A stretch of 64,000 nucleotides of DNA from Pyrinomonadaceae bacterium (lineage in GTDB: Bacteria > Acidobacteriota > Blastocatellia > Pyrinomonadales > Pyrinomonadaceae). Under the pieces are notes generated by a model. The model did no database searches and was not told the origin of the DNA. It saw only the letters and a program-made list of their open reading frames with translations. Shown here one piece after another: positions 1 through 64,000 of this stretch; positions within the stretch are counted from its first letter, which is position 1; each line of letters opens with the position of its first letter. The DNA is taken from contig JAJTWY010000011.1 in NCBI GenBank assembly GCA_021463165.1, positions 4,072-68,071 on the forward strand. Reading direction: 5' to 3'. Both the position numbers and the translations under genes were made by a program.

Positions 1-448
1 TGCCCTGCTTTCCCTCATCGGCATTATCAACGCCATAATGATGGCCGCACCTCGCATCATCTTTGCGTTGGGCCGCGATGGCTTATTCACGACCCGTGCC
101 TTGGACGTTAATAAGGGTGGAACTCCGTCGTTCGCCATGATCGTGACCGCTCTGTGCGCGATTATCCTCACGATCGTTGGGACATTCGAGATCCTGCTCG
201 CGATCGGACAGTTCCTGATCGTGTTCGTAATGATCCTGCTGGTCCTAGCACTGTTCGTTCTCCGCCGACGCGAGCCTGACGCCCCGCGGCCGTACCGAAC
301 CTGGGGCTACCCGTTCACACCGCTTCTTATGTTGATCTTTGCCGTCCTGATCTTCCTGGGTTACTGCGTCAGCAATCCGTTGCCAAGCGCCTTTGCTGCC
401 GGGGCTCTGGCCGTCAGCTACCCGATCTTTCGCCTCGTAAGACGATAA
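1..448 (+). CDS. amino acid permease (APC superfamily), C-terminal part; 5' end outside window
   Basis: The frame is open from the window edge. The translated tail has several hydrophobic TM-like segments and a basic C-terminus, as in APC-type transporters (FALGRDGLF..., RPYRTWGYP). Confidence 0.7.
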   Translation, partial: ALLSLIGIINAIMMAAPRIIFALGRDGLFTTRALDVNKGGTPSFAMIVTALCAIILTIVGTFEILLAIGQFLIVFVMILLVLALFVLRRREPDAPRPYRTWGYPFTPLLMLIFAVLIFLGYCVSNPLPSAFAAGALAVSYPIFRLVRR

Positions 449-557
449 CTGCGCATCCCGTTACTTGAACGAGCCCGGCGGCGTCGCCGGACGAAAAAGA
501 TGTGGGACAACGGAAGGGCCGTTTTTGTTATACTAAGGCTCCAGACGGAGGATCGCT

Positions 558-2057
558 ATGTTTATTCGCTTTGAATCGCCGCAAGTCAGTACGCGGAGAG
601 GTTTTGTCGCGCTCGCGGCCGTCCTGATCATGTCGCTATGGGCGCCTGGCCAGGCGACGACCAAGTCTTTCGCCGAGATCGCCAAGCGCGTCGAACCGGC
701 GGTGGTTAGTATCGACGCCAAGAGCAAGACCCCGCAGCTCGCGTCTCGCGGTACCACACCTCAAGGCGGTTCGGAGAACGAAGTGATGGATTTTTTGCGG
801 CGACAGATGCAACAAAAGCCGGTCCACGCCGTCGGGAGCGGGTTCATCGTCGATAAGACCGGTTACATCATTACCAATGCACATGTGGTCGAAGACACTT
901 CGCGAATAACGGTCAAACTGGATAGCGGCGAGGAGTTCACGGCCAAGGTGGTCGGGACTGACGAGCAAACTGACATTGCGGTGCTAAAGATCGAGGCCGG
1001 GCGGGACCTGCCGTTTGTAAAATTTGGCGATTCGGACAAAGCTGAGGTCGGTGATTGGGTGCTGGCGATCGGGTCGCCGTTTGGCCTGGCTAAGACCGTG
1101 ACTGCCGGCATCATCTCGCAGAAACAGCGTGAGACGCCATATTCAACTGCCTTTCAGCGGTTCATCCAGACAGACGCGGCGATCAATCGCGGGAATTCGG
1201 GCGGCCCGCTCGTCAACGCTGAGGGAGAAGTGATCGGGGTGAACTCACAGATCGCGACCTCAACGGGCGACTACAACGGCATTGGCTTTGCCCTGCCGGC
1301 GAAGGTCACTGTAGTTGTGCTGGACCAGATCATCAAGAATGGGAAAGTGCGCCGAGGCTATCTCGGGGCATACCTGGATTCTGTCAAGGCCGAGTTCGCA
1401 AAGGTCTATGGCCTAAAAGAGCCGAAAGGAGCGATCATTATCGATATTCGAGATCCGGCCAGCCCGGCCGCTACCGCGGGCCTGAAGATCGGCGATATAG
1501 TCGTCGATTTCAATGGCCAACAGGTCGAATCGGCACAGGACCTGATCAACAAGATCGCATTGACGCCTCCCGATCAGGCGGTTTCGATCGGATATCTGAG
1601 AGAGAATGGTGAAAAGCTGGACTCAAAGAACGTCACGATAAGACTCAGAGAACGCCCCTCGAATCGCATTGGCAGGGATGACAGCGGCGAGAGTGAACGC
1701 CGCGTGCTGCCCGTTGATGGCCAACGGGTTGACTCGAAGCCGTTCGGGATGACGCTGAGCGAACTGTCGCCGATGTTGGTTGATAGATATAAAACGGGAA
1801 CGCAAAAGGGGTTGATCGTCAGGGAGATCAATCCGACGAGTTTCATCGCAGACGTCAAGGACTCGTTAGGCGAGGAAGCGTTGACCGAGGGGGACCTGAT
1901 CCAACGCATTAACCGCATTCCTGTAAAGGACCTCAAGTCCTTCAATGAGACCGTTTCCAAATTGAAGGTCGGCGACCCTGTCGTACTGCATATCGCTTCA
2001 TACAATCCGCGGTCGCTAACACACGAAACCAAGATCGTGCAGTTCACTGTCAGATAA
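558..2057 (+). CDS. periplasmic serine endoprotease, HtrA/DegP/DegQ family (trypsin-like domain plus two PDZ domains)
   Basis: 499 aa with an N-terminal signal-like segment. Catalytic triad contexts are TNAHVV, DIAVLK and GNSGGPL. Two PDZ-like C-terminal regions are present (GLKIGDIVVDFNG, LTEGDLIQRINRIPV). Confidence 0.9.
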   Translation: MFIRFESPQVSTRRGFVALAAVLIMSLWAPGQATTKSFAEIAKRVEPAVVSIDAKSKTPQLASRGTTPQGGSENEVMDFLRRQMQQKPVHAVGSGFIVDKTGYIITNAHVVEDTSRITVKLDSGEEFTAKVVGTDEQTDIAVLKIEAGRDLPFVKFGDSDKAEVGDWVLAIGSPFGLAKTVTAGIISQKQRETPYSTAFQRFIQTDAAINRGNSGGPLVNAEGEVIGVNSQIATSTGDYNGIGFALPAKVTVVVLDQIIKNGKVRRGYLGAYLDSVKAEFAKVYGLKEPKGAIIIDIRDPASPAATAGLKIGDIVVDFNGQQVESAQDLINKIALTPPDQAVSIGYLRENGEKLDSKNVTIRLRERPSNRIGRDDSGESERRVLPVDGQRVDSKPFGMTLSELSPMLVDRYKTGTQKGLIVREINPTSFIADVKDSLGEEALTEGDLIQRINRIPVKDLKSFNETVSKLKVGDPVVLHIASYNPRSLTHETKIVQFTVR

Positions 2058-2066
2058 GAAGGATCG

Positions 2067-2167
2067 AAAGTTAAAGACTCAAGTTCCAAAGTTCGTTGTC
2101 CCATCTTTATTCCATTTTATGGAATTCTGGGCACCGGGACTTTGGACTTTCGGCTCTGGACTTTAAA
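2067..2167. repeat. roughly 100-nt imperfect palindrome in the degQ-like/aldehyde dehydrogenase spacer
   Basis: A perfect core TTCCAT-N3-ATGGAA lies at 2110-2124. Flanking imperfect arms are about 2083-2103 and 2129-2149. GGACTTT occurs three times on the right (2137, 2144, 2158). The near-complement AAAGTT/AAAGAC/AAAGTTC occurs on the left (2067, 2073, 2088). Confidence 0.6.
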
Positions 2168-2177
2168 CTAATGGTTT

Positions 2178-3683
2178 ATGGCTAAATCAGAGATCAAGAA
2201 ATATAAGAACTATATCGGTGGCGAATGGGTGAGCTCGTCCTCGAATCAGTGGTTTGAGAACGTAAATCCTGCAGATACGACGGATATAATCGGGCGTTTT
2301 CCGGCGTCGAATGCCGAGGATGTGGACGCAGCGGTCGCGGCGGCAAAGGACGCGGCGACGCGCTGGCGAAGGACGCCTGCTCCAAAGCGGGCTGAACTGC
2401 TTTTCCGCTTAGCCCATATCCTCGAAAAGGGCAAAGATGCGTTCACGCAGCAGATGACGCGCGAAATGGGCAAGGTGCTCAAGGAGGCGGGCGGCGACGT
2501 TCAGGAGGCGATCGATTGTACGTACTACACCGCCGGCGAAGGGCGCCGTCTTCACGGTTTTACGACCCCGGCCGAGATGCCGAACAAATTTGCGATGTGC
2601 GTCCGCCAGCCGGTGGGGCTGTGCGGGCTTATCACGCCGTTCAACTTCCCGATGGCGATACCGTCATGGAAGTTGATCCCGGCCCTCGTCTGCGGCAATA
2701 CAGTGGTCCTAAAGTCCGGCGAGGACGTGCCGCTATCGTCGCTGAACTTGATCAAAGCATGTGAGGAGGCAGGAATCCCGAAAGGCGTTGTGAACCTTGT
2801 GAATGGATTTGCCGAGCCCGGGGCGGCTCTCGTCGAGCACCACGACGTACGTCTGATCTCTTTCACGGGCTCGACCACTACGGGCCGCATCATCGCCGAG
2901 CGATGTGCCCACGACAACAAGATCGTGAGCCTTGAAATGGGCGGAAAGAACGCCATCATCGTGATGGATGATGCGGATGTCGATAACGCCGTCGAAGGCT
3001 CGCTGTGGGGAGCCTTTGGCACGAGCGGCCAGCGATGCACGGCCTCGTCAAGGCTGGTAATTCATAAGAAGATCTACAAGAAATTCTGTGAAAAACTCGT
3101 CGAGAGGGCCAAGAAGCTCAAGGTCGGCAACGGCCTCGATCCGAAGACAGAAGTAGGGCCGGTGATCCACGAGGACGCGATGCAGAAGATACTCGGCTAT
3201 ATCCACATCGGTAAGGAGATCGACAAGGCAACCCTCGCGTGCGGCGGAAATCGGCTTACCCGCGGTGATCTCAAGAAGGGCTGGTTCGTCGAACCGACCG
3301 TTTTCACCGATGTAAAACGCGGCATGCGGATTGAGCAGGAAGAGATATTTGGGCCGGTGACGAGCGTCATTCCATTCTCGACGCTCGACGAGGCCATCGA
3401 CATCGTAAATGGTGTTAACTACGGCCTCTCAAGCGCGATCTACACGCAGGATGTGAACAACGCCTTTTACGCGATGCAGGAGCTCTACACCGGCATTTGC
3501 TATGTGAACTCGGCGACCATCGGAGCGGAAGTTCACCTGCCTTTCGGCGGAACAAAAGGAACCGGTAACGGCCACCGCGAGGCGGGAACTCAGGTTCTCG
3601 ACATTTTCAGCGAGTGGAAAGCTCTCTACGTTGACTACAGCGGCAAGCTGCAGAAGGCGCAGATCGATGCTGTTGAGATATAA
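2178..3683 (+). CDS. NAD(P)-dependent aldehyde dehydrogenase family protein
   Basis: 501 aa with ALDH hallmarks: [24 protein letters not shown], catalytic Cys in [10 protein letters not shown], and EEIFGPV. Confidence 0.9.
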
Positions 3684-3704
3684 AGGGACGTAACCACGCA
3701 GACG

Positions 3705-3746
3705 AAAAAGGCTCGGATCCGAATGTCGATCCGAGCCCTTTTTATT
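3705..3746. terminator. bidirectional Rho-independent terminator between convergent aldehyde dehydrogenase and glutathione peroxidase genes
   Basis: A 10-bp perfect stem pairs GGCTCGGATC (3710-3719) with GATCCGAGCC (3728-3737) around an 8-nt loop. An A-run lies upstream and CTTTTTATT downstream. Confidence 0.75.
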
Positions 3747-3767
3747 CGATATGCCGCCTTTTCCGGC

Positions 3768-4316
3768 CTAACCCGCCAGATCGGCTTCGATCTTTGCCAT
3801 CAGGCGTTCGTCATCAGGTGTGACATCCGGTGCGAACCGTGCGACGACCTTGCCATTTCTGCCGACGAGGAATTTCTCAAAATTCCAAAGAACATCGGTC
3901 GGATCGACGCGCGTGTGGCCGAAGTTTCGTAGGCGTCCTTCCATGCCATCGCCGTTATTCACATTCGTTTCGGGATGGGCGCCGATCAAAGTTGCGTAGA
4001 GCGGGTGTCGATCTTCGAGAATACCTACTTTTGCGAACATCGGAAACTGGACATTGTAGTTGGCTGAGCAGAACTCCATGATCTCCTCTTCGGTGCCGGG
4101 TTCCTGGCCTTTGAAGTCGTTCGATGGGAAGCCCAGGATCTCAAAACCCTGGTCGCGATATTTCTCGTAAAGCTTTTCCAGGCCTTCATACTGCGGCGTC
4201 AGCCCGCATTTCGAAGCCACGTTAACAAACAGAAGGGTCTTGCCCTTGTATCCGCTCAGGTTGGTTTCCCGCCCATCGATCGTTTTTACAGGTATCTCAA
4301 AAAGTTTATTTGCCAT
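3768..4316 (-). CDS. glutathione peroxidase
   Basis: 182 aa. The active-site context is NVASKCGLTPQY. FPSNDF/GQEPG and WNFEKFLV motifs are typical of the GPx family. Confidence 0.9.
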   Translation of the reverse strand: MANKLFEIPVKTIDGRETNLSGYKGKTLLFVNVASKCGLTPQYEGLEKLYEKYRDQGFEILGFPSNDFKGQEPGTEEEIMEFCSANYNVQFPMFAKVGILEDRHPLYATLIGAHPETNVNNGDGMEGRLRNFGHTRVDPTDVLWNFEKFLVGRNGKVVARFAPDVTPDDERLMAKIEADLAG

Positions 4317-4518
4317 AAGTTTTTCCCTTGGTTAGATTTTCGCCAAACCAAGTGTTTTCTTCAAACCTGGCTGGCGGATTCGCCAACGACGCAGCTCAGC
4401 GATCAAAGCGCGATCAAGTTGTCGCGGAAGACCGGAATGGCGCTTAACAATTTGGACCGAAAAGAGTAATATTCATAGTTTGTCCTAATTGAAATAAAAA
4501 TATCCGGAGAAATTATTT

Positions 4519-5649
4519 ATGAAGATCGGTCTTCCGAAGGAGATCAAAGATAACGAATACCGCGTCGGTCTGACGCCGGCGGGGGTTCAGGCACTGGAAA
4601 ACGCGGGACACGAAGTTTTCGTTCAGAAAACTGCGGGCGAAGGCTCGGGTTTCAAGGACGAACAATACATCAAAGCCGGGGCCCAAATGCTCGACACGGC
4701 CGATGAAGTGTGGGAAGCAGGCGATATGATCGTCAAGGTGAAGGAACCTGTCGCCCCGGAATATCCGCGTATGCGCGAGGATCAGCTGCTCTTCACATAC
4801 CTTCATCTTGCACCCGAGCTTGAGCTGACAAAGCAGATGATGGAACGAAGAGTAACCGGCGTAGCTTACGAGACCATCACCGCGGGACGCCGTCTGCCAC
4901 TGCTTATTCCGATGTCGGAAGTTGCCGGTCGAATGTCTGTGCAGGTCGGTGCCACCTATCTGGAAAAAATGAATGGCGGGAAGGGAATCCTGCTCGGCGG
5001 CGTTCCCGGCGTTCCTGCCGCTAACGTCGTCATCATCGGCGGTGGGATCGTCGGTACCGAAGCTGCGAAGATGGCGGTCGGTTTAGGCGCAAAGGTCACG
5101 ATCATTGACCGCGATCTCGATCGCCTCCGTCAGCTCGACGATATATTCCTCTCGAAGGTCCAGACGCTTGCTTCGTCGCGTTATCAGATCGAAGAAGCTA
5201 TTTCCCACGCCGATCTCGTGATCGGTGCGGTTCTGGTCGTCGGAGCCGCTGCGCCGAAACTCGTCACGCGCGATATGCTTCATCTGCTTCCGCAAGGCTC
5301 CGTCCTTGTTGACGTGGCGGTGGACCAAGGCGGCTGCTTCGAGACGACGCACGCCACGACCCATTCAAATCCGACGTATTACGAAGAAGGCGTGCTTCAC
5401 TACTGCGTCGCAAATATGCCGGGTGCGGTGCCGCGAACGTCCACGTTCGCATTGACCAATGCTACGCTGCCGTATGCACTTGCTCTCGCGAACAAGGGTT
5501 TCGAAAGGGCGATCCGCGAGGATGCCGGACTTTGCGAAGGCGTGAACACATACGCCGGCAAGTGTACGTACGAAGCGGTTGCGACGTCGCAGAACATCGA
5601 GTACACTCCGCTCGACACCTTGATCGATCTAAAGGCCGAGGCTGCCTAG
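4519..5649 (+). CDS. ald: alanine dehydrogenase
   Basis: 376 aa. The N-terminus [23 protein letters not shown] and the Rossmann motif [13 protein letters not shown] match the AlaDH/PNT family. Confidence 0.92.
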
Positions 5650-5667
5650 AAGAGCGGTGGCATCTTT

Positions 5668-5740
5668 GCCACGAATGGCTCAAATATCACGAATGATCCT
5701 TTGCTCGTGCTATTCGCGCCATTCGTGGCTAAACTATTTT
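5668..5740 (+). terminator. long-loop hairpin plus T-run downstream of ald (terminator-like)
   Basis: A 12/12 inverted repeat pairs GCCACGAATGGC (5668-5679) with GCCATTCGTGGC (5718-5729). The 38-nt loop contains a second CACGAAT/ATTCGCG pair. TAAACTATTTTT follows. Confidence 0.4.
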
Positions 5741-5744
5741 TGGA

Positions 5745-7178
5745 ATGTATGAATTTGCGGTAACACCTGCGGTAACTCAGCTTAGGCGGCCGGGCGTGAT
5801 CATCACGGAGGTCGTGCCGGGCTCGGTAGGCTACTTACTGGAACTGCAGCCGAATGACCGCATCGTCAAGGTGAATGGCCGCTCGGTTCGTGACTATCTC
5901 GATTTTCGATTTCAAACTTCTGGCGAGACCGAGCTTACCTTCCTCGTAAAAAAAACGAACGGCGATACTGAAGAGATCGAATTTGACCGCGAGGAAGGCG
6001 AGGACTTCGGCCTTACGTTCGAGCAGATCGTACCCCGTCAATGTGCGAACGAATGTCTGTTCTGCTTCTGCAAAGGCAATCCTGAGGACGCGAGGCCCTC
6101 GCTGTTTGTTCGTGACGAGGATATTCGCCTTTCGTTCCTTTACGGAAATTACACCACGCTCTCGTCAATCACTGATGACGAGATGAATCGAATCATCGAA
6201 CAGCGGTTGTCGCCGCAGTATGTCTCGGTGCACACGACTGACCTGAGGACCCGGGCCTATCTTCTGGGTGTGGATGAAAAGCGAGCCGATATTTTCGATA
6301 AGTTCCAGCGGCTGCTCGACAACGACATCGAGATACACGCGCAGATCGTTCTCTGCCCGGAGATAAACGATGGTCCGGTCCTTGAAAAAACACTTCGCGA
6401 CCTCGCTGCGAAACACCCTAAAGTGATCTCTGCCGCTATTGTTCCAGTGGCTTTAACTCGATACAACACAGACGAGAGGTTGACCCGGGTCACGTCCGAA
6501 TTCTGCCGGCGCACTATCAAGCAGGTCGAAAAGCTCCAGAAGGAATTTCGCAAAACTCTCGGTGTGACGTTCGCGTTCATGGGTGACGAGATATATCTCA
6601 AGGGCGGCGTCGAGATACCTTCGAGGAAGCATTATGGCAACTATCCTCAGATCGAGGATGGCGTAGGAATGGTTCGGGCATTTGTGGCCAAGTTCGAACG
6701 ATCGCTGTCGGCTCCTGACCGGAACCGGGGGGCCTTGACAGGGCAAAAGCGAGCCTCTGATCGACGCACGCACATGGCTGCGACGGTCCCTCCGACATTT
6801 GCCAAAACCTATAGCAGCGTTACTGATGCCGTCACTGATCCCGCCTTTGGGACTATACTTACGGGCGAAATGTTCGCACCGATCCTTCGCGAACAGATCG
6901 ATAAGCTAAACGCCTTGAAAGGAACACGGCTCACCGTTCTTGCCGTTCCCAATATCTACTTTGGCGGCGACGTAGCGGTCGCCGGCCTCCTTTCAGGCCG
7001 GTGCCTGCTTGCGATGAAAGATAAGATCGTCGGAGATTTTGCCACTTTCCCCAAGGTCTGCATCAAATCGGACCAACCCATTCTCATCGACGGGATGTCA
7101 TTTGCGGATCTGGAGCGGAAGTTTCCTGTTCCAATTATTCCAGTGGATCTCGACAGCCTGATGCAGATCGTTCGATAG
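5745..7178 (+). CDS. DUF512-type radical-SAM-like protein with N-terminal PDZ domain
   Basis: 477 aa with a PDZ-like N-terminus (ITEVVPGSVGYLLELQPNDRIVKVNG). It has the Cys cluster CANECLFCFC, followed by the FLYGNYTTLS region typical of DUF512 proteins. Confidence 0.7.
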   Translation: MYEFAVTPAVTQLRRPGVIITEVVPGSVGYLLELQPNDRIVKVNGRSVRDYLDFRFQTSGETELTFLVKKTNGDTEEIEFDREEGEDFGLTFEQIVPRQCANECLFCFCKGNPEDARPSLFVRDEDIRLSFLYGNYTTLSSITDDEMNRIIEQRLSPQYVSVHTTDLRTRAYLLGVDEKRADIFDKFQRLLDNDIEIHAQIVLCPEINDGPVLEKTLRDLAAKHPKVISAAIVPVALTRYNTDERLTRVTSEFCRRTIKQVEKLQKEFRKTLGVTFAFMGDEIYLKGGVEIPSRKHYGNYPQIEDGVGMVRAFVAKFERSLSAPDRNRGALTGQKRASDRRTHMAATVPPTFAKTYSSVTDAVTDPAFGTILTGEMFAPILREQIDKLNALKGTRLTVLAVPNIYFGGDVAVAGLLSGRCLLAMKDKIVGDFATFPKVCIKSDQPILIDGMSFADLERKFPVPIIPVDLDSLMQIVR

Positions 7179-7221
7179 ACCGATGCGGGGGGCGAAAATG
7201 GCGGCCTAACGTCCTTCTTAC

Positions 7222-7248
7222 AAAAAAAGGCGGGCATCGCTGCCCGCC
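7222..7248 (-). terminator. Rho-independent terminator after the TonB pair
   Basis: The stem pairs GGCGGGCA with TGCCCGCC (7229-7236 / 7241-7248) around a 4-nt loop. On the minus strand it is followed by TTTTTTT. Confidence 0.7.
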
Positions 7249-7275
7249 AAGCGGAGTTTGAACATGTTCATGCTC

Positions 7276-8112
7276 TTAGGAGAAGTGATAGTTGATGATC
7301 CCTGATGCCTTTACCGGTTCGCCGGAAAGGAGCGTAGGAATGAATTTGGCCTGCCGGGCCGCAGCCTCGGATGAGGCTCGCAGCAGCTGGTTGCCCGAGA
7401 CCGCATTTGCTGAAAGAACGTTTCCATTTTCGTCGATCAAAACCTGAACAGTCACCGTTCCCTGTACATTTGCTACCTTGGCGGCCGAAGGTACTGACGG
7501 CATCGGGAGGTTAGTTGCCCTACCGTTGACTACGCCCAGCGAGCGGACGACCGGCTTTTCTACGACCTTCTTTGGCGGTGGTGGCGGCTCTTCGTCTTCT
7601 TTTCCGACGGTGGCTGCGACTGTACTGGTCGATAGTCCGTCGATCCCGGTGCCGTTGCCGCCCGGGCCGCGTCCGGATTGTCCGGTGCTGCCGGCGTCGT
7701 TATCGAAGTCGCCGATCCTGAAAAACCTGTCTGACGGGCGAGCCTTCTGTGTCGAAGCGACCGTTGAAACTGTTGTCGGAACAGCGGTAGGCGATTCGTC
7801 GATGCGTGCGATATTGGCCTGACGCGTGGTCATTACCGGTGCTGCTTCAGGGCCCGGTTTGGGTTTTGCCTCCGGCTTCGGAGCGGTCTCCATTTCAGGA
7901 AGCGGTTTCTTTTCATCCGGTGTATCCACCGGTGCGATCAGCTCGACCATGTCCATATCATTCAGGTCGAGGTCGAGATTTATTGCAAAAAGACTAAATA
8001 CCAGGGCAGCTGACAAAGCTATGAAAATAAAAGCTGCAGTAACGACAAAGTAGGAACCCCGATTCGATCCTCCCGTTGCCTCATGCTGTGTTTCGATCAA
8101 TTCTTCAAACAT
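7276..8112 (-). CDS. TonB family energy transducer (paralog 1)
   Basis: It has an N-terminal TM helix, a Pro/Glu/Lys-rich linker (EEPPPPPKK) and a C-terminal TonB_C-like domain (GTVTVQVLIDENGNV...A.FIPT..SGEPVK). I prefer the ATG at 8112, which is preceded by GGAGG. The ORF track extends the frame to 8199. Confidence 0.75.
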   Translation of the reverse strand: MFEELIETQHEATGGSNRGSYFVVTAAFIFIALSAALVFSLFAINLDLDLNDMDMVELIAPVDTPDEKKPLPEMETAPKPEAKPKPGPEAAPVMTTRQANIARIDESPTAVPTTVSTVASTQKARPSDRFFRIGDFDNDAGSTGQSGRGPGGNGTGIDGLSTSTVAATVGKEDEEPPPPPKKVVEKPVVRSLGVVNGRATNLPMPSVPSAAKVANVQGTVTVQVLIDENGNVLSANAVSGNQLLRASSEAAARQAKFIPTLLSGEPVKASGIINYHFS

Positions 8113-8204
8113 TATTATTCCTCCGTGGGTCAATAACCCGATATGACAATATGAGTTTACGGTAGGAACTGCCTCACGAATGCAAAGTTTTGCAAGCAAA
8201 CGTA

Positions 8205-8226
8205 GGGCCGCATCTGGGTGCGGCCC
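8205..8226 (-). terminator. hairpin between the two TonB paralogs
   Basis: An 8-bp GC stem pairs GGGCCGCA with TGCGGCCC around a 6-nt loop. The T-tract on the minus strand is weak, so this may attenuate rather than terminate. Confidence 0.35.
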
Positions 8227-8256
8227 GGCAAATGTAAAGAAGTCTAAATTCCGGTA

Positions 8257-9141
8257 TTATCCGGTGAAATTGTAAATGATGGTCCCGCTGACCTTGATCG
8301 GTTCACCCGAGAGTTTGGTCGGTGTAAACCGGGACTTTCGGGCGGCGTTTTCGGCCGATGCCCTCAAAAGCGGGTGGCCCGACACGGCATCCGCCGAGAC
8401 AACATTTCCAAACTCGTCGATGAGGACGCGAACGCTGACCTGGCCTTTTGCATGGACCGCTTTGGCGGCCGACGAATAGACCGGCAGCGGCAGACTCATT
8501 GCCTGGCCATTGATCACTCCCATCGACCTGACGACCGGAGCCTTCGGCGTGGAAGGCGGATCTTTCTTGATCGGAGGCGGAGGTGGCTCCTCTTCAACCG
8601 CTTTGGCCACGGGTTCCGTCGCCGGGGTCAGGCCCGTTGCCGTGCCGGCCGTTGCTGTACCACTCGCCCGACGCCCCGATGTCTCGCCACCGACAGGATC
8701 AGAGTCGAATTTGCCCACCTCGAAGTATCCCGTTCTCGGTCGTTCTTTCTGCGTATTCCGAACTGTTGAAACCGCGGGCGGTGCCTCGCGAGGCGACTCG
8801 TCCACTCGGGCAATCACGGCTTGTCGCATTGGCAGTTTTGCCGCTGGTGCCGGCGCCGTTTGTGTCTGCTGCCGCTGCGGAGCAGGCTCAGTCGGGGTTG
8901 GCGCATCCGGTGGCGGTTCAACCGGGCTGAGCAGTTCTGTCAATTCAAACCGCTCTGTGCCGAGATCAAGATGCACGGCGAATAGGCTTGCGATAAGGGC
9001 CGCAGAAAGGCCTATAAACAAGACGAGTGAGGACGCCAGAAAGTAGGCCCTGCGATCTTTTATCTGGGCCGATTTGGGTTCAGTAAGTACCAATCGATCA
9101 AACATTTCAATAACCTCGGGAGCGGTCATGCCGTCCGTCAT
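8257..9141 (-). CDS. TonB family energy transducer (paralog 2)
   Basis: Same architecture as the 7276-8112 gene, with many shared blocks (RQA.IAR.DESP, EEPPPPP, GQVSVRVLIDEFGNV, SGEPIKV). The true start may be the internal Met at 9105 (MFDRLVLTEP, parallel to MFEELIETQ of paralog 1). Confidence 0.75.
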   Translation of the reverse strand: MTDGMTAPEVIEMFDRLVLTEPKSAQIKDRRAYFLASSLVLFIGLSAALIASLFAVHLDLGTERFELTELLSPVEPPPDAPTPTEPAPQRQQTQTAPAPAAKLPMRQAVIARVDESPREAPPAVSTVRNTQKERPRTGYFEVGKFDSDPVGGETSGRRASGTATAGTATGLTPATEPVAKAVEEEPPPPPIKKDPPSTPKAPVVRSMGVINGQAMSLPLPVYSSAAKAVHAKGQVSVRVLIDEFGNVVSADAVSGHPLLRASAENAARKSRFTPTKLSGEPIKVSGTIIYNFTG

Positions 9142-9434
9142 ATATTAGAAGAACTGATGGTGACTATCGGTTGCACTAATAATGCAACCTTCATTAAGGC
9201 TGTGACGGGAGCGGGCCGATATGCCGATCCACCGGCCCGCCGGATAAGGTGAGGTTATCTGAGGAAACTGATCTGTCTAACATTGAGTTGCTCCTTGAGC
9301 GGCGGTGCCGGCCGCTCTCAGTTAGACACCGGTTGGACGGATTTGTTCCGAAGACAAGAGAGGCGGAAACGGAAAACGAGCGTTGGGTCGCAAAGCAGGA
9401 AGGAAGGCCGCAAACCAGAATGACCGATCTTGAA

Positions 9435-10250
9435 TCAAGCGGAGAGCAGCGGATTGTACATCATGATCGCGTGGTTCTCGGTGACGAGTTCTTCGCTGGT
9501 CATTCCGTCGACGAGACTGGTCGTTCGCTTCCAAATGCGGTTGTGACGCGTGTAGCCGCCCCAAGGCTGCATCTTGATCAGGTGGTCAGTCTCGAAAACA
9601 GCATAGTCGTGTTCGCGTGGCCGATCGGAGAGGAGTTTGCCATTCAGGTATTCGTTGTCGAGCCAAAGTTTGATTTGAAAAGTGGCGTCGGTATCGTTGC
9701 GAAGCTGCAGGTCGATGTAGTTGTAGGCAAGTGTGGCTCCGCAAGCGAACGGTATTTTGCGGTCAATGTCGGGAAAGACATCAAAGCCATGACGATAGCG
9801 TTCAGTTATCGTCAACGGCGAATGAAGAGCCATCCAGTATAGTAGGTTCCCAAGTTGGCAAAGCCCGCCGCCGACCCCTTTCTCGATCTTGCCATTGTGC
9901 AGGACCAGGCCCTCGAGAAAGCCGCGTCTTGAAGTTGGCCGGCCGACCATACGCCAGATCGATAAGGTCTGGCCGGGTTTTATGACAACATCGTTTATAG
10001 GCTCGATCGCAAGGCGTAAATTCGTGACCTTGTTGTACTGAAGATACATCTCGACATCGCGAAGCGGCCGGAGGATAAATGAGCGATGGCAAAATATCTC
10101 GTGGGCGAGATTTACGGAATGGTCGGGGCGAGCAAAGCGTCTTGAGTTGGCGAGCCAGACCAACCGTCGCCGGGCGGTATAATATTCGCGGCCTAACAGA
10201 CTTCGCAAATAGCTGCGTTTGATCGGTTTAGGGAATAGCTTGCGGTCCAT
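9435..10250 (-). CDS. VanW family protein
   Basis: 271 aa. The conserved VanW core is GGGLCQLGNLLYWMALHSPL, with the downstream HGFDVFPD / GATLAYNYIDLQLRNDT blocks. Confidence 0.8.
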   Translation of the reverse strand: MDRKLFPKPIKRSYLRSLLGREYYTARRRLVWLANSRRFARPDHSVNLAHEIFCHRSFILRPLRDVEMYLQYNKVTNLRLAIEPINDVVIKPGQTLSIWRMVGRPTSRRGFLEGLVLHNGKIEKGVGGGLCQLGNLLYWMALHSPLTITERYRHGFDVFPDIDRKIPFACGATLAYNYIDLQLRNDTDATFQIKLWLDNEYLNGKLLSDRPREHDYAVFETDHLIKMQPWGGYTRHNRIWKRTTSLVDGMTSEELVTENHAIMMYNPLLSA

Positions 10251-10326
10251 CGGCTGCCAAACAATCGCGTGTTGAAATCAAATTGTAGCACTGGCCGAAC
10301 CGACAATGTTAGCGTGCCGTTCGCTC

Positions 10327-11301
10327 CTATCTTGAATTTCTTACGGCAACGATCTCGGCTGCGATCGAGACGGCGATCTCTTCGGGAGTTTGACTGTTGA
10401 TCGGGAGGCCGATCGGTGTACGAATGCGGGCGAGCTTATCGCTGTCGACGCCTTGATCGCGAAGCTCCTTCATCAATGTCTTCATCTTGGCCTCGCTGCC
10501 AAGGACACCGAAGTATTTCACTTTATGATCGATAAGGGCCTGGATGACGACGGCGTCGCTCGCGTATCCGAGAGTCATGACCACGACGTAAACATTATCG
10601 CTGGAGGGGATTTCCGCCGCGATATCCTGGTAAGAATCTACGATGGTCACCCGATCGGCAAACTGATTTTTGGCGATCGTATTAAGCGAAGGCCGGTCAT
10701 CAAAGATGGAGATCCGAAAATCCAGTTTTGACATCAGCTCACTCAACGCAAGAGAGCAATGTCCGCCGCCGACGATAAAAAGATCATGCTTGTAGCCGAG
10801 GCGTTCGCGATAAACAAACTCGGTCTCGCCAGTTTGTGTGAAATATTGCGGCGAGTGATCTTCCATGTCATCGACCATCTGAAATCTCAAATTTGAGATC
10901 TCCAATGCTCGCGACTCGCGGTTTTCTAAACACACAATTATTCGCTGAACGGTTTCGAGATGGTCCGTCGTGAGCGGTTTGACGATAATCGTCTGACGGC
11001 CCGAACAGATCATCCCGCTCGAATTTTGGATATCTTTACGGTGGATCTGTTCAACCAGCTCCGCTTCATTTCTGCCTTCGGCCCTCTTACTTTTTACTTT
11101 GGCCAACTCCGCGAGCCGAACTTCCATTACGCCGCCGCCGATCGAGCCGCACAATTCACCATCAGCCGCAACGGCCATCTTGTAACCGGCGCGTCCCGGA
11201 CTCGACCCGCTGCTCTCGGCGACGACGAGCAAAATTACACACTCATCTTGTAGCAGATGTTCGGCGACGAATTGCCATAGTTCGAGAGCCTTAGAGATCA
11301 T
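10327..11301 (-). CDS. xdhC: XdhC/CoxI family molybdoenzyme maturation protein
   Basis: 324 aa. The XdhC_CoxI N-domain has SSGSSPGRAGYKMAV and GSIGGG. The Rossmann-like C-domain has LFIVGGGHCSLAL. It lies in the same strand block as xdhAB. Confidence 0.85.
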   Translation of the reverse strand: MISKALELWQFVAEHLLQDECVILLVVAESSGSSPGRAGYKMAVAADGELCGSIGGGVMEVRLAELAKVKSKRAEGRNEAELVEQIHRKDIQNSSGMICSGRQTIIVKPLTTDHLETVQRIIVCLENRESRALEISNLRFQMVDDMEDHSPQYFTQTGETEFVYRERLGYKHDLFIVGGGHCSLALSELMSKLDFRISIFDDRPSLNTIAKNQFADRVTIVDSYQDIAAEIPSSDNVYVVVMTLGYASDAVVIQALIDHKVKYFGVLGSEAKMKTLMKELRDQGVDSDKLARIRTPIGLPINSQTPEEIAVSIAAEIVAVRNSR

Positions 11302-11824
11302 TTCTGGTGCGGTCTAAAGCTATCTCTACGGCCGATCTCAACTCGCCTTTCAGGCTTTTTTCAAACTCTTCTCGGAAGTCTTCGAGGAGGGGGAGATCGA
11401 CCATATCCTTTTCTCTACCGGATTCCCGCTTGCTGGCAATAATATCGCGAATATTGGCCACTGGAAATCCATCGACCACGTGTTTGCGTTTGTCGGCGAC
11501 TTCAAAACTCTCGATCCCGTCGGGAGCAAACACAAGGTCAAGGTCGAATGGGCCGTCCTTTAGCTGAACAAAATCTACGCCGCTGATAATTTGTTCCGCG
11601 ATATTTTTGTCGACCGAGAAACCAAGTTCGTTTAGAGCGTCGACAAGCTTTTTCCCGTTCTGTGGGCTTTTCTTTGGAAACAGATCGACATCTTGAGTTG
11701 CGGCCGGATAACCTAAAATTATCGCCCCGCCCTTGCCGATAAACAGAAATTCGACACCGTGCCTTGCAAACGCATTGGCAACTTCACGAGCCTGTTCGAG
11801 TTGGAAATAAGAGCGCTCAGGCAT
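11291..11824 (-). CDS. minimal nucleotidyltransferase-fold protein (DUF6036-like), TA-like module component
   Basis: 177 aa with an NTase signature GG-x10-T-x-D-x-D (FIGKGGAIILGYPAATQDVDLF). A later block ASKRESGREKDMVDLPLL is common in small NTase proteins. It overlaps the xdhC start by 11 nt and the upstream small ORF by 8 nt. Confidence 0.55.
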   Translation of the reverse strand: MPERSYFQLEQAREVANAFARHGVEFLFIGKGGAIILGYPAATQDVDLFPKKSPQNGKKLVDALNELGFSVDKNIAEQIISGVDFVQLKDGPFDLDLVFAPDGIESFEVADKRKHVVDGFPVANIRDIIASKRESGREKDMVDLPLLEDFREEFEKSLKGELRSAVEIALDRTRNDL

Positions 11825-12032
11825 GGTCGTTGGAGTTGTGACTGACGAGTTTGAAGCCGAGATATCGGGGTAGATTTCTGTCGGCCCACTCGCGATACTC
11901 CTTCATCGTGTCGAAGGTGCGAACCTTTGCGTCGTCGAGAATTGGCTTGTGATTGCGGAAGAAGCCATATTTAAAACGCGATGCAAGGTCTCGTTGTAGC
12001 TGCCGACGGCACTGCTCGCGAAAATCATCCAT
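11817..12032 (-). CDS. small hypothetical protein (71 aa), probable partner of the NTase
   Basis: An ATG-initiated ORF, 28 nt downstream of the xdhB stop, with an 8-nt overlap onto the NTase gene. I recognised no family. Coding status rests on position and overlap only. Confidence 0.4.
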   Translation of the reverse strand: MDDFREQCRRQLQRDLASRFKYGFFRNHKPILDDAKVRTFDTMKEYREWADRNLPRYLGFKLVSHNSNDHA

Positions 12033-12060
12033 AGGTGCATTCTACACGAGAAAAAGTCGA

Positions 12061-14307
12061 CTAACGATACAGGTTCATCAAAACCTTTTCAGGCGTGAAT
12101 GGACAATCGAATTCAGGCGAGCAGTCAGTGAATGATTTGATCGCGTTGCGGATCGCAAAATACGCGCCGATGCCGTACATCAGCGGCGGTTCGCCGACGG
12201 CTTTTGAGTTGAAGATGGCGAGGTTTTCGCGCGTAGTTTCGAGCGGCAAAACGGCGATCTCTTTTGGCACCGAATGGATGTCGGGAACCTTGTATGTCGA
12301 GAGCGCGTTTGAGCGGAGTTTGCCATCGCGGTCGTAAACGACTTCTTCCATCGTCATCCAGCCGAGGCCTTGGACGATGCCGCCCTCGATCTGGCCGAGA
12401 TCGACGGCTGTGTTCATCGACGTTCCAAAATCGTGACAGCATTTTACGTAATCGATCTTGTAGCGGCCGCGAAGACAATCGACGGTGACGCCGACGATCG
12501 CCGTTCCATAAACGTGATACGCGAACGGATGTCCCTTCGCCGTCGTCCAGTCAAAACCGATGCCCGGCGTCGCGTAGTGCGAGTGCTCGCTCAGGTTCAC
12601 GCGTTGAAGGTGTGCTTCCATCACAAGCGAATTCCAGTCGAGCGTAGTCTTTTCGCCGTTGCGAAAAACGAAACCTTGCTCAAGCGAAAGATCATCGACG
12701 CTCGCTGCTTCGACGAGGTCTTTTGCCACATCGAACAGCCGGTTGCGAATTGCGTCGCACGCAAGCTGCGTCGCTTTGCCGTTGAGATCGGCGGCGGCGG
12801 ACGCGGCGGTCGGCGATGTGTTCGCGATGCGAAGCGTGTTTGTCGTATGAACTTTTACTTCGCCGATGTCGAGCCCAAACATCTTCGCGGCGACCTGCGC
12901 GATCTTTGTATTCACGCCCTGCCCCATCTCGACTGCGCCGGTCGAAACCGCGACGCTGCCGTCGGTGTAAACATGCACAAGCGAGCGAGCTTGATTCATC
13001 GGCGTTTTTGTAAACGAGATGCCGAAACACACCGGCATCATCGCCACACCTTTCTTAAAATACTTTGACGACGCGTTAAACTCATCGGATTCTTTATAGA
13101 GTTTTGTGAAATCGTATTTTTCGTCTGCCTGCGTCCACGACGTGACGGCCTCGCTTTCCGCTTTTTGTCCGTAAGGAAATTCGTCGCCATCGACGAGCAG
13201 ATTTGCTTTTTGAATTTCTGCGGCCGTGACGTTTAACCTTTCCGCCGCGCGAGCGATCGCGGATTCGATGACAAACATTCCTTGCGGTCCGCCAAAGCCG
13301 CGAAACGCAGTGTTCGGCGGCAAGTTTGTGCGACAGCAATACGCGGTCGCCGTCACGTTCGGTATGTAATAGCTGTTCGTGCAGTGAAACAGCGTGCGTT
13401 CGAGCACGGGCGGCGAAAGGTCGCACGCGGCACCGGCGTTTTGATAGAACGTCGCCTCGTAAGCAACGATCTTCAGATCTTTGTCGAGGCCGATCTTATA
13501 GTCTGACGAATACGGATGCCGCTTGCCGGTCATCCGCATGTCTTCCATGCGGTGAAGCGCGTATTTTACTGGCTTTCCCGTTAATTGCGTCGCGACCGCG
13601 CAAATGCCTGCCCACGCATTTGCCTGATCTTCTTTGCCGCCAAAACCGCCGCCGAGCCGCTGCACATCGACCTCGACTTTGTGCATCGGCATGCCCGTAA
13701 CGCGACACACAGCACGCTGCACGGCGGTCGGCCCTTGCGTCGAAGAATAAATTTTTATGCCGCCATTTTCGGTTGGCAACGCATACGCGCCTTGCGTCTC
13801 GATGTAAAGATGTTCCTGTCCGTTCTGTTCCGTGCGGCCTTCAAAAATGTGCGCGCAATTTGCAAATGCCGCAGCCGTGTCGCCGAGCACAAATTTTTTT
13901 GGCGGAACAATAAAGCTTTCGTTTGCAGCCGCAACACGTGGATCGGTCACGGGCTCAAGTTCGTCGATCTCGACGGTTATTTTCTTTGCGGCTTTGCGGG
14001 CGAGTTCTTCTGTTTCGGCAACAACGATCGCTATCGACTGCCCTTGAAAATGCACTTCGCCATCCGCAAGCAAAGGCTCGTCAGGCACGATGCCGCCGAT
14101 CTGATTTTCGCCAACCAAGTCTTTCGCAGTGATAACGCGCACAACGCCAGCACTTTTTTCCGCTTCGTTTGTGTTTATACTTTTCAGTTTTCCGTGAGCA
14201 ACCGGCGAATCAAACACACACGCATACAACGTCCCGCGAACAACCGGAACATCGTCGAGATAAACGCTCTCGCCCCGAACGTGTGAATGTGAATCGATAT
14301 TTTTCAT
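12061..14307 (-). CDS. xdhB: xanthine dehydrogenase, molybdopterin-binding large subunit
   Basis: 748 aa with Ald_Xan_dh_C/C2 family blocks (GGGFGGKE, RGFGGPQG, VEMGQGVNTK, KAVGEPP). It is adjacent to xdhA. Confidence 0.9.
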   Translation of the reverse strand: MKNIDSHSHVRGESVYLDDVPVVRGTLYACVFDSPVAHGKLKSINTNEAEKSAGVVRVITAKDLVGENQIGGIVPDEPLLADGEVHFQGQSIAIVVAETEELARKAAKKITVEIDELEPVTDPRVAAANESFIVPPKKFVLGDTAAAFANCAHIFEGRTEQNGQEHLYIETQGAYALPTENGGIKIYSSTQGPTAVQRAVCRVTGMPMHKVEVDVQRLGGGFGGKEDQANAWAGICAVATQLTGKPVKYALHRMEDMRMTGKRHPYSSDYKIGLDKDLKIVAYEATFYQNAGAACDLSPPVLERTLFHCTNSYYIPNVTATAYCCRTNLPPNTAFRGFGGPQGMFVIESAIARAAERLNVTAAEIQKANLLVDGDEFPYGQKAESEAVTSWTQADEKYDFTKLYKESDEFNASSKYFKKGVAMMPVCFGISFTKTPMNQARSLVHVYTDGSVAVSTGAVEMGQGVNTKIAQVAAKMFGLDIGEVKVHTTNTLRIANTSPTAASAAADLNGKATQLACDAIRNRLFDVAKDLVEAASVDDLSLEQGFVFRNGEKTTLDWNSLVMEAHLQRVNLSEHSHYATPGIGFDWTTAKGHPFAYHVYGTAIVGVTVDCLRGRYKIDYVKCCHDFGTSMNTAVDLGQIEGGIVQGLGWMTMEEVVYDRDGKLRSNALSTYKVPDIHSVPKEIAVLPLETTRENLAIFNSKAVGEPPLMYGIGAYFAIRNAIKSFTDCSPEFDCPFTPEKVLMNLYR

Positions 14308-14358
14308 AAAGGATTAGCCACAGAGAACACCGAGACCTCTGAGCTAAAAAGTTTTCTT

Positions 14359-15828
14359 TTACTCAGCGATCTCCGTGAGCTCTGCGGCCAACAGTTCTAC
14401 AAAATGTGTGCGAAAAAGCTGTCGCAGCAGCAGCCGTTTGTATTGCTCGGTGCCGCGAACGTCCGAGATCGGCGCGATCTCGGACTGCATTATTTCGTTG
14501 GCGGCTGTAATAGTTTCCTCAGTGATTTCTTTGCTGCGTAAAAAAGCTGACGTTTCTTTCAAATACAACGGAATCGGCGCGACACCGCCGGCGGCGAGGT
14601 GAACGGATTGGAGCGCAAGCGTCCCGCTTGCATCCGTCGTCACGCTCGCAGACATCGCAGTGTTGACCGTCGCGATGTCGAGATACGTGCGTTTGCAGAC
14701 CTTTTCAAAATTAAATCGGAAGTCGCCGGACGGTTTTTTAAACCTAACCTTCGTGATAATTTCTTCGGGCGATCTAGCGAGTTGTTTGTAGCCGAGATAA
14801 AAATCTTTTAATGCTAACGTTCGCGTATCGCCCTTACAAACGTGCGGGCTTGTGCATAGTTCGATCTCAGCGTCGAGGGCGAGGAAAAAAACTGTCATGT
14901 CGCCGATCGGCGAGGCGTTGACGAAGTTGCCGGCGAGCGTCGCCATGTTGCGGATCGGCGTCGATGAGACGAGCTTTAAGTGTTTGTAAAGATCCGGGAA
15001 AACGGCGTTCATTACGTCCGACTCGAGCAGATCGGTGACGGTCGCCGATGCGCCGATCTCGATGAATTCGCCATTCTCGCGGATGCCGCGAAGCTGTTCG
15101 TCGTAAAGCAGGGGCGTTGCGTAGGATTCGGCCATATGCTCGGGCTTCTGGACGTACACGTCAGTTCCCCCGCCAACAAAGGGCACACTCCCTACCGGTC
15201 GTGTTTCCGCCTTTGGGGCCGAGTCATTTAGGTCACCTAAACGTTCCGTAATGTAAGCAAAATATTCGGGGACAAACTGTTTACCGTTAGCTGCTAATTG
15301 TTCACTGACTCTACATGCTGCTCGCTCGATCGACTTGTAGCCGGTGCAGCGGCAGATGTTGCCGTCGATGGCAGAGATGGCGGCTTCTTTATCAGCCGTT
15401 GGATGGTTACCACTGAGCAGAACGTCCTTTGCAGTTTGCGGACGAGGGCGTCCGCGTTCCGACAGGCAGAATCCGGTCAGCGACATTACAAAACCAACGG
15501 TGCAAAATCCGCATTGCGTGCTGCTCTCGTCAACCATTGCTTGCTGCACGGGCGTGAGCGAGCCGTCGGCGGGATTTATGCCTTCGATGGTGACTATGTG
15601 TTTTCCAGCCGCGTTCGCGAGCGGCATCAAACACGAAGTCATCGTGCGATAGCGAACTTTGTCGCCCATCAATTCACCGACGAGTATCGTGCACGCGCCG
15701 CAATCGCCCTCGCGACAGCCGATCTTTGTGCCTTTCAGATCTTTGTGATAACGAACAAAATCGAGCACGGTCTCGCCTGCGGGCTGATCGGTCGAGATAT
15801 CTTCGTTGTTGAGGATGAATGAGATCAT
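14359..15828 (-). CDS. xdhA: xanthine dehydrogenase small subunit (2Fe-2S plus FAD-binding domains)
   Basis: 489 aa. The plant-type ferredoxin cluster is GCREGDCGACT. The second cluster is CGFCTVG...CRCTGY. The FAD-binding region has GGGTDV. Confidence 0.9.
   Translation of the reverse strand: MISFILNNEDISTDQPAGETVLDFVRYHKDLKGTKIGCREGDCGACTILVGELMGDKVRYRTMTSCLMPLANAAGKHIVTIEGINPADGSLTPVQQAMVDESSTQCGFCTVGFVMSLTGFCLSERGRPRPQTAKDVLLSGNHPTADKEAAISAIDGNICRCTGYKSIERAACRVSEQLAANGKQFVPEYFAYITERLGDLNDSAPKAETRPVGSVPFVGGGTDVYVQKPEHMAESYATPLLYDEQLRGIRENGEFIEIGASATVTDLLESDVMNAVFPDLYKHLKLVSSTPIRNMATLAGNFVNASPIGDMTVFFLALDAEIELCTSPHVCKGDTRTLALKDFYLGYKQLARSPEEIITKVRFKKPSGDFRFNFEKVCKRTYLDIATVNTAMSASVTTDASGTLALQSVHLAAGGVAPIPLYLKETSAFLRSKEITEETITAANEIMQSEIAPISDVRGTEQYKRLLLRQLFRTHFVELLAAELTEIAE
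15185..15207. repeat. solo 23-nt arm of the palindromic element also found in mpl
   Basis: ACACTCCCTACCGGTCGTGTTTC. Its reverse complement differs by 1 nt from each of the two arms at 24194-24216 and 24260-24282. It lies in frame in xdhA, where it encodes ETRPVGSV. Confidence 0.8.
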
Positions 15829-15915
15829 CTATAGTTCTATATCGTCGTGATGCCGGGACACCGAGGAAAGACCGGCGGTTTCGTCGAGATCTCCGCTGCG
15901 ACACGGCATCCCCGG

Positions 15916-16368
15916 TCAAAATCTTCGAATCAGGACCACACCGGCGGTTATCAGAACGATCCCCGCAATGCGCGGCAGGTTAATTTCCTTGACCTCGACA
16001 CCGAGTAGGCCGTAGTGGTCGATGATCAGCGACATCAGCAGTTGACCCGCGACGAATAGGCTGAACGTCATCGCTACGCCAAGCCTGGGCACCAAAAGTA
16101 CGGCGGCGGTGACGAAACATGCCCCGAAAAAGCCACCGAGCCATGCCGTAGCCGGTGCTTGCGTGACTGCTGAGTAGCTCGCCGAGCCGAGCCCCGAGAA
16201 GAGGGCGACGATCAAGAGCAGCAAGGTTCCGACGACGAATGAAAGAAAGGCGGCGAAGATCGGGCTGCCGACCGTGATCGCCATGCGATTATTGGTCGCA
16301 GCCTGCGTTGGCATCATCGCTCCCGCGATCAAGGCGAGAATCATTAGAAAAAGCGTATTTGATGACAT
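15916..16368 (-). CDS. DMT-superfamily membrane protein (DUF606/YdcZ-like)
   Basis: About 150 aa, very hydrophobic, with 4-5 TM segments. I prefer the start MSSNTLFLMIL at 16368 because it removes the overlap with the deaminase gene. Confidence 0.65.
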   Translation of the reverse strand: MSSNTLFLMILALIAGAMMPTQAATNNRMAITVGSPIFAAFLSFVVGTLLLLIVALFSGLGSASYSAVTQAPATAWLGGFFGACFVTAAVLLVPRLGVAMTFSLFVAGQLLMSLIIDHYGLLGVEVKEINLPRIAGIVLITAGVVLIRRF

Positions 16369-16381
16369 GAATTCCCGCGAG

Positions 16382-16858
16382 CTAATAGTCGGTTTTGTCG
16401 GCTTTTGCCTTCCATTCAGCAAAGAGTTGCACGGCCTCGTCGCGGAGGATGGTTTTCATCGACATCCGCCGCTGATCATTGGGCTTATCAAGTTCGGTGT
16501 AGATGTATTCATCGTCAAAGCCGGCCTCAGCGGCATCGTTGCGGTTCCCGGCAATGTAGATGTTTTCCGGCCGAGCCCAGTAGATCGCCCCGAGGCACAT
16601 CGGGCATGGCTCACAAGAAGTGTATACGGAACATCCCTCCAACTGGAACGTGCCAAGTTCGGCGCATGCGCTTCTAATGGCGACGATCTCGGCATGGGCT
16701 GTCGGATCGTTGGAGGACGTAACCTGATTGTTTCCTTCCCCGACAATTTTTCCATCCTTAACAATGACGCAACCGAAGGGGCCGCCACTATTGGCGTCCA
16801 TACCCCGGCGTGCGAGGTCGATCGCACGCCTCATGAATTTCTCATCACACTCATTCAT
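16382..16858 (-). CDS. CDA-fold nucleoside/nucleobase deaminase, probably guanine deaminase
   Basis: Zinc motifs HAE and CEPCPMC. The roughly 158-aa size is like small GuaD-type enzymes. It sits next to xdhAB. The ATG at 16858 overlaps the stop of the upstream gene (ATGA). Confidence 0.75.
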   Translation of the reverse strand: MNECDEKFMRRAIDLARRGMDANSGGPFGCVIVKDGKIVGEGNNQVTSSNDPTAHAEIVAIRSACAELGTFQLEGCSVYTSCEPCPMCLGAIYWARPENIYIAGNRNDAAEAGFDDEYIYTELDKPNDQRRMSMKTILRDEAVQLFAEWKAKADKTDY

Positions 16859-17733
16859 TGTGTTTTCGGGCCGGTTACCTTGATCTCGTAGAGCTTCTTC
16901 CAATTCTTGCCGGTCACGAACAGACGATCGCTTGCGGGGTCATACGCGATCCCGTTCAATGTATTCTCTTCTTTTGGATGGCCTGAGCCTGGCCGATAAT
17001 CTACCGGAGGTTGGTCGTCAGGCGATATCCCGGCGAGATCGATCCATCCGACTATCTTGCTGGTCGACGGGTCGATGCGAGCGATGTAGTTATTCTTGCC
17101 CAACGTCTCAGGGTGTTCGGAATGCCAGATATTTGCCCAGATCTCGCCTTTTACGAACTCAAGTTCATTGAGTTTCATCATCGGCTTACCGTCGTCACGC
17201 ATTATCGCGAGCATCTTGTTCGACTTGAATGTCTCCCGGCTGAGTACGCGCATGACGTGCGTGCTGTCCGTCATATAAAGGTTCGTACCATCATTGGTGA
17301 GGCCCCAGCCTTCACCTTGATAGCTGAATTCGCGTAGGAGCTTGAAGTCGTTGACATCGAAAACGCGACAGATGCCTTCGCGCCAGGTGATCTGGTATAT
17401 CTTGCCATCAAGGAGCGTTATACCTTCGGCAAAATCGGTCCTTGGGAGATCGAATTTCTGAACAACCTTTCCGGTTTCGATCTCGACCTTTCTCAGTGAC
17501 GAAGAGCCATATTCACCTGTGCTTTCATAAAGAAAACCATTATGAAAAAGCAACCCCTGCGTGAAGGCATTCGGGTCGTGAGGATACGATCGAACCACCT
17601 CGTAGCCATAAACCGGGGGCGGCGCGGACCGGGTGTTCGAATTCGACCTATTGGCAGCAGTATTCGTTGAAACCGGCGAGCCGGAGCACCCAACGACCAT
17701 CAGTCCGGTCAAAAGAACTAGAAGAAAGCGCAT
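16855..17733 (-). CDS. glutaminyl-peptide cyclotransferase (beta-propeller glutamine cyclotransferase family)
   Basis: 292 aa with a signal peptide. YPHDPNAFTQGL...YESTG.YG.S.L and the LNGIAYDP...LFVTGK blocks are typical of bacterial/plant-type QC. Confidence 0.8.
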   Translation of the reverse strand: MRFLLVLLTGLMVVGCSGSPVSTNTAANRSNSNTRSAPPPVYGYEVVRSYPHDPNAFTQGLLFHNGFLYESTGEYGSSSLRKVEIETGKVVQKFDLPRTDFAEGITLLDGKIYQITWREGICRVFDVNDFKLLREFSYQGEGWGLTNDGTNLYMTDSTHVMRVLSRETFKSNKMLAIMRDDGKPMMKLNELEFVKGEIWANIWHSEHPETLGKNNYIARIDPSTSKIVGWIDLAGISPDDQPPVDYRPGSGHPKEENTLNGIAYDPASDRLFVTGKNWKKLYEIKVTGPKTQ

Positions 17734-17745
17734 ATCAGCAATGGT

Positions 17746-19071
17746 CTATTTCGGCATCGCGCGTTCGATAGCGGAGCGAAAACTCTCAAAGGAAAGCTCG
17801 CGAACACGGATACCGTTAACAAAGATCGTCGGAGTCGAACTGACGATATAACTGTCGCCATCGGCCTGGTCCTTTCGGATCTCGGTGGCCGTTTTTTCGG
17901 CATTAAAGTCTATCTCAAATTGCTTGGTATTCAAACCGATTTCCACCGCATATTTTGTCAACGATGCCTTATCGAGGGCATTCTGCCGCTTGTATAGCAG
18001 CTCTATATATTCGAAGAATTTGCCCTGAGCGTTGGCGGCGTTTGCGGCACGTGCGGCAGCGAAGGCGTTCTCGTGGATCGATTCCAGTGGATAATCGCGA
18101 ACCACGAACCGCACTTTACCCGGAAACGATTCTATCGCTCGCTTCAGTACGGGATGCGTTGCTGCGCAAGCCGGACACTCGAAATCGCTGAACATGATAA
18201 CCGTTACGGGCGCGTCAGCGGGGCCGATAGCCGGGTCATCATCGGCGGAAATGTTTTGCACAACCGGCTCAGGCAGTTTGAAGGCGATCGACGGGTTGTA
18301 CTTGGCGGCCAGCTTCTTTGCGAAGGCTTCTTCGAGGGCGTAGCGCTCTTCGTTCGAGTAGTCCTTCATCTTGTTCGTGATCTCACGTGCGATCAGTACA
18401 CTCGGGTCGATCTTCAACTGCTTGGCCTCTTCGGCGATCATCGAGTTAAAAACGACCTCATTTAGATCTGTGACAACGAGTTCAGCAACGGAGGCATTCA
18501 ATTCGTACACCGCGACCTTGGCCGTATCTTCGAATTCTTTTGCCGTGATCACCGTCCCGTTGATCGTCGCGACGACGTCGGCCGGAGCAAGCCCCGGGGA
18601 ATTGACCGGTTTACCCGCGACGTATTTGTATTTGGTCTTAAGCCGTGCATATAAGGCGCCGAGCACCTTTTGTTCAGGTTCTCGGCGAAGATAAGCAATT
18701 ATCTGCTTTTTCGCTTTTTCAAGCGGCATATCGCCCAGGGCCTCTCGATTAGCATCGTAAATTGCCTTGATCTCCGTGTCGTTCGGAGCCGGCACTTTGG
18801 CCTTTTCCCCAGCCAAGATCCTGCCGGGTGAGCTGCCAAGAGCTTTTGCCTCGGCATCGAGGAGCCGCTGATTTACCATCTGGTCGAGAATGGCGGAGCG
18901 TGTCGCAAAGGTTCGCGTCGGAACGCTGGCAACGGCCTGCTGAGCCTCCTGGCCGAGGTCAGCGAGCTTGAACGATCGTCCGGCTGCAGTTGCGAGCACC
19001 TCATCCGCCTTCTGGGCATATAACGGTGCGGCAAGCACGGTCAGGAACACGCTGGTTATCAGAAGTTTCAT
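17746..19071 (-). CDS. secreted thioredoxin-fold DsbA-like protein with N-terminal SurA-like chaperone region
   Basis: It has a signal peptide (MKLLITSVFLTVLAAPLYA) and the CPAC active site in MFSDFECPACAATHP. The ORF track starts at an upstream TTG (19104). Confidence 0.75.
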   Translation of the reverse strand: MKLLITSVFLTVLAAPLYAQKADEVLATAAGRSFKLADLGQEAQQAVASVPTRTFATRSAILDQMVNQRLLDAEAKALGSSPGRILAGEKAKVPAPNDTEIKAIYDANREALGDMPLEKAKKQIIAYLRREPEQKVLGALYARLKTKYKYVAGKPVNSPGLAPADVVATINGTVITAKEFEDTAKVAVYELNASVAELVVTDLNEVVFNSMIAEEAKQLKIDPSVLIAREITNKMKDYSNEERYALEEAFAKKLAAKYNPSIAFKLPEPVVQNISADDDPAIGPADAPVTVIMFSDFECPACAATHPVLKRAIESFPGKVRFVVRDYPLESIHENAFAAARAANAANAQGKFFEYIELLYKRQNALDKASLTKYAVEIGLNTKQFEIDFNAEKTATEIRKDQADGDSYIVSSTPTIFVNGIRVRELSFESFRSAIERAMPK

Positions 19072-19184
19072 AGAAATACGTAAAAGCCTTGAGGATTCTA
19101 TCAATTCTGCCTAACTTAGACTAACGTCCCCTTAGATGTTCGATTGCCTCGTTTGGTATGCCGCCGTGCTATCGTTGACGAGCA

Positions 19185-19823
19185 ATGGGCAAGCTCAAGA
19201 ACGAATTCTACACTCGCCGCGATACGGTCGCCGTTGCCCGCGGACTCCTCGGCAAGCTTCTCGTCGTTCCCAATAAAAACGGGGAAAGAGTTTCGGGAAT
19301 GATCGTCGAGACCGAGGCTTACCTTGGTGAGCGAGACCGTGCCGCACATAGCTATGCGGGCCGCAGAACGGCGAGGAATGAGGTAACATACGGGCCGGGC
19401 GGCCACGTGTATGTCTTCTTCGTTTATGGAATGTATTACCAGCTTAATGTTGTCTGCGGCAAAAGTGGCTCGCCGCATGTCGTCCTGATCCGTGCTGTTG
19501 AACCCGTCGAAGGTATTGAGACCATGCGGATCCGGCGCGGGCGAGCGACAGCGACAGGGTTTTGCGCAGACAAAGATCTAACGTCCGGCCCGGGCAAACT
19601 CTGCATCGCGTTCAACATCGATCGTGAACTTAATGGCACCAATCTGCGCAGCGGCAAGATCTGGCTTGAAGATTATCGGTCGGTTGACGAAGAGCAGATC
19701 GCGGTCGGCAAGCGCATCGGGATCGATCACGCCGGGGAGGACGCATTGAGGCCATTGCGGTTTTGGATACGCGGAAATCCATTCGTGAGCAAGCCGCGCT
19801 TAGAAATATCAGCTAAAAACTGA
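19185..19823 (+). CDS. DNA-3-methyladenine glycosylase (AAG/MPG family)
   Basis: 212 aa. ARGLLGKLLV, ETEAYLG..D.A.H and GPGKLC blocks match the MPG family. Confidence 0.85.
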   Translation: MGKLKNEFYTRRDTVAVARGLLGKLLVVPNKNGERVSGMIVETEAYLGERDRAAHSYAGRRTARNEVTYGPGGHVYVFFVYGMYYQLNVVCGKSGSPHVVLIRAVEPVEGIETMRIRRGRATATGFCADKDLTSGPGKLCIAFNIDRELNGTNLRSGKIWLEDYRSVDEEQIAVGKRIGIDHAGEDALRPLRFWIRGNPFVSKPRLEISAKN

Positions 19824-19831
19824 TATTTTTA

Positions 19832-21001
19832 TTGTTTATGTCAGAACCAACCATGAAGAAAGTCAAACCGGATATCCGTGCGATCACGCGGCTTGTGCCC
19901 CCGAGCGGAAACCTCGTTCAAGGGCAGTCGGAACTGCCGATCGATCCGCAGCTTGCGGCCGAAGCATCGGCCATTATTGCTGCAAGCAAGAATCATTATG
20001 GCGGCAGCGAGGGGGACGCGAATCTGCGAAAGGCCGTTGCTGAAAAGATCGCAAAGTACAACAGCATTCAGGTCGATGCGGACGCAACACCCTATGAGCT
20101 GATAATAACGAACGGTGGAACCGGGGCATTGATCGGGATTGCACAAAAGTTTCTACGAGGCCGATCGGCCCTCGTTTTTGAGCCGTATTATCCGTATCAC
20201 AGGCGTATCCTTGAGGATTTTGGCGCTAAGACCGAGACCTTCGAACTTAACCCTTCCGATCTTGGCTTTGATAAGGAGGCGTTGCTCACACGATGCAAGC
20301 AACTTAAGGATCGTGTTGATTTTCCTCTCGCGATGATCATTGTTTGTACGCCGGCGAACCCGAGCGGCAAAGTGATGTCGCAGACGGAACTCGAAGCCAT
20401 TGCAGATGTCGCGAAGGAGTTGGACCTGCTCGTGGTTTCGGACGAGGTTTACGAACATTATGTGACGGGCGAGAACCCACATGTGCCGATCGCGTCGTTA
20501 CCAGACATGTGGGAGCGGACGATAACGGTCAACTCGTTCTCGAAATCGTGGAACATCTCTGGCTGGCGGCTCGGCTACGCGTACGGCAACGGCAAACTGA
20601 TCAACCAGATAAATGCAGCGGCGAACGTCATATATGTTTGTCCGGCAACCCCTTTGCAGGCAGCTCTGTCCAAAGTACTGATGGCGGATGACGGCTATTA
20701 TCCGCGCCTGAAGGAAACCTTTGACGCAAAGCGGAGGTACACATCGGGTGTCCTCAGCGATCTCGGCTTTAAGATCTATGATTCCGGTTCGGCGTTCTAC
20801 CTCTGGGCACGGATCCCCGAGCAATATAGCGACGCCATCGCCTTTAACGAAATGCTCATGAGCGAAGCCGGTGTCGGCATGACGCCCGGCTCGGCTTTTG
20901 CCGACAGCGACGACTGGGATGCTTTTGTTCGTATTTGCATCGCCCGGGAAGATACCATTCTCGAAGGTGCGATGGAACGACTTCGGTCGGTATTGGCTTA
21001 G
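19832..21001 (+). CDS. PLP-dependent aminotransferase, class I/II
   Basis: 389 aa. The PLP-lysine context is NSFSKSWNISGWRLGY, with the typical NP.GKV and D.VY blocks. Confidence 0.85.
   Translation: MFMSEPTMKKVKPDIRAITRLVPPSGNLVQGQSELPIDPQLAAEASAIIAASKNHYGGSEGDANLRKAVAEKIAKYNSIQVDADATPYELIITNGGTGALIGIAQKFLRGRSALVFEPYYPYHRRILEDFGAKTETFELNPSDLGFDKEALLTRCKQLKDRVDFPLAMIIVCTPANPSGKVMSQTELEAIADVAKELDLLVVSDEVYEHYVTGENPHVPIASLPDMWERTITVNSFSKSWNISGWRLGYAYGNGKLINQINAAANVIYVCPATPLQAALSKVLMADDGYYPRLKETFDAKRRYTSGVLSDLGFKIYDSGSAFYLWARIPEQYSDAIAFNEMLMSEAGVGMTPGSAFADSDDWDAFVRICIAREDTILEGAMERLRSVLA
20957..20977. repeat. 21-nt exact direct repeat, copy 1 (inside the aminotransferase 3' end)
   Basis: ATTCTCGAAGGTGCGATGGAA is identical to 21700-21720. 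Confidence 0.9.
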
Positions 21002-21019
21002 TTGATGTAAACTGTCGAT

Positions 21020-21247
21020 ATGAACAACATTAACGAGAGAATCACGGTCAATCCTAACCAATGCGGCGGGCGCCCGTGTATTCGCGGAATGCGCATTCGT
21101 GTGAGTGACGTACTTGATCTTTTTGGAGCAGGGCTTTCAAAAGAACAGATTTTAGACGAACTGCCTGATCTCGAAATGGAGGATCTGAATGCTGTTTTGA
21201 AATACGCAGCCCGAAAACTCGATCATCCGATCCTCGTCACTGCATGA
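21020..21247 (+). CDS. DUF433 domain protein (putative antitoxin)
   Basis: 75 aa. The DUF433 signature is NPNQCGGRPCIRGMRIRVSDVL...G.S.EQIL...P.LE.EDL. A 4-nt ATGA overlap joins it to the next gene. Confidence 0.8.
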   Translation: MNNINERITVNPNQCGGRPCIRGMRIRVSDVLDLFGAGLSKEQILDELPDLEMEDLNAVLKYAARKLDHPILVTA

Positions 21248-21585
21248 TAATTTGGATCGATGCCCAGCTTTCACCTGTGATTGCTCGTTGGGTAACCGCA
21301 GAATTTTCATGCGAAGCTTTCGCGGTGAGAGATATAGGTTTACGAGAGGCTGAAGATACGGAAATTTTTGATGCCGCTAAGAAAGCAAAAGCTATTGTCA
21401 TCACAAAGGATAGCGATTTTGTTGGACTACTCGATCGGTTTGGGCCACCACCTCAGATTATTTGGCTGACTTGCGGTAATACCTCCAACGCGGCCTTAAT
21501 GAACATCTTAGCTAGCAAGTTGGAAGCTGCGTTGGAATTGATTCGTGAAGGAGCGTCTTTAGTTGAAATAAACTCGCCTTATTAG
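21244..21585 (+). CDS. DUF5615 family PIN-like protein (putative toxin)
   Basis: 113 aa. IWIDAQLSP...VITKDSDF resembles DUF5615/Mut7-C-like PIN-fold partners of DUF433. Confidence 0.7.
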   Translation: MIIWIDAQLSPVIARWVTAEFSCEAFAVRDIGLREAEDTEIFDAAKKAKAIVITKDSDFVGLLDRFGPPPQIIWLTCGNTSNAALMNILASKLEAALELIREGASLVEINSPY

Positions 21586-21639
21586 ATTTGTAATGAATGC
21601 ATTTTTTGGGTTAAGCATTTCCAAAGTTTTATGATCAAG

Positions 21640-21744
21640 ATTTTCGAGAGCGACGTCTTTGAGGCAGACGAGAGCATCTGCATCGCGGTGACAAACACAA
21701 TTCTCGAAGGTGCGATGGAAAAACTGCAGCGTGTTCTTCGCTAA
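21640..21744 (+). pseudogene. orphan 3'-terminal fragment of an aminotransferase gene
   Basis: It translates in frame to IFESDVFEADESICIAVTNTILEGAMEKLQRVLR*. This aligns with the last 34 aa of the intact gene (FADSDDWDAFVRICIAREDTILEGAMERLRSVLA*), about 18/34 identical. It ends 24 nt before the S46 peptidase start. Confidence 0.75.
21700..21720. repeat. 21-nt exact direct repeat, copy 2
   Basis: ATTCTCGAAGGTGCGATGGAA is identical to 20957-20977. Confidence 0.9.
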
Positions 21745-21768
21745 GGCAATCTAAAAAACGGTGTAATT

Positions 21769-23826
21769 ATGAAACGATTCCTTGCTTTCCTGTTGTTGAT
21801 CAATTTGCTGGTATCTGCCGCCTTCGCTGACGAGGGCATGTGGACCTTTGACAATCCGCCGCTAAAACAGTGGAAAGAAAAATACGGTTTTGAGCCGTCG
21901 AAGGAATGGCTCGACAGGGTGCGGCTTGCGTCGGTCAAGTTTCCGGGCGCGTCCGGCGTATTTGTCTCGCCAAATGGTTTGATCGCGACCAATCACCACG
22001 TTGCATCAGGATTTATCGAGCGGCTTTCGAGCAAGGAACGCGACCTGCTAAAGAATGGGTTTTACGCGAAAACGCAGGCAGAGGAACTGAAGGTCCCCGA
22101 CGGAAATGTGCAGATTCTGCACTCATACGAAAACGTTACTGAACGTGTTCACAGTGCGGCGAGGGCCGGGTCCACCGACGCCGATGCGGCAGCAAAACGC
22201 ACGGCAGAGATCGCGGCGATCGAGAAAGACTGTCCCGCGGGCCTTCGCTGCGAGGTAGTTTCGCTCTATAGCGGTGGCGAATACTGGAAATACCGTTTCA
22301 AACGCTACACGGATGTGCGACTGGTGATGGCTCCTGAGGAGCAGGCGGCCTTCTTCGGCGGCGATTATGACAATTTTGTCTTTCCGCGGCACGATCTCGA
22401 TTTCACGTTCGTTCGCGTTTACGAAAACGACAAGCCGGCAAGCACGCCTAACTATCTTAAATGGTCGGCGACCGGTGCCCCGGAGGGTGAGTTCATCATC
22501 GCCTCGGGTTATCCCGGCTCGACGGCGCGGCTTTTGACCGTGGCACAGCTTGCCTATCAACGCGATATCGGCAACCCGCTGCAGGAAAAGGTCTGGAAAA
22601 CCCGTCGCAAAGCCCTTGAGGATTATTCGAAACTCGGTGCCGAGCAGCTTCGGCAGGCAAATCCCGGAATGAGATCGTTGGCTAATTCGCTCAAACGTCT
22701 CGAAGGTCAGCAGAACGGGCTTCTGAATCCGCGGAATTTCGCCAAGAAAGAAGCAGAGGAGAAGGACCTACGCGACAAACTTGCAGCGAAACCCGATCTG
22801 AACAAGCAATATTCACCTGCATGGGAAGCCATAGCCAAGGCGTACAGCGAACTGCCGTCAAAGGCAAACCAGATCGCGTTTTCGAGCCTTGCCTCGTCGC
22901 GTCTTGCGACAATTGCCCAGCAGATCGTCACTTACCATATCGAGACCGCGAAGGCCGACGGCCAGCGTTATCCTGAATTTCGCGAATCCCGGCTGGACGC
23001 CTTCAGGTCGTCATTGCTGTCGCCCGCACCTAGTTACAGCGAAATGGAACAGGCGGCGCTGACGGCGTGGATGGCGGAAGCCCGCAGCGTGCTCGGTGCG
23101 AACGATCCGTTCATCAAGGCCGCGCTGGGCGAGGCCGAGCCGGCGGAAGTTGTCGGACGAGCGATCCGCGAGACGAAACTGCTCGACCCGGCCGCGCGGA
23201 AGGCATTGCTCGACGGCGGTGCTGCCGCGGTTGCCGCGTCAACCGATCCATTGGTCACGCTTGCTCGTCGTGTCGAACCGGTGATCCGTGAACTCCGCTC
23301 GTGGAGCGAAAAGAATATTCTGGCGGTCGAAACGTCAAACGGGACGAAGATCGCTCAGGCCCGTTTTGCCGTTTACGGTAAAAATATGCCGCCAGACGCC
23401 AATTCTCACCTTCGCCTGTGTTACGGCGTCGTCAAAGGTTACGAGGAAGATACGACGCTGGTACCTTATCGCACAACCTTCTTTGGCCTGTACGATCGGG
23501 CGTTGAGCTTTGACGAAAAAGATCCGTTCCACTTGCCCGAAAGCGTCAAGAACGCCCGCAGCAAGATCGACCTTGCCACGCCGCTCAACTTCGTTTACAC
23601 CGCCGACACCATCGGCGGCAACTCCGGCTCACCCGTCGTCAACCGCCGCGGCGAAGTCGTCGGCCTAAACTTCGACTCGAACAACCAAAAACTCTCCAAC
23701 CGCTACTGGTACATCGAAGAAAACGAAGGCTCCCGCGCCGTCGGCGTCCATTCAGCGGGGATCCTCGAGGCGCTGCGGAAGATCTACGGTACAGAGGCAC
23801 TCGTTTCGGAGCTGCTTGGTTCATAG
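21769..23826 (+). CDS. S46 family dipeptidyl-peptidase (DPP7/DPP11-like)
   Basis: 685 aa with a signal peptide followed by DEGMWTFDNPP. It has TNHHV, and the catalytic Ser context GGNSGSPVVN lies near the C-terminus. Confidence 0.85.
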   Translation: MKRFLAFLLLINLLVSAAFADEGMWTFDNPPLKQWKEKYGFEPSKEWLDRVRLASVKFPGASGVFVSPNGLIATNHHVASGFIERLSSKERDLLKNGFYAKTQAEELKVPDGNVQILHSYENVTERVHSAARAGSTDADAAAKRTAEIAAIEKDCPAGLRCEVVSLYSGGEYWKYRFKRYTDVRLVMAPEEQAAFFGGDYDNFVFPRHDLDFTFVRVYENDKPASTPNYLKWSATGAPEGEFIIASGYPGSTARLLTVAQLAYQRDIGNPLQEKVWKTRRKALEDYSKLGAEQLRQANPGMRSLANSLKRLEGQQNGLLNPRNFAKKEAEEKDLRDKLAAKPDLNKQYSPAWEAIAKAYSELPSKANQIAFSSLASSRLATIAQQIVTYHIETAKADGQRYPEFRESRLDAFRSSLLSPAPSYSEMEQAALTAWMAEARSVLGANDPFIKAALGEAEPAEVVGRAIRETKLLDPAARKALLDGGAAAVAASTDPLVTLARRVEPVIRELRSWSEKNILAVETSNGTKIAQARFAVYGKNMPPDANSHLRLCYGVVKGYEEDTTLVPYRTTFFGLYDRALSFDEKDPFHLPESVKNARSKIDLATPLNFVYTADTIGGNSGSPVVNRRGEVVGLNFDSNNQKLSNRYWYIEENEGSRAVGVHSAGILEALRKIYGTEALVSELLGS

Positions 23827-23887
23827 CGTCCGTTAAAACTGGTTTCACCCAAGCGGGCCGTCCACAACAAGCGGCCCTAAGTTCACT

Positions 23888-25390
23888 ATGCACTATCACT
23901 TGATCGGAATTTGCGGTACGGCGATGGCTTCGCTTGCCGGAATGCTGCAGGCTCGAGGACATAAGGTCACCGGTTCGGATAGAGACGTCTATCCGCCTAT
24001 GTCCACGCAGCTCGCGCAGCTGGGCATAGAGATCGTGCAGGGCTATCAGGCCGAGAATTGTGAGATCGACCGAGACGTGACGGTCGTCGGCAACACGATA
24101 ATGCGAGGGAATCCCGAACTGGAAGAGGTCTTGAACCGGAAAATGTTGTATCGGTCGCAGGCTGAGACGGTAAGGGACGTGTTCATAAGGGCAGAAACAC
24201 GACCGGTCGGGAGTGTGTCCCGGGCTGGCGAGAAGCCACTTGGCGTAAGTTCTGAAAATACACTCCCTACCGGTCGTGTCTCGGCCAAACGCTCGCTGGT
24301 GGTTGCGGGGACACACGGAAAGACGACGACGACATCGCTTGCGGCGTGGATGTGCGAGGTTGGCGGGCTCGATCCGACGTTTTTGGTCGGCGGCGTGGTT
24401 CAGAATTTTGGCCAGAGCTTTCGCGTGACTGACAGCGACTATTTTGTAATCGAGGGCGACGAATACGACACGGCCTTCTTTGATAAGAAGCCGAAGTTCA
24501 TGTCGTATCTGCCGGAGATCGCGATCGTAAACAATATCGAATTCGACCACGCCGACATCTACAAAGACCTTGACGCTATCAAATGGCAGTTCTCGCGGCT
24601 GATGAATCTTGTTCCCGGCAACGGCCGCCTGATCTGCGGCATCGATTCGCCCGTGGTCGGCGAAGTTCTCTCCTCGATGGCTGGGAAGCTCTACACTACC
24701 GTCGAGACGTTCGGGCTGAGCGAAGGGGCAAAATGGCAGGCTCGCGATATAGAATTCACCTCGGACGGCACGCGGTTCAAGGTATTTTGCGAAAGCGAAC
24801 CGTGGGGTGAATTCACGACGAATATGTTTGGCGAATTTAATGTTCGCAACTGTTTGGCGGTGATCATTGCGGCGGACGCCTGGGGCATTTCGCGCACAAA
24901 GATGCAGGAATGCTTTGACACATTCGAATCGGTGAAGCGACGTATGGAGGTTCGCGGCGTGGAGCGAGGCGTGACCGTCATCGACGACTTTGCCCATCAC
25001 CCGACCGCCGTCGACGAAACTCTGAAAGCTCTCAGGCAAAGGTACAAAAACAACCGTCTGATCGCCGTCTTCGAACCGCGCTCGCGTTCGTCGCGGCTGT
25101 CGGTATTCGAAGACCAATACCGCAGAGCGTTCGCACACGCCGACTACGTTATCATCACCGCCGTTTTCAACCCCGAAGACGCCTTGCGTTTCGGCTCGAC
25201 GCTCCTCGACGTTGGCAAACTGATCACGGACATCGCCGCCACCGGCAAAACTGCCATAACTCTCCCAGATGCCGACGCCATCGTCGATCACCTCGCCCCG
25301 CAAATGCAGGAAGGCGACGTCATCGCCGTGATGTCGAACGGCGGGTTTGGGGGCATACATGAAAAGATCTTGAATGTCCTGACGCATTGA
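23888..25390 (+). CDS. mpl: UDP-N-acetylmuramate:L-alanyl-gamma-D-glutamyl-meso-DAP ligase (murein peptide ligase)
   Basis: The N-terminus is MHYHLIGICGTAMASLAGML..GH.VTGSD..VYPPMS. It has the P-loop AGTHGKTTTT, then EGDEYDTAFFDK, DDFAHHPTA and MSNGGFGGIH. At 500 aa it is about 30-40 aa longer than I recall for typical Mpl, because of the insert at 24191-24286. Confidence 0.9.
   Translation: MHYHLIGICGTAMASLAGMLQARGHKVTGSDRDVYPPMSTQLAQLGIEIVQGYQAENCEIDRDVTVVGNTIMRGNPELEEVLNRKMLYRSQAETVRDVFIRAETRPVGSVSRAGEKPLGVSSENTLPTGRVSAKRSLVVAGTHGKTTTTSLAAWMCEVGGLDPTFLVGGVVQNFGQSFRVTDSDYFVIEGDEYDTAFFDKKPKFMSYLPEIAIVNNIEFDHADIYKDLDAIKWQFSRLMNLVPGNGRLICGIDSPVVGEVLSSMAGKLYTTVETFGLSEGAKWQARDIEFTSDGTRFKVFCESEPWGEFTTNMFGEFNVRNCLAVIIAADAWGISRTKMQECFDTFESVKRRMEVRGVERGVTVIDDFAHHPTAVDETLKALRQRYKNNRLIAVFEPRSRSSRLSVFEDQYRRAFAHADYVIITAVFNPEDALRFGSTLLDVGKLITDIAATGKTAITLPDADAIVDHLAPQMQEGDVIAVMSNGGFGGIHEKILNVLTH
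24191..24286. mobile_element. MITE-like palindromic element inserted in frame in mpl
   Basis: The left arm is GAAACACGACCGGTCGGGAGTGT (24194-24216). The right arm is ACACTCCCTACCGGTCGTGTCTC (24260-24282). They are 21/23 complementary and separated by a 43-nt core. The 96 nt equal 32 codons (AETRPVGSVSRAGEKPLGVSSENTLPTGRVSA). Confidence 0.7.
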
Positions 25391-26111
25391 CTCGTTCATT
25401 TGTTTCACCCAAAAGGTGCCCCGATCGGGCGTTGATTCCCCGCAAGATCAACTCCAGATCGCGATCGTTCCGTGGGACGCTTTGAGTGTGGCGATCTCGT
25501 AACTATCATCAAACACAACAAGTTAACCACTATTCCGAACCAGCCCTGTCCCAAGTGTCCCACCCCTGTCCCAGGCCTTCGGTGGGACAGTTAACATATT
25601 TAGCATCAGTGAGTTACGGCGAATATTCGTCCGATCTTCGCCGGATTTTAAAAAAAGCACGTTACTTTGTCTTACACCTGCCATAATGTGCAACATTGTA
25701 TCATACATAGGACACAAAAGTCAATGATCGGCTTCCCGGCCAAGGTCCTGCCGGCTCGCCCCAACCCAGGCGTCCTCGTCGAATTTCAGCCCTCCTGGAA
25801 GCAAAAGGGCCACCACCGTCGCCGCCTTATAGAACGTAAGGTTTTACGGCATTCACCAAAAGCTCTCGGATTTTTTGAGAGTCGAAAGTGTAATAGAATA
25901 GGGGCGTCCTTGGGGCGACAGCGATTCGTAAATGGCAACAGGTCAGGTCAAGTCCCGTCACGTGTTTGATGGATCTGCTTTTCAAAGATACGGGGAAGAG
26001 GGATTTATCCCGAAACCGATCCGCGAGTTTCCGTTGACCCATTTATTAAAGATCGCGGATGCCGAAAAATGGTAGCGTTGATGGTAAAATAAGCTTGAAA
26101 AGGAGGCATAA

Positions 26112-26351
26112 ATGACCAACATCGTCGCAGAGATAACGGCCAAGTCAGCGTCGCTGCCGCCTGATCTGCAATATGAGGTTCTGGATTTTGTCGATTTTGT
26201 CGCCGGCAAACGACGCCGCGTCAAGACAACGGGAACTCCATTTCAGAGCGTTCGCGGAATACTGGAACGTGACTTGTCCAATCTGGAAATAGATCTGGCC
26301 CAGGTGCGCGATGAAATGTGGAAAAACTTTCCGGAAGAGGCGTCAGAATGA
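26112..26351 (+). CDS. DUF2281 family antitoxin-like protein
   Basis: 79 aa. LPPDLQYEVLDFVDFV is the DUF2281 signature. The stop overlaps the start of the PIN gene (ATGA). Confidence 0.75.
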   Translation: MTNIVAEITAKSASLPPDLQYEVLDFVDFVAGKRRRVKTTGTPFQSVRGILERDLSNLEIDLAQVRDEMWKNFPEEASE

Positions 26352-26755
26352 GTGCTGTGGTCACTGATACCCACGCCTTGCTTTGGTATCTCAGTAATTC
26401 AAGCAAGCTTTCGCGGGATGCTTCGAATGCTCTCGAAAATGCAGAGCAAAATGGATATCCAATTTATGTTCCGGCTATTAGCCTGATCGAACTGCGTTAT
26501 CTGGTCGAAAAGGGGCTTGATATTGAGGAACGCGATTTCCGGCTGGTGATCGAGAAATTGAATAGTCCGCAGAGCGCTTTGACCTTTGCTCCGTTAAGCC
26601 AGGGAACAGCCGAAGACCTCTATCAAATACCACGCTCCATCGTTCCCGATATGCCGGACCGCCTTATTGCAGCAACCGCCTACAACCTCGATCTGCCGCT
26701 GATCAGCATAGATATAAGCATCCGCAACCTGAAAAACGTCACGGTTATCTGGTAA
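26348..26755 (+). CDS. PIN domain toxin (VapC-like)
   Basis: 135 aa from the ATG at 26348. VVTDTHALLWYL and the later acidic residues (ISLIEL, PDRLIAATA) fit the PIN fold. The ORF track gives a longer upstream start at 26318. Confidence 0.75.
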   Translation: MSAVVTDTHALLWYLSNSSKLSRDASNALENAEQNGYPIYVPAISLIELRYLVEKGLDIEERDFRLVIEKLNSPQSALTFAPLSQGTAEDLYQIPRSIVPDMPDRLIAATAYNLDLPLISIDISIRNLKNVTVIW

Positions 26756-26835
26756 TACGTTAGTTCAATGCCTGTGATCAGCAGATATAGCCGTCACCGG
26801 CAAGACGACCATAACTTTTCCCGGCGCCGCCATTG

Positions 26836-27000
26836 TCGTACCAATGCACATTCTCATCATAAAACTCGGCAGTATCGGGGACATTATTCACACGCTGCCG
26901 TTGCTGGCGGCGATTCGGGCGGCGTTGCCGGATGGCGAGATCTCGTGGGTTGTCGAGGAGCGGTCGGCGGAGGTATCTTACGGCGGGATGGGCTGATCGA
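26836..27000. repeat. direct repeat copy 1: duplicated 5' end of the GT9 gene
   Basis: Near-identical to 27910-28074. The first 57 nt from the ATG are identical. After that there are a few substitutions, a 2-nt insertion (GT) and increasing divergence. Confidence 0.85.
26844..26996 (+). pseudogene. truncated 5' fragment of the glycosyltransferase family 9 gene
   Basis: It translates to MHILIIKLGSIGDIIHTLPLLAAIRAALPDGEISWVVEERSAEVSYGGMG*. This matches the first ~43 aa of the intact GT9 at 27918, then frameshifts and stops. Confidence 0.8.
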
Positions 27001-27047
27001 CGAAACGGTGTGATCTAAGAACTAATTTAAGCGAGCTTCCGACAAGT

Positions 27048-27887
27048 ATGAAAGATGAACAGACAATAGCGGCTTTTCAGGAGTACCAGATACGGCGTTG
27101 GTACGATGAGGGCGAGGAAAAGTGGTATTTCTCAGTGATAGATGTTGTGGGAGCTTTGTCCGATAGCGCGAATGCGCGGGATTATTGGTTCAAGATGAAG
27201 ATTCGGGTCAAGGCTGATGACGGTTTTGAACTGTCGACGATTTGTCGACAGTTGAAAATGAAAGCCCCAGACGGGAAAATGCGCGAAACGGATTGTTCGG
27301 ACGCTCAGGGCTTGCTCCGGATCATCCAATCAATTCCTTCACCGAAGGCCGAGCCGTTCAAGCAATGGCTGGCAAAGGTTGGTTATGAAAGGCTTCAGGA
27401 GATGGGCGATCCGGCTCGTTCGCTTGATCGGGCTCGCGAAAACTGGCAGCGGCAAGGTCGCAGCGAAAAGTGGATCCAACAGCGGATGACCGGCCAGGAA
27501 ACCCGCAATAAGCTGACTGACTATTGGAAAGATCACGGTGTTATGGGTGATGAGTATGCGTTGCTGACGAATATCATCCATCAGGAATGGAGCGATGTTA
27601 GCGTAAAGCAGCACAAACAGATCAATGGACTGAAAACGCAGAACCTGCGCGACCACATGAGTGAGGCGGAACTACTATTTACTGCCCTGGCTGAACTGAC
27701 AACCCGGCAAATTGCAGAACGCGACCGGGCCGAAGGTTTTCCGGAAAATGTCGACTCCGGTCGTAAAGGCGGGCGCGTCGCGAAGCGGGCCCGCCTCGAT
27801 TTTGAATTGGAAACCGGTAACAAGGTCGTATCGAGTGATAACTTTCTGCCCACGACACCAGAGAAGAAAAGACTAAAAAAAGGATAA
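27048..27887 (+). CDS. Bro-N domain protein, DinD/antirepressor-like
   Basis: 279 aa. The Bro-N-like N-terminus is FQEYQIRRWYDEGEEKWYFSVIDVVGAL. The C-terminal region resembles the DNA-damage-inducible protein D architecture (from memory, no search run). Confidence 0.65.
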   Translation: MKDEQTIAAFQEYQIRRWYDEGEEKWYFSVIDVVGALSDSANARDYWFKMKIRVKADDGFELSTICRQLKMKAPDGKMRETDCSDAQGLLRIIQSIPSPKAEPFKQWLAKVGYERLQEMGDPARSLDRARENWQRQGRSEKWIQQRMTGQETRNKLTDYWKDHGVMGDEYALLTNIIHQEWSDVSVKQHKQINGLKTQNLRDHMSEAELLFTALAELTTRQIAERDRAEGFPENVDSGRKGGRVAKRARLDFELETGNKVVSSDNFLPTTPEKKRLKKG

Positions 27888-27909
27888 CCGTTCAGTCGCG
27901 ACTTCGTCC

Positions 27910-28074
27910 TCGTACCAATGCACATTCTCATCATAAAACTCGGCAGTATCGGGGACATTATTCACACGCTGCCGTCGCTTGCGGCGCTTCGGGCGGTGTT
28001 GCCGGATGGCGAGATCTCGTGGGTTGTCGAGGAGCGGTCGGCGGAGATCTTGCGGGGGAACGCGTTGATCGACA
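27910..28074. repeat. direct repeat copy 2: 5' end of the intact GT9 gene
   Basis: See 26836-27000. Confidence 0.85.
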
Positions 28075-29039
28075 ATTTGATCGAGGTCGATACCAAGAGC
28101 CTGCGGAGCGGGAAGGTCATTGAGGAGATATTGCTGGGAGTAACGAAGCAGATAAAAGAGCTACGGCAATACAGTTTCGATATTTCGATCGATTTTCAGG
28201 GGCTTTGGAAATCGGCGGCGATAGGGAAGCTGTCGGGAGCGAAGCGGCGGTTCGGGTTTGATAAAGACGGGCTTCGCGAGGCTTCGAGCAGGGTTTTGCT
28301 GACCGATCAGATCGCGGTTTCGTCCGGGATCCATGTGATCAGGAAGAATCTTGCACTGGCGGCCGGCGCATTGGGCGTCGAGATCCCAGATACGGATCTT
28401 GAGTTTCCGATCGCGACCTCGGCCGAGTATATCGCCGAGGCAGATGCGATAGTCGCTGCGACCGAATACACAGGCCCAGGCTCGGGCGGGGATGGAACAC
28501 GTATGTCGGAGGGGTCGCCCTTGCCGACGCGTGGACTTTCGGAGAAAGGAGGCTTCGCGGTACTCAATCCCGCCGGCGGGTGGGTGACGAAGCTCTGGCA
28601 TGCGGAAAAATATGGCGAACTCGCCGACCGCATCTGGGAGGAACACGCCATGCCGTCGCTCCTTGTTACGGGCCCTAACGAGTCCGATCTGGCCGAGCGT
28701 GCGGCGGCAAGGAGCCATTCCGGTAAGCTGACCCTGGCCGAACCGAGTTTGAAAGGCTTTTACGAGATCGCAAAACGGGCGGAAGTTTACGTCGGCGGCG
28801 ACACCGGCCCGACCCATATAGCGGTTGCGGCCGGCGCCCCGATAGTCGGAATTTTCGGGCCAACAGAATGGTGGCGAAACGGCAGCCCGCGGTCGGAAGA
28901 TATCTGTGTGGAACGGGACGACATTGATTGCCGTGTGGATTGCCACCGCCGGTCGTGCTCAAATTGGATCTGCATGGACATCAGCGTGGAAACAGTTTTG
29001 GAGGCCGTTGGCAGAAGGCTAGCGCGGACTCACCGGTGA
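27918..29039 (+). CDS. glycosyltransferase family 9 (heptosyltransferase-like)
   Basis: 373 aa. The N-terminus MHILIIKLGSIGDIIHTLP, plus W..E.....L and the C-terminal GGDTGPTHIA block, are typical of GT9. Confidence 0.85.
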   Translation: MHILIIKLGSIGDIIHTLPSLAALRAVLPDGEISWVVEERSAEILRGNALIDNLIEVDTKSLRSGKVIEEILLGVTKQIKELRQYSFDISIDFQGLWKSAAIGKLSGAKRRFGFDKDGLREASSRVLLTDQIAVSSGIHVIRKNLALAAGALGVEIPDTDLEFPIATSAEYIAEADAIVAATEYTGPGSGGDGTRMSEGSPLPTRGLSEKGGFAVLNPAGGWVTKLWHAEKYGELADRIWEEHAMPSLLVTGPNESDLAERAAARSHSGKLTLAEPSLKGFYEIAKRAEVYVGGDTGPTHIAVAAGAPIVGIFGPTEWWRNGSPRSEDICVERDDIDCRVDCHRRSCSNWICMDISVETVLEAVGRRLARTHR

Positions 29040-29070
29040 ATGGGCCGGTTGATCCAACGGATACGGATAG

Positions 29071-29625
29071 TTGCACATGATCAACTTCGATAAAAGGCTG
29101 GTGCAGCGGATCCGAGTGCCGCTCGGGTTCATTTTTGCCATTGTCTTCCTGATCTTTGCCCGGCCGACGGTGCTGACGCTGGCGATAGGGTCGGTGATCG
29201 CCCTGGTGGGCGTGCTGATCAGGGGCTGGGCGTCGGGACACATTAGAAAGGCAAAGAAACTCGCCGTCAGCGGCCCGTACGGCTACACGCGGAACCCCTT
29301 GTACCTTGGCTCTTTGTTCATCGGCCTCGGCTTTTCGGCCGCTGCCGGTGTTTGGTGGCTCGCATTGGTCTTTTGTGTCTTGTTCCTCGGCATCTATTTA
29401 CCCGTGATGCGCGTCGAAATAGGTGATATGCGCCGGATATTTGGCGAGGAGTTTGACGAGTACGAGCAGAATGTTCCCTTGCTGCTTCCGCGTTTTACCG
29501 CGTGGAAAAATACGGGCGAGGCATTCGATTTTCAGCTATACTTGCAATATCGCGAGTACCGGGCCTTGATAGGGGCGGCTGTGGTTCTTGTTATCCTTTC
29601 CCTGAAGGCGTTTTTTCTCGCGTGA
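29071..29625 (+). CDS. isoprenylcysteine carboxyl / phospholipid methyltransferase family membrane protein
   Basis: 184 aa, multi-TM. The GPYGYTRNPLYLGSLF motif matches the ICMT/PEMT family. Confidence 0.7.
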   Translation: MHMINFDKRLVQRIRVPLGFIFAIVFLIFARPTVLTLAIGSVIALVGVLIRGWASGHIRKAKKLAVSGPYGYTRNPLYLGSLFIGLGFSAAAGVWWLALVFCVLFLGIYLPVMRVEIGDMRRIFGEEFDEYEQNVPLLLPRFTAWKNTGEAFDFQLYLQYREYRALIGAAVVLVILSLKAFFLA

Positions 29626-29627
29626 TT

Positions 29628-30458
29628 ATGCGGTCAATGTTGCTAAGATCTTTTGGGCTTCTTCTTGCGTTCGCCGTCGCGACCATCTCGGCCACGGCAC
29701 AGAACTACAGCGCGACCTCGGCGGTCGAGAATAAACCGCCGCCGCTGTCCGGAAAACGGTTCATCGGCGAGAAGCTTACATTCGAGGGCAAGGTCAGCCG
29801 TCTCCGAATAAGCATGGCGATCGCTGACCTCGTTTTCACCGCCGCTGCGGGAAAGAATGAGAACGAGCTTTCCATTAAGACGGTTGCTACGTCAAAGGGC
29901 ACGATGCTCAAGCTTTTTCGATACAGCTTCCTTCAGGAATATGAATCGACCGTTGACTTGAACACCTTTCGGATCCTGACGACGACCAAACACGACGTAC
30001 AAAAGCAGCGGGTTCGGGACAGCGAAGCGATCTTCGACTATGACGCCAAGCGCGTTACCTATGTTGAGACCGACCCGAAAGACAGCACTCGGCCGCCGCG
30101 GCGTATCGCCTCCGAAATAACCGATACGGTGAATGATATGGTCTCGGTCATTTATGCGCTCCGGATGCAGGAAATGGCGGTGGGCAAGAGGTTCGAGTTT
30201 GCCGTTAGCGATTCGGGCCTGGTTTACAAGGTCCCGGTCTCAATTGTTAAGCGGGAACAGGTTTCCACGCCGCTCGGAAAGCTTTGGTGCTATCGGGTAG
30301 AACCCGATATCTTCGGCCCCGGCCGGCTGATCGAAAGAAAAGGCAAGATGGTTCTCTGGATCACCGAGGATGCCCGCAAGCTGCCCGTCAGGTCGCAGGT
30401 GGATACGGAATACGGCAAGGTTGATATCCGTCTGAAGTCAGCGGCCGGACCGACATAG
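29628..30458 (+). CDS. DUF3108 domain protein (secreted)
   Basis: A signal peptide (MRSMLLRSFGLLLAFAVATISATA) is followed by a beta-rich sequence of DUF3108 type. The ATG at 29628 avoids a 124-nt overlap with the upstream gene. Confidence 0.6.
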   Translation: MRSMLLRSFGLLLAFAVATISATAQNYSATSAVENKPPPLSGKRFIGEKLTFEGKVSRLRISMAIADLVFTAAAGKNENELSIKTVATSKGTMLKLFRYSFLQEYESTVDLNTFRILTTTKHDVQKQRVRDSEAIFDYDAKRVTYVETDPKDSTRPPRRIASEITDTVNDMVSVIYALRMQEMAVGKRFEFAVSDSGLVYKVPVSIVKREQVSTPLGKLWCYRVEPDIFGPGRLIERKGKMVLWITEDARKLPVRSQVDTEYGKVDIRLKSAAGPT

Positions 30459-30489
30459 AATTAGCCACGCTTGTAACTTCGTCGAAAAG

Positions 30490-30522
30490 CCCGCATACTT
30501 TAGTATTGCGGTCTTTTGTTTT
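30490..30522 (+). terminator. weak hairpin plus T-run after the DUF3108 gene
   Basis: CCGCA...TGCGG short stem followed by TCTTTTGTTTT. Confidence 0.35.
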
Positions 30523-31740
30523 ATGGCTACGAGAACGGATAAAAAGAAAGCGGAATCGACAACGGCAACGGCCAAAGCGGCTGTAGATCCTTTTGAATCG
30601 GTCGTTGAGGTCATCTCGACAAAGAAGCGGACAACACGCAATACTGCCGTCGAAGTAAAGGCGGTCGCGGACGAGGCTCCGATCAAGAAGACGCGGAAGT
30701 CGAAGAAAACGATCGAGACCGACCCATTTGCCGTCGTTGCTGCTCCGGCTTCAACGGGGAAGAAGACCCGAGCGGCCTCGGGCAAGGCGACGACCAAGCG
30801 GAAGAAGCCGACCCTGGACGTAACGAAGGACCTTGCGGCTGAAGAGCCGAAAGTCGAGGTCTCACCGGTCTTCAAGGCACTCTCCGAGGTCAAGCTGCCT
30901 GAACTCGGACGCGAGAATCGCGCGAGGCTTCAGATGCAGACGCCGACGCGACTCTATTTCTACTGGTCGGTCAAGGAGAACCCGTGGTCGCAGCTCACCA
31001 GAGTCTTTGGCGATGACCTGGGCAACTACACCCTCGTCCTCAAGCTGATCGACCAAACATTTGGATACGAAGAGATCCATCCCTGCGATGCGGAAGGGAA
31101 CTGGTGGTTCGATGTGGAACCTGACCGGAAGTACCGGGCCGAGATCGGCTTCTACGCAACGGGACGGCCATACTTCAGGATCCTTCACTCGAATTCGGTC
31201 GAAACGCCGCGCCGCAGCCCCAGCCCGAGGGCGGCCACAGAGGCCGATTGGAAGGTTTCCGCAACGAAGTTTGCCGAGGTGCTCGATGTCGCCGGATTTT
31301 CGCGGGATGCCTTCGATGTCGCGATGGCGGGCGACGATATGGGACTTGCCGAAGACGCGTCCTATCGTGCCTTCAGGAGCTTTGTTGGCCGCGAGATCGG
31401 GCTCGAAGGAATATCGGCTGACGAGATCAGATATGCTCTGCTCGCATTGGCGTCAGGCATTTCTCTCGATGAACTCCGATCCAGGGTCAGCCCGGCGCTC
31501 TTTTCGATCCTGCAGGCCAATAGCGGCGAGCTAAACGCCGGAAATGCGATCAGCTCGCTTACAGAGCACTTCGAGATCGAGGAGACGGAGTTCGTCGAAG
31601 AGGAATTCGGCCCTGCGGTGTTTGGAGCGAGTCGCGTCAGTTTCCCAAAGGAGTTAAAGACTCGAACGGTTTCGAGCAAAAAGCCGGGTATCGAGTTTTC
31701 ACCAAGGTACAATCCGGTCAGTTCGCATAGCATTCGATAG
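30523..31740 (+). CDS. DUF4912 domain protein with Lys/Thr/Ala-rich N-terminal region
   Basis: 405 aa. The RLYFYWSVKENPW block and its position directly upstream of a GH57 gene are typical of DUF4912. Confidence 0.65.
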   Translation: MATRTDKKKAESTTATAKAAVDPFESVVEVISTKKRTTRNTAVEVKAVADEAPIKKTRKSKKTIETDPFAVVAAPASTGKKTRAASGKATTKRKKPTLDVTKDLAAEEPKVEVSPVFKALSEVKLPELGRENRARLQMQTPTRLYFYWSVKENPWSQLTRVFGDDLGNYTLVLKLIDQTFGYEEIHPCDAEGNWWFDVEPDRKYRAEIGFYATGRPYFRILHSNSVETPRRSPSPRAATEADWKVSATKFAEVLDVAGFSRDAFDVAMAGDDMGLAEDASYRAFRSFVGREIGLEGISADEIRYALLALASGISLDELRSRVSPALFSILQANSGELNAGNAISSLTEHFEIEETEFVEEEFGPAVFGASRVSFPKELKTRTVSSKKPGIEFSPRYNPVSSHSIR

Positions 31741-31779
31741 TTTTTCGGTTACTAGTGTTCGATCCAAAACGGGGATAGG

Positions 31780-31813
31780 CAGGATGAATAGGATCTCTTC
31801 ATCCTGTTTATCT
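31780..31813 (+). terminator. hairpin plus T-rich tract between the DUF4912 and GH57 genes
   Basis: A 9-bp stem pairs CAGGATGAA (31780-31788) with TTCATCCTG (31798-31806) around a 9-nt loop. TTTATCTT follows. Confidence 0.45.
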
Positions 31814-31845
31814 TGTCGATCCTGTTAAGATCTGGTGGACCATTT

Positions 31846-33504
31846 ATGCCGGCTGGATACTTTAGTCTGATCCTTCACGCTCACCTCCCGTTTGTCCGGC
31901 ATCCAGAATATCCCGAATTCCTTGAGGAAGATTGGCTCTACGAAGCTATTACCGAGGTCTATCTTCCGCTTATCTTTATCTTCCAATCGCTGCATGAACA
32001 GGACATCAAGCCTCGCCTCGCGATGAATGTTTCGCCGCCGCTCTGCGAAATGCTTGCCGACCCGCTGCTTCAGGAACGCTATACGCGGCATATCGAAAAC
32101 CTGCTCGAACTGGCGCGAAAGGAAGAGCACCGAACCCGCAAGGAAGATCAGCCGTTTCACGCCGCCGCGAAGATGTATGTCGAGAATCTCTCGGCCTCGC
32201 TCGATCTTTGGAACGACCGTTACAACCGCAACCTTGTGAATGCCTTTCGCGAACTGCAGGACGAAGGCGTGTTAGAGATCATCACCTGCTGCGCGACGCA
32301 CGGATTCTTGCCGCTCATCTCGACCCGCGAATCCCGCCGGGCACAGGTCGAGATCGCGGTCGCAAATTATAAGAAGCATTTCGGGCGACAGCCGCGCGGG
32401 ATCTGGCTCGCCGAGTGTGCGTATGAGCCGGGCGTCGAAGGCCTCCTGGAGGCGAACGGGATCGAATATTTCATCAGCGATACCCATGCGATCCTTTACG
32501 GCGATCCGCGGCCGCGTTACGGCGTCCATGCTCCCGTTGTATGCCCGAACGGTACTGCGGTCTTCGCCCGCGACGTCGATACCAGCCAGCAAGTCTGGTC
32601 GGCCGAGATCGGCTATCCGGGCAACGACCTCTACCGCGAGTTTTACAGGGATATCGGCTGGGATGCTCCGTATGAATACTTAAAGCCTCACCTGCATTCC
32701 AGTGGTGAACGCCGCCACCTCGGCCTGAAATATCACAGGATCACCGGCCGGGATGTGCCGCAAAACCGCAAGGAACCGTACATTCCCGCTCTGGCCCGCG
32801 ACAAGGCGGCTGAGAACGCAATGCACTTCATCGGTGAGCGGATAAACCAGGCCCACAAACTGCGCGAAACATTCGAGGGACATCCGCCGCTCGTTGTAAG
32901 CCCTTATGATGCAGAGCTTTATGGCCACTGGTGGTTTGAAGGGCCCCAGTTCATCGATTTCTTTTTCCGGAAGATCCACTTTGACCAGAACGAGATCGAA
33001 TGTATAACGCCGGGTGATTTTCTCGACAGCGATCTCCCTATCCAGGTCCAGCGCCCGACCGCCTCGAGCTGGGGCGAGGCGGGCTACTACAAGGTCTGGA
33101 TCAACGAAGGCAACTCCTGGATGTACCCATACCAGCACGACGCCGAGCGAAAAATGACCCAGTTCGCCGACCGTTATCGCGAACCCGGCGACCTCGAACG
33201 GCGTTTGCTGGACCAGCTTGCTCGCGAACTGCTGCTTGCTCAATCCTCCGACTGGGCGTTCCAGATCTACCAGGGAACGACCGTCGAGTATTCATCGCGG
33301 CGGTTCCAGTCGCACATCCAACGCTTTAACATGCTCGCCGAGATGCTCGACCAAATGCAGAAGCCCGCGCGTAAGCAAGGGCGTAACACTCAAGACGCAG
33401 TTTTGACACCCGCCCAACTCGATCTGCTCGCCGAAATAGAATCCCGCGACAACATTTTCGCCGAGATCGACTATCGGGTTTACTGCACCGTGCCAGCAGC
33501 CTAA
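31846..33504 (+). CDS. GH57 family 1,4-alpha-glucan branching enzyme (GH57 plus DUF1957)
   Basis: GYFSLILHAHLPFVRHPE...EEDWLYEAITEVYLPL and WLAECAY and YDAELYGHWWFEG are GH57 hallmarks. I prefer the ATG at 31846. The ORF track starts at TTG 31813, inside the hairpin. Confidence 0.85.
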   Translation: MPAGYFSLILHAHLPFVRHPEYPEFLEEDWLYEAITEVYLPLIFIFQSLHEQDIKPRLAMNVSPPLCEMLADPLLQERYTRHIENLLELARKEEHRTRKEDQPFHAAAKMYVENLSASLDLWNDRYNRNLVNAFRELQDEGVLEIITCCATHGFLPLISTRESRRAQVEIAVANYKKHFGRQPRGIWLAECAYEPGVEGLLEANGIEYFISDTHAILYGDPRPRYGVHAPVVCPNGTAVFARDVDTSQQVWSAEIGYPGNDLYREFYRDIGWDAPYEYLKPHLHSSGERRHLGLKYHRITGRDVPQNRKEPYIPALARDKAAENAMHFIGERINQAHKLRETFEGHPPLVVSPYDAELYGHWWFEGPQFIDFFFRKIHFDQNEIECITPGDFLDSDLPIQVQRPTASSWGEAGYYKVWINEGNSWMYPYQHDAERKMTQFADRYREPGDLERRLLDQLARELLLAQSSDWAFQIYQGTTVEYSSRRFQSHIQRFNMLAEMLDQMQKPARKQGRNTQDAVLTPAQLDLLAEIESRDNIFAEIDYRVYCTVPAA

Positions 33505-33593
33505 CGAGGCTGCCATTACAGTGGGCAGTAGCACGAAATATGCGGTGTCAATAAATATTGGACGCTACTAAGTTCCGGCTAGAATAAGTTGAC

Positions 33594-34235
33594 ATGAGAC
33601 AGATTCCCTTTATATTTTTTCTGCTCCTGCTTTTTGTCCCAGGCGTCTGCTCTCAAACAAGTGATGTTCCGAAGATAAAAACGATAAAGGCACCAACGCC
33701 TGGATTTCCGGCTGAAGCTAACAATTTTATTTACGGAGACGCGGTTGATGTTCAGTTCATTGTCAACAAAGAAGGTAAAGTAACCGATGCCTTCGCCTAC
33801 GGTCCGTTAGCGCCTTGTTCTAACCTTAAAGACATAACTGCGAACGCCATTGCCAAGGCTGCCGTGGACGCTACAAAAGCAATGGTCTTTGAACCGATTC
33901 TCAAAGATGGAAAACCCGTCGAGATAGGATTGACAACAACATACAAACTACCCATAACAGATCCACCAGCCCGAGAGGAGCCTAAATCCAGCAGAAAGGC
34001 GCTCTACCTTGCTAAACCAGAATACAAAGCGGAAGCGAAAGCCAAGAATATTCAGGGCGAAGTAAAGATTTTGGTCCTCATCGGCGAGCAAGGCAATGTC
34101 CTCTCCGCCGGAGCCCTCTCAGGTAACCCATTACTGTTAGGCGGTGCTATTGGTCCCTCCTGCAAAGCCCGTTTTGCAAAACACTCCACAAAAGCTATTG
34201 GTGTTGTTACATATCGTTTCGTTCTAAGTAACTGA
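33594..34235 (+). CDS. secreted protein with two TonB_C-like domains
   Basis: 213 aa with a signal peptide. It has two repeats of the TonB C-terminal pattern (AVDVQFIVNKEGKV...FEP; GEVKILVLIGEQGNV...). Confidence 0.55.
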   Translation: MRQIPFIFFLLLLFVPGVCSQTSDVPKIKTIKAPTPGFPAEANNFIYGDAVDVQFIVNKEGKVTDAFAYGPLAPCSNLKDITANAIAKAAVDATKAMVFEPILKDGKPVEIGLTTTYKLPITDPPAREEPKSSRKALYLAKPEYKAEAKAKNIQGEVKILVLIGEQGNVLSAGALSGNPLLLGGAIGPSCKARFAKHSTKAIGVVTYRFVLSN

Positions 34236-34306
34236 TCGATTTAGGAGCTTAGCTAAAAGTCTACGTTCCCCGCAAGATCCGTATAAATTGTGCTAACATT
34301 CGGAAT

Positions 34307-34531
34307 ATGGACTCTCTTAAATTAGTCATAGAAAGGCATTCTGACGGTTTTGTGTCTTACCCTTTGGGTTTGAAAGGCGTAGTTGTCGGGCAGGGGGATA
34401 CTTACGAAGAAGCCTTGGCCGATGTCAGGTCAGCTATTGATTTTCATATTGAGACATTTGGTTCCGATGCTTTTGAGAGCGATTCACCAGTTCTTGAGGC
34501 ATTTATTGCAGAAATACAGCTTGCCGCATAG
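34307..34531 (+). CDS. hicB: HicB family antitoxin (UPF0150)
   Basis: 74 aa. VIERHSDGFVSYPLGLKGVVVGQGDTYEEALADVRSAIDFHIE matches the HicB N-domain. Confidence 0.8.
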   Translation: MDSLKLVIERHSDGFVSYPLGLKGVVVGQGDTYEEALADVRSAIDFHIETFGSDAFESDSPVLEAFIAEIQLAA

Positions 34532-34767
34532 TGTCAAAATTTCCCGTTGATGCTCCAAAGCAAAAGGTCGTCCGAGCTCTGGAACGGCTAGGTTTTGTCA
34601 TCATCCGCGAATGAGAACACATCGCAATGTCAAGGGAAAACGACGACGGCACTCGCACACCGCTGACCATGCCAAACCACTCCGTAATAAGATCATCCAC
34701 TCTCCGCATGATCTGTACGCAGGCAGGTATTTCCCGCGACGAATTTCTAAAGGCCTATAACGAATAA
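34531..34767 (+). pseudogene. hicA: HicA family toxin gene interrupted by an in-frame TGA
   Basis: The GTG at 34531 overlaps the hicB stop (TAGTG). The translation is VSKFPVDAPKQKVVRALERLGFVIIRE*EHIAMSRENDDGTRTPLTMPNHSVIRSSTLRMICTQAGISRDEFLKAYNE*. The TGA at 34612-34614 sits where HicA proteins normally have Gly. Confidence 0.7.
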
Positions 34768-34845
34768 CCCAAACCTTTTTGCTATTCATTTGAATAATCT
34801 TCGTCTTAAAGTTATTCTCATTATTTTGTATCTCGGAGGAAATTA

Positions 34846-36162
34846 ATGGTAGAGAAGGGTGTTGAGATCGCTCCCGCGGAAGGGAAGCTTGGGATTTTGC
34901 TGGTCGGCCTGGGAGCCGTGAGCACGACGCTTGTTGCGGGTGTCGAGGCGGTAAAAAGGGGTATTTCGCAGCCGGTTGGAAGTTTGACCCAAATGGGCAC
35001 GATCCGTCTCGGCAAGCGTACTGATAATCGCTCACCGCTCATAAAGGACTTTGTTCCGCTGGCCAGCCTCGACGACATCGTTTTTGGTGCCTGGGATATT
35101 TTTACCGACAGCGCCTACGACGCCGCGATGAATGCCGGCGTTCTGGAAAAGGATCTCCTGAATCAGCTTTCCGAACCGCTCTCGTCGCTCAAGCCGATGG
35201 CGGCCGTCTTCGAGCAGAACTACGTCAAACGTCTTCACGGCGACAACGTCAAGACCGGCAAGAACAAGATGGACCTTGCCGAACAGCTCATTGCGGACAT
35301 CGCTCAGTTCAGATCCGACAATAATTGCGACCGCCTGGTGATGGTCTGGGCCGCCTCGACCGAGATCTACATTGAGGAGGGGCCGATCCACCAGTCGCTC
35401 GACGCGCTTGAGAAAGCGATGTACGACAACGACCCACTTGTTGCTCCGTCGATGATCTATGCTTACGCGGCGATGAAGTCGGGGGTCCCGTTCGCGAACG
35501 GTGCGCCGAACCTGACCGTCGATATCCCGGCGCTGGTCGAACTATCGGCCAAGACCGGTGTCGCGATCTGCGGCAAAGACTTCAAGACGGGCCAGACTTT
35601 GATGAAGACCATCCTTGCACCGGGCCTAAAGTCGCGCATGATCGGCCTGGAGGGCTGGTATTCGACGAACATCCTCGGAAATCGCGACGGTGAGGTGCTC
35701 GACGACCCCGAGAATTTCAAATCGAAGGAGGTCTCGAAGCTGTCGGTTCTCGAACACATCTTCCAGCCGGAAGTGTATCCCGACCTCTACGGCGATTTTT
35801 CGCACGTCGTTCGCATCAACTACTATCCGCCTCGTGGCGACAACAAAGAGGGCTGGGACAACATCGACATCTTCGGCTGGCTCGGCTATAAGATGCAGAT
35901 CAAGATCGATTTCCTTTGCCGTGATTCGATCCTCGCAGCGCCGCTTGCCCTCGACCTTGCTTTATTCATGGATCTCGCTCAGCGGGCGGGGATGAAGGGA
36001 ATTCAGGAATGGCTTTCGTTCTACTTCAAGGCCCCGCAGACGGCACCGGGGCTTTATCCCGAGCACGATATCTTTATCCAGTTGATGAAGCTGAAGAATA
36101 CGCTTCGTCACATGCGAGGCGAAGAACTGATCACCCACCTCGGCCTCGAATACTACGACTGA
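34846..36162 (+). CDS. ino1: inositol-3-phosphate synthase
   Basis: 438 aa. GILLVGLGAVSTTLVAG and the later NGAPN, GKDFKTGQT and SILAAPL blocks match bacterial/archaeal MIPS. Confidence 0.85.
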   Translation: MVEKGVEIAPAEGKLGILLVGLGAVSTTLVAGVEAVKRGISQPVGSLTQMGTIRLGKRTDNRSPLIKDFVPLASLDDIVFGAWDIFTDSAYDAAMNAGVLEKDLLNQLSEPLSSLKPMAAVFEQNYVKRLHGDNVKTGKNKMDLAEQLIADIAQFRSDNNCDRLVMVWAASTEIYIEEGPIHQSLDALEKAMYDNDPLVAPSMIYAYAAMKSGVPFANGAPNLTVDIPALVELSAKTGVAICGKDFKTGQTLMKTILAPGLKSRMIGLEGWYSTNILGNRDGEVLDDPENFKSKEVSKLSVLEHIFQPEVYPDLYGDFSHVVRINYYPPRGDNKEGWDNIDIFGWLGYKMQIKIDFLCRDSILAAPLALDLALFMDLAQRAGMKGIQEWLSFYFKAPQTAPGLYPEHDIFIQLMKLKNTLRHMRGEELITHLGLEYYD

Positions 36163-36509
36163 TCGGTGACTCGGCGGGGTGGCGGCCTTTTGCGTATCGA
36201 AGGCCGTCACCTGCGCCGGCGATATCTGATCTTCTCACCGCAATATTCCTCCCAAAACCGGATTTCTACATACCGGGCGAAAACGGTCTTGCATAATACG
36301 TTTCACCTGTGCTAATGATAAGGATGGCTTGGGCCTTCATACCGGAGCCGCTCGACTGGGTAACCCCCTCATACAACTCAAAGTTCAGCCAACGTTCAAT
36401 CTTTTGAAATCATCATTGTGAACGGCCAGCGTGCCGTCCATTTGATAAGCAAGGAAACCATTGGTCAACCGTACTAATAGCAGGCCGAGACAACCGGCAA
36501 GGTGAGAAG

Positions 36510-37721
36510 ATGAAACAGGAAACGGCAAAGAAAACGGCAGCATCGGAAGCGGGAATTCTGCTCGACCCTGATCGCAAGAGTCCGCGGGCGGCAGAATTCG
36601 AGGAAAAATTGTCGGCCCGGATCGTCGGACAGGAACGTGCAGTTCGGCGTATGAGCGGCCTTTTCCAGATATACCTGGCAGGGATGAACAATCCGTCGCG
36701 GCCGATCGGGACTATGCTGTTCCTTGGCCCTACGGGTTCGGGGAAGACGAGAGTTGTCGAGGCCGCCTCGGAGGTGCTTTTCAACGATGCCTATTCGGTC
36801 GTGAAGATCGATTGTGCCGAGTTTCAGCATTCGCATGAGATAGCCAAGTTGATCGGGTCGCCTCCGGGGTATCTCGGCCACCGCGAGACCTCGCCGATGC
36901 TGACCCAGGAAAATCTCGATAAGGCCCATACGGATGATACAAAATTGACCTTTGTCCTGTTCGATGAGATCGAGAAGGCGTCTGATTCGCTTTGGCAGCT
37001 GCTGCTCGGCATTCTCGACAAGGCGACACTCACGCTAGGCGACAACCGAAGGGTGGATTTTTCGCGTACGATCGTTATCATGACGTCGAATCTCGGAGCC
37101 CGCGAAATGTCTGACATGATCTCGGGCGGCATCGGCTTCAGCCCGACGAAGACCGACCAGGCCAAAGAAGACAACGAGATCGACACAAAGATCTATCGCA
37201 CCGCGCTCGAAGCAGCGAAACGCAAATTCTCGCCCGAGTTCATGAACCGCATCGATAAGGTAGTCGTCTTCAGGAGCCTGAAGGAACATCACCTGCGGCA
37301 GATACTCGATATCGAGCTCAAAACGGTCCAGGACAGAATTACCGAATCGGCCGGGACGAAGTTCATCTTCGAATGCAGCAACGAAGCGAAGGAATTCCTC
37401 TTGAGCGAGGGCATCGATCTTAAGTACGGCGCCCGGCATCTGAAGCGGTCCGTTGAGCGATTTCTCGTCTATCCGCTATCAAATCTTGTTGCCACCGAAC
37501 AGGTCGCAACCGGCGACTATGTGCTGGTTGATTTTGATGCAGATCGCGATCAGCTTAAGTTTACGAAGCAGTCGGGAAAGATGATAATCGCCGACGCGGC
37601 AGACGAAAAAGCTGACGACAATGAACCCCTGATCAGCGCGGATGCCGTGGGGTTGCCGCTGCCTCAGGCACAGGCGGCAACCGAAATGAGCAAGTCGAAG
37701 GGCGAGAATAACGACAGGTAG
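36510..37721 (+). CDS. stand-alone Clp/Hsp100 D2-type AAA+ ATPase
   Basis: 403 aa. It has IVGQERAV, Walker A GPTGSGKT, Walker B VLFDEIEKA, sensor MTSNLG, FSPEFMNRID, and a ClpB_D2-small-like end (YGARHLKR). There is no N-domain, D1 or M-domain. Confidence 0.8.
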   Translation: MKQETAKKTAASEAGILLDPDRKSPRAAEFEEKLSARIVGQERAVRRMSGLFQIYLAGMNNPSRPIGTMLFLGPTGSGKTRVVEAASEVLFNDAYSVVKIDCAEFQHSHEIAKLIGSPPGYLGHRETSPMLTQENLDKAHTDDTKLTFVLFDEIEKASDSLWQLLLGILDKATLTLGDNRRVDFSRTIVIMTSNLGAREMSDMISGGIGFSPTKTDQAKEDNEIDTKIYRTALEAAKRKFSPEFMNRIDKVVVFRSLKEHHLRQILDIELKTVQDRITESAGTKFIFECSNEAKEFLLSEGIDLKYGARHLKRSVERFLVYPLSNLVATEQVATGDYVLVDFDADRDQLKFTKQSGKMIIADAADEKADDNEPLISADAVGLPLPQAQAATEMSKSKGENNDR

Positions 37722-37764
37722 CTCTTGGTTCGCGCTAAAGTCGGGCTTTGCGGATACCCCGCTT

Positions 37765-39249
37765 CTATTTCGCCCAATCAAGCGAGCGGCTGACCGCTTC
37801 GCGCCAGCGCGCTATCAGTTCGTCAGCAGCGTGAGAAGACATCGACGGTTCAAAGCGCGCGTCGGGTCTCCAATGTTCCGCGATCTCCTGCTGATCATGC
37901 CAAAATCCGGTCGCAAGACCCGCAAGGTAGGCGGCTCCTAACGCCGTTGTTTCGGCAGTTTTCGATCGAACAACCGGGATCTGGAGTATGTCCGCCTGAA
38001 ACTGAAGAAGGGCCTCGTTCCTGGTGGCGCCGCCATCGACCCGGAGTTCCCGAAGCTCATTTTTCCCGTCCGCATTCATCGCCGCAAGCAGTTCGGCGGT
38101 CTGAAAGGCTATCGATTCGACCGCCGCCCGGGCGATGTGCGCATGCCCGGTACCTCGGGTGAGGCCGATGATCAGCCCTCGTGCTTCCTGATTCCAGTAA
38201 GGCGTGCCGAGCCCTGCGAACGCCGGCACGAAATAGACGCCGCCATTGTCACTGACTTGGGCCGCGAGGCTTTCGACATCGGACGAAGATCCAATGATCC
38301 CTAGCGAATCACGAAGCCATTGGATAACAGCCCCGCCGATGAAAACACTTCCCTCGATGGCGTATTCGACCCGACCGCCGATCTTCCATCCGATCGTCGA
38401 AAGCAGGCGGTTCTGCGATCGCACGGGATCCGTACCGGTATTCTGCAGCATGAAACAGCCGGTGCCGTAGGTGTTCTTGGTCGAACCGCTTGAAAAACAA
38501 GCCTGCCCGAACAATGCGGCTTGCTGGTCGCCCGCAATGCCGGCGAGCGAGATGCCTTCCAGCTCCGGCGGGCAGCTGACATCGCAGTATTGCTCAGATG
38601 AACTTCGTATCTCGGGAAGAATGGCCCTCGGTATGCCGAATATATCAAGCAGCTCATCGTCCCACGCCGCGGACGAGATGCTGCAGAGCATAGTGCGCGA
38701 TGCGTTCGACGCGTCGGTGATATGCATTCTGCCGCCCGTCAGCTTCCATGTGAGCCAGGTGTCAACCGTTCCGAACGCAAGCTCGCCGTCAACGGCCCGT
38801 CCCATCGCATCCGGAATGTTATCGAGAAGCCACCTTATCTTGCTCGCGCTGAAATAGGCATCTACTTCGAGCCCCGTCTTCTGGGTAATGATCGTTCCGT
38901 ATTGTTCACGGATCGAATTGCAGAATTCGGAAGTTCGCCGATCCTGCCAGACTATCGCATTGTGGATCGGCCGCCCGGTGGAGCGATCCCAAATGATCGT
39001 CGTTTCCCGTTGATTCGTGATGCCGATCGCATCTATATCCCGGGCTCTGAGGCCCGCCTTGGCGAGAACCTCGATCGCGGTGTCCAACTGCGACTGCCAG
39101 ATCTCTTCGGGATCGTGCTCGACCCACCCCGCTTGCGGAAAGATCTGTCGATATTCCCTCTGGCTGACCGCCACTGCCGTTCCGTCGTGATCGAAAATGA
39201 TCGATCTGCTGCTGGTTGTACCTTGATCAAAGGCGAGTATGTATCTCAT
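37765..39249 (-). CDS. glpK: glycerol kinase
   Basis: The start is [15 protein letters not shown] at 39249. FGGY kinase blocks are present ([20 protein letters not shown]). The upstream extension in the ORF track, to 39522, is non-homologous. Confidence 0.92.
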
Positions 39250-39312
39250 AGACAAGCCGAATGGCCTCAATTTCAGGCAAGATAAAAATTGCACATTAGC
39301 ATATGATTGCAA

Positions 39313-39338
39313 AACATATATGCATAACGTAATATGTT
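39313..39338. promoter_or_regulatory. candidate ArsR-type operator in the glpK/arsR divergent spacer
   Basis: The inverted repeat AACATAT-N12-ATATGTT ends 5 nt before the arsR ATG. A second pair, TTGCA-N14-TGCAA, lies just upstream. The region is AT-rich. Confidence 0.35.
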
Positions 39339-39343
39339 GATCG

Positions 39344-39775
39344 ATGGGCGGCCAGTTAGCGTCACTAGAACGATTGTTCCTCGCATTGTCCGACAAGACG
39401 AGACTTCGGCTGCTCGGCTTGATGGCAAACGGGGAAGTCTCCGTCGGCTTCCTCTCGGAACAGACCGGCGAGAGCCAGCCGAAGGTGTCCCGACACCTTG
39501 CGTATCTACGCAATGCCGGCATCGTGGCAACCCGCCGCGACGGTAAGTGGATATATTACTCCATCAGCCCCCCGGATGACCCTCCGTCAGCGAACGTACT
39601 GGCATCTCTGCTAGCGAACCTGAGCGGGGACGCATTCGACCATGCTCCGAAAGTGCGGCCTTACCCGGAAGTTATCGCGTCCTCGTCAACCGAACCGGAG
39701 GCGGATCGAGATCCTGAAGAACCGGCCGAGGTCGAGTTTGAGGATCGGGAAGAGATGGAGGTGTTTCTCCTTTGA
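39344..39775 (+). CDS. ArsR/SmtB family transcriptional regulator with acidic C-terminal tail
   Basis: The wHTH core is [55 protein letters not shown]. Confidence 0.85.
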
Positions 39776-39945
39776 TCCCCTTCGTAGGGGCAATGCCGAC
39801 AGCGGTTACCGCAACAGTAGCCGCGATCAAGCAGGAAGTGCCGTGTGAGCACCATTAGTCCGTCATCAAAATAGAAATCGATCCCTTCGACAAAGGGTTT
39901 GGGTTGCTCGGTCGTATCCCCGGTTGATTCGATATTATCGGGCAT
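39661..39945 (-). CDS. DUF5522-type Cys-rich small protein
   Basis: The conserved core FLLDRGYCCGNRCRHCPY is followed by a roughly 40-aa Ser-rich tail. That tail is antisense to the arsR 3' end. Confidence 0.6.
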   Translation of the reverse strand: MPDNIESTGDTTEQPKPFVEGIDFYFDDGLMVLTRHFLLDRGYCCGNRCRHCPYEGDQRRNTSISSRSSNSTSAGSSGSRSASGSVDEDAITSG

Positions 39946-40675
39946 ATAGTGTCAGGAATTCCTTGTTGCCTTCCGCGCCCAGGATCGGCGATTCGATCAG
40001 GCCTTCGATCTTCAGGCCGAGATCCCGTGCGAACGAATTTATCTCGTCGATCACTCGTTGATGCTTTTCCGGCTCTCTGACGATACCGCCTTTGCCGACC
40101 TCGCCGCGCCCGACCTCGAATTGCGGTTTGATGAGTACGATCAGCTTGCCGGCCGGTTTTAAGAGCGGAATGATCGCAGGGATCACCTTCCTCACCGAAA
40201 TAAAGGAAAGATCCATCACCGCAAGATCGAATTCGTGGCGGAAAAGATCGGGGCGCAGCTCGCGGGCATTGGTGCGCTCGCGTGCCTCAACTCGCGGATC
40301 ATCGCGGAGCGACCAAACCAATTGGTTGGTGCCTGAATCGACGGCGACGACATGACGCGCACCATGCTGCAGAAGACAATCCGTAAAACCACCGGTTGAC
40401 GAGCCGATGTCAATGCAATCCCAGCCGCCGGGATCGATGTGAAACTCTTTCAAGGCCGCCTCCAGTTTCAGGCCGCCGCGGCCGACGTATCTGAGCTCGG
40501 CGGATTCGCCTTTGAGGCGGATGGTCGCGAGCGGGTTCACCATATCAGATGCCTTTTCGATCTTTCGCTCATCGGCGAGAACAACGCCCGCCATGACGAG
40601 GGCCTGCGCCTTTGTCCGCGAATCGGCCAGGCCGCGATCGACCAATAGCTTGTCTATGCGTTCTTTCGGGCTCAC
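39935..40675 (-). CDS. tlyA: TlyA family rRNA (cytidine-2'-O)-methyltransferase
   Basis: 246 aa with an S4-like N-terminus (RIDKLLVDRGLADSRTKAQALV) and the FtsJ-type SAM motif CIDIGSSTGGFTDCLL. Confidence 0.9.
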   Translation of the reverse strand: MSPKERIDKLLVDRGLADSRTKAQALVMAGVVLADERKIEKASDMVNPLATIRLKGESAELRYVGRGGLKLEAALKEFHIDPGGWDCIDIGSSTGGFTDCLLQHGARHVVAVDSGTNQLVWSLRDDPRVEARERTNARELRPDLFRHEFDLAVMDLSFISVRKVIPAIIPLLKPAGKLIVLIKPQFEVGRGEVGKGGIVREPEKHQRVIDEINSFARDLGLKIEGLIESPILGAEGNKEFLTLYAR

Positions 40676-41601
40676 AGATAAAGTTTGAGGCCTCGCGTTG
40701 CGATCCGAAATCCTCGGCGCCGGACCTCGGCGATCTTCGTCGCGACCTTTTGCACCAGCGGATTGCTGTGATTGAAATGAATGAAGTGAACCTTGTTCCT
40801 TTCCTTTAGCGGTAGCGGTGCGAGGAGCTTCATCGTTTCGGAAACAAAAGGATGCGGCACCTCGCTCATCGGCCGGTTGATCTCGCCGTCCGCAAAAAAA
40901 GTTCCATCAAGGAGCAGGAGGTCGTTCGCGCGAACAAGACCGGCCAGGTCAACGTCCCATTTCTCCCACTTGTCGATATCCGGGATGAAGACGAGCGAAC
41001 GCCCAGCCGAACTTATCCGAAAGCCGACGGTTTCGGAGAGTTCGTCGCGATGCGGCACGAGCAGCGGCTCGACCTTAAGGCCTGCCACGAGTGTTACCGG
41101 CTCGTGAGCCGTAAGGGGCATCAGTAAAATGTTCTCAAGATCGACAAGCTGCGACCACGGCGCATTTTCCTCGAGCATCTTCTTCATCCTCGGCATCGCA
41201 TAGACGCGAATGTCGCGGCTTCCCATCGATTCGCGTCCGAGATACATCAGGCCGGTGTAATGGCCGATGTGCGCATGCGTTAGGAAGATGCCGTCGAGGC
41301 GGTTCGATCTGTTACCGGTCGCAGCCTTGACGAGTTCAAATTGTTCGGGAAGGTCAGGGGTCGCGTCGAATATCCAGCGTGAACCCGAGGCCGGATCGAT
41401 AAGGGCGATCGACGAGACCATCTCGCGCTTCGAAGCATCCTTCCAGGCGGCCCTGCAAAACGGCGTCTCGCAGCCCATCTGCGGCACTCCCGCATCCTGG
41501 CCGGTGCCGAGCACGATAACGTATGGCCGCTCGGCGCGTATCAGCGCGACGAAGGCAAGGAGAGCGAAGACGACGTATGAAAACCTGATTTTTTTGACCA
41601 T
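40672..41601 (-). CDS. MBL-fold metallo-hydrolase (PqqB/PhnP-like), secreted
   Basis: 309 aa with a signal peptide. The metal motif is THAHIGHYTGL, and HFNHSNP lies near the C-terminus. Confidence 0.7.
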   Translation of the reverse strand: MVKKIRFSYVVFALLAFVALIRAERPYVIVLGTGQDAGVPQMGCETPFCRAAWKDASKREMVSSIALIDPASGSRWIFDATPDLPEQFELVKAATGNRSNRLDGIFLTHAHIGHYTGLMYLGRESMGSRDIRVYAMPRMKKMLEENAPWSQLVDLENILLMPLTAHEPVTLVAGLKVEPLLVPHRDELSETVGFRISSAGRSLVFIPDIDKWEKWDVDLAGLVRANDLLLLDGTFFADGEINRPMSEVPHPFVSETMKLLAPLPLKERNKVHFIHFNHSNPLVQKVATKIAEVRRRGFRIATRGLKLYL

Positions 41602-41625
41602 TGTGAAAGTGATATTCTAAGCCCG

Positions 41626-42597
41626 ATGACCTTGGAAAGAAAGCTGTCCGGATTCGCCAAATATGCATGGTTCGTTCTCATTTACAACATGCTTGTAGTG
41701 CTTTGGGGCGTTTTCCTGCGAGCGTCTAAGTCAGGAGACGGCTGTGGCCAGTTCTGGCTGACCTGCCAGGGCGAGGTCCTGCCATCGGCGCCGCAGTTCA
41801 AGACCGTGATCGAGTTTACACACCGGATCATGAGCGCGGCCGACGGGGTCATTATGCTCGTACTTCTCGGCTGGGCATTTGCGATCTGGCGCGCCGAACG
41901 GTCGGAACGCTCGGCCAGCGTGCTCAAGACGGCAGGTGCCGCATTCTTCTTCGTCCTAACCGAAGGAGCCGTCGGCGCCGGACTGGTGCTCACGGGAAAT
42001 ACGGCGGAAACACTGACCGCGGCCCGGCCCTTCTGGATGGGAGCGCATTTGATCAACACGTATATTTTGCTCGCGTTTCTTGCCTTGACAGCAAGGGCCG
42101 CCGCCGGGGGAAAACTGTTCAAACTGCGTGTTTCCGCGAAGTATCAGACCGCTGTCGCGGCAGGGATCCTTGCGATATTGATCGTCAGCATCACCGGATC
42201 GATCGCGGCATTATCGAATATGATCTTTCCGTCGGGAACCTTGTCCGAATCCATCGCGAAGGACTTTTCCGAGACGTCGCACATCCTTCTTCGCCTCAGG
42301 CTCCTCCATCCGGTCACCGCGGTCCTTTCGGGCGTGTTCATTGTCTTTCTGACCGGCTGGATGGCGAAAGAGCGTTTTGGGGATACCGACGTTTCATGGT
42401 GGTCGAATGTGATCGCCTTGCTCATTTTGATCCAGATCGCATTCGGGGCGATGACGCTGCTGATGCTTGGCCCGATCGTAATGCAGTTGGGGCATCTCTT
42501 GCTCGCAGATGCCGTTTGGATCAGCTTTGTGATGTTCGCGGCGAGCTTCCTCGCGTCGGATGCCCGGCCAAAGCCCATCGAGGAGAGGCTTACCTAA
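41626..42597 (+). CDS. ctaA: COX15/CtaA family heme A synthase
   Basis: 323 aa with about 8 TM segments. Conserved His residues occur in EFTHR and HP/HL contexts. Confidence 0.75.
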   Translation: MTLERKLSGFAKYAWFVLIYNMLVVLWGVFLRASKSGDGCGQFWLTCQGEVLPSAPQFKTVIEFTHRIMSAADGVIMLVLLGWAFAIWRAERSERSASVLKTAGAAFFFVLTEGAVGAGLVLTGNTAETLTAARPFWMGAHLINTYILLAFLALTARAAAGGKLFKLRVSAKYQTAVAAGILAILIVSITGSIAALSNMIFPSGTLSESIAKDFSETSHILLRLRLLHPVTAVLSGVFIVFLTGWMAKERFGDTDVSWWSNVIALLILIQIAFGAMTLLMLGPIVMQLGHLLLADAVWISFVMFAASFLASDARPKPIEERLT

Positions 42598-43300
42598 GCT
42601 CTCTCGACCAAGCGGCACCCTTATTAACAAGTGCGTCGAGAGAATGCTGCAACTCGGCGGTTGCGGTATCGAGGTCGCGGTCCTCGGCATCGGGCGAAAC
42701 GAAAATTGGCTCGCCAAAGAACACTTTTGCCCGTGAAAACGGGATCGGGATCTGCAATCTATCCCACGTTCCAAGTGAGCGGAACGATGATGTTTCGAGC
42801 GCGAACGGAACGATCGGGCAACCTGTCCTCTTGGCCAGCAGGGCGGGGCCGGGTTTGACCTGATATCTCGGCCCCTTCGGCCCGTCGATGGTAAAGGCGG
42901 ACGGCACGCCGCTCTTCATCATTCTTATCATTTCTACGAGTGCTCGCGTTCCGCCTCGCGTCGAAGAGCCCTTGATAACACCAAATCCCAGGCGCTGAAT
43001 ACATCTGGCCGTATATTCAGCGTCGAAACTGATCGATGACATTACAACGATGCCGCGGTTTCGAAAAAAATAGGTCGAAGCGAAAATGCGATCGTGCCAG
43101 AAACACAAGATCGGCGGCTTGTATTCGTCGTCGCGGCTCGACATCGGGTCGATACCATCGGCTTCGAATCGCAAAGTCATTCCGATCATCTTGACGAGGG
43201 CGTAAAACACCCAACCTCCGACCCGCACGAGCAAGCGCTGCTTCATCGTGTACTGATCGATCGGCAGAAACTCGTAAACTTTGTCGATCTGGCCCGCCAT
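42590..43300 (-). CDS. DUF374 lysophospholipid acyltransferase-like protein
   Basis: 236 aa. The FWHDRIF and SSTRGGTRAL blocks are typical of DUF374. Confidence 0.7.
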   Translation of the reverse strand: MAGQIDKVYEFLPIDQYTMKQRLLVRVGGWVFYALVKMIGMTLRFEADGIDPMSSRDDEYKPPILCFWHDRIFASTYFFRNRGIVVMSSISFDAEYTARCIQRLGFGVIKGSSTRGGTRALVEMIRMMKSGVPSAFTIDGPKGPRYQVKPGPALLAKRTGCPIVPFALETSSFRSLGTWDRLQIPIPFSRAKVFFGEPIFVSPDAEDRDLDTATAELQHSLDALVNKGAAWSRELR

Positions 43301-43382
43301 CGCTAGAAAATAACTACCAACTTAAGTTATTATTTGCAACAACAGCACCTTGTAGTTCGTAATCCTGTTGCTCTCCTTGCCT

Positions 43383-44183
43383 ATGCATCGAAAGATCCTG
43401 ATCATCGACGACCACGACGACCTCGCCACAGCTCTCGAAGAGGTATTCGTTCATGTGGGCCACAATGTCGAGATATTGGAAACGCGAGCCGACGCACTCA
43501 AAAGACAACTGGATTCATATGATCTCGTCATTACGGATCTGGATGTTCATCCCGAAACGGTCGAGCTTTTGAATTCCAACGGGAACGGCCCGGTCTGTTT
43601 ACCGTGTGTTCCCACCGAAAGGTTCGGTGAACACGTCAAGGCGTTCAAGATATGCGCGGCGAATTTTCGCCGGGATGAGTTTGACGAGAACGAGCTAAAA
43701 GATATGGTCGCGACGATCCTGGATTACAAGATCCGTTTTGTTGACAAAAAAGAGATTGTCGCCGATATGCACGAGAACATCGAGTTCGAGTTGCCCAGCG
43801 CGATCTCGCTGATGCATATCGTGCTCGAATACCTGATGAAGCGTGTTGAAAAGCTTGGCGTCATCAAACCCGAGCAGTCGAACCTCTTTGTCGCGCTCGA
43901 CGAGGCTTTCGTCAACGCCGTCAAGCACGGCAACAAGTACGACGCCCAAAAACTGGTGCGTATAACGGCCGAGGTCTCGAAACAGGAAGCAAAATTTACC
44001 ATCGAGGACGAGGGCGAAGGCTTTGATGTGAAAAACATCCCCGACCCGCTCGACCCCGAAAACCTCTTCAAAACCTCAGGCCGCGGCGTGCTCTTTATCT
44101 ACAACATCATGGACGAAGTTGTTTACAACGACCGCGGGAACCGGCTCACGATGGTAAAGAAGGCCGTTGAACCAGCCGAGTAA
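43383..44183 (+). CDS. fusion of a degenerate receiver (REC) domain and an RsbW/SpoIIAB-type HATPase (anti-sigma Ser kinase-like)
   Basis: The N-terminus has KILIIDDHDD...DLVITDLDV. The C-terminus has the N-box NAVKHGN, G1 EDEGEGFD and G2 SGRGV. Confidence 0.65.
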   Translation: MHRKILIIDDHDDLATALEEVFVHVGHNVEILETRADALKRQLDSYDLVITDLDVHPETVELLNSNGNGPVCLPCVPTERFGEHVKAFKICAANFRRDEFDENELKDMVATILDYKIRFVDKKEIVADMHENIEFELPSAISLMHIVLEYLMKRVEKLGVIKPEQSNLFVALDEAFVNAVKHGNKYDAQKLVRITAEVSKQEAKFTIEDEGEGFDVKNIPDPLDPENLFKTSGRGVLFIYNIMDEVVYNDRGNRLTMVKKAVEPAE

Positions 44184-44271
44184 TTGTTCTAAAACCTCTA
44201 AGGCGGACCTCATTCTAGTAGGGAGATTTTTGTGCGCTTGTCCGCTGCTTATTTTAACACGCCAATGTGTG

Positions 44272-44302
44272 TTGCAAGTGTCACAAGTATGGTAATATGA
44301 CA
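44272..44302 (+). promoter_or_regulatory. candidate vapBC promoter/operator
   Basis: TTGCAA (44272) and TAATAT (44293) are separated by a short 15-nt spacer. The inverted repeat TGTCA-N14-TGACA (44279-44302) overlaps the -10 element. Confidence 0.3.
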
Positions 44303-44323
44303 TTCAGCGAGGAGTATGTCAAT

Positions 44324-44596
44324 ATGAGAAGAGCGGTGAAAACGGGCGGTGGAATTGTCAGAACCAAAGTAACGCAAGGCGGGCGGATCGTCATACCAGC
44401 CGAGATGCGACGACGCTTGGGGATCGAGATCGGTTCGGATGTGAACCTGACACTTGATGGTGATTCCGTCCGAATTCTGACACAGAAGGAGTCAATACGA
44501 ATGGCGCAGGCATTGTTTCGAAAAATGGTGCCTGAAGGCGTTTCGCTTGTTGACGAGCTAATCGCCGACCGGCGTCGTGAGGCGGCTAATGAGTGA
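44324..44596 (+). CDS. vapB: AbrB/MazE/SpoVT-type antitoxin (VapB-like)
   Basis: The SpoVT-AbrB swapped-hairpin signature is KVTQGGRIVIPAEMRRRLGIEIGSDV. GAGGAG lies upstream of the ATG at 44324. The 3' end overlaps the vapC start by 8 nt. Confidence 0.75.
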   Translation: MRRAVKTGGGIVRTKVTQGGRIVIPAEMRRRLGIEIGSDVNLTLDGDSVRILTQKESIRMAQALFRKMVPEGVSLVDELIADRRREAANE

Positions 44597-44969
44597 TTAT
44601 ATTCTAGACGCCTCGGCCGTTCTTGCGGTACTTCAAGCCGAAGAAGGCGCCGATAAGGCGACGATGTATTTTGATAGCGGGGCTATCTCAACGGTCAATG
44701 TGGCCGAGGTACTGACCAAGCTAATAGAGAAAGGCAATGATCCCGTGAAAGCGGTCGAGGTCTTTGATCTGCTCCAACTCAATGTTATTGAGTTTGATCG
44801 GGAGCATGCCAGAAAAGCGGCTGAATTGAGGCCTTTAACAAAACATCTCGGATTGTCTCTCGGCGACCGAAGTTGTCTCGCTGTCGCCATTATTAATGAT
44901 GCGACGAGTGTTACTGCGGATCGGGACTGGAAGGGTCTTACTTTTTGTCCGATCGCTGTCATTCGGTGA
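44589..44969 (+). CDS. vapC: PIN domain toxin VapC
   Basis: 126 aa. YILDASAVLAVL, NVAEV and SLGDRSCLA fit the PIN acidic residues. Confidence 0.8.
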   Translation: MSDYILDASAVLAVLQAEEGADKATMYFDSGAISTVNVAEVLTKLIEKGNDPVKAVEVFDLLQLNVIEFDREHARKAAELRPLTKHLGLSLGDRSCLAVAIINDATSVTADRDWKGLTFCPIAVIR

Positions 44970-46621
44970 TGCGCGTAACAATCGCCCAGATCAATACCAC
45001 CAACGGCGACATTGCCGGGAACATTTCGAAGATCGTCGCCGCAATCGAAAAGGCGAAGAGCGACGGCTCGGACCTGGTCGTTTTCCCTGAGGTTGTAACC
45101 CACGGATATACGTCGCAGGACTGGTTTCAGGACGCGGACATTATCGAGAATGTCGGTGAGCCGCTGCGTGATATTATTCCCGTAACTAAAGGCATCACGG
45201 CGGTTATCGGGACGATCAGAAAGAACGAGGACGGTGACGGGCGGCGTTTGTATAATGCGGCGGCGGTCGTCTCTGATGGCGAACTGCTGGGATTTGCGGA
45301 CAAGACGCTGCTGCCGGAATACGATGTTTTCGACGATCCGAGATATTTCGAGCCGAGCGAGAAGCGGCGGCTGTTCGAAGGAAAGGGCGTCAAGCTTGGC
45401 GTAGTCGTTTGCGAGGATTTCTGGAACGACAAAACCTTTTGGAAGGAGCGGCTTTACGAGAGCGATCCGACCGATGAGGTGATCGCGATGGGGGCGGACA
45501 TCATCGTTTCCGTCAACGCGTCGCCGTATAACAAGGGCAAGATCAAGCTGCGGTGCGACATGGTCGCACACCGCGCGAAGCTGCAGAAGAAACCGATCGT
45601 TTTCGTCAATCTCGTCGGCGGGAACGACGGGATCGTCTTCGATGGGGCGAGCCTCATCGCGGACGAGGAAGGCGACATTATCCTTCAGGCCGCGGCCTTC
45701 GAGGAGTTTGTCGAGACGGTCGAACTCGATGTGCGAAAGCCTGATGCGCGTGGGATAACCGGCGGCGAGATCGACGCGATCCACAAAGCCCTAGTTCTTG
45801 GGATACGTGATTATGCGGCAAAGAACGGATTCAAGAAAGCTGTTTTGGGGCTTTCCGGCGGCATCGATTCCGCGCTTGTGGCGACGCTTGCCTGCGAGGC
45901 GATCGGTGCAGAAAACCTGCTTTGCGTGATGATGCCATCACCGTTCTCGTCCGCCGGAAGCATCGGGGACAGTGAGGAATTGGTTAGGAATCTTGGCTGC
46001 GATAGCCGTATCGAGCCGATCTCAGATGCATTCGAGGTGCTTGTTGACCAGCTCGATCTAAAAACCCCGACAAAAGGCGGCGAATCGCTGGCGGCCGAGA
46101 ACCTGCAATCGCGCCTTCGGGGCGTGATCCTAATGGCCATTTCAAATGCGGAAGGGAGGCTTTTGCTCTCGACCGGAAACAAAAGCGAGCTTGCGGTTGG
46201 CTACTGCACGCTTTATGGTGACACGAACGGCGGCCTTGCCGTACTTGGCGATGTCCTAAAGACCGAGGTCTGGCAGATCGCCCGGCATATAAACGAAAAA
46301 GCCGGACACGAGGTCATTCCCAACCGGATCATCGACAAAAAACCGTCGGCCGAACTTGCCCCGAATCAGTTCGACCAGGATTCGCTGCCGCCCTATGAGG
46401 TTATGGATCCGATCCTGAAGATGTATTTCGAGCAGAAGGCCTCGCCTAGCGAGATCATTGCCGCGGGGCATGACCGCGATCGTGTTTACTGGATCCTTAA
46501 CAAGGTCGAACACCCTGCAAACGAATTCAAACGTCAGCAGCTGCCGCCGACGCTGATCATCTCAAAGAATGCGATCGGTATCGGCAGGCGAAGACCGATC
46601 ACGCACAAATATCGAAGATAG
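44969..46621 (+). CDS. nadE: glutamine-dependent NAD+ synthetase (CN-hydrolase plus NAD synthase domains)
   Basis: MRVTIAQIN... FPE (Glu), the catalytic Cys context VVVCEDFW, and SGGIDSALV. The ATG shares its A with the vapC stop (TGATG). Confidence 0.9.
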   Translation: MRVTIAQINTTNGDIAGNISKIVAAIEKAKSDGSDLVVFPEVVTHGYTSQDWFQDADIIENVGEPLRDIIPVTKGITAVIGTIRKNEDGDGRRLYNAAAVVSDGELLGFADKTLLPEYDVFDDPRYFEPSEKRRLFEGKGVKLGVVVCEDFWNDKTFWKERLYESDPTDEVIAMGADIIVSVNASPYNKGKIKLRCDMVAHRAKLQKKPIVFVNLVGGNDGIVFDGASLIADEEGDIILQAAAFEEFVETVELDVRKPDARGITGGEIDAIHKALVLGIRDYAAKNGFKKAVLGLSGGIDSALVATLACEAIGAENLLCVMMPSPFSSAGSIGDSEELVRNLGCDSRIEPISDAFEVLVDQLDLKTPTKGGESLAAENLQSRLRGVILMAISNAEGRLLLSTGNKSELAVGYCTLYGDTNGGLAVLGDVLKTEVWQIARHINEKAGHEVIPNRIIDKKPSAELAPNQFDQDSLPPYEVMDPILKMYFEQKASPSEIIAAGHDRDRVYWILNKVEHPANEFKRQQLPPTLIISKNAIGIGRRRPITHKYRR

Positions 46622-46817
46622 CGTCGAAGATTTTTCTTTTATTCAGTGAGAGCGGTGCGTTACAATTCTACTGTGTGGGCGATCTCCCAGAAGACCCCGG
46701 CAAACCCCGCGCGTTTCGCGCATAAATAACTGAAAATAAGGGTCGATTGAGACTTTTTTTCCTGCGAAGAAGCCGCGCTTGCCGGTATTCTCTATGTTCT
46801 TCGGTGCCGCGAAGACT

Positions 46818-47846
46818 ATGGAAACAGCTAGAAGTACGCAAACTGAACGCGATCGAGCGAGGGGCCGGGTGTCTCCGGTTGTCTCCATCGTCACGCCCGC
46901 ATACAACGTTGCCAAATATATTCTGACGACAGGAAAGTCGGTCTTTGAACAGACTTTTCGGGATTTCGAGTGGATCGTCGTAAACGACGGCTCGCCCGAC
47001 ACGGTCGAGCTTGAGGATGCACTAAAACCATTCATCGATCGGATCGTCTATCTCAAGCAGCCTAACGCGGGTGCGAGTATCGCAAGGAACACAGGCATCA
47101 GGGCGGCACGTGGCCGATATATTGCTTTCCTCGACGGCGATGATATATGGGATCCCAGGTATCTCGGACGGCAGGTCACGTTCCTCGAGGAGAACGATCT
47201 TGACATGGTCTATTGCGACGCGGCACTCTTCGGCATGGCCGACGGGCTCGGCGAAACATTTATGGTGAATGCCCCGTCGAATGGCCCGGTAACTGTCGAT
47301 TCTCTGCTCGATCTTCGGTGCAATGTGATCACCTCGGGGACCGTTGCGAAACGTGAGACGGTGATAGATGCGGGGGCCTTTGAGGATGCCCGGGTTCAGG
47401 GCGAGGACTTTCATTTGTGGGTGCGGATCGCTCATAACGGGCGTCGGATAGGCTATCAGAGAGATGTTTTGCTGAAATACCGCGTCAGCAATGTAAGCTT
47501 TTCGGGCGATGCAGTAAACCGGGTTATCCGAGCCATTGATGTGTTCAAACGGCTCGACTCAGCCCTCGAATTGACTCCCGCACAACGCTCGATCATCAAA
47601 CGCCGTATCGAATGTTTCGAGGCCGACCTGGGCATTGCGAGAGGGAAGGCCTCACTCCTGGCTGGGGATTTTATCGGTGCCCGCGAGGCATTCAACCGGG
47701 CGAACCGTTTTCGCTGGTCGACGAAAGTGGCTGCCGTCTCCGCCGGTCTGATGATCGCACCACGGACGATCCTGAAATTGTATTTGAAAAGCAACGCTCC
47801 CGATATTGAATTTGCGCCCGGAATTGAGAAAGGCTCGCTGAATTAA
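46818..47846 (+). CDS. glycosyltransferase family 2
   Basis: VSIVTPAYNVAKYI, the VNDGSPD motif and the FLDGDD (DxD) motif. Alternative starts are at 46779 (TTG) and 46794. Confidence 0.85.
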   Translation: METARSTQTERDRARGRVSPVVSIVTPAYNVAKYILTTGKSVFEQTFRDFEWIVVNDGSPDTVELEDALKPFIDRIVYLKQPNAGASIARNTGIRAARGRYIAFLDGDDIWDPRYLGRQVTFLEENDLDMVYCDAALFGMADGLGETFMVNAPSNGPVTVDSLLDLRCNVITSGTVAKRETVIDAGAFEDARVQGEDFHLWVRIAHNGRRIGYQRDVLLKYRVSNVSFSGDAVNRVIRAIDVFKRLDSALELTPAQRSIIKRRIECFEADLGIARGKASLLAGDFIGAREAFNRANRFRWSTKVAAVSAGLMIAPRTILKLYLKSNAPDIEFAPGIEKGSLN

Positions 47847-47867
47847 GTAATTGGCGGTATTCCGAAG

Positions 47868-49460
47868 TTGGATAAGAACGAGAAGAAAACTCAATCACTG
47901 AAAGAACAGAGTGCCTGGCTGTTGGCGGCCAAGGTGATCGGTTTTGCGCTCAGCTTTGTGCTGCCGCTGCTGATCGTTCGTGCCCTAAGTCAGGAGGACG
48001 TCGGCCATTACCGTGAAGCCTTTCAGGTGATCACCAACGCAGTGATCATCTTGCCGCTCGGTTTTTCAATGAGCGCCTACTACTTTCTGGCTCGTGAAGA
48101 AGAGCGGCGGTCGGCTGCAGTATTTAACATCCTGATCTTCAATTTCGTTGTTGGCGGGTTGGCAGCGTTGACCCTTTTTCTGTTCCCGGGGCTGATCGGT
48201 GATTTCTTTAAGGCTCCGGAGCTGACGGAATCGGGGCCGTTGATCGGCGTGTTGATCTGGATATCCATCTTTGCGGCGTTTCTCGAAACGGTCGCCATCG
48301 CTAATTCTGAGGCGAGGATGGCGACGTATTTCATTGTGTTCGCCTCGTTTTCCAAGACCCTGCTGATGGGCGGAGCGGTCCTGTTGGTTGCGTCTGTCCG
48401 CGGCATTGTGTTCGCGGCCCTGATCCAGGCCGGCATTCAAACCATCATCCTGCTTCTTTATCTGAGGTCGCGCTTTCCGGGATTCTGGAGAACCTTCACG
48501 CCCGGCTTCTTCATTGAGCAGGCAAAATATGCCATTCCCTTTGGGCTGACGGCGATAATCTGGCTGGCGCAAAATGATATCCACAACTACTTTGTCGGCT
48601 ACAAATTTTCATCGGCCGAATTCGCGATATATGCCTACGGATGTTTTCAGCTGCCCCTGGTCGTGATGCTCGCGGATTCGGTAGCCTCGGTGCTGATCCC
48701 GCATATGAACACCCTCCAGCGAAGCGGTGACCGGGACGAGATGATCCGGCTTACCATTCGGGCGATGCAGAAGCTTGCGTTGGTGTACTTCCCGCTCTAT
48801 GTGTTCCTGATGATCACCGCGGGCACATTCATCACTACCCTTTTTACTCACAATTACGACGCGAGCGTGCCGATCTTTATGATCAATCTGACGATGATCC
48901 CGTTCGGGATCCTCATCACCGATCCGATCGTGCGTTCGTATAAGGAATTGGGCCGGTTTTTCCTTTTGACGCGGACGTTTGTATTCGCCGCGTTGGTCGC
49001 GGTCTTATATTTTTACCTCGATCAGCTTGGACTGGTCGGTATCATTGCCGTTGCGGTCGGAGCCCTTTTGGTCGAGAAATTCATCTGCGAAGGGATGGTG
49101 ATAAAAAAACTCGGTGTTGGCCTGAACCATCTGCCGCTGCTGAAGAATGTAGGGAAGACCGCTGTGGTAAGCATCGTCGCGGGATTTGTTACATATTTTG
49201 TTTACTCGAACCTCCACGTCTATCTTGAACGCGTCGGCGAACACTTCGCGGAGGAGACTTTTCATACGACACAGTTGAGTACGCTGAATTTCTTTGGCGG
49301 CAGCCTGGTTCTGCTCATTTCGGCGGCGGTCTTCGGGCCGATCTATCTGCTCGGGGCAAATCTGTGTGGTTTGATCGAAGACGATGAGAAAGAGCTCGTC
49401 AGAAAATACGTGAGGAGGTTGCTGCCGGGACGACGAACAGCGGTCGTTGCGGATTCCTAG
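47868..49460 (+). CDS. polysaccharide flippase, MOP superfamily (Wzx-like)
   Basis: 530 aa with about 12-14 TM helices. It sits in the EPS locus between GT2 and asnB. Confidence 0.75.
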   Translation: MDKNEKKTQSLKEQSAWLLAAKVIGFALSFVLPLLIVRALSQEDVGHYREAFQVITNAVIILPLGFSMSAYYFLAREEERRSAAVFNILIFNFVVGGLAALTLFLFPGLIGDFFKAPELTESGPLIGVLIWISIFAAFLETVAIANSEARMATYFIVFASFSKTLLMGGAVLLVASVRGIVFAALIQAGIQTIILLLYLRSRFPGFWRTFTPGFFIEQAKYAIPFGLTAIIWLAQNDIHNYFVGYKFSSAEFAIYAYGCFQLPLVVMLADSVASVLIPHMNTLQRSGDRDEMIRLTIRAMQKLALVYFPLYVFLMITAGTFITTLFTHNYDASVPIFMINLTMIPFGILITDPIVRSYKELGRFFLLTRTFVFAALVAVLYFYLDQLGLVGIIAVAVGALLVEKFICEGMVIKKLGVGLNHLPLLKNVGKTAVVSIVAGFVTYFVYSNLHVYLERVGEHFAEETFHTTQLSTLNFFGGSLVLLISAAVFGPIYLLGANLCGLIEDDEKELVRKYVRRLLPGRRTAVVADS

Positions 49461-49464
49461 AACG

Positions 49465-51345
49465 ATGTGCGGAATAGCCGGATTTATAGCCTCTGACTCA
49501 GGGCGACGCGCGGAGCGGGAAGCTCTGCTTGACGCGATGTGCAGGGAGATCGTCCACCGCGGACCTGACGAGCAGGGAACTGCGATCGAAGGGCGAGCTG
49601 CCATGGGCATGCGTCGGCTCTCCATCATCGATCTGGCGACCGGTCAGCAGCCGATCTACAATTCAGATCGAACCAAGCTGATCGTTTTTAACGGCGAGAT
49701 CTACAATTATCGCGAGTTGAAGAACGAGCTGGAGGGCCGCGGCTACAGGTTCCGTACGAATTCAGATACTGAGACCATCATTCATGCATTCGAAGAATTC
49801 GGCCCGGCGTGCCTCGACCGGCTTCGAGGGATGTTTGCCTTTGCGATCTGGGATCAGAAGAACGAAAGCCTGTTCCTCGCTCGCGACCGTGTCGGCAAAA
49901 AGCCGCTGTTCTATTCGATCGTGGGCGACGAGTTGGTCTTTGGTTCCGAGATCAAGGTTTTGCTAAAACATCCCGCGGTGAACCGGGAACTCGACCATGG
50001 GGCGCTCGATGCCTATTTGACCTTCGGTTACGTTCCTGAAGAATTGTGTATCCTGAGAGGCATTCAAAAGCTCGAACCCGGCCATTTTCTAACCTTTAAC
50101 GGTCGAGAAGCCGTCAAAACGCGCTATTGGGATTTCGACTATTCACGCGAAACGCTGGATGGACCCGAGGACAAGATAGCGGACGACCTGCTCGAAAAAC
50201 TCACGGAAGCGGTCAGGGTCAGGCTGATCTCAGAAGTCCCGCTTGGTGCATTCCTTTCGGGCGGTATCGATTCGAGCGTGGTCGTCGGGTTGATGTCACG
50301 CATCCTGGATAAGCCGGTCAAGACCTTCTCGATCGGATTTAGCGAGGACAGCTTTAACGAACTCAAATTCGCCAGGAAGGCTGCCAGCCATTTCAGGACA
50401 GAGCATCACGAGTTCATGATCACGCCGGATTCGTTCGACATCGTGGATGACCTCGTATGGCATTTTGACGAGCCATTCGCTGATCCAAGCTCACTGCCGA
50501 CGTTCATGCTGTCGAAGATGGCTCGCGAGCACGTGACGGTCGCGCTTTCCGGCGATGGCGGCGACGAATTGTTTGCAGGCTATACACGATACGTCACCGA
50601 CCGTGACCGAAGTGCCTTTGGCCGGCTGCCTGAAAGTGTTCGCTCGCGAATGCTGCGCCCGCTCAGCGAGGCCCTGCCGCAGGGAACTCGCGGCAAGAAC
50701 TATCTTTTCAATATCTCGCTCGATGCGGCCGGCCGGTATATCGATTCGATCTCACATTTTAACGGGCCAAACCGGCGCAAGCTCCTATCATCCGAAGTTC
50801 GCGGAAAGATGAACGGAACATTCGGTAGCGGCGACAAACTCTTTCGGGAGATCGCTGAAACTTCTGGCGCATCGGATCCGATCGATAATCTTCTTTATCT
50901 TGACAGCAAGACCTACCTTCCCGGTGACATCCTCACAAAGGTCGATCGTATGAGTATGGCATCGTCTCTTGAGACGCGAAGCCCGCTGCTGGACCAGGAA
51001 TTGATCGATCACGCGACCCGAATTCCATCGTCGTTGAAACTGAAAGGTCACGAGACAAAGTACATTTTCAAAAAAGCCGTCGAGGAGATCGTTCCGGGCG
51101 ATATCCTGAATCGCGAAAAGCAAGGATTCGGTGTTCCGATCGGTGACTGGATAAATGCGCAGTTGAGAGAACGCATCATCGGCGATCTCTCCGACCGACG
51201 GACGGCCGAGCGGGGTTACTTCGACGCAAAGTATGTGAAGCTGGTGATCGACGAGCATAGCCGCGGCCGCCGCGATCATTCACACGCGTTGTGGACGCTT
51301 TGGATGCTGGAGCTTTGGCACCGCCGATACATCGACAATAAATAA
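49465..51345 (+). CDS. asnB: asparagine synthase (glutamine-hydrolysing) family amidotransferase, paralog 1
   Basis: MCGIAG N-terminal nucleophile, RGPD, NGEIYN and the SGGIDSS PP-loop. Confidence 0.88.
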   Translation: MCGIAGFIASDSGRRAEREALLDAMCREIVHRGPDEQGTAIEGRAAMGMRRLSIIDLATGQQPIYNSDRTKLIVFNGEIYNYRELKNELEGRGYRFRTNSDTETIIHAFEEFGPACLDRLRGMFAFAIWDQKNESLFLARDRVGKKPLFYSIVGDELVFGSEIKVLLKHPAVNRELDHGALDAYLTFGYVPEELCILRGIQKLEPGHFLTFNGREAVKTRYWDFDYSRETLDGPEDKIADDLLEKLTEAVRVRLISEVPLGAFLSGGIDSSVVVGLMSRILDKPVKTFSIGFSEDSFNELKFARKAASHFRTEHHEFMITPDSFDIVDDLVWHFDEPFADPSSLPTFMLSKMAREHVTVALSGDGGDELFAGYTRYVTDRDRSAFGRLPESVRSRMLRPLSEALPQGTRGKNYLFNISLDAAGRYIDSISHFNGPNRRKLLSSEVRGKMNGTFGSGDKLFREIAETSGASDPIDNLLYLDSKTYLPGDILTKVDRMSMASSLETRSPLLDQELIDHATRIPSSLKLKGHETKYIFKKAVEEIVPGDILNREKQGFGVPIGDWINAQLRERIIGDLSDRRTAERGYFDAKYVKLVIDEHSRGRRDHSHALWTLWMLELWHRRYIDNK

Positions 51346-52523
51346 TGCTGCCCGAAAACTACACAAACCTCGAAAGACTGAGATCGAACCTGCCTTGGCT
51401 GGTTCGGTATCCGTTTGTGCGAACCCGGGCATTTCTTGAACGGACGGCGTTCGAGAGAAAACATATCATCATCACTGTCGCAAACCACTTCGAGCCCGCG
51501 TGGAGCGAAAACGGGTTTCTTGATCACAAAACCCAGGTCCAAAGGCTTATCGAGTACCGAAAAGCATTTCGCACACAGGCCGGAACGGTCCTGGACACAG
51601 ACGGAACTCCGTTTCGCCACACCAATTTTTATCCAGCGGAGCAATACGATCGCGAACTGCTGGAGATCATGGCGGAGATGCAGGAAGAAGGACTCGGCGA
51701 GGTTGAAGTGCATCTTCACCACGAAGGTGACGAACCGGACACGCCGGAGAACTTTGAGCGTACCGTCGTTACGTTTCGCGACATCCTGGCTGATCGACAC
51801 AGATGTCTCTCGCGGCTGGACGGCCGGGGTGGGCCGATGTACGCCTTTGTTCACGGAAATCTTGCATTGGCGAATTCCTGCGGCGGACGTTTTTGCGGCG
51901 TCGATAACGAAATGCAGATCCTGCAGGATACAGGCTGTTATGCCGATATGACGCTGCCATCGGCCCCTGACGAGTCGCAGGTTCCCGTGATCAACCGGAT
52001 CTATGAATGTGGAAATCCGCTTGATCAGGCCGTGCCTCACAGGTCGGGGACTCGCGTTTCGGCAAATGGAAAGGATCCTCTATTACCGTTGATATTCACT
52101 GGGCCGCTTGTCCTGAATTGGACGCGGCGTATGGCTGGTTTGCCGCTGCCGCGAATTGATGACGGCGCGTTGGCGGCGAACCAGCCCCTCGATCTTGCGC
52201 GTTTTGGACGCTGGAGATCGGCGAACATTACTGTTGACGGCCGGCCCGATTGGATATTCATCAAGCTCTACTGCCACGGCTTTTTCGATCACGACCAGGC
52301 CGTATCCATAGGGGAAGACGCCAAACGGTTCTTTAGCGAGCTAATGGAATATTCGACCAGAAGGGGAGATATGGATATTCACTTCGCATCGGCTCGCGAG
52401 GCTTTTAATATGGTTCTTGCCGCCATCGACGGACACGGCGGCAACCCGAACGATTTTCGAGACCACAGGCTGCAGTCGATAATGAAGACGCCGATATCGG
52501 CCGAGGCGGTGGTTTCGGTATGA
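51345..52523 (+). CDS. hypothetical protein (392 aa), His-rich motifs; possible metal-dependent hydrolase/deacetylase-type enzyme
   Basis: It is translationally coupled on both sides (TAATG upstream, ATGA downstream). Motifs are HFEPAW, EVHLHHEGDEPD, FVHGNLALAN and LYCHGFFDHD. I recognised no family. Confidence 0.5.
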   Translation: MLPENYTNLERLRSNLPWLVRYPFVRTRAFLERTAFERKHIIITVANHFEPAWSENGFLDHKTQVQRLIEYRKAFRTQAGTVLDTDGTPFRHTNFYPAEQYDRELLEIMAEMQEEGLGEVEVHLHHEGDEPDTPENFERTVVTFRDILADRHRCLSRLDGRGGPMYAFVHGNLALANSCGGRFCGVDNEMQILQDTGCYADMTLPSAPDESQVPVINRIYECGNPLDQAVPHRSGTRVSANGKDPLLPLIFTGPLVLNWTRRMAGLPLPRIDDGALAANQPLDLARFGRWRSANITVDGRPDWIFIKLYCHGFFDHDQAVSIGEDAKRFFSELMEYSTRRGDMDIHFASAREAFNMVLAAIDGHGGNPNDFRDHRLQSIMKTPISAEAVVSV

Positions 52524-54976
52524 CGGTGACGGCAGAGATCAAGCCGATGGACAAGCTGAAGAAAATTCGAAGTCTTGACGAAGTGCTGACCCGCGGCGGG
52601 CAAGCGATATCGGCGTTTCGCGAACAGCGAAGCGGCGGGTCGCGTGTTCCGACCGACGAAGAGTTCTTCCGGCTTTTCGATCCATCGCACTTTGGCCGGA
52701 CGCCGATAATCGCGGAAACTATTTGGCAGAAATTCTACGCAAATGGAGCCGAACATTTCTTCCGATCCTTCACCGACCCCGAGGATTCGGTCCGAAGTTT
52801 TGGCCAGAGATTTGGCGATGCGGCGACTGCCAACGTGATCGCACAGGCCGAGAGCATCGTCGACGGGCGCATCGATCTGATGGGCCTGAAGAGTGTATTT
52901 GTTGGCAGAGATGTCGATTGGCACCTCGAGCCGCTTTCGTCAAAACGATCACCGCTAAAGCACTGGAAGCAATTCGATGACCTGGAAGTCTCAGAGACCG
53001 GCGATAAGAAGATCGTTTGGGAGCTGAATCGCCACCAGCATTTCTTCACGCTCGGATTCGCCTACTGGCTGACGCGTGATGAGAAGTTTGCGGATACGTT
53101 TTGCCGCCATTTGGGATCGTGGATCGAGGAGAATCCGCCCGGTCTCGGGATCAACTGGGCGAGCAGCCTCGAAGTTTCGTTTCGCGCCATCTCGTGGCTG
53201 TGGGCGTTCCATTTCTTCAAGGAATCAGACCTATTTACGCCCGGCCTTTTTCTCAGGGCGATGAAACATCTCTATCTGCACGGCCGGCATATTGAGAAAT
53301 ACCTATCGACCTATTACAGCCCAAATACTCACCTGACCGGGGAGGCTCTCGGCCTATATTATCTCGGCACGCAGCTTCCGTTCATCGAGCGCTCGGCTCA
53401 ATGGCGAAGTCTCGGTGAAGAGATCCTGATCGGCGAGATCGGCAAACAGATACACCCCGATGGGGTCTATTTTGAGCAAAGTACCTGGTATCAGCGCTAC
53501 ACGGCTGACTTCTTTTCGCATTTTGTGGTCCTTCGTTCGCTGTGGGGCTCGGATCGGTCTGGACCATCGCCCGGCGAACTCGAATCGCGGCTGGAAACGG
53601 CGATGGATTTTCTGATGTATGTAACGCTGCCGGACGGTCAGACGCCGCTGATCGGTGATGATGACGGCGGACGGATGCTGCCGCTGACCGGGGCCCAGGC
53701 CAGTGATTTTCGCGGCACACTTGGGGTCGGCGCGGTGCTTTTTGACAGGGGCGAATATAAGTTCGCGTCGGGAGGTCCGAGCGAGGAGCTTTTTTGGTTG
53801 ATGGGCCCGGGAGCTCTAAATTTTTACGATTCGATGGATCCGGTGGTGCCGGCAAGGGAATCCCTCGCTTTTGAACAGGGCGGTTATTCGGTGATGCGGG
53901 ACGGGTGGTCGGAAACTGACAACTGCTTGATCATCGATTGCGGCGAGATCGGGTCGCTGGCCGGCGGCCACGGACATGCAGATTCTCTGGCCATCGTTGC
54001 CTCGATGCACGGCCGCCCGTTCCTTGTCGATTCAGGCACGTTCACCTACCACGAGTCAAAAGAATTGCGCGATTATTTTCGCTCGACGGCGGCCCACAAT
54101 ACGCTCACGATCGATGGGCTGCCATCGTCGGAGCCGGGTAACTCTTTCAGCTGGCAGACCCGAGCCAAATGTACGCAGCGAAGCTGGATAGCGTCGCCAC
54201 GGTTCGATTTTTTTGAGGGCGAGCATGATGGCTACGCAAGGCTTGACGATCCCGCGATCCATCGGCGCTCGGTCCTGTTCCTCAAGGGCGACTACTGGAT
54301 CGTACGCGATCTGGCGGAAACGGGGGGCGAACACGACTACTCGCTAAACTTTCATTTCGATGAGAATGTGCGCACGGCGATCGGCCCGGATGGAGCCTGG
54401 GTGGGCGGCGACGATCATCGTATCTTTACCTTCGGTGATAACGGGCGGTGGGAACGGAAGGAAAGCTGGATATCACGCAACCACGGCAATCGGATGAATG
54501 CTCCATTTATGCGGTTTGTGTCCCATGGGGTCGGGCCGCAGGAATTCTTTACGTTCATTATGCCGGTTGACAAGGGCGTATCCGCTCCTGAGGTGATCGA
54601 GACGCCGATGATCGGCGGCCGGGCGTTCCTGATCCGCTATGGGGCATACACCGACCTGTTTGTTGTTAACGACGACCCCGGCAGCCTCGTCGATACCGGC
54701 GTCTTCGAATCGGATTTCCGATATTCCTGGGCACGGATCGGAAACGAAGGCGGGATCCCCGACGAATTTGTTCTGATCGAGGGCACACGGCTGACGATCC
54801 AGGAAAATCACGCGATAGCAGGTGGGTCGGTCGATCACGCGAGCGGGCGGCGGCTGGGGAATGACCTCAACTTGCGGGTCGGCACCGAGGCTAGGACATT
54901 CCCGCTGAGATTTGTCGACCGCAGGAAGCGCGACCGGCGCCAGAAAGACTCGGACCGGCGACGTTCCAGGCAGTGA
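52520..54976 (+). CDS. heparinase II/III family protein (alginate-lyase-like N-domain plus heparinase II/III C-domain)
   Basis: 818 aa. NRHQHFF, INWASSLEVSFRAISWLW, GHGHADSLAIV and AAHNTLTIDG are family hallmarks. Confidence 0.8.
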   Translation: MTVTAEIKPMDKLKKIRSLDEVLTRGGQAISAFREQRSGGSRVPTDEEFFRLFDPSHFGRTPIIAETIWQKFYANGAEHFFRSFTDPEDSVRSFGQRFGDAATANVIAQAESIVDGRIDLMGLKSVFVGRDVDWHLEPLSSKRSPLKHWKQFDDLEVSETGDKKIVWELNRHQHFFTLGFAYWLTRDEKFADTFCRHLGSWIEENPPGLGINWASSLEVSFRAISWLWAFHFFKESDLFTPGLFLRAMKHLYLHGRHIEKYLSTYYSPNTHLTGEALGLYYLGTQLPFIERSAQWRSLGEEILIGEIGKQIHPDGVYFEQSTWYQRYTADFFSHFVVLRSLWGSDRSGPSPGELESRLETAMDFLMYVTLPDGQTPLIGDDDGGRMLPLTGAQASDFRGTLGVGAVLFDRGEYKFASGGPSEELFWLMGPGALNFYDSMDPVVPARESLAFEQGGYSVMRDGWSETDNCLIIDCGEIGSLAGGHGHADSLAIVASMHGRPFLVDSGTFTYHESKELRDYFRSTAAHNTLTIDGLPSSEPGNSFSWQTRAKCTQRSWIASPRFDFFEGEHDGYARLDDPAIHRRSVLFLKGDYWIVRDLAETGGEHDYSLNFHFDENVRTAIGPDGAWVGGDDHRIFTFGDNGRWERKESWISRNHGNRMNAPFMRFVSHGVGPQEFFTFIMPVDKGVSAPEVIETPMIGGRAFLIRYGAYTDLFVVNDDPGSLVDTGVFESDFRYSWARIGNEGGIPDEFVLIEGTRLTIQENHAIAGGSVDHASGRRLGNDLNLRVGTEARTFPLRFVDRRKRDRRQKDSDRRRSRQ

Positions 54977-56103
54977 AACCTCGAGTTCTCCAATTGATCG
55001 GCAGCTTTCATCAAGGCGGCTCCGAGCGGCAGGCTCTGGCCCTGACGCGGCTGCTGAAAGATCCGGGCGAGTGCGATGTGTATCTCGCCACGCTGAGCCG
55101 TGAGGGCGTACTGCTCCGCGACGCCGAGGCGATGGGCTTCCACGAGATCCCCGAATTTCCACTCAACTCTTTCTTCGATCTTAACTTTCCCACTCAGGTT
55201 CGGAAGTGCAGTCGCTTCTTAAGGGAAATGAAGATCGATATCGTCCACACACACGACTTCTACACCAACGTATTCGGAATGGCGGCCGCGTCGATGGCCT
55301 GCGTTAAAACACCTATCGCGTCGAAACGCGAGACAGGCGGCATGCGAACCGCAGCTCAGGATACGGTTGAAAAGCTCGCGTTTGGACGCTCGAAAGCGAT
55401 AGTCGCGAATTCGCGTGCAGTCAAGGAATACCTGGCGAACCGCGGGATCGGGGCGGAAAAGATCCGCGTGATATATAACGGGCTCGACCTTTCGCGTTTC
55501 GAAATGCCTTCGGACAGGCGGACGCAGTACCTCGAAAAGCTGGGTATTCGGTGTGACGAGAAAACGAAGATCATTACGCTCGTTGCAAATCTTCGCCACG
55601 AGGTTAAGAATGTGCCGATGCTTTTGCGCTCAGCTCGTTCTGTCGTTGCTCAGTTTCCCGGCGCCAGATTTCTGGTCGCCGGCGAAGGGGAGCTTAAGGA
55701 AGATCTGGAACGGACGGCCGAGGAGCTCGCGCTAAAGGACAATGTCCACTTTATCGGCCGGTGCGCCGAAATTCCAACGCTCCTCGCTTCATCCGATATA
55801 TGCGTGCTAACCTCGACCGCGGAAGGATTCTCGAACTCGATCCTCGAGTACATGGCCGCGGCAAAGCCGGTTATAGCGACCGATGTAGGCGGCGCACGCG
55901 AGGCGATCGCGGACGGTGAAAGCGGATACTTGATCGCCTCGAATGACGACCGCGAGCTTACGGCAAGACTATGCGATCTACTCAACGCTCCGGAGCGGTC
56001 CGGCGAAATGGGAAAGCGAGGCCGTGACATCGTTGCAGAGAGATTCTCCGAACAGGCCCAACTGGCCAAAACGCTCGAACTCTACCGCTCACTCGCCGTC
56101 TGA
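54973..56103 (+). CDS. glycosyltransferase family 4 (GT-B, group 1)
   Basis: 376 aa. GGSERQ N-terminal motif and the C-terminal E-x7-E region (TSTAEGFSNSILEYMAAAKPVIATDVGG). The GTG start overlaps the previous stop. Confidence 0.85.
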   Translation: MKPRVLQLIGSFHQGGSERQALALTRLLKDPGECDVYLATLSREGVLLRDAEAMGFHEIPEFPLNSFFDLNFPTQVRKCSRFLREMKIDIVHTHDFYTNVFGMAAASMACVKTPIASKRETGGMRTAAQDTVEKLAFGRSKAIVANSRAVKEYLANRGIGAEKIRVIYNGLDLSRFEMPSDRRTQYLEKLGIRCDEKTKIITLVANLRHEVKNVPMLLRSARSVVAQFPGARFLVAGEGELKEDLERTAEELALKDNVHFIGRCAEIPTLLASSDICVLTSTAEGFSNSILEYMAAAKPVIATDVGGAREAIADGESGYLIASNDDRELTARLCDLLNAPERSGEMGKRGRDIVAERFSEQAQLAKTLELYRSLAV

Positions 56104-57152
56104 TGGCAATGCACATAGTCCAACTCGGCCCTGTTCCCCCGCCTGAGGGCGGCGTCAGCCGGAATTTGCTTGCTATCCGTGATGAATTACGGAAACAAGG
56201 CCACAAATGTACGATAATCGCCACGTCTCGAAGCTCGGCGAAACTAGATGATCCCGATATTCACTACCCGAAGAGTGCTTTCGATGTGATCCGCATTCTG
56301 AGAGCGATCGACGCCGACGTTGTTCACCTACACATTGGGGGCGACCTGAATCGGCGTGTCCTTTCGCTTGCAAAGGCGGTAACCGTGTTTGGGCGCGGGA
56401 GGAAGGTATTGACGGTTCATTCCGGCGCTTATCCCCTCACTCCGGAGGCTAGGGCGGCGTCGCCCGGCACGATTAGGGGACGCATATTTCGAGGGTTCGA
56501 TCGGATCATCGGGGTCAATGATGAGCTTGTCGAGGTATTTCGAAGATATGGCGTCGGTGCGGGCCAGGTCAGAAAGATACTGCCCTATTCCCTCGGTCGC
56601 CCCGATCCGAAGGTCGAGGTGCCGCCGGATCTCGTCGAGTTTCTCGATAAACACTCGCCGGCGCTATTGGCGGTCGGCGGGCTCGAAGAAGACTATGATC
56701 CGCTGTTTCAGATCGATGCGATGGACGCCGTCGTTGAAAGACTGCCGAATGCAGGACTTCTGATCGTAGGGGATGGCTCGATGCGGGACGTTGTGAATGA
56801 AAGAGTTGCGGCGAGCCGGCATAACGGCCGCGTGTTGATCGCCGGCAACCTCGACCATGGCATCGTGCTTCACCTCATCCAACGGGCCGATGTTCTTCTC
56901 CGAACAACCCTCTTTGACGGTGATGCGATCTCGATCCGTGAGGCAATGTTTCTCGGGACGCCGGTTGTTGCGACCGATACCGGTATGCGGCCTGCGGGAG
57001 TTTTCCTGATCCCGATCCGCGACCAGGATGCGTATATCCAGGCCGTTGCGGCAGCTTTCGCGGCTGAAAGCCAAACCATACCGTCATCGGACGCGAATCA
57101 AAATGTTCAGGCCGTGATAGATCTTTATCGGGAGGTCATCGCGAAGAGCTGA
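56103..57152 (+). CDS. glycosyltransferase family 4-like (GT-B)
   Basis: 349 aa. The PPEGGVS N-terminal motif and the C-terminal DGDAISIREAMFLGTPVVATD block. Confidence 0.75.
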   Translation: MAMHIVQLGPVPPPEGGVSRNLLAIRDELRKQGHKCTIIATSRSSAKLDDPDIHYPKSAFDVIRILRAIDADVVHLHIGGDLNRRVLSLAKAVTVFGRGRKVLTVHSGAYPLTPEARAASPGTIRGRIFRGFDRIIGVNDELVEVFRRYGVGAGQVRKILPYSLGRPDPKVEVPPDLVEFLDKHSPALLAVGGLEEDYDPLFQIDAMDAVVERLPNAGLLIVGDGSMRDVVNERVAASRHNGRVLIAGNLDHGIVLHLIQRADVLLRTTLFDGDAISIREAMFLGTPVVATDTGMRPAGVFLIPIRDQDAYIQAVAAAFAAESQTIPSSDANQNVQAVIDLYREVIAKS

Positions 57153-58749
57153 CCGGCGCGATGTCGCAGCCGGGGCTGCCGCCGTCAGAGGCTTTTCCGC
57201 GGAACTTGCTGGTCGGCGATAGCCTGAAGTCATTTCGGCTTTGATCGAGAAAACCGATCTCACTCATATTTGCGACCAGGATATTGCCCGAAGGGAATGC
57301 GAAATCGCTATCGGGAACGCGATTGAGGTTCATTATCAGGTTGTTTCGGATCATTCGTCTTGCAATATCCGAGCGGTTGTCGATCCCGTGAACGCCGTAA
57401 TCGCCGTGGTTGACGATATTGTCTCGGAATACGAAGTCGCGTGGCTGGACCCCATAGAACTTGAAAATAGTTCCCGAATTGAAAGCTGTGTTTCGCGCGA
57501 TAGTGATCTTCTCGCCATCGGCGACCTGTATAAAGTAGCCGCTGCCTTCGGTTCCACGTCGGGGGGCGATATTGAGAAAAAGGTTGTTTTCTATCGTCAG
57601 CCCGGTCAGAACCCGACTCGGGTAAGTGTCGTCTTTCCCAAGTATATTGATCCCGTCACCGGCTCCGTCGATGACATTGTCCTTGATGAGAGTATCTTCG
57701 ATGATCGAGAATGGCGCCCCGTCGTCCTGATTCCGAACGGTGATGCGAAAGGCCGAGCCCTTCCAGTTATTGGTCAGAAGATTGCCGACAAATCTTACCC
57801 GCTTTGAGTTTTTGAGTTCAAAAAGCGTCTTGACGGCTACGTTCTCCTGCCAGGCTTCAGGTTTGTTCAGGTGATTGCCACGGACCTCGATATCGGCCGG
57901 GATCAGATCGGCCGACGCCGGATCGGCACCACCGAACATGATATTTTCGGCGCCGCCCTCGATGTAATTGTTGATTATCTTGACGTTACGCGTACCCGTC
58001 CAGCCGCAGATGCCCTGTGTTTCCTCGCCGGGAAATCCGATACCTTCGATGTAACTATTCTTTATCGTCGTATTCGCGCTGTTGAGTGCGATGCCGCGCC
58101 GAACTTTTCCTTTCCCGGTCGGCCGAACATATGAACGGTCGATCTCGAGCGTGTGCGGAAGCCGGTCAGCAGATTCTCCGTTTCCGAACTGGACGAGTCC
58201 GTAGTTGTAGATCGATGACGCGTTCGTGAACTCGATCCCGATGAAACGGAAATGGTGAGCACCGTTTGCAGCTGAAACTGCGGGGCGGCCCAGGATCCCG
58301 GCGGTTATAGTCGCCATGTGCATTCGCTGGGCGGGCGCCACACGCTTGTCCGGAGGCAAGTTCGCGGCGGCCGATGACTGGATCGTCACAAAATCGGTAT
58401 ATGGTCGGTTCGGGAGGTTGATCGTTCCCGAATATACGGCACCCGCCTGCAACTCAACGATGTCGCCGCTCTGGGCCATCTCGATAGCTGCCTGTACATT
58501 GCCGCCGGGCGGCACCTTTATTATCCGGCGTTGTTGTTCGATCTCGACGACCGGCTGCGGGCCGATCAGGCCGAGACGGCCGTAGTTGAGATCGTAAAGT
58601 GCGGTTCCCGCCACGATGACCACCAGAGCCGTGAACGGGGCTGCAAAATACAGCCACGAGCGCGAATTTCGTTCTTTTCGCACCTTCTCTCTGACCCGGA
58701 CCGAATTTACAACCATCGCGTTTGTCACGTCTTTCATCAGTCGTATCAA
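57136..58749 (-). CDS. membrane-anchored right-handed parallel beta-helix repeat protein
   Basis: 537 aa with an N-terminal TM helix. Repeated N-x-I/V-x-G-type turns occur (IKNSYIEG, IINNYIEGGAENI, IKDNVIDGAGDGI, FRDNIVNHGDYG). Confidence 0.7.
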   Translation of the reverse strand: MIRLMKDVTNAMVVNSVRVREKVRKERNSRSWLYFAAPFTALVVIVAGTALYDLNYGRLGLIGPQPVVEIEQQRRIIKVPPGGNVQAAIEMAQSGDIVELQAGAVYSGTINLPNRPYTDFVTIQSSAAANLPPDKRVAPAQRMHMATITAGILGRPAVSAANGAHHFRFIGIEFTNASSIYNYGLVQFGNGESADRLPHTLEIDRSYVRPTGKGKVRRGIALNSANTTIKNSYIEGIGFPGEETQGICGWTGTRNVKIINNYIEGGAENIMFGGADPASADLIPADIEVRGNHLNKPEAWQENVAVKTLFELKNSKRVRFVGNLLTNNWKGSAFRITVRNQDDGAPFSIIEDTLIKDNVIDGAGDGINILGKDDTYPSRVLTGLTIENNLFLNIAPRRGTEGSGYFIQVADGEKITIARNTAFNSGTIFKFYGVQPRDFVFRDNIVNHGDYGVHGIDNRSDIARRMIRNNLIMNLNRVPDSDFAFPSGNILVANMSEIGFLDQSRNDFRLSPTSKFRGKASDGGSPGCDIAPVSSSR

Positions 58750-58966
58750 TTAAAGGCCGAAAAGTGGCCAAAATCCAGCTTAAGTCTTGTGCGGTACCGC
58801 ATACAGCGTTTGCTATTGACTCAGTGAGCCGATTAGTGACCTTTACCGCTTGGGACTGCAGAAAAACATGGTAAAAGTTCCAAGAAAACGCTAACCTATA
58901 TATGGCATCTCCCGCCGTCAAAAAAATCTACGAAAATAGGCCTATTCTCTCTTTTTACCTTCCGAT

Positions 58967-60910
58967 ATGTGCGGTATCAACGGAATTGCATTTTCCCCAC
59001 GTTCAGGCAGACAAATTGATATGGAAGATCTCGTCAGGATGCGAGATGTTCTGCATCATCGCGGGCCTGACGACGGCGGTGTCTTCATCGACGGAAATAT
59101 TGGCCTTGGGCATCGCCGATTGAGTATCGTCGACGTCGCCAATGGAGTACAGCCGATGTTCTCGGACGACCACTCCGCCGTGATCGTCTATAACGGTGAG
59201 GTGTACAACCACGCAGATTCACGAGGTGAACTGGAGCAACGCGGGCACGTATTTAACAACCGCAGCGATACCGAGACGATCCTTCACCTTTATCAGGAAT
59301 ATGGCCGAGACTGCGTCGAACATATGCGCGGGATGTTTGCCTTAGCTATCTGGGATAAGACGAAACGCGAGCTTTTTATCGCCCGCGACCGATTTGGCGT
59401 AAAGCCGTTGTACTACGTTCATGACGCGGACGGCAATCTTTTCTTCGCTTCCGAGATCAAGGCTCTCCTCGAAGCAGGTGCAGTAAAGCCCGAGCTGAAT
59501 TACGACGCGCTGCCCGACCAACTCGCAAATCATGGCACATCCGGGGATCAGACCCTTTTCGCGGGGGTCAAACGCCTTACTCCCGGACATACAATGATCT
59601 GGCGCGACGGCCGACTCGACATTGCCGAGTTTTGGGATCTGAAATTCGAGCCCAAGCACGAACCGCGTTCCGACGCTGACTATATCGAGGAATGGCGTGA
59701 TCTCTTCCGAAAGTCGGTGGAGCTGCGGCTGATGGCCGATGTTCCTTTGGGGATGTTCCTCTCCGGCGGTATAGATTCGTCGGCAATAGCGGCAATGATG
59801 TCCTCGATGGTGAGCGAACCCATCAAGACCTTTTCGATCGGATTCGGCGAGCGTGAGGCGAACGAGCTGGAATACGCGCGTCTCGTCTCACGAAAACTCG
59901 GAACGGATCACCACGAAATAACGCTGTCACCCGACCAGTTCTTCGCTGCCCTGCCGCAGTTGATCTGGCATGAGGACGAACCTATCGGATTCATCGCTTC
60001 GATCCCGCTTTATTTTATTTCGAAGCTCGCGAGCGAACATGTAAAAGTCGTACTCACCGGCGAGGGAAGCGACGAGACGCTGGCGGGCTACGGCCGCTAT
60101 CAAAAGGCCTTAAATCTGCTCGATTACGGCGAGCGATACGAGAGCCTGACGCCGTCGTTCGTGCGAAACGCTGTTCGAGGCGGCGTTGCTACACTGCCTT
60201 CGAAGTTCGGCAATAAGCTCAACCGCACTTTTCTGACGCGTGATGCTGACATCGAAAGCCTCTTCTTCGACAATTTCAGTGTCTTTGGGCGCTCGATGCA
60301 GAGCGAGATGCTGTCTCGTAAAACGCGAGAACGCATTGCGGATCTCGATCCATACGCTGAACAGAACCGTTTGCTGGCAGTTTCGGATGCCAAAGACACG
60401 CTCGACCGCCTTCTATATGCCGACACCAAGACATACCTGCACGAGCTGCTGATGAAACAGGACCAGATGTCGATGGCTGCGTCGATCGAAAGCCGTGTAC
60501 CCTTTCTTGACCACAAACTCGTTGAATTCTCTGCCGCGATGCCGCGTGAGATGAAGCTTCGCGGCGGGACGACAAAATGGATCCTTCGCGAGGCGATGAA
60601 AGGGATCTTGCCCGATGCTATCCTCAACCGCCCGAAGATGGGATTTCCGGTACCGGTCGGGAAGTGGTTTCGGAGCGAGTATAAGCACATCGTCGATGAA
60701 TTTGTTCTTGGCAACAGGCCTCTCGAACGCGGGGTCTTTGAGCCAGAATTTGTTCGTAATCTCGTCCGCCGTCACAACTCGGGTGAAGACCACGCTCAAC
60801 GGATCTGGTTCCTTGTCAATTTTGAAATCTGGCAGCGACGTTTCATCGACGGTGAGGAAACGACAGCCAATGCGTCGGTCTCGATGGCAGAAGAATTGGT
60901 AGCCGCTTAA
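58967..60910 (+). CDS. asnB: asparagine synthase (glutamine-hydrolysing) family amidotransferase, paralog 2
   Basis: MCGINGI, RGPD, NGEVYN and SGGIDSSAI. Same architecture as paralog 1, with many shared blocks when aligned by eye. Confidence 0.88.
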   Translation: MCGINGIAFSPRSGRQIDMEDLVRMRDVLHHRGPDDGGVFIDGNIGLGHRRLSIVDVANGVQPMFSDDHSAVIVYNGEVYNHADSRGELEQRGHVFNNRSDTETILHLYQEYGRDCVEHMRGMFALAIWDKTKRELFIARDRFGVKPLYYVHDADGNLFFASEIKALLEAGAVKPELNYDALPDQLANHGTSGDQTLFAGVKRLTPGHTMIWRDGRLDIAEFWDLKFEPKHEPRSDADYIEEWRDLFRKSVELRLMADVPLGMFLSGGIDSSAIAAMMSSMVSEPIKTFSIGFGEREANELEYARLVSRKLGTDHHEITLSPDQFFAALPQLIWHEDEPIGFIASIPLYFISKLASEHVKVVLTGEGSDETLAGYGRYQKALNLLDYGERYESLTPSFVRNAVRGGVATLPSKFGNKLNRTFLTRDADIESLFFDNFSVFGRSMQSEMLSRKTRERIADLDPYAEQNRLLAVSDAKDTLDRLLYADTKTYLHELLMKQDQMSMAASIESRVPFLDHKLVEFSAAMPREMKLRGGTTKWILREAMKGILPDAILNRPKMGFPVPVGKWFRSEYKHIVDEFVLGNRPLERGVFEPEFVRNLVRRHNSGEDHAQRIWFLVNFEIWQRRFIDGEETTANASVSMAEELVAA

Positions 60911-60927
60911 GGCTTTACATTATCTAG

Positions 60928-62121
60928 ATGCTTGTAAGTTATTCTGAACAAAGACGAATAAAGCCAGAGTCGGGGGTGCTGAAAGGAAAGGATATTCTCT
61001 GTTTTTCGCACGATTGGACGGGCGATCCGTTGTCAAAGACGCATTTGATGCGGGTGCTTTCGAAAGATAACCGCATTTTGTGGATAAATGCGATCGCAAA
61101 CCGAATGCCTACTACATCGTCTAAGGATATATCACGTATTTATAAGAAACTTAAGGCATTTACAGAGCCGATCTGCGAAGTAGAGCCGAATATTTTCGTG
61201 CTAAACCCGCTGGCGATCCCGGCCTACGGCAGCAAGGCGATCGTCGCTCTCAATCAGCGTTCGTTGGTCCGCCAGGTTAAGAAGGCGATGCGAAAGCTTG
61301 GATTTTCGGATGTGATCAATATGGTCTTTAACCCCGCTGCCGGAATGGTGGCCGGAAAGCTGGGCGAGAAGCAGCTGATCTATTACTGCGTCGATGAATA
61401 CACCGCGTTTACGGGATCTGCCGCCCTGAAAGATATCGAGGAAGATCTCTTTCGCCGGTCGGACGTGGTCATCGTCTCGGCTGAAAAACTTTACGGATCA
61501 AAAAAGCAGTTCAACTCAAATACCCACATTATTCGTCACGGGACGGACTGGCACCACTTTCGAACTGCTCTCGACGCAGCAACAAAGATCCCCGGCGAGA
61601 TCGCAGGGCTGCCGCGGCCGATCATCGGTTTTCACGGGCTTCTGGCCGATTGGGTCGATTTTGATTTGATCAAAAAGACTGCCGAGCATTTCAAAACCGG
61701 TTCTGTAGTTCTGATCGGCAAGATCGCGGTGGACGCGGAAGAGAAGGTTAAAGTTCTGGATGAGGTTGAGAACATTCACTTCCTCGGACGAAAGCCGTAT
61801 GCCGAGCTGCCGGCTTATTGCAAAGGATTCGATGTTGCTCTCAACCCATTCACAATAAATGAGTTAACGCTTGCTGCGAATCCACTTAAGGTTCGTGAAT
61901 ATCTTGCCGCGGGCCTGCCGGTTGTTTCGACTGACATTCCCGAGGTGCGGGTGTTGGCCGATTGTCTCGTCGGCGAAGATCATGAGGATTTTATCGCTAA
62001 GATCGAGATGGCGCTTGCCGCACCTAGGGACCGTGAAACGGTTAGCGATGCGATACGTCAGGAAAGCTGGGAGGCGAAGGTCGGTGAACTTCGCGACATA
62101 TTGACGAAGACCTCTTCATGA
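60928..62121 (+). CDS. glycosyltransferase, GT-B fold (group 1, TuaH-like)
   Basis: 397 aa. The C-terminal block is FLGRKPYAELPAYCKGFDVALNPF....LAANPLKVREYLAAGLPVVSTD. Confidence 0.7.
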   Translation: MLVSYSEQRRIKPESGVLKGKDILCFSHDWTGDPLSKTHLMRVLSKDNRILWINAIANRMPTTSSKDISRIYKKLKAFTEPICEVEPNIFVLNPLAIPAYGSKAIVALNQRSLVRQVKKAMRKLGFSDVINMVFNPAAGMVAGKLGEKQLIYYCVDEYTAFTGSAALKDIEEDLFRRSDVVIVSAEKLYGSKKQFNSNTHIIRHGTDWHHFRTALDAATKIPGEIAGLPRPIIGFHGLLADWVDFDLIKKTAEHFKTGSVVLIGKIAVDAEEKVKVLDEVENIHFLGRKPYAELPAYCKGFDVALNPFTINELTLAANPLKVREYLAAGLPVVSTDIPEVRVLADCLVGEDHEDFIAKIEMALAAPRDRETVSDAIRQESWEAKVGELRDILTKTSS

Positions 62122-62189
62122 TTTGGTGAAATCGGCCCGGTTTTGCCCGTTTATTATCAAGGACCGTTTTGCCTCGGTCGTTTTCTGAT

Positions 62190-63059
62190 ATGAGTGCTGC
62201 ACTGACGAAAAAAATAAACATTGCCGAACAACACAGCCGCGAGGTTGCCAGTGGCGAGAGATTCGAATTTGGAAAGAACTGGGCTGCGTTTCTTTCAGTT
62301 CTCGATGATGAACGGATCAATACTGCAGTCGAATCGCTCAAAACGATGCTCGAGGTGGAGACGTTGGAGGGGAAGTCGTTCCTCGATATCGGTTCGGGAA
62401 GCGGCCTATTCTCGCTGGCTGCGCGCAATCTCGGTGCACGTGTGCACTCCTTCGATTTCGACAGCAATTCGTTCGCGTGTACGCGAGAACTGCGGAGCCG
62501 TTACTTTCCCAATGATGCGAATTGGCGTGTTGAACAAGGCTCGGCCCTCGATCCCGAATACCTGAATAGCCTGGGCAAGTTCGACGTGGTGTATTCCTGG
62601 GGCGTCCTGCATCATACGGGCCGGATGTGGCAGGCACTTGAGAATGCCGTGATCCCGACCACCGATGGCGGTAAGCTTTTTGTCGCGATCTATAACGATA
62701 CGGGCAACCAGGCGAAACGCTGGAAGTGGATAAAGAAGACCTACTGCGGGCTGCCGAAACTTCTGAAAACACCGTTCGCGGTCGTAACCATTCTGCCAGA
62801 GGAAACAAAACGAGCTGTTGGGTCGATCCTCAGGCTTGATCCGATCTCGTACGTTCGCTCGTGGACGCAGTACAAGAGCAGCCGCGGCATGAACCGCTGG
62901 TACGATATCATTGACTGGGTCGGCGGCTATCCATACGAGGTCGCATCGGTCGATGAGATCTTCGAGTTTTACAAAACACGTGGTTTCATCCTGACAAATG
63001 TGAAGTCAGGCGGTGTGGGACTCGGCTGCAACGAATTTGTCTTCCGAAAAGGGACGTAG
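62190..63059 (+). CDS. class I SAM-dependent methyltransferase
   Basis: Motif I is FLDIGSGSGLFSLAA and the post-I acidic residue is in HSFDFD. The ORF track start is 62169 (TTG); an ATG lies at 62190. Confidence 0.8.
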   Translation: MSAALTKKINIAEQHSREVASGERFEFGKNWAAFLSVLDDERINTAVESLKTMLEVETLEGKSFLDIGSGSGLFSLAARNLGARVHSFDFDSNSFACTRELRSRYFPNDANWRVEQGSALDPEYLNSLGKFDVVYSWGVLHHTGRMWQALENAVIPTTDGGKLFVAIYNDTGNQAKRWKWIKKTYCGLPKLLKTPFAVVTILPEETKRAVGSILRLDPISYVRSWTQYKSSRGMNRWYDIIDWVGGYPYEVASVDEIFEFYKTRGFILTNVKSGGVGLGCNEFVFRKGT

Positions 63060-63095
63060 GATCTGCCCTCCGACCGATCCGAACCCGTTTTCCCC

Positions 63096-64000
63096 TTAAT
63101 GTTTGAAGTGGCGTATGCCGGTAAACGCCATCGCGATGCCATGTTCGTTCGCGGCGGCGATCGATTCTTGATCCTTGATCGATCCGCCGGGCTGAATGAG
63201 AGCGGTAACGCCGAATTTTGCGGCCTCATCGACGTTATCCCGGAAGGGGAAGAACGCATCTGATGCGAGGGCCGAGCCTTTTAGCGACAGGTCAAATCGT
63301 TCGGCACGCATAGCCGCGATTCTGACCGAATCCACTCGATTCATCTGTCCCGCACCTACTCCCAGGGTTTGCACGCCATTAGCGAAAACGATCGCGTTCG
63401 ACTTGACGTGTTTGCACACTGTCCAGGCGAACTGCATCGCATTGAGTTCAGATCCCGTTGGCTGGCGTTCCGTTACGATATGGAGCTCAGCGGCCTGTAA
63501 TTGATGTGTGTCGGCGTCCTGGATGAGAAAGCCGCCGGAGATCTGCTTATATTCCAGCGAGGAAGTATCAGAAGCGGCCGGGCCTCCGATGTCTGATCGC
63601 AGGATCCGCAGATTCTTTTTCGACTTGAAGATGTCAAGGGCTTCATCGTCATAGTCGGGCGCGATAATGACCTCCGAAAAGACCTCTATCACAGCCCGGG
63701 CGGTCTCAGCATCGACTTTTTGGTTGAAGGCAACTATGCCGCCGAATGCCGAGACCGGGTCGGTCGCGAGAGCGCGTTTGTAGGCTTCGAGATTGTCTGC
63801 TCCCGTGCCAACGCCCGAAGGATTGGTGTGTTTGATGATAGCGACTGCGCGTTCCCCGAAGTCGCGGACGAGGCTCCACGCGGCCTCGGCGTCAACGTAG
63901 TTGTTATAAGACATTTCCTTGCCGTGGAGCTGTTCCGCCGAGGCAATGCCAGGCGCAGTATCGTCCGCTAGATAGAGAGCGGCTCGCTGATGTGGATTTT
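63096..64000 (-). CDS. purH: bifunctional AICAR formyltransferase / IMP cyclohydrolase, C-terminal part; 5' end outside window
   Basis: The frame is open to the window edge (NPHQRAALY...QLHGKEMSYNNYVDA...). The C-terminus ends in IAMAFTGIRHFKH, typical of PurH. Confidence 0.9.
   Translation of the reverse strand, partial: NPHQRAALYLADDTAPGIASAEQLHGKEMSYNNYVDAEAAWSLVRDFGERAVAIIKHTNPSGVGTGADNLEAYKRALATDPVSAFGGIVAFNQKVDAETARAVIEVFSEVIIAPDYDDEALDIFKSKKNLRILRSDIGGPAASDTSSLEYKQISGGFLIQDADTHQLQAAELHIVTERQPTGSELNAMQFAWTVCKHVKSNAIVFANGVQTLGVGAGQMNRVDSVRIAAMRAERFDLSLKGSALASDAFFPFRDNVDEAAKFGVTALIQPGGSIKDQESIAAANEHGIAMAFTGIRHFKH

Follow-up and report, generated by a model that had tools for sequence, protein, structure and literature searches.

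A toxin-antitoxin operon between two diverged copies of an aminotransferase gene end in a Pyrinomonadaceae genome: a possible recombination scar

Layout of the locus

The DNA studied here, called the window, is a stretch of 64,000 nucleotides from a Pyrinomonadaceae bacterium. At the locus of interest, an intact class I/II aminotransferase (AT) gene is followed by a DUF433/DUF5615 toxin-antitoxin (TA) pair, then by an orphan second copy of the AT 3' end, and then by the gene for an S46 dipeptidyl-peptidase. The features are listed in Table 1.

Table 1 Features of the locus, with positions in the window.
Feature	Positions	Strand	Remarks
Intact class I/II aminotransferase (AT)	19832..21001	+	Pfam Aminotran_1_2, E = 8e-56, residues 31-383
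AT 3' end, upstream copy (U) of the duplication; the end that the gene uses	20902..21001	+	
21-mer, copy 1 (codons ILEGAME)	20957..20977	+	exact match
Current last 8 AT codons, RLRSVLA and stop	20978..21001	+	poor fit to gene body
AT-DUF433 spacer	21002..21019	+	-10-like TGTAAACT at 21006-21013, 6 nt 5' of ATG
DUF433 (COG2442) antitoxin, VapB10-like	21020..21247	+	Pfam DUF433, E = 5e-24
DUF5615 PIN-like toxin	21244..21585	+	Pfam DUF5615, E = 2e-25; PIN_10, E = 5e-5
A+T-rich filler 'X', 59 nt, toxin stop to orphan	21586..21644	+	
Orphan AT 3' end, inner (cassette-side) half	21645..21699	+	pseudogene-like
21-mer, copy 2	21700..21720	+	exact match
Native tail KLQRVLR and stop, with native 24-nt spacer before S46	21721..21768	+	
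37-aa ORF over the orphan	21631..21744	+	annotated as a gene in public assemblies
S46 dipeptidyl-peptidase gene, downstream neighbour	21769..23826	+	Pfam Peptidase_S46, E = 9e-192
Second scar in the window	26836-27004 and 27910-28076		repeats flank a Bro-N gene

The AT protein ends in ICIAREDTILEGAMERLRSVLA, with the stop at 21001. Gene calls elsewhere place its start at 19853 (382 aa), and no exact AT record was found with the 389-aa reading. Orthologous AT loci number 80 in Pyrinomonadaceae, at 76-88% amino acid identity. The orphan stop (21744) lies 24 nt short of the S46 start. The insert, 21002-21644, is 643 nt long and has the TA pair as its sole gene content; the whole repeat unit is 743 bp.

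Assembly check

This is a metagenome-type organism, and related Pyrinomonadaceae occur in the same samples. One explanation would be an assembly or binning artefact, in which the AT 3' ends of two strains were joined into a chimera. Positions 20527-22400 are identical in contigs from 8 DNA runs belonging to several studies, and 7 independent Logan contigs have the same structure. Metatranscriptome contigs also cross from the AT through the TA pair and the orphan into S46 (20487-22669 and 20649-22111); these give no depth resolution, and DNA carry-over is possible. An artefact is next to negligible on this evidence.

The contigs were also searched for the joints that an excised or empty form would have. 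These would read GAAGATACC-21-mer-AAACTGCAG for the empty site and ACAAACACA-21-mer-CGACTTCGG for a 743-bp circle or tandem. Neither joint was seen in the contigs, as distinct from the reads, of 8 DNA runs. A 'skips 1011' joint in X17 was rejected as an excision, as it arises where the contig of a divergent relative matches at two conserved patches. In the JGI metagenome contigs a degenerate pattern covering the occupied forms also had zero matches. The window's species is thus absent from that collection, so the zero empty-site and circle matches there are uninformative.

The duplicated gene end

The two copies of the AT 3' end, 20902-21001 and 21645-21744, align without gaps and in register, both stop codons included. 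They are alike over 81 nt at 70% identity. The last 100 nt have 64 identical positions, spread as 33/55 upstream, 21/21 in the core and 10/24 in the tail, and 18 of about 34 residues are common to both copies when counted from the sequences. The core is the 21-mer ATTCTCGAAGGTGCGATGGAA, which has exactly two occurrences where 0 are expected (100 shuffles). A nucleotide profile of the relatives' AT 3' ends (nhmmer) matches the orphan at 21645-21743 with E = 2e-14, covering profile positions 301-399 of 400. An earlier sequence-only reading of this DNA had described the exact 21-mer within otherwise diverged copies, the shared residues and the orphan 24 nt before S46; all of this, coordinates included, was borne out.

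The duplication is well beyond chance. The exactness of the 21-mer is by itself just moderately unusual. Exact identity at its position is found in 0.1% of pairs of relatives, and 17% of pairs agree exactly and in register over 21 nt or more somewhere in the last 100 nt. The exact 21-mer is absent from all 80 relatives. It nearly equals the family consensus, gTTCTCGAAGGTGCGATGGAA; the exact match may thus be plain conservation and is not necessarily the sign of a crossover. Third-codon variability in the core is ordinary among relatives, at 1.34 bits (tail 1.60) versus 1.37 gene-wide.

Which end is native

In many Pyrinomonadaceae the AT ends in EKLQRVLR and S46 starts 24-26 nt further on. Five relatives (L001, L003, L014, L037 and L071) have an empty site, with one AT 3' end only and S46 24-26 nt beyond it. 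These comparators are other species, with an AT at most 88-89% identical at the amino acid level. In L003, L014 and L071 the AT ends in EKLQRVLR and a spacer of 25-26 nt resembling that of the window leads to S46, which is the empty site that had been predicted from the sequence. Tail, spacer (AACAATCTATTTCAACGGTGTAATT) and S46 start match the orphan side of the window, which identifies the orphan as the native 3' end, now displaced. The earlier proposal thus had the polarity right: the working gene uses a different set of last 8 codons.

The nearest 16 AT proteins agree with this. All end in EGAM(E/D)KL(Q/I)xVLx, 9 of them exactly in EKLQRVLR, and none (0/16) in ERLRSVLA. No donor was found either, in that no relative's AT ends in ERLRSVLA.

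In relatives, TA pairs of this kind are old inhabitants of this place. A homologous pair with a homologous upstream spacer occurs at the AT/S46 junction in at least 17 relatives, none of which has the repeat or the orphan. Among 92 loci, the orphan is found in the window's species only, so that the outcome named beforehand as fatal to an insertion, an orphan shared with relatives, did not occur. The filler and the decayed arm of the orphan are absent from all sampled TA-bearing relatives. Sliding-window identity does not place the AT and S46 breakpoints, because the relatives are only 74-80% identical at the nucleotide level.

A mosaic orphan and a mismatched tail

The orphan is not uniform. 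Replacements affect 10 of 18 codons in its inner half, the invariant W, R, R, E and D among them, but 0 of 14 in core plus tail (Fisher p = 0.001). The inner half matches any relative at 26-35 of 55 nt, while the working copy reaches 37-47 of 55. Compared with L014, 34/55 nt are identical in the inner half and 40/45 in core plus tail (p = 0.003). Differences from the relatives in core plus tail are synonymous only. The orphan tail shares 20/24 nt with L014 and 18/24 with L003, every difference being synonymous, and the spacer before S46 shares 19/24 nt with L003.

The working copy is mismatched at its other end. Over the first 76 nt it is 82-85% identical to the nearest relatives, much like the remaining gene. 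The tail is identical to the six nearest relatives at just 8-12 of 24 nt, where 14.7-15.5 would be expected at body identity; body and tail compared against L001 give Fisher p = 4e-5. At its L, V, L and stop codons only synonymous changes have occurred, and error-prone fill-in was rejected as a source of the tail for this reason. The tail looks, from its codons, like a real gene end from another lineage. The mosaic as a whole would suit either an old event that was later patched, or contributions from two lineages.

The filler was compared with S46 gene starts, and its score lies within the shuffled range, so a remnant of the S46 5' end was rejected. Compared with everything that lies downstream of 93 other toxins, it likewise scored within the shuffled range. 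For structured RNA, 21583-21771 gave a fold z of +0.36, and Rfam yielded nothing at E <= 1. A terminator was looked for in the orphan and none was found.

The toxin-antitoxin pair

The antitoxin gene directly precedes the toxin gene in the same orientation, and the two ORFs overlap by 4 nt (ATGA). The antitoxin matches PDB 2GA1 (E = 6e-4) and is 82-89% identical in amino acids to the relatives' antitoxins at the same locus. The toxin retains D6, D38, D56 and D58, which are invariant across 12 aligned homologues. With a DUF433 antitoxin 5' of a PIN-like toxin whose acidic residues are kept, the pair is a predicted VapBC10-like type II TA system. The closest toxin homologues are found in Pyrinomonadaceae and cyanobacteria, and the VapBC10 family is likewise abundant in cyanobacteria.

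In Synechocystis PCC 6803, growth arrest by the toxin of vapBC10 (PIN-COG2442) and neutralisation by its antitoxin have been demonstrated (PMC3834315). That operon has the same order, a COG2442/DUF433 antitoxin and then a PIN-like toxin; the window's pair is related to it at the domain level. A literature search returned no paper naming both DUF433 and DUF5615.

The AT-DUF433 spacer is homologous to the 29-nt spacer of the TA-bearing relatives (which begins TTGATTCAAATCGGGTGTAAAATAGGC), minus 11 nt. The motif TGTAAAAT-N6-7-ATG is also found 5' of DUF433 in acidobacterial cassettes at other loci. The spacer is probably a leaderless TA promoter.

The nearest toxin homologues, at 69% identity, are on the AT side at the same locus in L168 and L169, whose AT is just 77-79% identical. 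L004 is the TA-bearing relative with the closest AT (86%), yet its toxin is 57% identical. Given this mismatch between AT and toxin identity, cassettes have been exchanged between lineages. The best matches in 5.8 billion proteins are 88-89% identical for the AT and 69% for the toxin, and none is closer.

Repeats at other cassettes

Flanking direct repeats of host DNA were found at 10 of 82 DUF433/DUF5615 loci versus 2 of 457 shifted control positions (Fisher p = 2e-7). Examples are a 268-nt purL 5' end at 98.5% identity, a 76-nt glycosyltransferase 3' end, and a 51-nt FAD-oxidase (GlcD-like) 3' end. Repeat-flanked cassettes make up about 1/8 of those sampled and occur in Acidobacteriota, Cyanobacteria and Bacteroidota. 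In Hymenobacter (Bacteroidota) the repeats contain hairpins, and two Hymenobacter control positions also score, so the repeats in this genus may be dispersed repeats. That the other cassettes, and a second scar in the window, are flanked by repeats of 28-268 nt quite different in sequence from the AT repeat points to a homology- or duplication-based process and not to a fixed att site.

The window has a second scar of this kind, 6 kb from the TA scar and younger, at a Bro-N gene (Table 1). A relative has the Bro-N gene at the same place without an orphan.

Proposed explanation

We read the structure as a recombination scar, in which a VapBC10-type TA operon was placed at the AT/S46 junction with involvement of DNA from a related TA-carrying lineage. 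The probability of this reading is roughly 0.5. The conserved AT 3' end would have acted as the homology stretch. The TA-side DNA would have brought the last 8 AT codons, the TA promoter spacer, both genes and the 59-nt filler. The resident last 100 nt of the AT would have been displaced downstream, where the outer 45 nt and the original spacer remain before S46. The joints would be at or beside the 21-nt identity, which is the longest local agreement of the two diverged copies, and the event would have needed no dedicated recombinase or att site.

The duplication, the native identity of the orphan tail, the mosaic, the lack of recombinase genes nearby and the recurrence of such repeats elsewhere are direct observations; the direction of transfer, the exact joints and the enzymology are inferred. 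One candidate is that a circularised or 'ends-in' fragment entered by a single crossover; another is homologous recombination on one side and an illegitimate joint on the other, possibly with a later recombination patch. Had functional sources been joined in one step, the orphan should be young throughout, so the decayed inner half needs an extra assumption. Perhaps the donor already had an old orphan, recombination patched the locus a second time, or the joint formed in a mutagenic way.

Homology-facilitated illegitimate recombination, or Campbell-type insertion-duplication, is reportedly a feature of naturally transformable bacteria. It resembles the proposed event in that one core-gene homology stretch anchors foreign DNA while the other joint is illegitimate, and in that donor and recipient ends of the anchor gene may end up side by side. 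It is known from laboratory transformation, and it leaves the decayed inner arm unexplained.

Other explanations

The sequence-only reading saw in the repeats an island-like att duplication. In its fuller form, an integrase island would have entered at an att core (the 21-mer), supplied a replacement gene end, and later shrunk to the addictive TA pair. Such things exist: e14 and phage 21 insert in E. coli icd, leaving a pseudo-icd fragment. There too element-borne sequence takes over as the gene end, and the displaced native 3' fragment persists beyond the insert as an orphan direct repeat. In the window the 21-mer is exact at both boundaries where divergence changes, the AT gene end has been replaced, and the inner arm has decayed as a non-coding attP arm would. 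In addition, the AT of L005 departs from the family at the very codon that opens the 21-mer, but L005 does not retain the core after its breakpoint. While e14 and phage 21 encode an integrase and have a defined att core, a search of the 743-bp unit and of about 13 kb around it (8-36 kb of the window) found no integrase or transposase. Against a site-specific event it also counts that the TA pair and its upstream spacer are long-term residents of the junction in relatives, without repeats, that the core is consensus coding sequence, and that the other cassettes and the second scar have unrelated repeats. No independent insertion with the same 21-mer core was found among 92 loci. We consider site-specific integration quite unlikely; what stands of the earlier insertion proposal is its polarity, and its att or island part is not supported.

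The other alternative is that the duplication arose in place, in the window's own lineage, as the TA pair (or S46-side DNA) joined. It would be a long target duplication of about 100-124 nt, AT 3' end plus spacer, with initially identical copies that then decayed unevenly. The working copy would have kept its coding part and remodelled the hypervariable last 8 codons, which would now overlap the TA promoter following the 11-nt spacer deletion. The orphan would have lost its inner half by drift and kept the 69 nt in front of S46 because these carry expression signals, with the 21-mer as the mere overlap of two constrained parts. The architecture is the classical one of such insertions, and what is conserved of the orphan coincides exactly with the 69 nt 5' of the S46 ATG. 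The tail positions that were replaced are mostly the hypervariable ones of the family. The TA -10-like box is so close to the ATG that upstream promoter or operator parts would reach into the AT tail. In the second scar, too, the middle is pristine while the edges have diverged, which resembles patchy conversion or constraint. Against decay in place, 14 of the 24 nt of the working tail are changed, far above the gene's 20% divergence from its nearest relative, yet its L, V, L and stop codons changed just synonymously. Zero non-synonymous changes in the 45 nt of orphan core plus tail, next to the heavily replaced 55 nt, also speak against it: a promoter does not constrain each base, and third-codon variability there is ordinary in relatives. 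A scan of 21586-21768 found no sigma-70-like site, its matches being at background level. A duplication in place is somewhat unlikely on balance.

Related systems and wider meaning

Restriction-modification (R-M) modules without a mobility gene are known to be flanked by long, variable target duplications, often across a start or stop codon (PMC2853133, PMC3874152). This 'insertion with long target duplication' goes back to Nobusato et al. 2000, as cited in PMC2853133, and was treated by Furuta, Abe & Kobayashi 2010 (PMC2853133). The definition in PMC2853133 asks for an insert below 20 kb without a mobility gene, direct repeats above 30 bp, and a single-copy empty site. The window has a 643-nt insert with TA genes only, 100-nt repeats, and single-copy sequence at the relatives' empty sites. 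As in the R-M cases, a small addictive module without a mobility gene sits between long direct repeats (there tens to hundreds of bp) of what is single-copy sequence in a related genome, and a repeat running across the stop (or start) codon leaves the target gene intact. The differences are that the cargo is a type II TA pair, that the comparison genomes are other species and not strains, and that the near-identity of the repeats, in the published cases mostly above 90%, is lacking here, the window's copies being 64% identical and mosaic. Whether the outcome is the TA counterpart of these R-M insertions is about an even call. In a literature search, 'long target duplication' was not found applied to type II TA systems.

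A broader idea is that DUF433/DUF5615 cassettes, and other small selfish cargo in the genome, are self-sufficient mobile units without a recombinase of their own, which use a core-gene fragment as a portable homology arm and enter naive relatives by host homologous recombination. This is speculative, and we think it rather unlikely. If true, entry by a single crossover of a circle or by 'ends-in' recombination would make the working gene end a hybrid and displace the native one, and post-segregational killing would select against the reverse crossover. The unexplained 'insertion with long target duplication' class would thereby gain a mechanism.

The movement of chromosomal TA systems is poorly understood: they are called mobile, mostly without a transposase or integrase. 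The locus offers what may be a readable scar, in which the native end has been displaced, another end has been substituted, and the joints lie at a short identity. It ties TA mobility to the unexplained R-M insertions and makes the matter testable, through the RecA dependence of insertion and the existence of circular or ends-in intermediates.

There is also a practical side. The 37-aa ORF over the orphan ends in ICIAVTNTILEGAMEKLQRVLR and has zero Pfam matches. Its 5' two-thirds are decayed AT sequence, and it is present in the window's species only. Nor does the orphan belong to a longer gene in its own right; what public assemblies annotate here is probably a fragment of a gene, not a real one.

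Results

Structure of the junction

In this member of the Pyrinomonadaceae (Acidobacteriota), widespread in activated sludge, a class I/II aminotransferase gene (AT) is followed by a DUF433/DUF5615 toxin-antitoxin (TA) pair. Between the pair and the S46 dipeptidyl-peptidase gene lies a second, displaced copy of the AT 3' end, here called the orphan. The copy that ends the intact AT is called the working copy.

Features of the AT-S46 junction, of a second duplication in the window, and of other DUF433/DUF5615 loci (the latter in their own coordinates)
Feature	Position	Details
AT	19832/19853-21001	ends ...ICIAREDTILEGAMERLRSVLA, then stop
DUF433 gene	21020-21247	after AT
DUF5615/PIN-like gene	21244-21585	after DUF433 gene
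A+T-rich filler	21586-21644	59 nt, between DUF5615 gene and orphan
Orphan	21645-21744	100 nt, gapless alignment to last 100 nt of AT (20902-21001), stop codons in register
S46 peptidase gene	start 21769	24 nt after orphan end
21-mer ATTCTCGAAGGTGCGATGGAA	20957-20977 and 21700-21720	exact in both copies
Second long direct repeat	26836-27004 and 27910-28076	137 nt at 97%, then ~30 nt at ~73% with 2-nt indel
50-aa orphan ORF	26844-26996	from second duplication
Bro-N-domain gene	27048-27887	sole cargo of second scar
Family-9 glycosyltransferase gene	27918-29039	5' end duplicated
L114, Jaaginema MAG	2423-2690 and 3366-3633	268 nt, 98.5% identical, spans purL start
L099, Calothrix		repeat 93 nt
L129, Blastocatellia		76 nt, glycosyltransferase gene 3' end, orphan downstream of TA
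L105, Pyrinomonadaceae	2687-3406 (TA/orphan region)	51 nt, FAD-oxidase (GlcD-like) gene 3' end, orphan downstream of TA
L126, Pyrinomonadaceae	801-853 and 2753-3409	FAD-oxidase (GlcD-like) orphan

The sequence-only reading had described a duplicated AT 3' end with an exact 21-mer around the TA pair. This is confirmed by the coordinates, by the gapless in-register alignment and by a nucleotide profile of the AT 3' ends of ~75 relatives, which matches 21645-21743 (profile positions 301-399 of 400, E = 2e-14). AT homology has a sharp onset at 21645 in this profile. The two copies are identical at 33/55 positions before the 21-mer, 21/21 within it and 10/24 after it; by chance, no exact 21-mer pair is expected.

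An assembly artefact is ruled out. The AT-TA-orphan-S46 structure is present with zero differences in contigs from eight DNA runs of several studies and is found in seven additional public contigs, and two metatranscriptome contigs cross all four parts. One metatranscriptome contig, from run X27 (20957-21450), starts exactly at base 1 of the 21-mer, probably a coincidence of coverage because contig ends are not transcript ends. There is also a 16-nt direct repeat, TTAGTTGATGTAAACT / TTAGTTGAAATAAACT (88%), at the AT stop and TA promoter (20998-21013) and inside the toxin 3' end (21559-21574), which may be due to chance.

The junction in relatives

The comparison set consists of 80 orthologous loci. 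In many relatives S46 follows AT after 5-32 nt, an empty site. Such a site, with AT ending in EKLQRVLR directly before S46, had been predicted, and it exists in L003, L014 and L071: the AT tail is ...EGAMEKLQRVLR, followed by a spacer of 25-26 nt (AACAATCTATTTCAACGGTGTAATT in L003). L037 has the same layout with a tail of ...EKLQRVLS, and L001 has ...EKLIRVLR and a 24-nt spacer. The orphan tail, the window spacer GGCAATCTAAAAAACGGTGTAATT and the S46 start all agree with this layout. In a collection of 5.8 billion proteins, the 16 nearest AT proteins (84-89% identity) all end ...EGAM(E/D)KL(Q/I)xVLx, nine of them exactly in ...EKLQRVLR and none in the ERLRSVLA of the working copy.

The DUF433/DUF5615 pair occupies the junction in at least 17 relatives (L004, L010, L013, L015, L030, L035, L036, L041, L056, L059, L060, L070, L081, L103, L116, L168, L169), none of which has an orphan AT end there. 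The spacer between AT stop and antitoxin is usually 29 nt long and is a homologue of the 18-nt spacer in the window; in many of these relatives the stop of the toxin gene overlaps the start codon of S46. One clade of same-locus cassettes (L004, L013, L041, L056, L059, L060, L070, L116) has a toxin C-terminal extension, ..SSVPVLEP and stop, whose TGA overlaps the S46 ATG (ATGA). This overlap suggests that translation of a housekeeping peptidase is coupled to that of a toxin gene.

Since other relatives hold unrelated genes at the junction, it is a variable islet. Across L001-L080 the occupants include, besides the TA pair, secreted proteins of 163-228 aa, a pair of ~115 aa and ~135 aa, a minus-strand 357-aa gene and larger inserts. 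In L005 (6050-6323; AT 86% identical) the AT leaves the family sequence at the first codon of the 21-mer (...AREDTV, then WDDAKNEFRGFEITR and stop), with 170 nt of contig left beyond that point. The departure may mark an independent breakpoint, the second at this position, or be an artefact of the contig end.

The TA cargo

The antitoxin has a DUF433 domain (Pfam E = 5e-24) and matches PDB 2GA1. The DUF5615/PIN_10 toxin has the invariant Asp6, Asp38, Asp56 and Asp58, and the two ORFs share a 4-nt overlap. Judged by these features the pair is a PIN-COG2442 (VapBC10-type) module, with homology pointing to its putative TA function; a member of this type is a working TA system in Synechocystis (PMC3834315).

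The nearest relatives of the toxin (69%, L168/L169) belong to genomes whose AT is more distant (77-79%). L004 is the TA-bearing genome with the closest AT (86%), yet its toxin is only 57% identical. This disagreement indicates exchange of cassettes between lineages.

Acidobacterial cassettes at different loci (window 21006-21019, L004, L082, L096, L103, L149 and others) have a TGTAAAAT-like -10 box 6-8 nt upstream of the antitoxin ATG. Its position suggests leaderless antitoxin mRNAs. A similar GGTGTAAT precedes S46 at empty sites.

Mosaic pattern of the two copies

Through the end of the 21-mer, AT is as similar to its nearest relatives (L001, L004) as is the rest of the gene. The last 24 nt of the working copy match the six nearest relatives at 8-12 positions, where 14.7-15.5 are expected (p = 4e-5 against L001), and the orphan tail matches the same six at 13-19/24. 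At the codons of the family pattern x-L-x-x-V-L-x-stop, the working tail has only synonymous changes. It resembles a genuine gene end of another lineage and not random damage.

The orphan shows the opposite arrangement. Its inner, cassette-side half (21645-21699) is pseudogene-like, with 10/18 codons replaced, among them those for the invariant Trp and for the Arg in the VRICIA motif, and only 26-35/55 nt identical to any relative, versus 37-47/55 for the working copy. In the core and tail 0/14 codons are replaced and all differences from L003 or L014 are synonymous; 20/24 nt of the tail are identical to L014. The contrast between the two parts of the orphan is significant, with p = 0.001 for codons and, in comparison with L014, p = 0.003 for nucleotides. 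The inner segments (working tail and orphan inner arm) and the outer ones (AT body and orphan core, tail and spacer) therefore differ in history, and in both copies the switch is located at the 21-mer.

In the decayed inner arm CGAGAGC occurs twice (21645-21651, 21669-21675), 24 nt apart, and each copy arose through departures from the AT consensus. In many places the arm differs by clusters of 2-3 nt, not by single substitutions.

Nothing suggests a DNA element embedded in the 21-mer. Its third-codon variability among relatives is 1.34 bits versus a gene average of 1.37, and it differs from the family consensus by one base. Exact identity at this position is seen in 0.1% of pairs of relatives; 17% of pairs have, anywhere in the last 100 nt, 21 nt or more in a row that are identical and in register. 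The orphan yielded neither RNA structure nor an Rfam family nor a consensus promoter, and the filler no sequence match.

Discussion

Origin of the duplication

The best account, with a probability of roughly one half, is recombination of a TA-bearing with a TA-less lineage, in which the conserved AT 3' end would have served as the homology. A single crossover with a fragment that was circularised or of the 'ends-in' type could have sufficed; otherwise one side would have joined by homologous crossover and the other by an illegitimate joint. The tail, spacer, TA, filler and perhaps an already decayed arm would come from the TA-side DNA. That arm and the 59-nt filler are not accounted for by any one-step model.

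The main rival is duplication in situ. Followed by plain drift it fits poorly, because the working tail has diverged too far and the orphan is too uneven. Differential constraint might produce such a pattern if the TA promoter constrains the working tail and S46 expression signals constrain the orphan's last 69 nt, which we consider unlikely. Site-specific integration is more doubtful still: there is no specific core, and none of the ORFs >110 aa at 8-36 kb of the window, which are all housekeeping or small TA-like genes, encodes an integrase or transposase. The insertion with a replacement 3' end that was originally proposed is supported in part, namely in the displacement of the native end and its replacement by a substitute; the att-like island is not supported.

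Similar scars elsewhere

At 82 distinct DUF433/DUF5615 loci, the 250 nt before the antitoxin were compared with the 350 nt after the toxin, with 457 positions shifted by 1.2-2.4 kb as control. A significant flanking direct repeat was found at 10/82 loci versus 2/457 controls (Fisher p = 2e-7). Both control positions belong to one Hymenobacter locus. Hairpins are present in the Hymenobacter repeats, and these may be of the dispersed kind. In L114, where the TA pair lies within the duplication, the upstream copy consists of a truncated piece of purL, and the event looks recent. L105 and L126, from two species, share the same TA and orphan at 84.5% nt identity. The orphan either persisted through speciation or travelled with the cassette. 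In L126 extra cargo of 1.9 kb (an HTH protein, a 153-aa ORF and a PIN-like protein) keeps the TA apart from the intact gene end.

The AT-TA-orphan architecture agrees with the 'insertion with long target duplication' of restriction-modification modules. Such insertions are defined by the lack of a mobility gene and by repeats that measure from tens to hundreds of bp, have only one counterpart at the empty site and frequently include a start or stop codon (PMC2853133, PMC3874152). No paper was found that applies this mode to type II TA pairs. With recurrence across phyla and within the window, this old and so far unexplained insertion mode becomes testable.

Within the window, the 5' end of the glycosyltransferase gene is duplicated upstream of the Bro-N gene. 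In relative L175 the glycosyltransferase is directly preceded by the Bro-N gene (86% aa) with no orphan, and L172 has neither, with Mpl directly upstream. Both window scars have cargo that is clean in relatives and here comes with a far-side orphan of the neighbour's end, the diverged part of which is the cassette-side edge. Just before the second scar is a TA-like pair with overlapping ORFs (26112-26755; a DUF2281 antitoxin-like protein of 79 aa and a PIN-domain protein of 145 aa), which makes the Mpl-glycosyltransferase gap a small islet of selfish modules too.

Follow-up and report, generated by a model that had tools for sequence, protein, structure and literature searches.

Short palindromic repeats feature in several described systems with which the element treated here can be compared. 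The REP/REPIN-RAYT systems of Proteobacteria were reportedly set out by Nunvar in 2010 and by Ton-Hoang in 2012, and Ogata et al. are said to have found, in 2000, Rickettsia palindromic elements (RPE) lying inside genes. Bacterial MITEs (e.g., Correia/NEMIS, RUP, and Nezha) are derived from DDE-transposase IS and are characterized by terminal inverted repeats (TIRs) and target-site duplications. Among intragenic REPs, dimers encode 20 to 30 aa, some genes are hit twice, and a location in loops or linkers has been proposed (Di Nocera et al. 2013, PMC3733652); RPE and CGTC repeats appear in the same work without an associated transposase. A further group, the class 3 TnpA-Y1 "REPtron-like" systems, is described as comprising 24 proteins, with Acidobacteria included (Quentin et al. 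2018, PMC6006769). Here, we describe a palindromic insert in the mpl gene of a member of the Pyrinomonadaceae, found in a 64-kb stretch of DNA that was analyzed as a whole (the window). The insert is very likely a REPIN (a REP doublet), linked by association to a Y1 transposase and presumably translated as a loop that is predicted to be disordered and that the enzyme would tolerate.

The host gene, at 23888 to 25390 on the plus strand, encodes the 500-aa UDP-N-acetylmuramate:L-Ala-gamma-D-Glu-meso-DAP ligase (Mpl), as assigned from Pfam (Mur_ligase, Mur_ligase_M, and Mur_ligase_C), the top PDB matches (Mpl structures 3HN7 and 3EAG), the name Mpl that the orthologs carry in their sources, and the codon score. 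Within it, the 97-nt element (24190 to 24286, assigned to neither strand) is a doublet, with two REP arms in inverted orientation around a spacer, and is read in frame as ~32 aa (AETRPVGSV...TLPTGRVSA). The left arm, GGCAGAAACACGACCGGTCGGGAGTGTG (24190 to 24217, plus strand), contains the C[AG]GA foot and is read as AETRPVGSV; its loop is GGTC where the family has GGTA. The right arm, GGCCGAGACACGACCGGTAGGGAGTGTA (24259 to 24286), lies on the minus strand and gives TLPTGRVSA in the plus-strand reading. Between them, the spacer (24218 to 24258, plus strand) has a sequence that is not conserved among orthologous mpl doublets, whose spacers (~14 to 20 nt) have unrelated sequences. Viewed as an inverted repeat, the segments 24190 to 24216 and 24260 to 24286 are 27 nt each, 89% complementary, and 43 nt apart; they contain the 23-nt complementary arms reported in the preliminary description, and the 10-nt palindrome that it placed in the left arm, CGACCGGTCG, is present at 24200 to 24209. 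The proposed 32-codon unit does keep mpl open, since the ORF at 23888 to 25390 reads through it, and the encoded peptide, AETRPVGSVSRAGEKPLGVSSENTLPTGRVSA, adds 32 aa directly before KRSLVVAGTHGKTTT, just ahead of the P-loop. The antisense strand also encodes ETRPVGSV, as had been remarked: an ORF at 24046 to 24288 starts MAETRPVGSV because of the palindrome, of which it is a by-product. We rejected this ORF as a gene based on its codon model score (−0.03 versus +0.16 for the mpl sense strand).

In typical Mpl proteins, only a few residues had been expected at this position, and this is what we found: PDB entry 3HN7 has ~7 residues there, compared to 38 in the window Mpl, and ~85 of 120 orthologs (467 to 470 aa) have no insert. 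Alignment of the orthologs, which range from 466 to 532 aa, thus identifies the 32 aa as lineage specific and missing from most of the 120. The orthologs of one subclade, by contrast, have a canonical doublet, a single arm, second-type arms (alone or in tandem), or decayed remnants at the mpl site, and at least nine other independent assemblies have related inserts at the same mpl codon, all of them in frame. Judged by sequence, the site is REP derived across the whole Pyrinomonadaceae subclade and is not private to the source genome. Comparison of the empty allele (L122) with filled ones did not resolve the exact insertion boundaries because the flanks are too diverged. An AlphaFold2 model of moderate quality (mean pLDDT of 69.6) assigns residues 103 to 132 a pLDDT of 27 to 36 and no secondary structure; the insert is thereby predicted to form a disordered loop, in agreement with the loop reading offered earlier. 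We give next to no credence to an assembly or binning artifact, in which misassembly at a repeat would have put the palindrome into mpl. These are MAG and metagenome assemblies, repeats can cause chimeras, and many of the transposase contigs discussed below are very short, but a protein from separate Logan assemblies (P0001) is 100% identical to the window Mpl across the insert, and the inserts of the other independent assemblies sit at the same codon.

The mpl insert is one copy of a large dispersed repeat family of Pyrinomonadaceae/Blastocatellia (Acidobacteriota). The preliminary description had proposed a dispersed selfish repeat with further copies, and these exist: the window has 3 copies of the 20-mer arm, where 0.01 are expected, and the exact 20-mer is found in at least 118 stretches of genome contigs. 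Among the 80 matches listed, all belong to Pyrinomonadaceae, "Chloracidobacterium," or Blastocatellia MAGs. Two outcomes had been named as speaking against that proposal, namely, a homologous segment at this position in unrelated phyla and a lack of further copies; neither was encountered. A phage origin of the arms was rejected, as the 20-mer had no matches in a viral contig collection. In 888 kb of fetched loci, we counted 197 arms and 220 GGCRGAAAC heads, compared to ~14 heads expected, with the arms arranged as solo copies, as inverted doublets with spacers of 14 to 110 nt, and as tandem arrays. The tandem arrays of two loci (L043 and L098; period of ~75 nt) were considered as CRISPR-like arrays, a reading that we rejected because their "spacers" themselves resemble one another, being low-complexity repeats (GGATTTTGGATTT...), and because of the dispersal of the arms.

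Each arm is ~28 to 30 nt long and begins with an unpaired, conserved 5′ foot, GGC[A/G]GAAAC, which contains C[A/G]GA; the C[AG]GA foot is found in every arm type. After the foot comes a small, imperfect hairpin, in which a 2×2 G·A internal loop separates a 4-bp stem from a 2-bp stem that is closed by a GGTA loop. A canonical single arm folds weakly (−3.9 kcal/mol, z = −0.9), and because this energy is uninformative, the case for the hairpin is based on covariation. In a set of 35 distinct arms, pairing is seen in 91.4% of cells, compared to 75.9% in shuffled alignments and 25 to 66% in slid controls, and 0 of 500 shuffles reached 91.4%. Double-sided changes in the stems number 29, versus 11.1 expected, and the covarying pairs include AU↔CG at 10-25 and GC↔CG at 14-21. 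Folding of the whole mpl element, a check that had been suggested at the outset, revealed a strong hairpin as RNA (−56.6 kcal/mol, z = −5.4); as single-stranded DNA, either strand gives −27.5 kcal/mol. Rfam returned sub-threshold matches to eukaryotic miRNA hairpins only, which we rejected as spurious, given that any long hairpin produces them.

The arms are associated with a Y1 transposase gene. In one MAG (L046), an ORF between inverted arms matches Pfam Y1_Tnp PF01797 (E = 7e−9; 36.3 bits versus a cutoff of 23), and in a second (L090), the homolog is full length and arms lie 16 nt upstream (plus strand) and downstream (minus strand). This layout recurs in two further MAGs (L128 and L129), such that canonical or variant arms lie on both sides of the Y1 gene in four MAGs, with 3 to 5 arms around each transposase gene. 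L046, L128, and L129 also have common neighbors, namely, RuvC, a ~300-aa gene, the Y1 transposase, and an FAA hydrolase. A paralog with 44% identity (L079) has a separate type of arm on its flanks, in which the foot and GGTA loop are the same and the stem is different. The Y1 proteins of L046 and L090 are 172 aa long, with NHVH and YVLFGQ motifs in the former and NHSH and YTINGQ in the latter. Homologs of ~172 aa number 1,167; those with a named source are from Pyrinomonadaceae/Blastocatellia, and many are called RayT by IMG. Many of the contigs that carry the transposase are very short. Scores with curated NCBIfam models fall below cutoff (31.8 versus 55 bits for IS200 NF033573 and 19.2 versus 80 bits for RayT NF047646), and tblastn found no Y1 transposase gene within the 64-kb window. 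The transposase-repeat link is associative only.

These features agree with the account of class 3 TnpA-Y1 given in PMC6006769: a Y1 HUH protein of ~172 to 178 aa with NHVH and Y----Q motifs, and a gene flanked by several small, atypical, high-copy hairpins with a 5′ CnGA foot. The match is one of motifs and length, for which Table 1 of that paper (~178 aa) served as the reference, and of foot; the paper does not state any of its 24 proteins to be from Blastocatellia or Pyrinomonadaceae. The 172-aa class 3 TnpA-Y1 (RAYT-like) HUH transposase probably acts in trans to copy the arm family; as in the analogous IS200/IS605 and RAYT cases, it would recognize folded arms on single-stranded DNA. The system likewise resembles the REP/REPIN-RAYT systems of Proteobacteria (Bertels and Rainey 2011, PMC3116915) in several traits: the palindromes are short, imperfect, and present in high copy number; doublets are inverted, with spacers that vary; the Y1 gene has its own repeats on both sides; and transposase and repeat type form cognate pairs. 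A conserved chromosomal position of the transposase gene, suggested here by the common neighbors in L046, L128, and L129, may be another shared trait. In contrast to those systems, the arms have no 5′ GT[AG]G head, a hallmark of classical REPs, with GGTA occurring only as the hairpin loop, and the transposase scores below the RayT cutoff (19 versus 80 bits).

The element had been called MITE-like. It is palindromic, and, as in MITEs, the repeats are short, nonautonomous, and located in or beside genes, with inverted-repeat ends. The term does not apply in the DDE/TIR/target-site-duplication sense: no target-site duplication flanks 24190 to 24286 (ATAAG precedes GGCAG at the left junction and CGGCC precedes AAACG at the right), single arms are common and are units in their own right, and the associated enzyme is a Y1 HUH protein. 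We classified the element as a REPIN rather than a DDE-type MITE because of the arm-flanked Y1 gene, the class 3 motifs and C[AG]GA foot, and the covarying hairpins.

Other copies also lie within genes. A solo canonical arm, GGCGGAAACACGACCGGTAGGGAGTGTG (15184 to 15211, minus strand), is in frame in an xdhA-like gene (14359 to 15828, minus strand), where it encodes KAETRPVGSV just ahead of the FAD-binding GGGTD motif. This site is filled in many orthologs, its contents differing from one to the next (canonical, variant, or unrelated repeats), and XdhA length ranges from 450 to 557 aa. The same gene contains a second-type arm, GCACAAGCCCGCACGTTTGTAAGGGC (14830 to 14855, minus strand), in frame and encoding CTSPHVCKG. 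Another second-type arm, GCAGAAGCCCGCGCGTAAGCAAGGGCG (33357 to 33383, plus strand), is in frame in a GH57 branching-enzyme gene (31813 to 33504, plus strand) and encodes (M)QKPARKQG inside the BE_C domain. The check for intragenic, in-frame copies that had been recommended was therefore positive: by a home-made codon model, with a Pfam check on five hosts only, 47 of the 197 arms (~24%) lie within well-scoring ORFs, compared to 57% of random positions. These arms are spread over 25 host-gene families, and the five sampled host genes are all real enzymes by Pfam. Arms are depleted in genes yet far from excluded; many are visibly intergenic, and both orientations occur. The 28 canonical intragenic arms are all confined to 2 of 5 open frames (AETRPVGSV and TLPTGRVSA), and a different arm type uses the same codon register (SEPPAVAGG).

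Such a frame bias, together with the shared register, might suggest selection for the 32 aa as a protein module that gives Mpl and other enzymes a new property, with the DNA repeat being secondary. We consider this very improbable. Roughly three-quarters of the copies fail the intragenic criterion, the conservation is at the nucleotide level and includes third positions, and the peptide, predicted to be disordered, is found in proteins whose functions are unrelated, usually within a linker. The bias is more simply explained by purging of frames that contain stops or are Cys rich or hydrophobic. In the REPIN interpretation, the mpl doublet landed, or survived only, in the linker that joins the N-terminal Rossmann-type domain to the P-loop of the ATPase domain. 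Since its frame lacks stops and its length keeps the frame, a disordered loop of ~32 aa would be translated and tolerated by the enzyme, with Mpl function presumably unaffected.

The likeness to Rickettsia RPEs that had been drawn, i.e., a selfish in-frame repeat tolerated in an enzyme, is borne out by the intragenic copies, the predicted loop, and the prevalence of empty orthologs. In-frame palindromic repeats in genes for functional proteins are shared with RPE and with the GTAG REPs of Opitutus terrae (PMC3733652), whose sequence families, tags, and host phyla are unrelated to those of the arms. The arm does not belong to RPE, as it has no CGTC tag and its listed matches are only Acidobacteriota MAGs; moreover, unlike RPE/CGTC repeats, the arms have an associated Y1 transposase gene. 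With ~24% of copies within genes, the arms are also far less strictly extragenic than those of REP/REPIN-RAYT systems. The class 3 account in PMC6006769 makes no report of intragenic in-frame copies, frame bias, or occupancy of orthologous sites, all of which are seen here.

Between species, arms at the mpl site are 71 to 96% identical (75 to 96% for the right arm described here and the right arms of orthologous inserts), and third-position identity at shared 4-fold codons is 36 to 52%. In our proposed history, the site was filled before the species of the subclade diverged, spacers and some arms have since decayed or been replaced, and the remaining arms would stay near the family consensus because of some influence at the level of DNA (or RNA) and not of protein. 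An alternative that we take seriously, while leaning against it, is that the mpl (and xdhA) linker is a hotspot of independent, repeated insertions, where an existing arm or the local sequence would offer a target to the transposase; near-consensus arms would then be young rather than conserved. This alternative concerns only the history of the site and not the identity of the element. It would account for the differing arm types and layouts at exactly one mpl site in different species, for the canonical, variant, or unrelated repeats at the xdhA site, and for arms much nearer to consensus than synonymous divergence predicts, and REPs are mentioned elsewhere as targets of further insertions (PMC1525189). 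Less easily accommodated are the private substitutions that each mpl-site arm carries and the flanking signature, DVFIR in all filled alleles and [DE]EFIR in nearly all empty ones, which fits a single ancestral filled lineage.

The excess of arm conservation over synonymous sites in a loop predicted to be disordered, along with the very strong RNA fold of the doublet, could also be taken to mean that the arms are kept for a nucleic-acid role in the host, either as an mRNA hairpin for mpl translation or stability or as protein-bound DNA, with the peptide being incidental. REPs elsewhere are linked to mRNA stability and termination in passages of PMC3733652 and PMC12306157. We regard such a role as quite improbable, as the arms occur in many unrelated genes and intergenically, in both orientations, which argues against a gene-specific function; furthermore, spacers and some arms decay freely, the insert is missing from most mpl orthologs, and no Rfam family scores above threshold. 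As an extension of the REPIN interpretation, the arms might be actively kept at consensus, through selection on the hairpin or through transposase-driven recopying or conversion at filled sites; we put this forward tentatively and place it on the unlikely side.

The repeat family had been thought to be undescribed. For the arm family itself this stands, as we found no prior description of it in the literature; it does not extend to the kind of system, which is already known from class 3 TnpA-Y1 with CnGA-foot hairpins (PMC6006769) and from intragenic REPs (PMC3733652). What the locus provides is a tie between the poorly characterized class 3 Y1 transposases of Acidobacteria and in-frame REP colonization of coding genes, in a host lineage, the Pyrinomonadaceae, that is abundant in soil and mostly uncultured. 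For annotation, the repeats will give rise to spurious "conserved peptide motifs" and to breaks in assemblies. Filled sites show where many enzymes permit an insertion, which is of use for protein engineering. Orthologous intragenic arms that exceed synonymous conservation are a tractable case for asking whether REPs are kept up by selection, recopying, or both. Within the Pyrinomonadaceae, the repeats account for much of the length variation among orthologous enzymes, Mpl and XdhA being examples. If active upkeep of the arms is true, class 3 Y1/REP would be a long-lived system that generates and maintains disordered linkers throughout the lineage, affecting many housekeeping enzymes across a major family of soil bacteria.

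The palindromic element at 24190-24286 lies within a 500-aa ORF (23888..25390, +), which is identified as mpl by three Mur-ligase domains (Pfam), best PDB matches to the Mpl structures 3HN7 and 3EAG, and the name Mpl that orthologs carry in their sources. Its two 27-nt arms (24190-24216 and 24260-24286), separated by 43 nt, show 89% complementarity, and the palindrome CGACCGGTCG lies within the left one. The element translates as AETRPVGSVSRAGEKPLGVSSENTLPTGRVSA, followed directly by KRSLVVAGTHGKTTT. The preliminary description, made from the sequence alone, was accurate as to the arms, the palindrome, the in-frame coding, and the position before the P-loop. Compared with shuffles, the region folds far more strongly, whether as RNA (−56.6 kcal/mol, z = −5.4) or as ssDNA (−27.5 kcal/mol on either strand). 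An antisense ORF likewise reading ETRPVGSV, as had been reported, is present and is explained by the palindrome. A longer antisense ORF of 589 aa (23639-25408, −) spans all of mpl. A self-trained codon model scored mpl at +0.16 in the sense direction versus −0.03 for this ORF, which, because of that score, is almost certainly a non-coding shadow. As this case illustrates, long ORFs in the source genome are no evidence of genes.

A 20-mer from the arm (a REP-type repeat unit of ∼28 to 30 nt) has three matches in the window versus 0.01 expected, the third at 15185-15204. Among genomes scanned at one per species, exact copies turned up in at least 118 stretches. All taxa among the 80 matches listed are Pyrinomonadaceae, “Chloracidobacterium,” or Blastocatellia MAGs; the viral collection searched gave no match. 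The repeat had been proposed to be dispersed, and the suggested search yielded further copies in the window and in related MAGs. Arms with the consensus ∼(A)GGC[A/G]GAAACACGACCGGTAGGGAGTGTG[C/T][C/T] occur singly, as inverted doublets whose spacers measure 14 to ∼110 nt (often pairing an arm with a variant partner), and in tandem arrays. In two loci of related MAGs (L043:2340-4020; L098:1768-2075 and ∼5222), canonical arms, i.e., those of the mpl type, recur with a period of ∼75 nt, separated by low-complexity sequence (GGATTTTGGATTTCCGATTT...); these arrays are superficially CRISPR-like, but their “spacers” resemble each other. The same heptamer-like simple repeats (CCAAAAT/GGATTTT) adjoin many arms and appear translated as SAIRNPQS or SEISNLQS in orthologs of the xdhA-like gene. 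The window also holds an unrelated 28-nt inverted repeat at 5665-5732 (86% complementary, 12-nt loop; TTTGCCACGAATGGCTCAAATATCACGA / TCGTGCTATTCGCGCCATTCGTGGCTAA), which is no member of the arm families studied.

A single proposed arm structure, in which a 2x2 G.A internal loop separates a 4-bp stem from a 2-bp stem capped by a GGTA loop, was evaluated on 35 distinct arms chosen by the head and GGTA motif alone. Pairing reached 91.4%, versus 75.9% in shuffles (0 of 500 attained 91.4%) and 25 to 66% in slid-partner controls, and two pairs showed compensatory changes (AU<->CG and GC<->CG). Each arm therefore forms a small conserved hairpin, with an invariant foot left unpaired on its 5' side.

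Arms are also associated with a transposase. In L046, two inverted arms flank an ORF matching Pfam Y1_Tnp (PF01797, E = 7e-9), which is frameshifted in that MAG. Using tblastn, a full-length 172-aa homolog was retrieved in L090, with a same-strand arm 16 nt upstream and an inverted arm downstream. Two more intact copies on long contigs (L128 and L129) have the same arm layout and share with L046 the gene order RuvC, ∼300-aa gene, transposase, and fumarylacetoacetase. A second Y1 paralog, 44% identical (L079:2700-3600), is flanked by a distinct arm type present five times, CAGAACCACCTGC[GGTA]GCGGGTGGTT, whose foot and loop are canonical and whose stem differs; the hairpin of this arm (CAGAACCACCTGCGGTAGCGGGTGGTT) is strong (−10.1 kcal/mol as ssDNA). 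Transposase and repeat type therefore co-vary. The family comprises 1,167 members of ∼172 aa; named homologs belong to Pyrinomonadaceae/Blastocatellia, and many carry the IMG label RayT. The transposase is distant from the curated NCBIfam models for RayT (19 bits; cutoff, 80) and IS200 (32 bits; cutoff, 55).

According to Quentin et al. 2018 (PMC6006769), class 3 TnpA-Y1 genes in Acidobacteria are accompanied by flanking atypical hairpins that bear a CnGA foot and number ∼600 copies in Solibacter usitatus. The transposase found here matches this class in its NHVH/NHSH HuH motif, Y----Q motif, length, and phylum, and the flanking hairpins match it in their C[A/G]GA foot. In-frame intragenic REPs are known from Rickettsia (RPEs) and, among GTAG REPs, from Opitutus terrae (PMC3733652); intragenic REP dimers encode 20 to 30 aa, proposed to lie in loops or linkers (PMC3733652). 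The mpl element does not qualify as part of a classical GTAG REP/RayT system and agrees with class 3 TnpA-Y1 in the features tested. The initial reading as a MITE-like, RPE-style element was correct in spirit, although the element does not behave as a DDE-type MITE and does not belong to the RPEs by sequence. The element is real and is best named a REPIN (two inverted arms) of a class 3 RAYT-like system. No published description of the Pyrinomonadaceae arm family or its intragenic behavior was found in the literature covered, which was incomplete.

Elsewhere in the window, the xdhA-like gene (14359..15828, −; 2Fe-2S and FAD-binding domains) carries a solo canonical arm in frame at 15184-15211 (−), reading KAETRPVGSV just before GGGTD. 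Many orthologs have a canonical or variant arm at this site and others have unrelated repeats; the linker before GGGTD is hypervariable, and orthologs range from 450 to 557 aa. A second-type arm (GCAGAAGCCCGCGCGTAAGCAAGGGC) lies in frame in the same gene at 14830-14855 (−; CTSPHVCKG), where it is common to most orthologs, and in a GH57 branching-enzyme gene at 33357-33383 (+; MQKPARKQG), inside BE_C. Second-type arms form a genuine dispersed family (40 matches versus 1 in shuffled sequence), and no transposase was identified as their cognate. Their antisense reading corresponds to the ALTDVRASA / ALADARACA peptides of other Mpl orthologs.

By the codon model, ORFs scoring as coding on both sides contain 47 of 197 arms (24%) versus 57% of random positions; arms are ∼2.4-fold rarer in genes than random positions and far from extragenic. 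Intragenic arms occupy 36 ORFs from 25 host-gene families, and several orthologous sites are filled in more than one MAG. Five sampled hosts were verified with Pfam: in phosphomannomutase and MutS2, arms lie between domains; in an M28 peptidase (one arm) and a flavin monooxygenase, the arm lies within the domain match; the fifth is GcvP. The most heavily colonized host found is a 988-codon aminopeptidase N-like ORF (L008), with two complete heterodimer doublets (GGNASGNERV...NTLPTGRVSA, twice) and a second-type arm peptide (MQKPAREQG...ALANARASA). The canonical arm is open in five of six frames, and all 28 canonical intragenic arms (∼18 independent host-gene sites, counted by hand) are confined to two: 19 sense (xAETRPVGSV) and 9 antisense (xTLPTGRVSA). 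The L079-type arm in xdhA orthologs (SEPPAVAGG) keeps the canonical codon register relative to foot and loop. The simplest reading of this frame bias is survivorship, in which insertions are eliminated when they bring in a stop codon or a stretch that is Cys-rich or hydrophobic.

In Mpl itself, the alignment with PDB 3HN7 covers residues 1-94 and 133-498, and 3HN7 has ∼7 residues where 38 are present here. An AlphaFold2 model (48 sequences; mean pLDDT, 69.6; pTM, 0.70) gives residues 103-132 no secondary structure (pLDDT, 27 to 36) and places them after helix 91-100 and before the strand that runs into the P-loop, whose residues G141-T148 (GTHGKTTT) are invariant in the 48-sequence alignment. 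The structure prediction proposed earlier thus returned a disordered loop, and the insert is most likely tolerated as such.

Alignment with orthologs, also proposed earlier, showed the 32 aa to be missing from ∼85 of 120 Mpl proteins (76 to 85% identical; 467 to 470 aa), which read ...EFIR-GRRSLVVAGTHGKTTT. In a subclade with the signature DVFIR, exactly the same position is filled by an insert of 10 to ∼45 aa: a canonical doublet with unrelated 14- to 20-nt spacers and some decayed left arms (L119, L120, L121, and L123), a solo right arm (L124), a solo second-type arm (L125), two or three second-type arms in tandem (L126), or a heavily decayed insert with simple repeats (L127). Between species with filled alleles, third positions of shared 4-fold codons are 36 to 52% identical; between the same species, right arms are 75 to 96% and left arms 71 to 89% identical. 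Arm DNA is thus about as conserved as the first and second codon positions of the enzyme, though the arms encode a loop. Such similarity reflects either constraint on the mpl arms as nucleic acid or their renewal through re-insertion or conversion. This conservation of arms at orthologous intragenic sites, together with the strict frame usage, is what merits follow-up.

Follow-up and report, generated by a model that had tools for sequence, protein, structure and literature searches.

How did a gene for a Bro-N protein come to lie between two copies of the 5' end of its downstream neighbor, a heptosyltransferase-like gene of the GT9 family? We analyzed this arrangement in a 64,000-nt stretch of DNA (the window) from a Pyrinomonadaceae bacterium, in which the following features bear on the question.

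23888-25390, + strand: intact Mur-ligase (Mpl-like) gene (Pfam Mur_ligase, Mur_ligase_M, Mur_ligase_C)
25391-26774, + strand: earlier or second insertion block, with about 720 nt of noncoding DNA and the VapB-like and VapC genes (Pfam, NCBIfam, GC profile)
26112-26351, + strand: VapB-like (DUF2281) gene (Pfam/NCBIfam)
26348-26755, + strand: VapC PIN toxin gene (Pfam/NCBIfam)
26775-26838, + strand: relic of the Mur-ligase 3' region, ADIAVTGKTTITFPGAAIVV versus TDIAATGKTAITLPDADAIVD (local alignment to 25221-25286)
26836-27003, + strand: repeat copy 1, a GT9 5' end that is now a dead stub, with a 2-nt insertion (26973-26974) and a diverged tail
26844-26996, + strand: stub ORF, 50 aa
26902, 26907, 26914, 26924, and GT at 26973: stub-specific variants of copy 1
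27004-27047, + strand: joint (about 27003/27004, read as illegitimate) and Bro-N leader (alignment of leaders)
27048-27887, + strand: Bro-N cargo gene, 279 aa (Pfam Bro-N)
27888-27909, + strand: 22-nt spacer from the Bro-N stop to copy 2, homologous to the Bro-N–GT9 spacer of a second species, L015 (...GAYTTCGTCC common to both)
27910-28076, + strand: repeat copy 2, head of the functional gene (repeat search and gapped alignment)
27918-29039, + strand: intact GT9 heptosyltransferase-I–like gene, 373 aa (Pfam Glyco_transf_9, 6e-30)
GT9-specific sequence beyond the repeat: ATCTTGCGGGGGAACG

A Single Bro-N Gene Lies between Two Copies of a GT9 5' End

A sequence-only reading of this DNA had described a direct duplication of about 165 nt of the GT9 5' end, starting 8 nt before the ATG, and both a repeat search and a gapped alignment confirm it. 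The direct repeats, 26836-27003 and 27910-28076, each set in 8 nt 5' of a GT9-type ATG. In the repeat search, their core (26836-26972 and 27910-28046, spacing 1074) is 137 nt long and 97% identical, with 133 of the 137 ungapped positions equal. The first 66 nt, which comprise the 8 upstream nucleotides and coding nucleotides 1 to 58, are fully identical; the perfectly matching stretch reported earlier is thus real, but its coding part counts 58 nt rather than 57. Copy 1 then has a GT insertion at 26973-26974, past which follows a more diverged tail of about 30 nt, and on gapped alignment homology reaches approximately 27003 and 28076 (92.8% over 166 nt by blastn). Differences are accordingly distributed as a mosaic, with a density of 4/137 against 8/30 (p = 1.3e-4). 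Local alignment of the left and right flanks scored 133.5, compared to 11.5 for a reverse-complement control, and the 64-kb window contains no second direct repeat of this kind.

The open reading frames bear out that copy 1 is a dead stub of 50 codons and that copy 2 heads the intact gene. The best NCBIfam match of the GT9 protein is heptosyltransferase I (TIGR02193), at 173.5 bits slightly below the 185.3-bit cutoff. At I24 and A27, copy 1 matches the family consensus, from which the functional copy departs. As had been proposed, the 1,074-bp unit carries a single cargo gene, Bro-N being the only ORF between the repeats with a family match. The earlier view that the repeat is no transposase target-site duplication also holds, since we found neither terminal inverted repeats nor, among the ORFs searched with Pfam and NCBIfam, a transposase or integrase between the repeats. 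With a repeat of about 166 nt and no transposase domain, the unit does not resemble a DDE/IS-type transposon; nor does it resemble a gene-end site-specific element with an encoded or linked tyrosine or serine recombinase, none being present between the repeats. There is no tRNA-type attachment site, since Rfam and tRNA scans of the window were empty.

The Arrangement Is Present in Independent Data Sets and Is Transcribed

Could the repeat be a misjoin or a collapsed strain variant? The 66-nt identical stretch is longer than the Logan k-mer, and Logan assemblies collapse the repeat at about 2x depth, so that such contigs cannot reveal rare excision. An alternative path is even taken by one low-depth contig, from RNA run X26, which joins 27909 to 26836 and is explained equally well by a de Bruijn path via the 66-nt identity. 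Against this, four independent metagenome runs, from unrelated studies, yielded the same contigs with an end inside the repeat, junction contigs have about 1x depth, and Bro-N depth approximates that of the flanks. Sludge metagenomes in which this strain is present include runs X1, X5, and X10. One of the contigs, 997 nt long (26943-27939), starts in the stub tail, contains the whole of Bro-N, and stops in copy 2. A Logan contig of 1104 nt (L182) shows copy 2, recognizable by its variants, next to the 3' end of Bro-N, and a metatranscriptome contig (26155-27191) extends from VapBC across copy 1 to the beginning of Bro-N. The same architecture also occurs at other targets in many independent assemblies. 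An assembly artifact is therefore almost certainly not the explanation. We also considered L182 as a circle, its length fitting 1074 + 30 = 1104, and rejected this: its ends are identical simply because both copies contain those 30 nt, and its final 137 nt have the variants of copy 2.

The Bro-N cassette is transcribed, Bro-N being covered by RNA contigs in four metatranscriptomes. A promoter and terminator scan near the junctions gave nothing useful. It had been claimed that GT9 must now be transcribed from within or through the insert; with a gap of 30 nt, no predicted terminator, and RNA contigs over VapBC, stub, and Bro-N, such expression is plausible rather than compelled.

The Cargo Is a DinD-Like Bro-N Protein

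Profile searches with the 279-aa protein, previously suspected of being Bro-N or DinD-like, found both an N-terminal Bro-N domain (PF02498, residues 21-110, 1.4e-9, 38.9 bits against a Pfam gathering threshold of 25.6) and the DinD-like PADLOC family PDC-S13 (PDLC04920, 2.2e-118, residues 1-274). The protein also matches PHROG 15286, its C-terminal half is helical, and more than 8000 homologs, 72 to 87% identical, occur across phyla. Its sequence thus identifies the cargo as a DinD-like Bro-N protein of a candidate phage-defense family. No recognizable catalytic domain was detected, since Pfam, NCBIfam, and PDB sequence searches gave Bro-N alone, with nothing below E = 0.8 in the PDB. An AlphaFold2 model built with 33 homologs had a mean pLDDT of 49, too poor to interpret. 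Literature searches on Bro-N or DinD mobility and on PDC-S13 returned nothing specific.

Escherichia coli DinD (b3645), which has RecA-inhibiting activity, shares with the cargo an N-terminal Bro-N domain, a helical C-terminal half, and a similar length (274 versus 279 aa). Both proteins fit PDC-S13 models, with cross-matches both ways, and their C-terminal similarity extends over 91 to 93 residues (E = 0.009-0.01). They differ in that identity is about 27%, over part of the C-terminal half only, and in that DinD fits the sister submodel PDLC04919, with a cross-match to 04920 at 2e-16. The dinD locus, unlike that in the window, has no flanking repeat. A C-terminal domain that seemed, by eye, common to the Bro-N protein and a KilA-N protein (L070) was dropped (hhalign E = 0.17), the insertion signature being all that they have in common.

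The Two Repeat Copies Have Different Upstream Contexts

In L099, which represents another species, the Mur-ligase stop codon lies 4 nt from the GT9 start. Both L099 and L095/L096 (GT9 76 to 78% identical at the amino acid level) have a single GT9 5' end and neither Bro-N nor stub. These are different species; a conspecific empty site was not found, the nearest GT9 orthologs being only 76 to 78% identical. Downstream of GT9, the order PEMT-DUF3108-DUF4912 is conserved, with synteny in L015, L095, and L099. To judge from these sequences, the Mur ligase is the ancestral upstream neighbor of GT9. In the window, copy 1 lies directly 3' of the Mur-ligase relic, which is supported by tblastn (E = 0.007) and by alignment with L099, and the Mur 3' end lacks about 100 nt ahead of the GT9 start. 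Given the Mur–4 nt–GT9 order in L099, copy 1 is therefore the resident GT9 end. The VapBC block, of low GC content (0.48-0.50), is missing from L099 and lies in the window between the 3' region of the Mur ligase and the relic of that region. It bears the same insertion signature as the Bro-N unit, which had been overlooked.

Copy 2, by contrast, lies in a context that it shares with L015, where 51 nt separate Bro-N from GT9, the spacer is homologous, and there is no stub. Between L015 and the window, amino acid identity is 72% for GT9 and 86% for Bro-N. The conservation of this stub-less adjacency in a second species had likewise gone unnoticed.

That the spacer is homologous between two species with GT9 proteins no more than 72% identical raises the possibility of an old insertion common with the L015 lineage, in which gene conversion has kept the repeat similar while the L015 stub was deleted. 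The 97% identical block of 137 nt would then record a recent event in which the functional copy converted the stub, and the diverged tail would give the true age. Both the mosaic of differences and the deletion of about 100 nt in the Mur relic, which suggests age, agree with this. Yet simple conversion of the stub would predict the reverse of what is seen at I24 and A27, where it is the stub that has the consensus residues and the functional copy that has derived ones. We consider such an old insertion unlikely; it concerns age only and could be combined with either of the mechanisms weighed below.

The Insertion Signature Recurs around the Bro-N Family

Flanking repeats (45 to 220 nt, from other targets; score of at least 35) were present in 20 of 139 homologous loci, compared to 2 of 105 control ORFs (Fisher p = 5e-4). 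The signature thus recurs around relatives of this DinD-like Bro-N gene, in many phyla, which had escaped the sequence-only reading. It is also found at an E. coli-type DinD (L141), a KilA-N (L070), and a RhuM (L061) locus. In eight independent assemblies (L007-L014), the duplicated sequence is the 5' end of a GIY-YIG/ResIII gene in a type IIG restriction-modification (R-M) locus, and the repeat is 146 nt long. In 13 of the 16 gene-end cases, no more than 10 nt separate the repeat edge from a start or stop codon (p ~7e-9). Across repeat-flanked loci, the leader (33 to 66 nt) and tail (0 to 42 nt) are fairly constant in length, and the GGTGTGA motif of the leader in the window reappears in leaders of related Bro-N genes elsewhere. 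The same signature surrounds toxin-antitoxin (TA) and DUF2442 cassettes, which encode unrelated proteins.

Differences between repeat copies fall mostly in third codon positions (52, 38, and 115 at first, second, and third positions in total; 3, 1, and 16 at L007), while the 4, 3, and 3 of the window are too few to tell. This points to many stubs deriving from functional genes of other lineages, by entry or by later exchange. The bias was rejected as proof that the repeat was already xenologous at insertion, since later allelic exchange gives the same pattern: at L007, L008, and L014, a hypervariable TRD cassette that strains exchange has the stub as its right edge.

Such recurrence could reflect a dedicated, transposition-like mechanism producing a true long target duplication, in which the target is broken at points 50 to 200 nt apart, including one gene boundary, and the gaps are filled once the cassette has been joined. 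The enzyme responsible might come from the host or from another element, or might be the Bro-N protein. The repeats around the Bro-N family and at L141, L070, and L061 fit this reading, as do leaders and tails whose fairly constant lengths suggest defined ends, and Kobayashi's group interpreted such insertions in this way (PMC2853133). But staggered cuts followed by selection would bring repeat edges to coding-sequence termini far less often than is seen, terminal repeats and a recognizable catalytic domain are missing, TA and DUF2442 cassettes share the signature despite their unrelated proteins, and many stubs are xenologous. On balance, we find this mechanism unlikely. A stronger form would make DinD-like Bro-N genes, perhaps with the KilA-N and RhuM defense-island genes, minimal one-gene elements that drive their own entry at gene termini and create the long duplications in doing so. 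The DNA-binding Bro-N protein might then direct or hold back RecA-mediated recombination on either side of its own gene, and a reversible, scar-free cycle of insertion, excision, and amplification would exist with no need of a transposase or integrase; this is speculative and decidedly improbable.

Repeats at gene ends are also left by integrases. Elements such as e14 in icd and SXT in prfC use an integrase to enter the end of a gene, for which they bring a replacement. Like the window, these two show a 100- to 200-nt direct repeat of the end of a protein gene, with the functional end supplied by the element. The Bro-N unit could accordingly be the remnant of an integrative element with its attachment site in the GT9 5' end, which carried a replacement 5' end and whose integrase was lost or acted in trans. 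Repeats of this size are expected from it, and the copies in L007, L008, and L014 agree best at the inner edge, by the joint. However, e14 and SXT encode a site-specific recombinase and span many kilobases, whereas the cargo here is about 1 kb, no integrase or recombinase lies between the repeats here or in about 25 other repeat-flanked loci, and targets vary by locus, so that more than 25 different targets would demand as many specificities. The window's identical stretch, moreover, is at the outer end and not the inner. We regard this origin as very doubtful.

Homology-Driven Entry Is the Most Probable Origin of the Locus

Nobusato et al. in 2000 reportedly described insertion with long target duplication of restriction-modification genes. 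In the class as defined by Furuta, Abe, and Kobayashi in 2010, R-M genes are bounded by long duplications of variable length that take in a start or stop site, other mobile elements are lacking, and solitary mcrA and orphan M genes are inserted likewise (NAR 38:2428; PMC2853133). Our locus matches this published class, here with PDC-S13 cargo, a membership that had not been recognized earlier. As in the class, the unit is small (1074 bp, well within the 20 kb allowed for inserts) and has no mobility gene, with Bro-N as its only family-matched ORF; the repeats, at about 166 nt, exceed the 30-bp minimum and are variable across loci; they often span a start or stop and let the target gene survive; and the context is one of defense genes. 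The cargo differs, being a DinD-like Bro-N gene in place of R-M genes, so that the pair of R- and M-gene homologs sought by the genome-comparison screen (criterion i) is not found in the unit. The family seen here also differs from the 2010 class in that edges fall at the coding-sequence terminus itself and many stubs are xenologous. These two features argue for homology-driven entry or later exchange and not for a simple one-step duplication.

Homology-facilitated illegitimate recombination was reportedly described by de Vries and Wackernagel in 2002 and by Prudhomme et al. in 2002. In a conjugation study in E. coli, 56 of 60 integrants that had one homologous arm carried 109- to 950-bp duplications from single crossovers of circularized DNA (PMC3240628). 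This Campbell-type or homology-facilitated integration yields the same topology as in the window, although those events involved laboratory constructs and ours is deduced from natural genomes, around a recurrent gene family. In T6SS/Rhs arrays formed by sequential displacement, for which Kirchberger et al. in 2017 proposed the same homology-facilitated mechanism, an acquired module similarly enters via a conserved anchor and leaves orphaned resident remnants (PMC5361080). Those arrays use the conserved 5' part of an effector gene as anchor, and what remains is the displaced 3' part or immunity gene; here, the end of a housekeeping gene is duplicated and the cargo is unrelated to that gene.

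We therefore lean, by a modest measure, toward the 906-nt unit at 27004-27909 (leader, Bro-N, and 22-nt tail) being a one-gene mobile cassette that entered the GT9 5' end by homology-dependent recombination and not by transposition. Most likely, this was integration, Campbell-type or one-sided, from a related donor. The steps that follow, with the route of recombination and the direction of transfer that they imply, are our inference, as is any role assigned to the Bro-N protein. Incoming DNA would have come from a related lineage with the cassette already directly 5' of GT9, as in L015, and the fragment would have comprised Bro-N and the GT9 start. The GT9 part would have recombined with the resident gene, either in a single crossover of a circularized fragment (Campbell type) or through one homologous crossover and one illegitimate joint at about +160. 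The first 165 nt or so of the resident gene would thereby be left upstream as a stub, still joined to the relic of its old neighbor, and the incoming copy would head the working gene.

This reading fits because copy 1 is in the ancestral Mur-GT9 context, copy 2 is in the Bro-N–GT9 context common to L015, and the repeat edge is at the start codon, as in many sister loci. The repeat would begin at -8 because homology between donor and recipient stops there, and edges at start and stop codons are expected generally since they would mark the limit of homology between orthologous genes. The single-crossover integration of a circle, which the sequence-only reading had put forward beside a duplication-insertion event, is thus upheld as regards homology-driven entry, on the strength of contexts and edge, but not as regards the circular intermediate, since a linear, one-sided event yields the same product. 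Several points count against homology-driven entry, among them the lack of a strain-level empty site and a codon-position bias that can also arise after insertion. The model needs an earlier, repeat-less placement at -8 in the donor, a step for which it offers no explanation, and no donor with matching sequence was found. Leader and tail resemble fairly defined element ends, as a dedicated mechanism predicts. Passive recombination alone leaves the enrichment around this family unexplained, unless these genes are transferred or selected more often.

Implications

The family-wide recurrence and the edges at start and stop codons bear on the mechanism of the long-target-duplication class. The duplication keeps GT9 intact, so that the cassette enters at a gene end without breaking the gene, and the functional gene beside such a cassette may be expressed through the insert. 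The 97% identical repeat of 137 nt, with its 66 perfect nucleotides, is a substrate for RecA-dependent precise loss, circle formation, and amplification, and flanking repeats thus render the insertion reversible and amplifiable. For annotation, short N- or C-terminal stub ORFs beside such genes should be read as relics and not as genes. Small defense-island genes (DinD-like, toxin-antitoxin pairs, RhuM, and Fic) can in this way spread with no mobility genes of their own, sparing their essential neighbors.

Duplication of a Heptosyltransferase 5' End around a Bro-N Gene

The sequence-only reading had described a direct duplication of the 5' end of a heptosyltransferase-like gene (GT9), and this duplication is real. 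A repeat search found direct repeats of 137 nt each, 97% identical and 1074 nt apart, at 26836-26972 (copy 1) and 27910-28046 (copy 2), and gapped alignment carries the homology on to ~27003 and ~28076, respectively. The identical initial stretch claimed for the first 57 coding nt is borne out but runs to coding nt 58, giving 66 identical nt from 8 nt before the ATG. These are followed by four substitutions and then by a GT inserted in copy 1 at 26973-26974, beyond which a tail of ~30 nt is merely ~73% identical. Local alignment of the two flanks scores 133.5, compared to 11.5 for the reverse-complement control. No second repeat of such kind was found within the 64-kb window; two 71% identical stretches located 9.5 kb apart (49765-49964 and 59267-59469) probably belong to paralogous genes with no tie to the Bro-N insertion. 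The open reading frames (ORFs) agree with the claims of a dead stub in copy 1, an intact gene starting from copy 2, and a single-gene cargo:

26844-26996, + strand: stub ORF of 50 codons, encoded by copy 1
27048-27887, + strand: Bro-N ORF, the sole ORF with a family match between the repeats (Pfam Bro-N, residues 21-110, 1.4e-9)
27918-29039, + strand: GT9 ORF of 373 aa, headed by copy 2 (Pfam Glyco_transf_9)

The top NCBIfam match of GT9 is heptosyltransferase I, with 173.5 bits, slightly under the 185.3-bit cut-off. An HMM search with the 279-aa cargo protein returned, besides Bro-N, the PADLOC candidate defence family PDC-S13 (2.2e-118). Escherichia coli DinD matches the sister PDC-S13 model and has the Bro-N plus helical architecture in common with the window protein; direct similarity between the two is weak. 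Positions 6-267 of the 717-position PADLOC "Type I specificity subunit" model are also matched by DinD of E. coli K-12 (locus L100; 3e-114), so this model may include some HsdS proteins with a DinD-like part fused at the N-terminus.

The Arrangement Recurs in Independent Metagenomes

An assembly artefact had been raised as the alternative, but the repeat and stub arrangement is not of such origin. The same contigs were seen in four metagenome runs, each from a different study: 25800-26865, the 137-nt repeat collapsed at ~2x depth, a 997-nt contig (26943-27939) that begins in the stub tail, crosses Bro-N, and enters copy 2, and 28017 onward. In 4/4 of these runs, Bro-N is covered to the same depth as the flanks, and a 1104-nt contig joins the Bro-N 3' end with the copy-2 variant. 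A metatranscriptome contig (26155-27191) connects VapB, VapC, copy 1, and the Bro-N start, and RNA-derived contigs span Bro-N in four runs. In X26, an RT-PCR metatranscriptome run, a 329-nt contig of low depth (3.5x) connects 27909 to 26836, passing from the Bro-N 3' end through the common 66 nt and the stub variant to the Bro-N 5' end. A 1074-bp circle or a tandem copy would have such a junction, but a false assembler path is equally likely since the 66-nt identical stretch exceeds the assembler's word.

Copy 1 Appears to Be the Resident End

Judging by the names of the best protein hits and by the run labels, the host is probably a member of Pyrinomonadaceae (Acidobacteriota) living in activated sludge. 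In L099, a relative, the Mur-ligase stop is followed after 4 nt by the GT9 start and then by PEMT, DUF3108, and DUF4912. The downstream order is the same in the window, where Mur ligase and GT9 are kept apart by 2.5 kb of lower-GC DNA. Directly 5' of copy 1, 64 nt at 26775-26838 (ADIAVTGKTTITFPGAAIVV) are left over from the 3' region of Mur ligase and align with 25221-25286; ~100 nt have been lost between this relic and the GT9 start. Together with the Mur-GT9 order in L099, the relic indicates that copy 1 is the resident GT9 5' end, still in its ancestral surroundings. Upstream of copy 2 come a 22-nt spacer and then Bro-N. In L015, from a different species (GT9 and Bro-N with 72 and 86% aa identity to those of the window), a gap of 51 nt separates Bro-N from the GT9 downstream; the spacer is homologous (...GAYTTCGTCC...) and a stub is lacking, which puts copy 2 in a donor-type context. 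With the Mur 3' region on one side and the relic on the other, a VapB/VapC (DUF2281/PIN) pair and its ~720 non-coding nt (25391-26774) form a further insertion, so that the Mur-GT9 locus carries two nested insertions of one style, each with a gene-end duplication.

Long Direct Repeats Recur around Bro-N Homologues

The Bro-N protein family is very large, with >8000 homologues (72-87% identical) in Acidobacteriota, Nitrospirota, Desulfobacterota, Bacteroidota, and others. In eight independent assemblies (L007-L014), a 146-nt repeat brackets an 81% identical homologue in a type IIG restriction-modification locus; the repeat starts at -3 of a GIY-YIG/ResIII gene and covers its 5' end. We surveyed 80 loci each from species-level genomes and from metagenomes by aligning 500 nt upstream with 540 nt downstream of each gene. 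A flanking-repeat score of at least 35 was reached in 20/139 testable homologous loci, with controls scoring 8-28, compared to 2/105 for other 200-400-aa ORFs of the same loci (Fisher p=5e-4); of these two, one has paralogues on either side and the other encodes a KilA-N protein. Repeat sequences are unrelated across loci, except for two histidine-kinase targets, and are therefore target-derived. In 13/16 gene-end repeats, the outer edge is at most 10 nt from a start or stop codon (p ~7e-9 against a generous 15% expectation).

Distance of the outer repeat edge from the nearby codon (nt)
Start codon: window 8, L007 3, L131 0, L043 5, L093 7
Stop codon: L068 0, L080 2, L089 -1, L169 -2, L161 -3, L134 -7, L076 8, L162 10

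Bro-N homologues often lie within restriction-modification operons (L007, L181). In L181, an 82%-identical homologue (1027-1860) starts after a 7-nt upstream gap, its stop overlaps the start of a Res-like gene (MSLKDYQQNLLDDY...), and no direct repeat was found in its flanks. The upstream product ends in ...ITFHQLPYDLAKKTWF, which we read as the C-terminus of a type III Mod-like protein. L091 contains a 1.9-kb direct duplication (4576-6480 and 8738-10642, 98.5% identical, 4162 nt apart), each duplicate holding a Bro-N copy (61.15% identical to the query) surrounded by additional 111-390-nt repeats, possibly through repeat-mediated amplification. In six loci (L018, L048, L063, L070, L083, and L085), partial diverged Bro-N fragments (34-64% aa identity) adjoin the full-length gene and may be remnants of displaced earlier alleles or of repeated same-site insertion.

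Differences between Repeat Copies

Across 17 coding repeats, differences at codon positions 1, 2, and 3 number 52, 38, and 115 (p=2e-11); L007, L134, L132, and L029 combined show 17, 7, and 64 (p=3e-6 vs. neutral one-copy decay). This third-position excess, far from the neutral-decay expectation, indicates that many stubs come from functional genes of other lineages, acquired at insertion or afterwards. In L007, L008, and L014, from one species, the flanks are 100% identical, as are Bro-N, the joint, and the intact GIY-YIG/ResIII copy, whereas, within L007 4075-5966, the stub and the stretch preceding it are hypervariable. This stretch holds an optional 117-aa gene as well as the C-terminal, recognition-domain half of a type IIG gene of the Eco57I-like kind. 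With its variability beside identical neighbors, the stub looks like a right-hand homology arm for allelic exchange of recognition-domain cassettes.

In the window, the differences by codon position (4/3/3) are too few to discriminate. Their density is mosaic (4/137 vs. 8/30, p=1.3e-4), and the stub retains the family-consensus I24 and A27, while the working GT9 copy is derived at both. That the insertion is old and its repeat was homogenised by gene conversion seems quite improbable to us, and this explanation bears on age, not on mechanism.

Known Systems and Other Cargos

[quoted passage not shown] Its repeats are long and variable and often run across a start or stop site, other mobile elements are absent, and a life cycle has been proposed in which the unit inserts, amplifies, and is released (PMC2853133). 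The class is known, if little studied, and the Bro-N/PDC-S13 cargo is new to it. Within the loci surveyed, other small defence-island cargos are also found between direct repeats:

L141 6604-7590: 277-aa Bro-N protein of the E. coli DinD type; 74-nt repeat, 92%, spacing 914
L070, - strand: KilA-N gene (275 aa); 130-nt repeat, 83%, at plus-strand 2136-2265 and 3155-3284, the 3' end of a cysteine-desulfurase-like gene
L061 931-2206: RhuM
L062 1964-3167: Gp49/HTH (HigBA-like) pair
L094 827-1576: HigB/HigA pair
L099 756-1704: DUF2442; repeat end coincides exactly with a Peptidase_S46 stop codon
L043 4738-6455: Fic

The repeats around the last five cargos measure 49-229 nt, and the L141 locus additionally holds the other DinD-like subfamily. 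The long-repeat signature seems common around defence-island and toxin-antitoxin cassettes.

A Proposed Homology-Driven Route to the Duplication

In line with the sequence-only reading, which had ruled out a transposase target-site duplication, a transposase-type event is excluded: terminal inverted repeats and a transposase are both absent, and the repeat is much longer than such an event would leave. The interpretation offered by that reading, single crossover or duplication-insertion, was largely right in kind, and two routes would give the observed product. The repeat would mark how far incoming DNA and the resident orthologue are homologous, ending at the CDS terminus, where neighbouring sequences differ; the edge-at-terminus rule is expected under this scheme. 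Integration might proceed by single crossover of a circularised fragment or by a homologous crossover downstream combined with an illegitimate joint at ~+160. When DNA homologous along a single arm was introduced into E. coli by conjugation, single crossovers left 109-950-bp duplications in 56/60 integrants (PMC3240628), and a related case is offered by the T6SS/Rhs "sequential displacement" arrays, explained by homology-facilitated illegitimate recombination (PMC5361080).

We lean towards homology-driven integration as the source of the window duplication. Its weak points are that neither a donor nor a conspecific empty site was found among the relatives searched, and that it gives no account of how the cassette was first placed at -8 (8 nt before the GT9 ATG) in a donor or of the family-specific enrichment. 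A dedicated long-duplication mechanism is an unlikely, if conceivable, maker of the window repeat.

Three things give these findings their value: the signature recurs across the family, repeat edges follow the edge-at-terminus rule, and the same locus holds a second, nested insertion. Together these make the mechanism testable.
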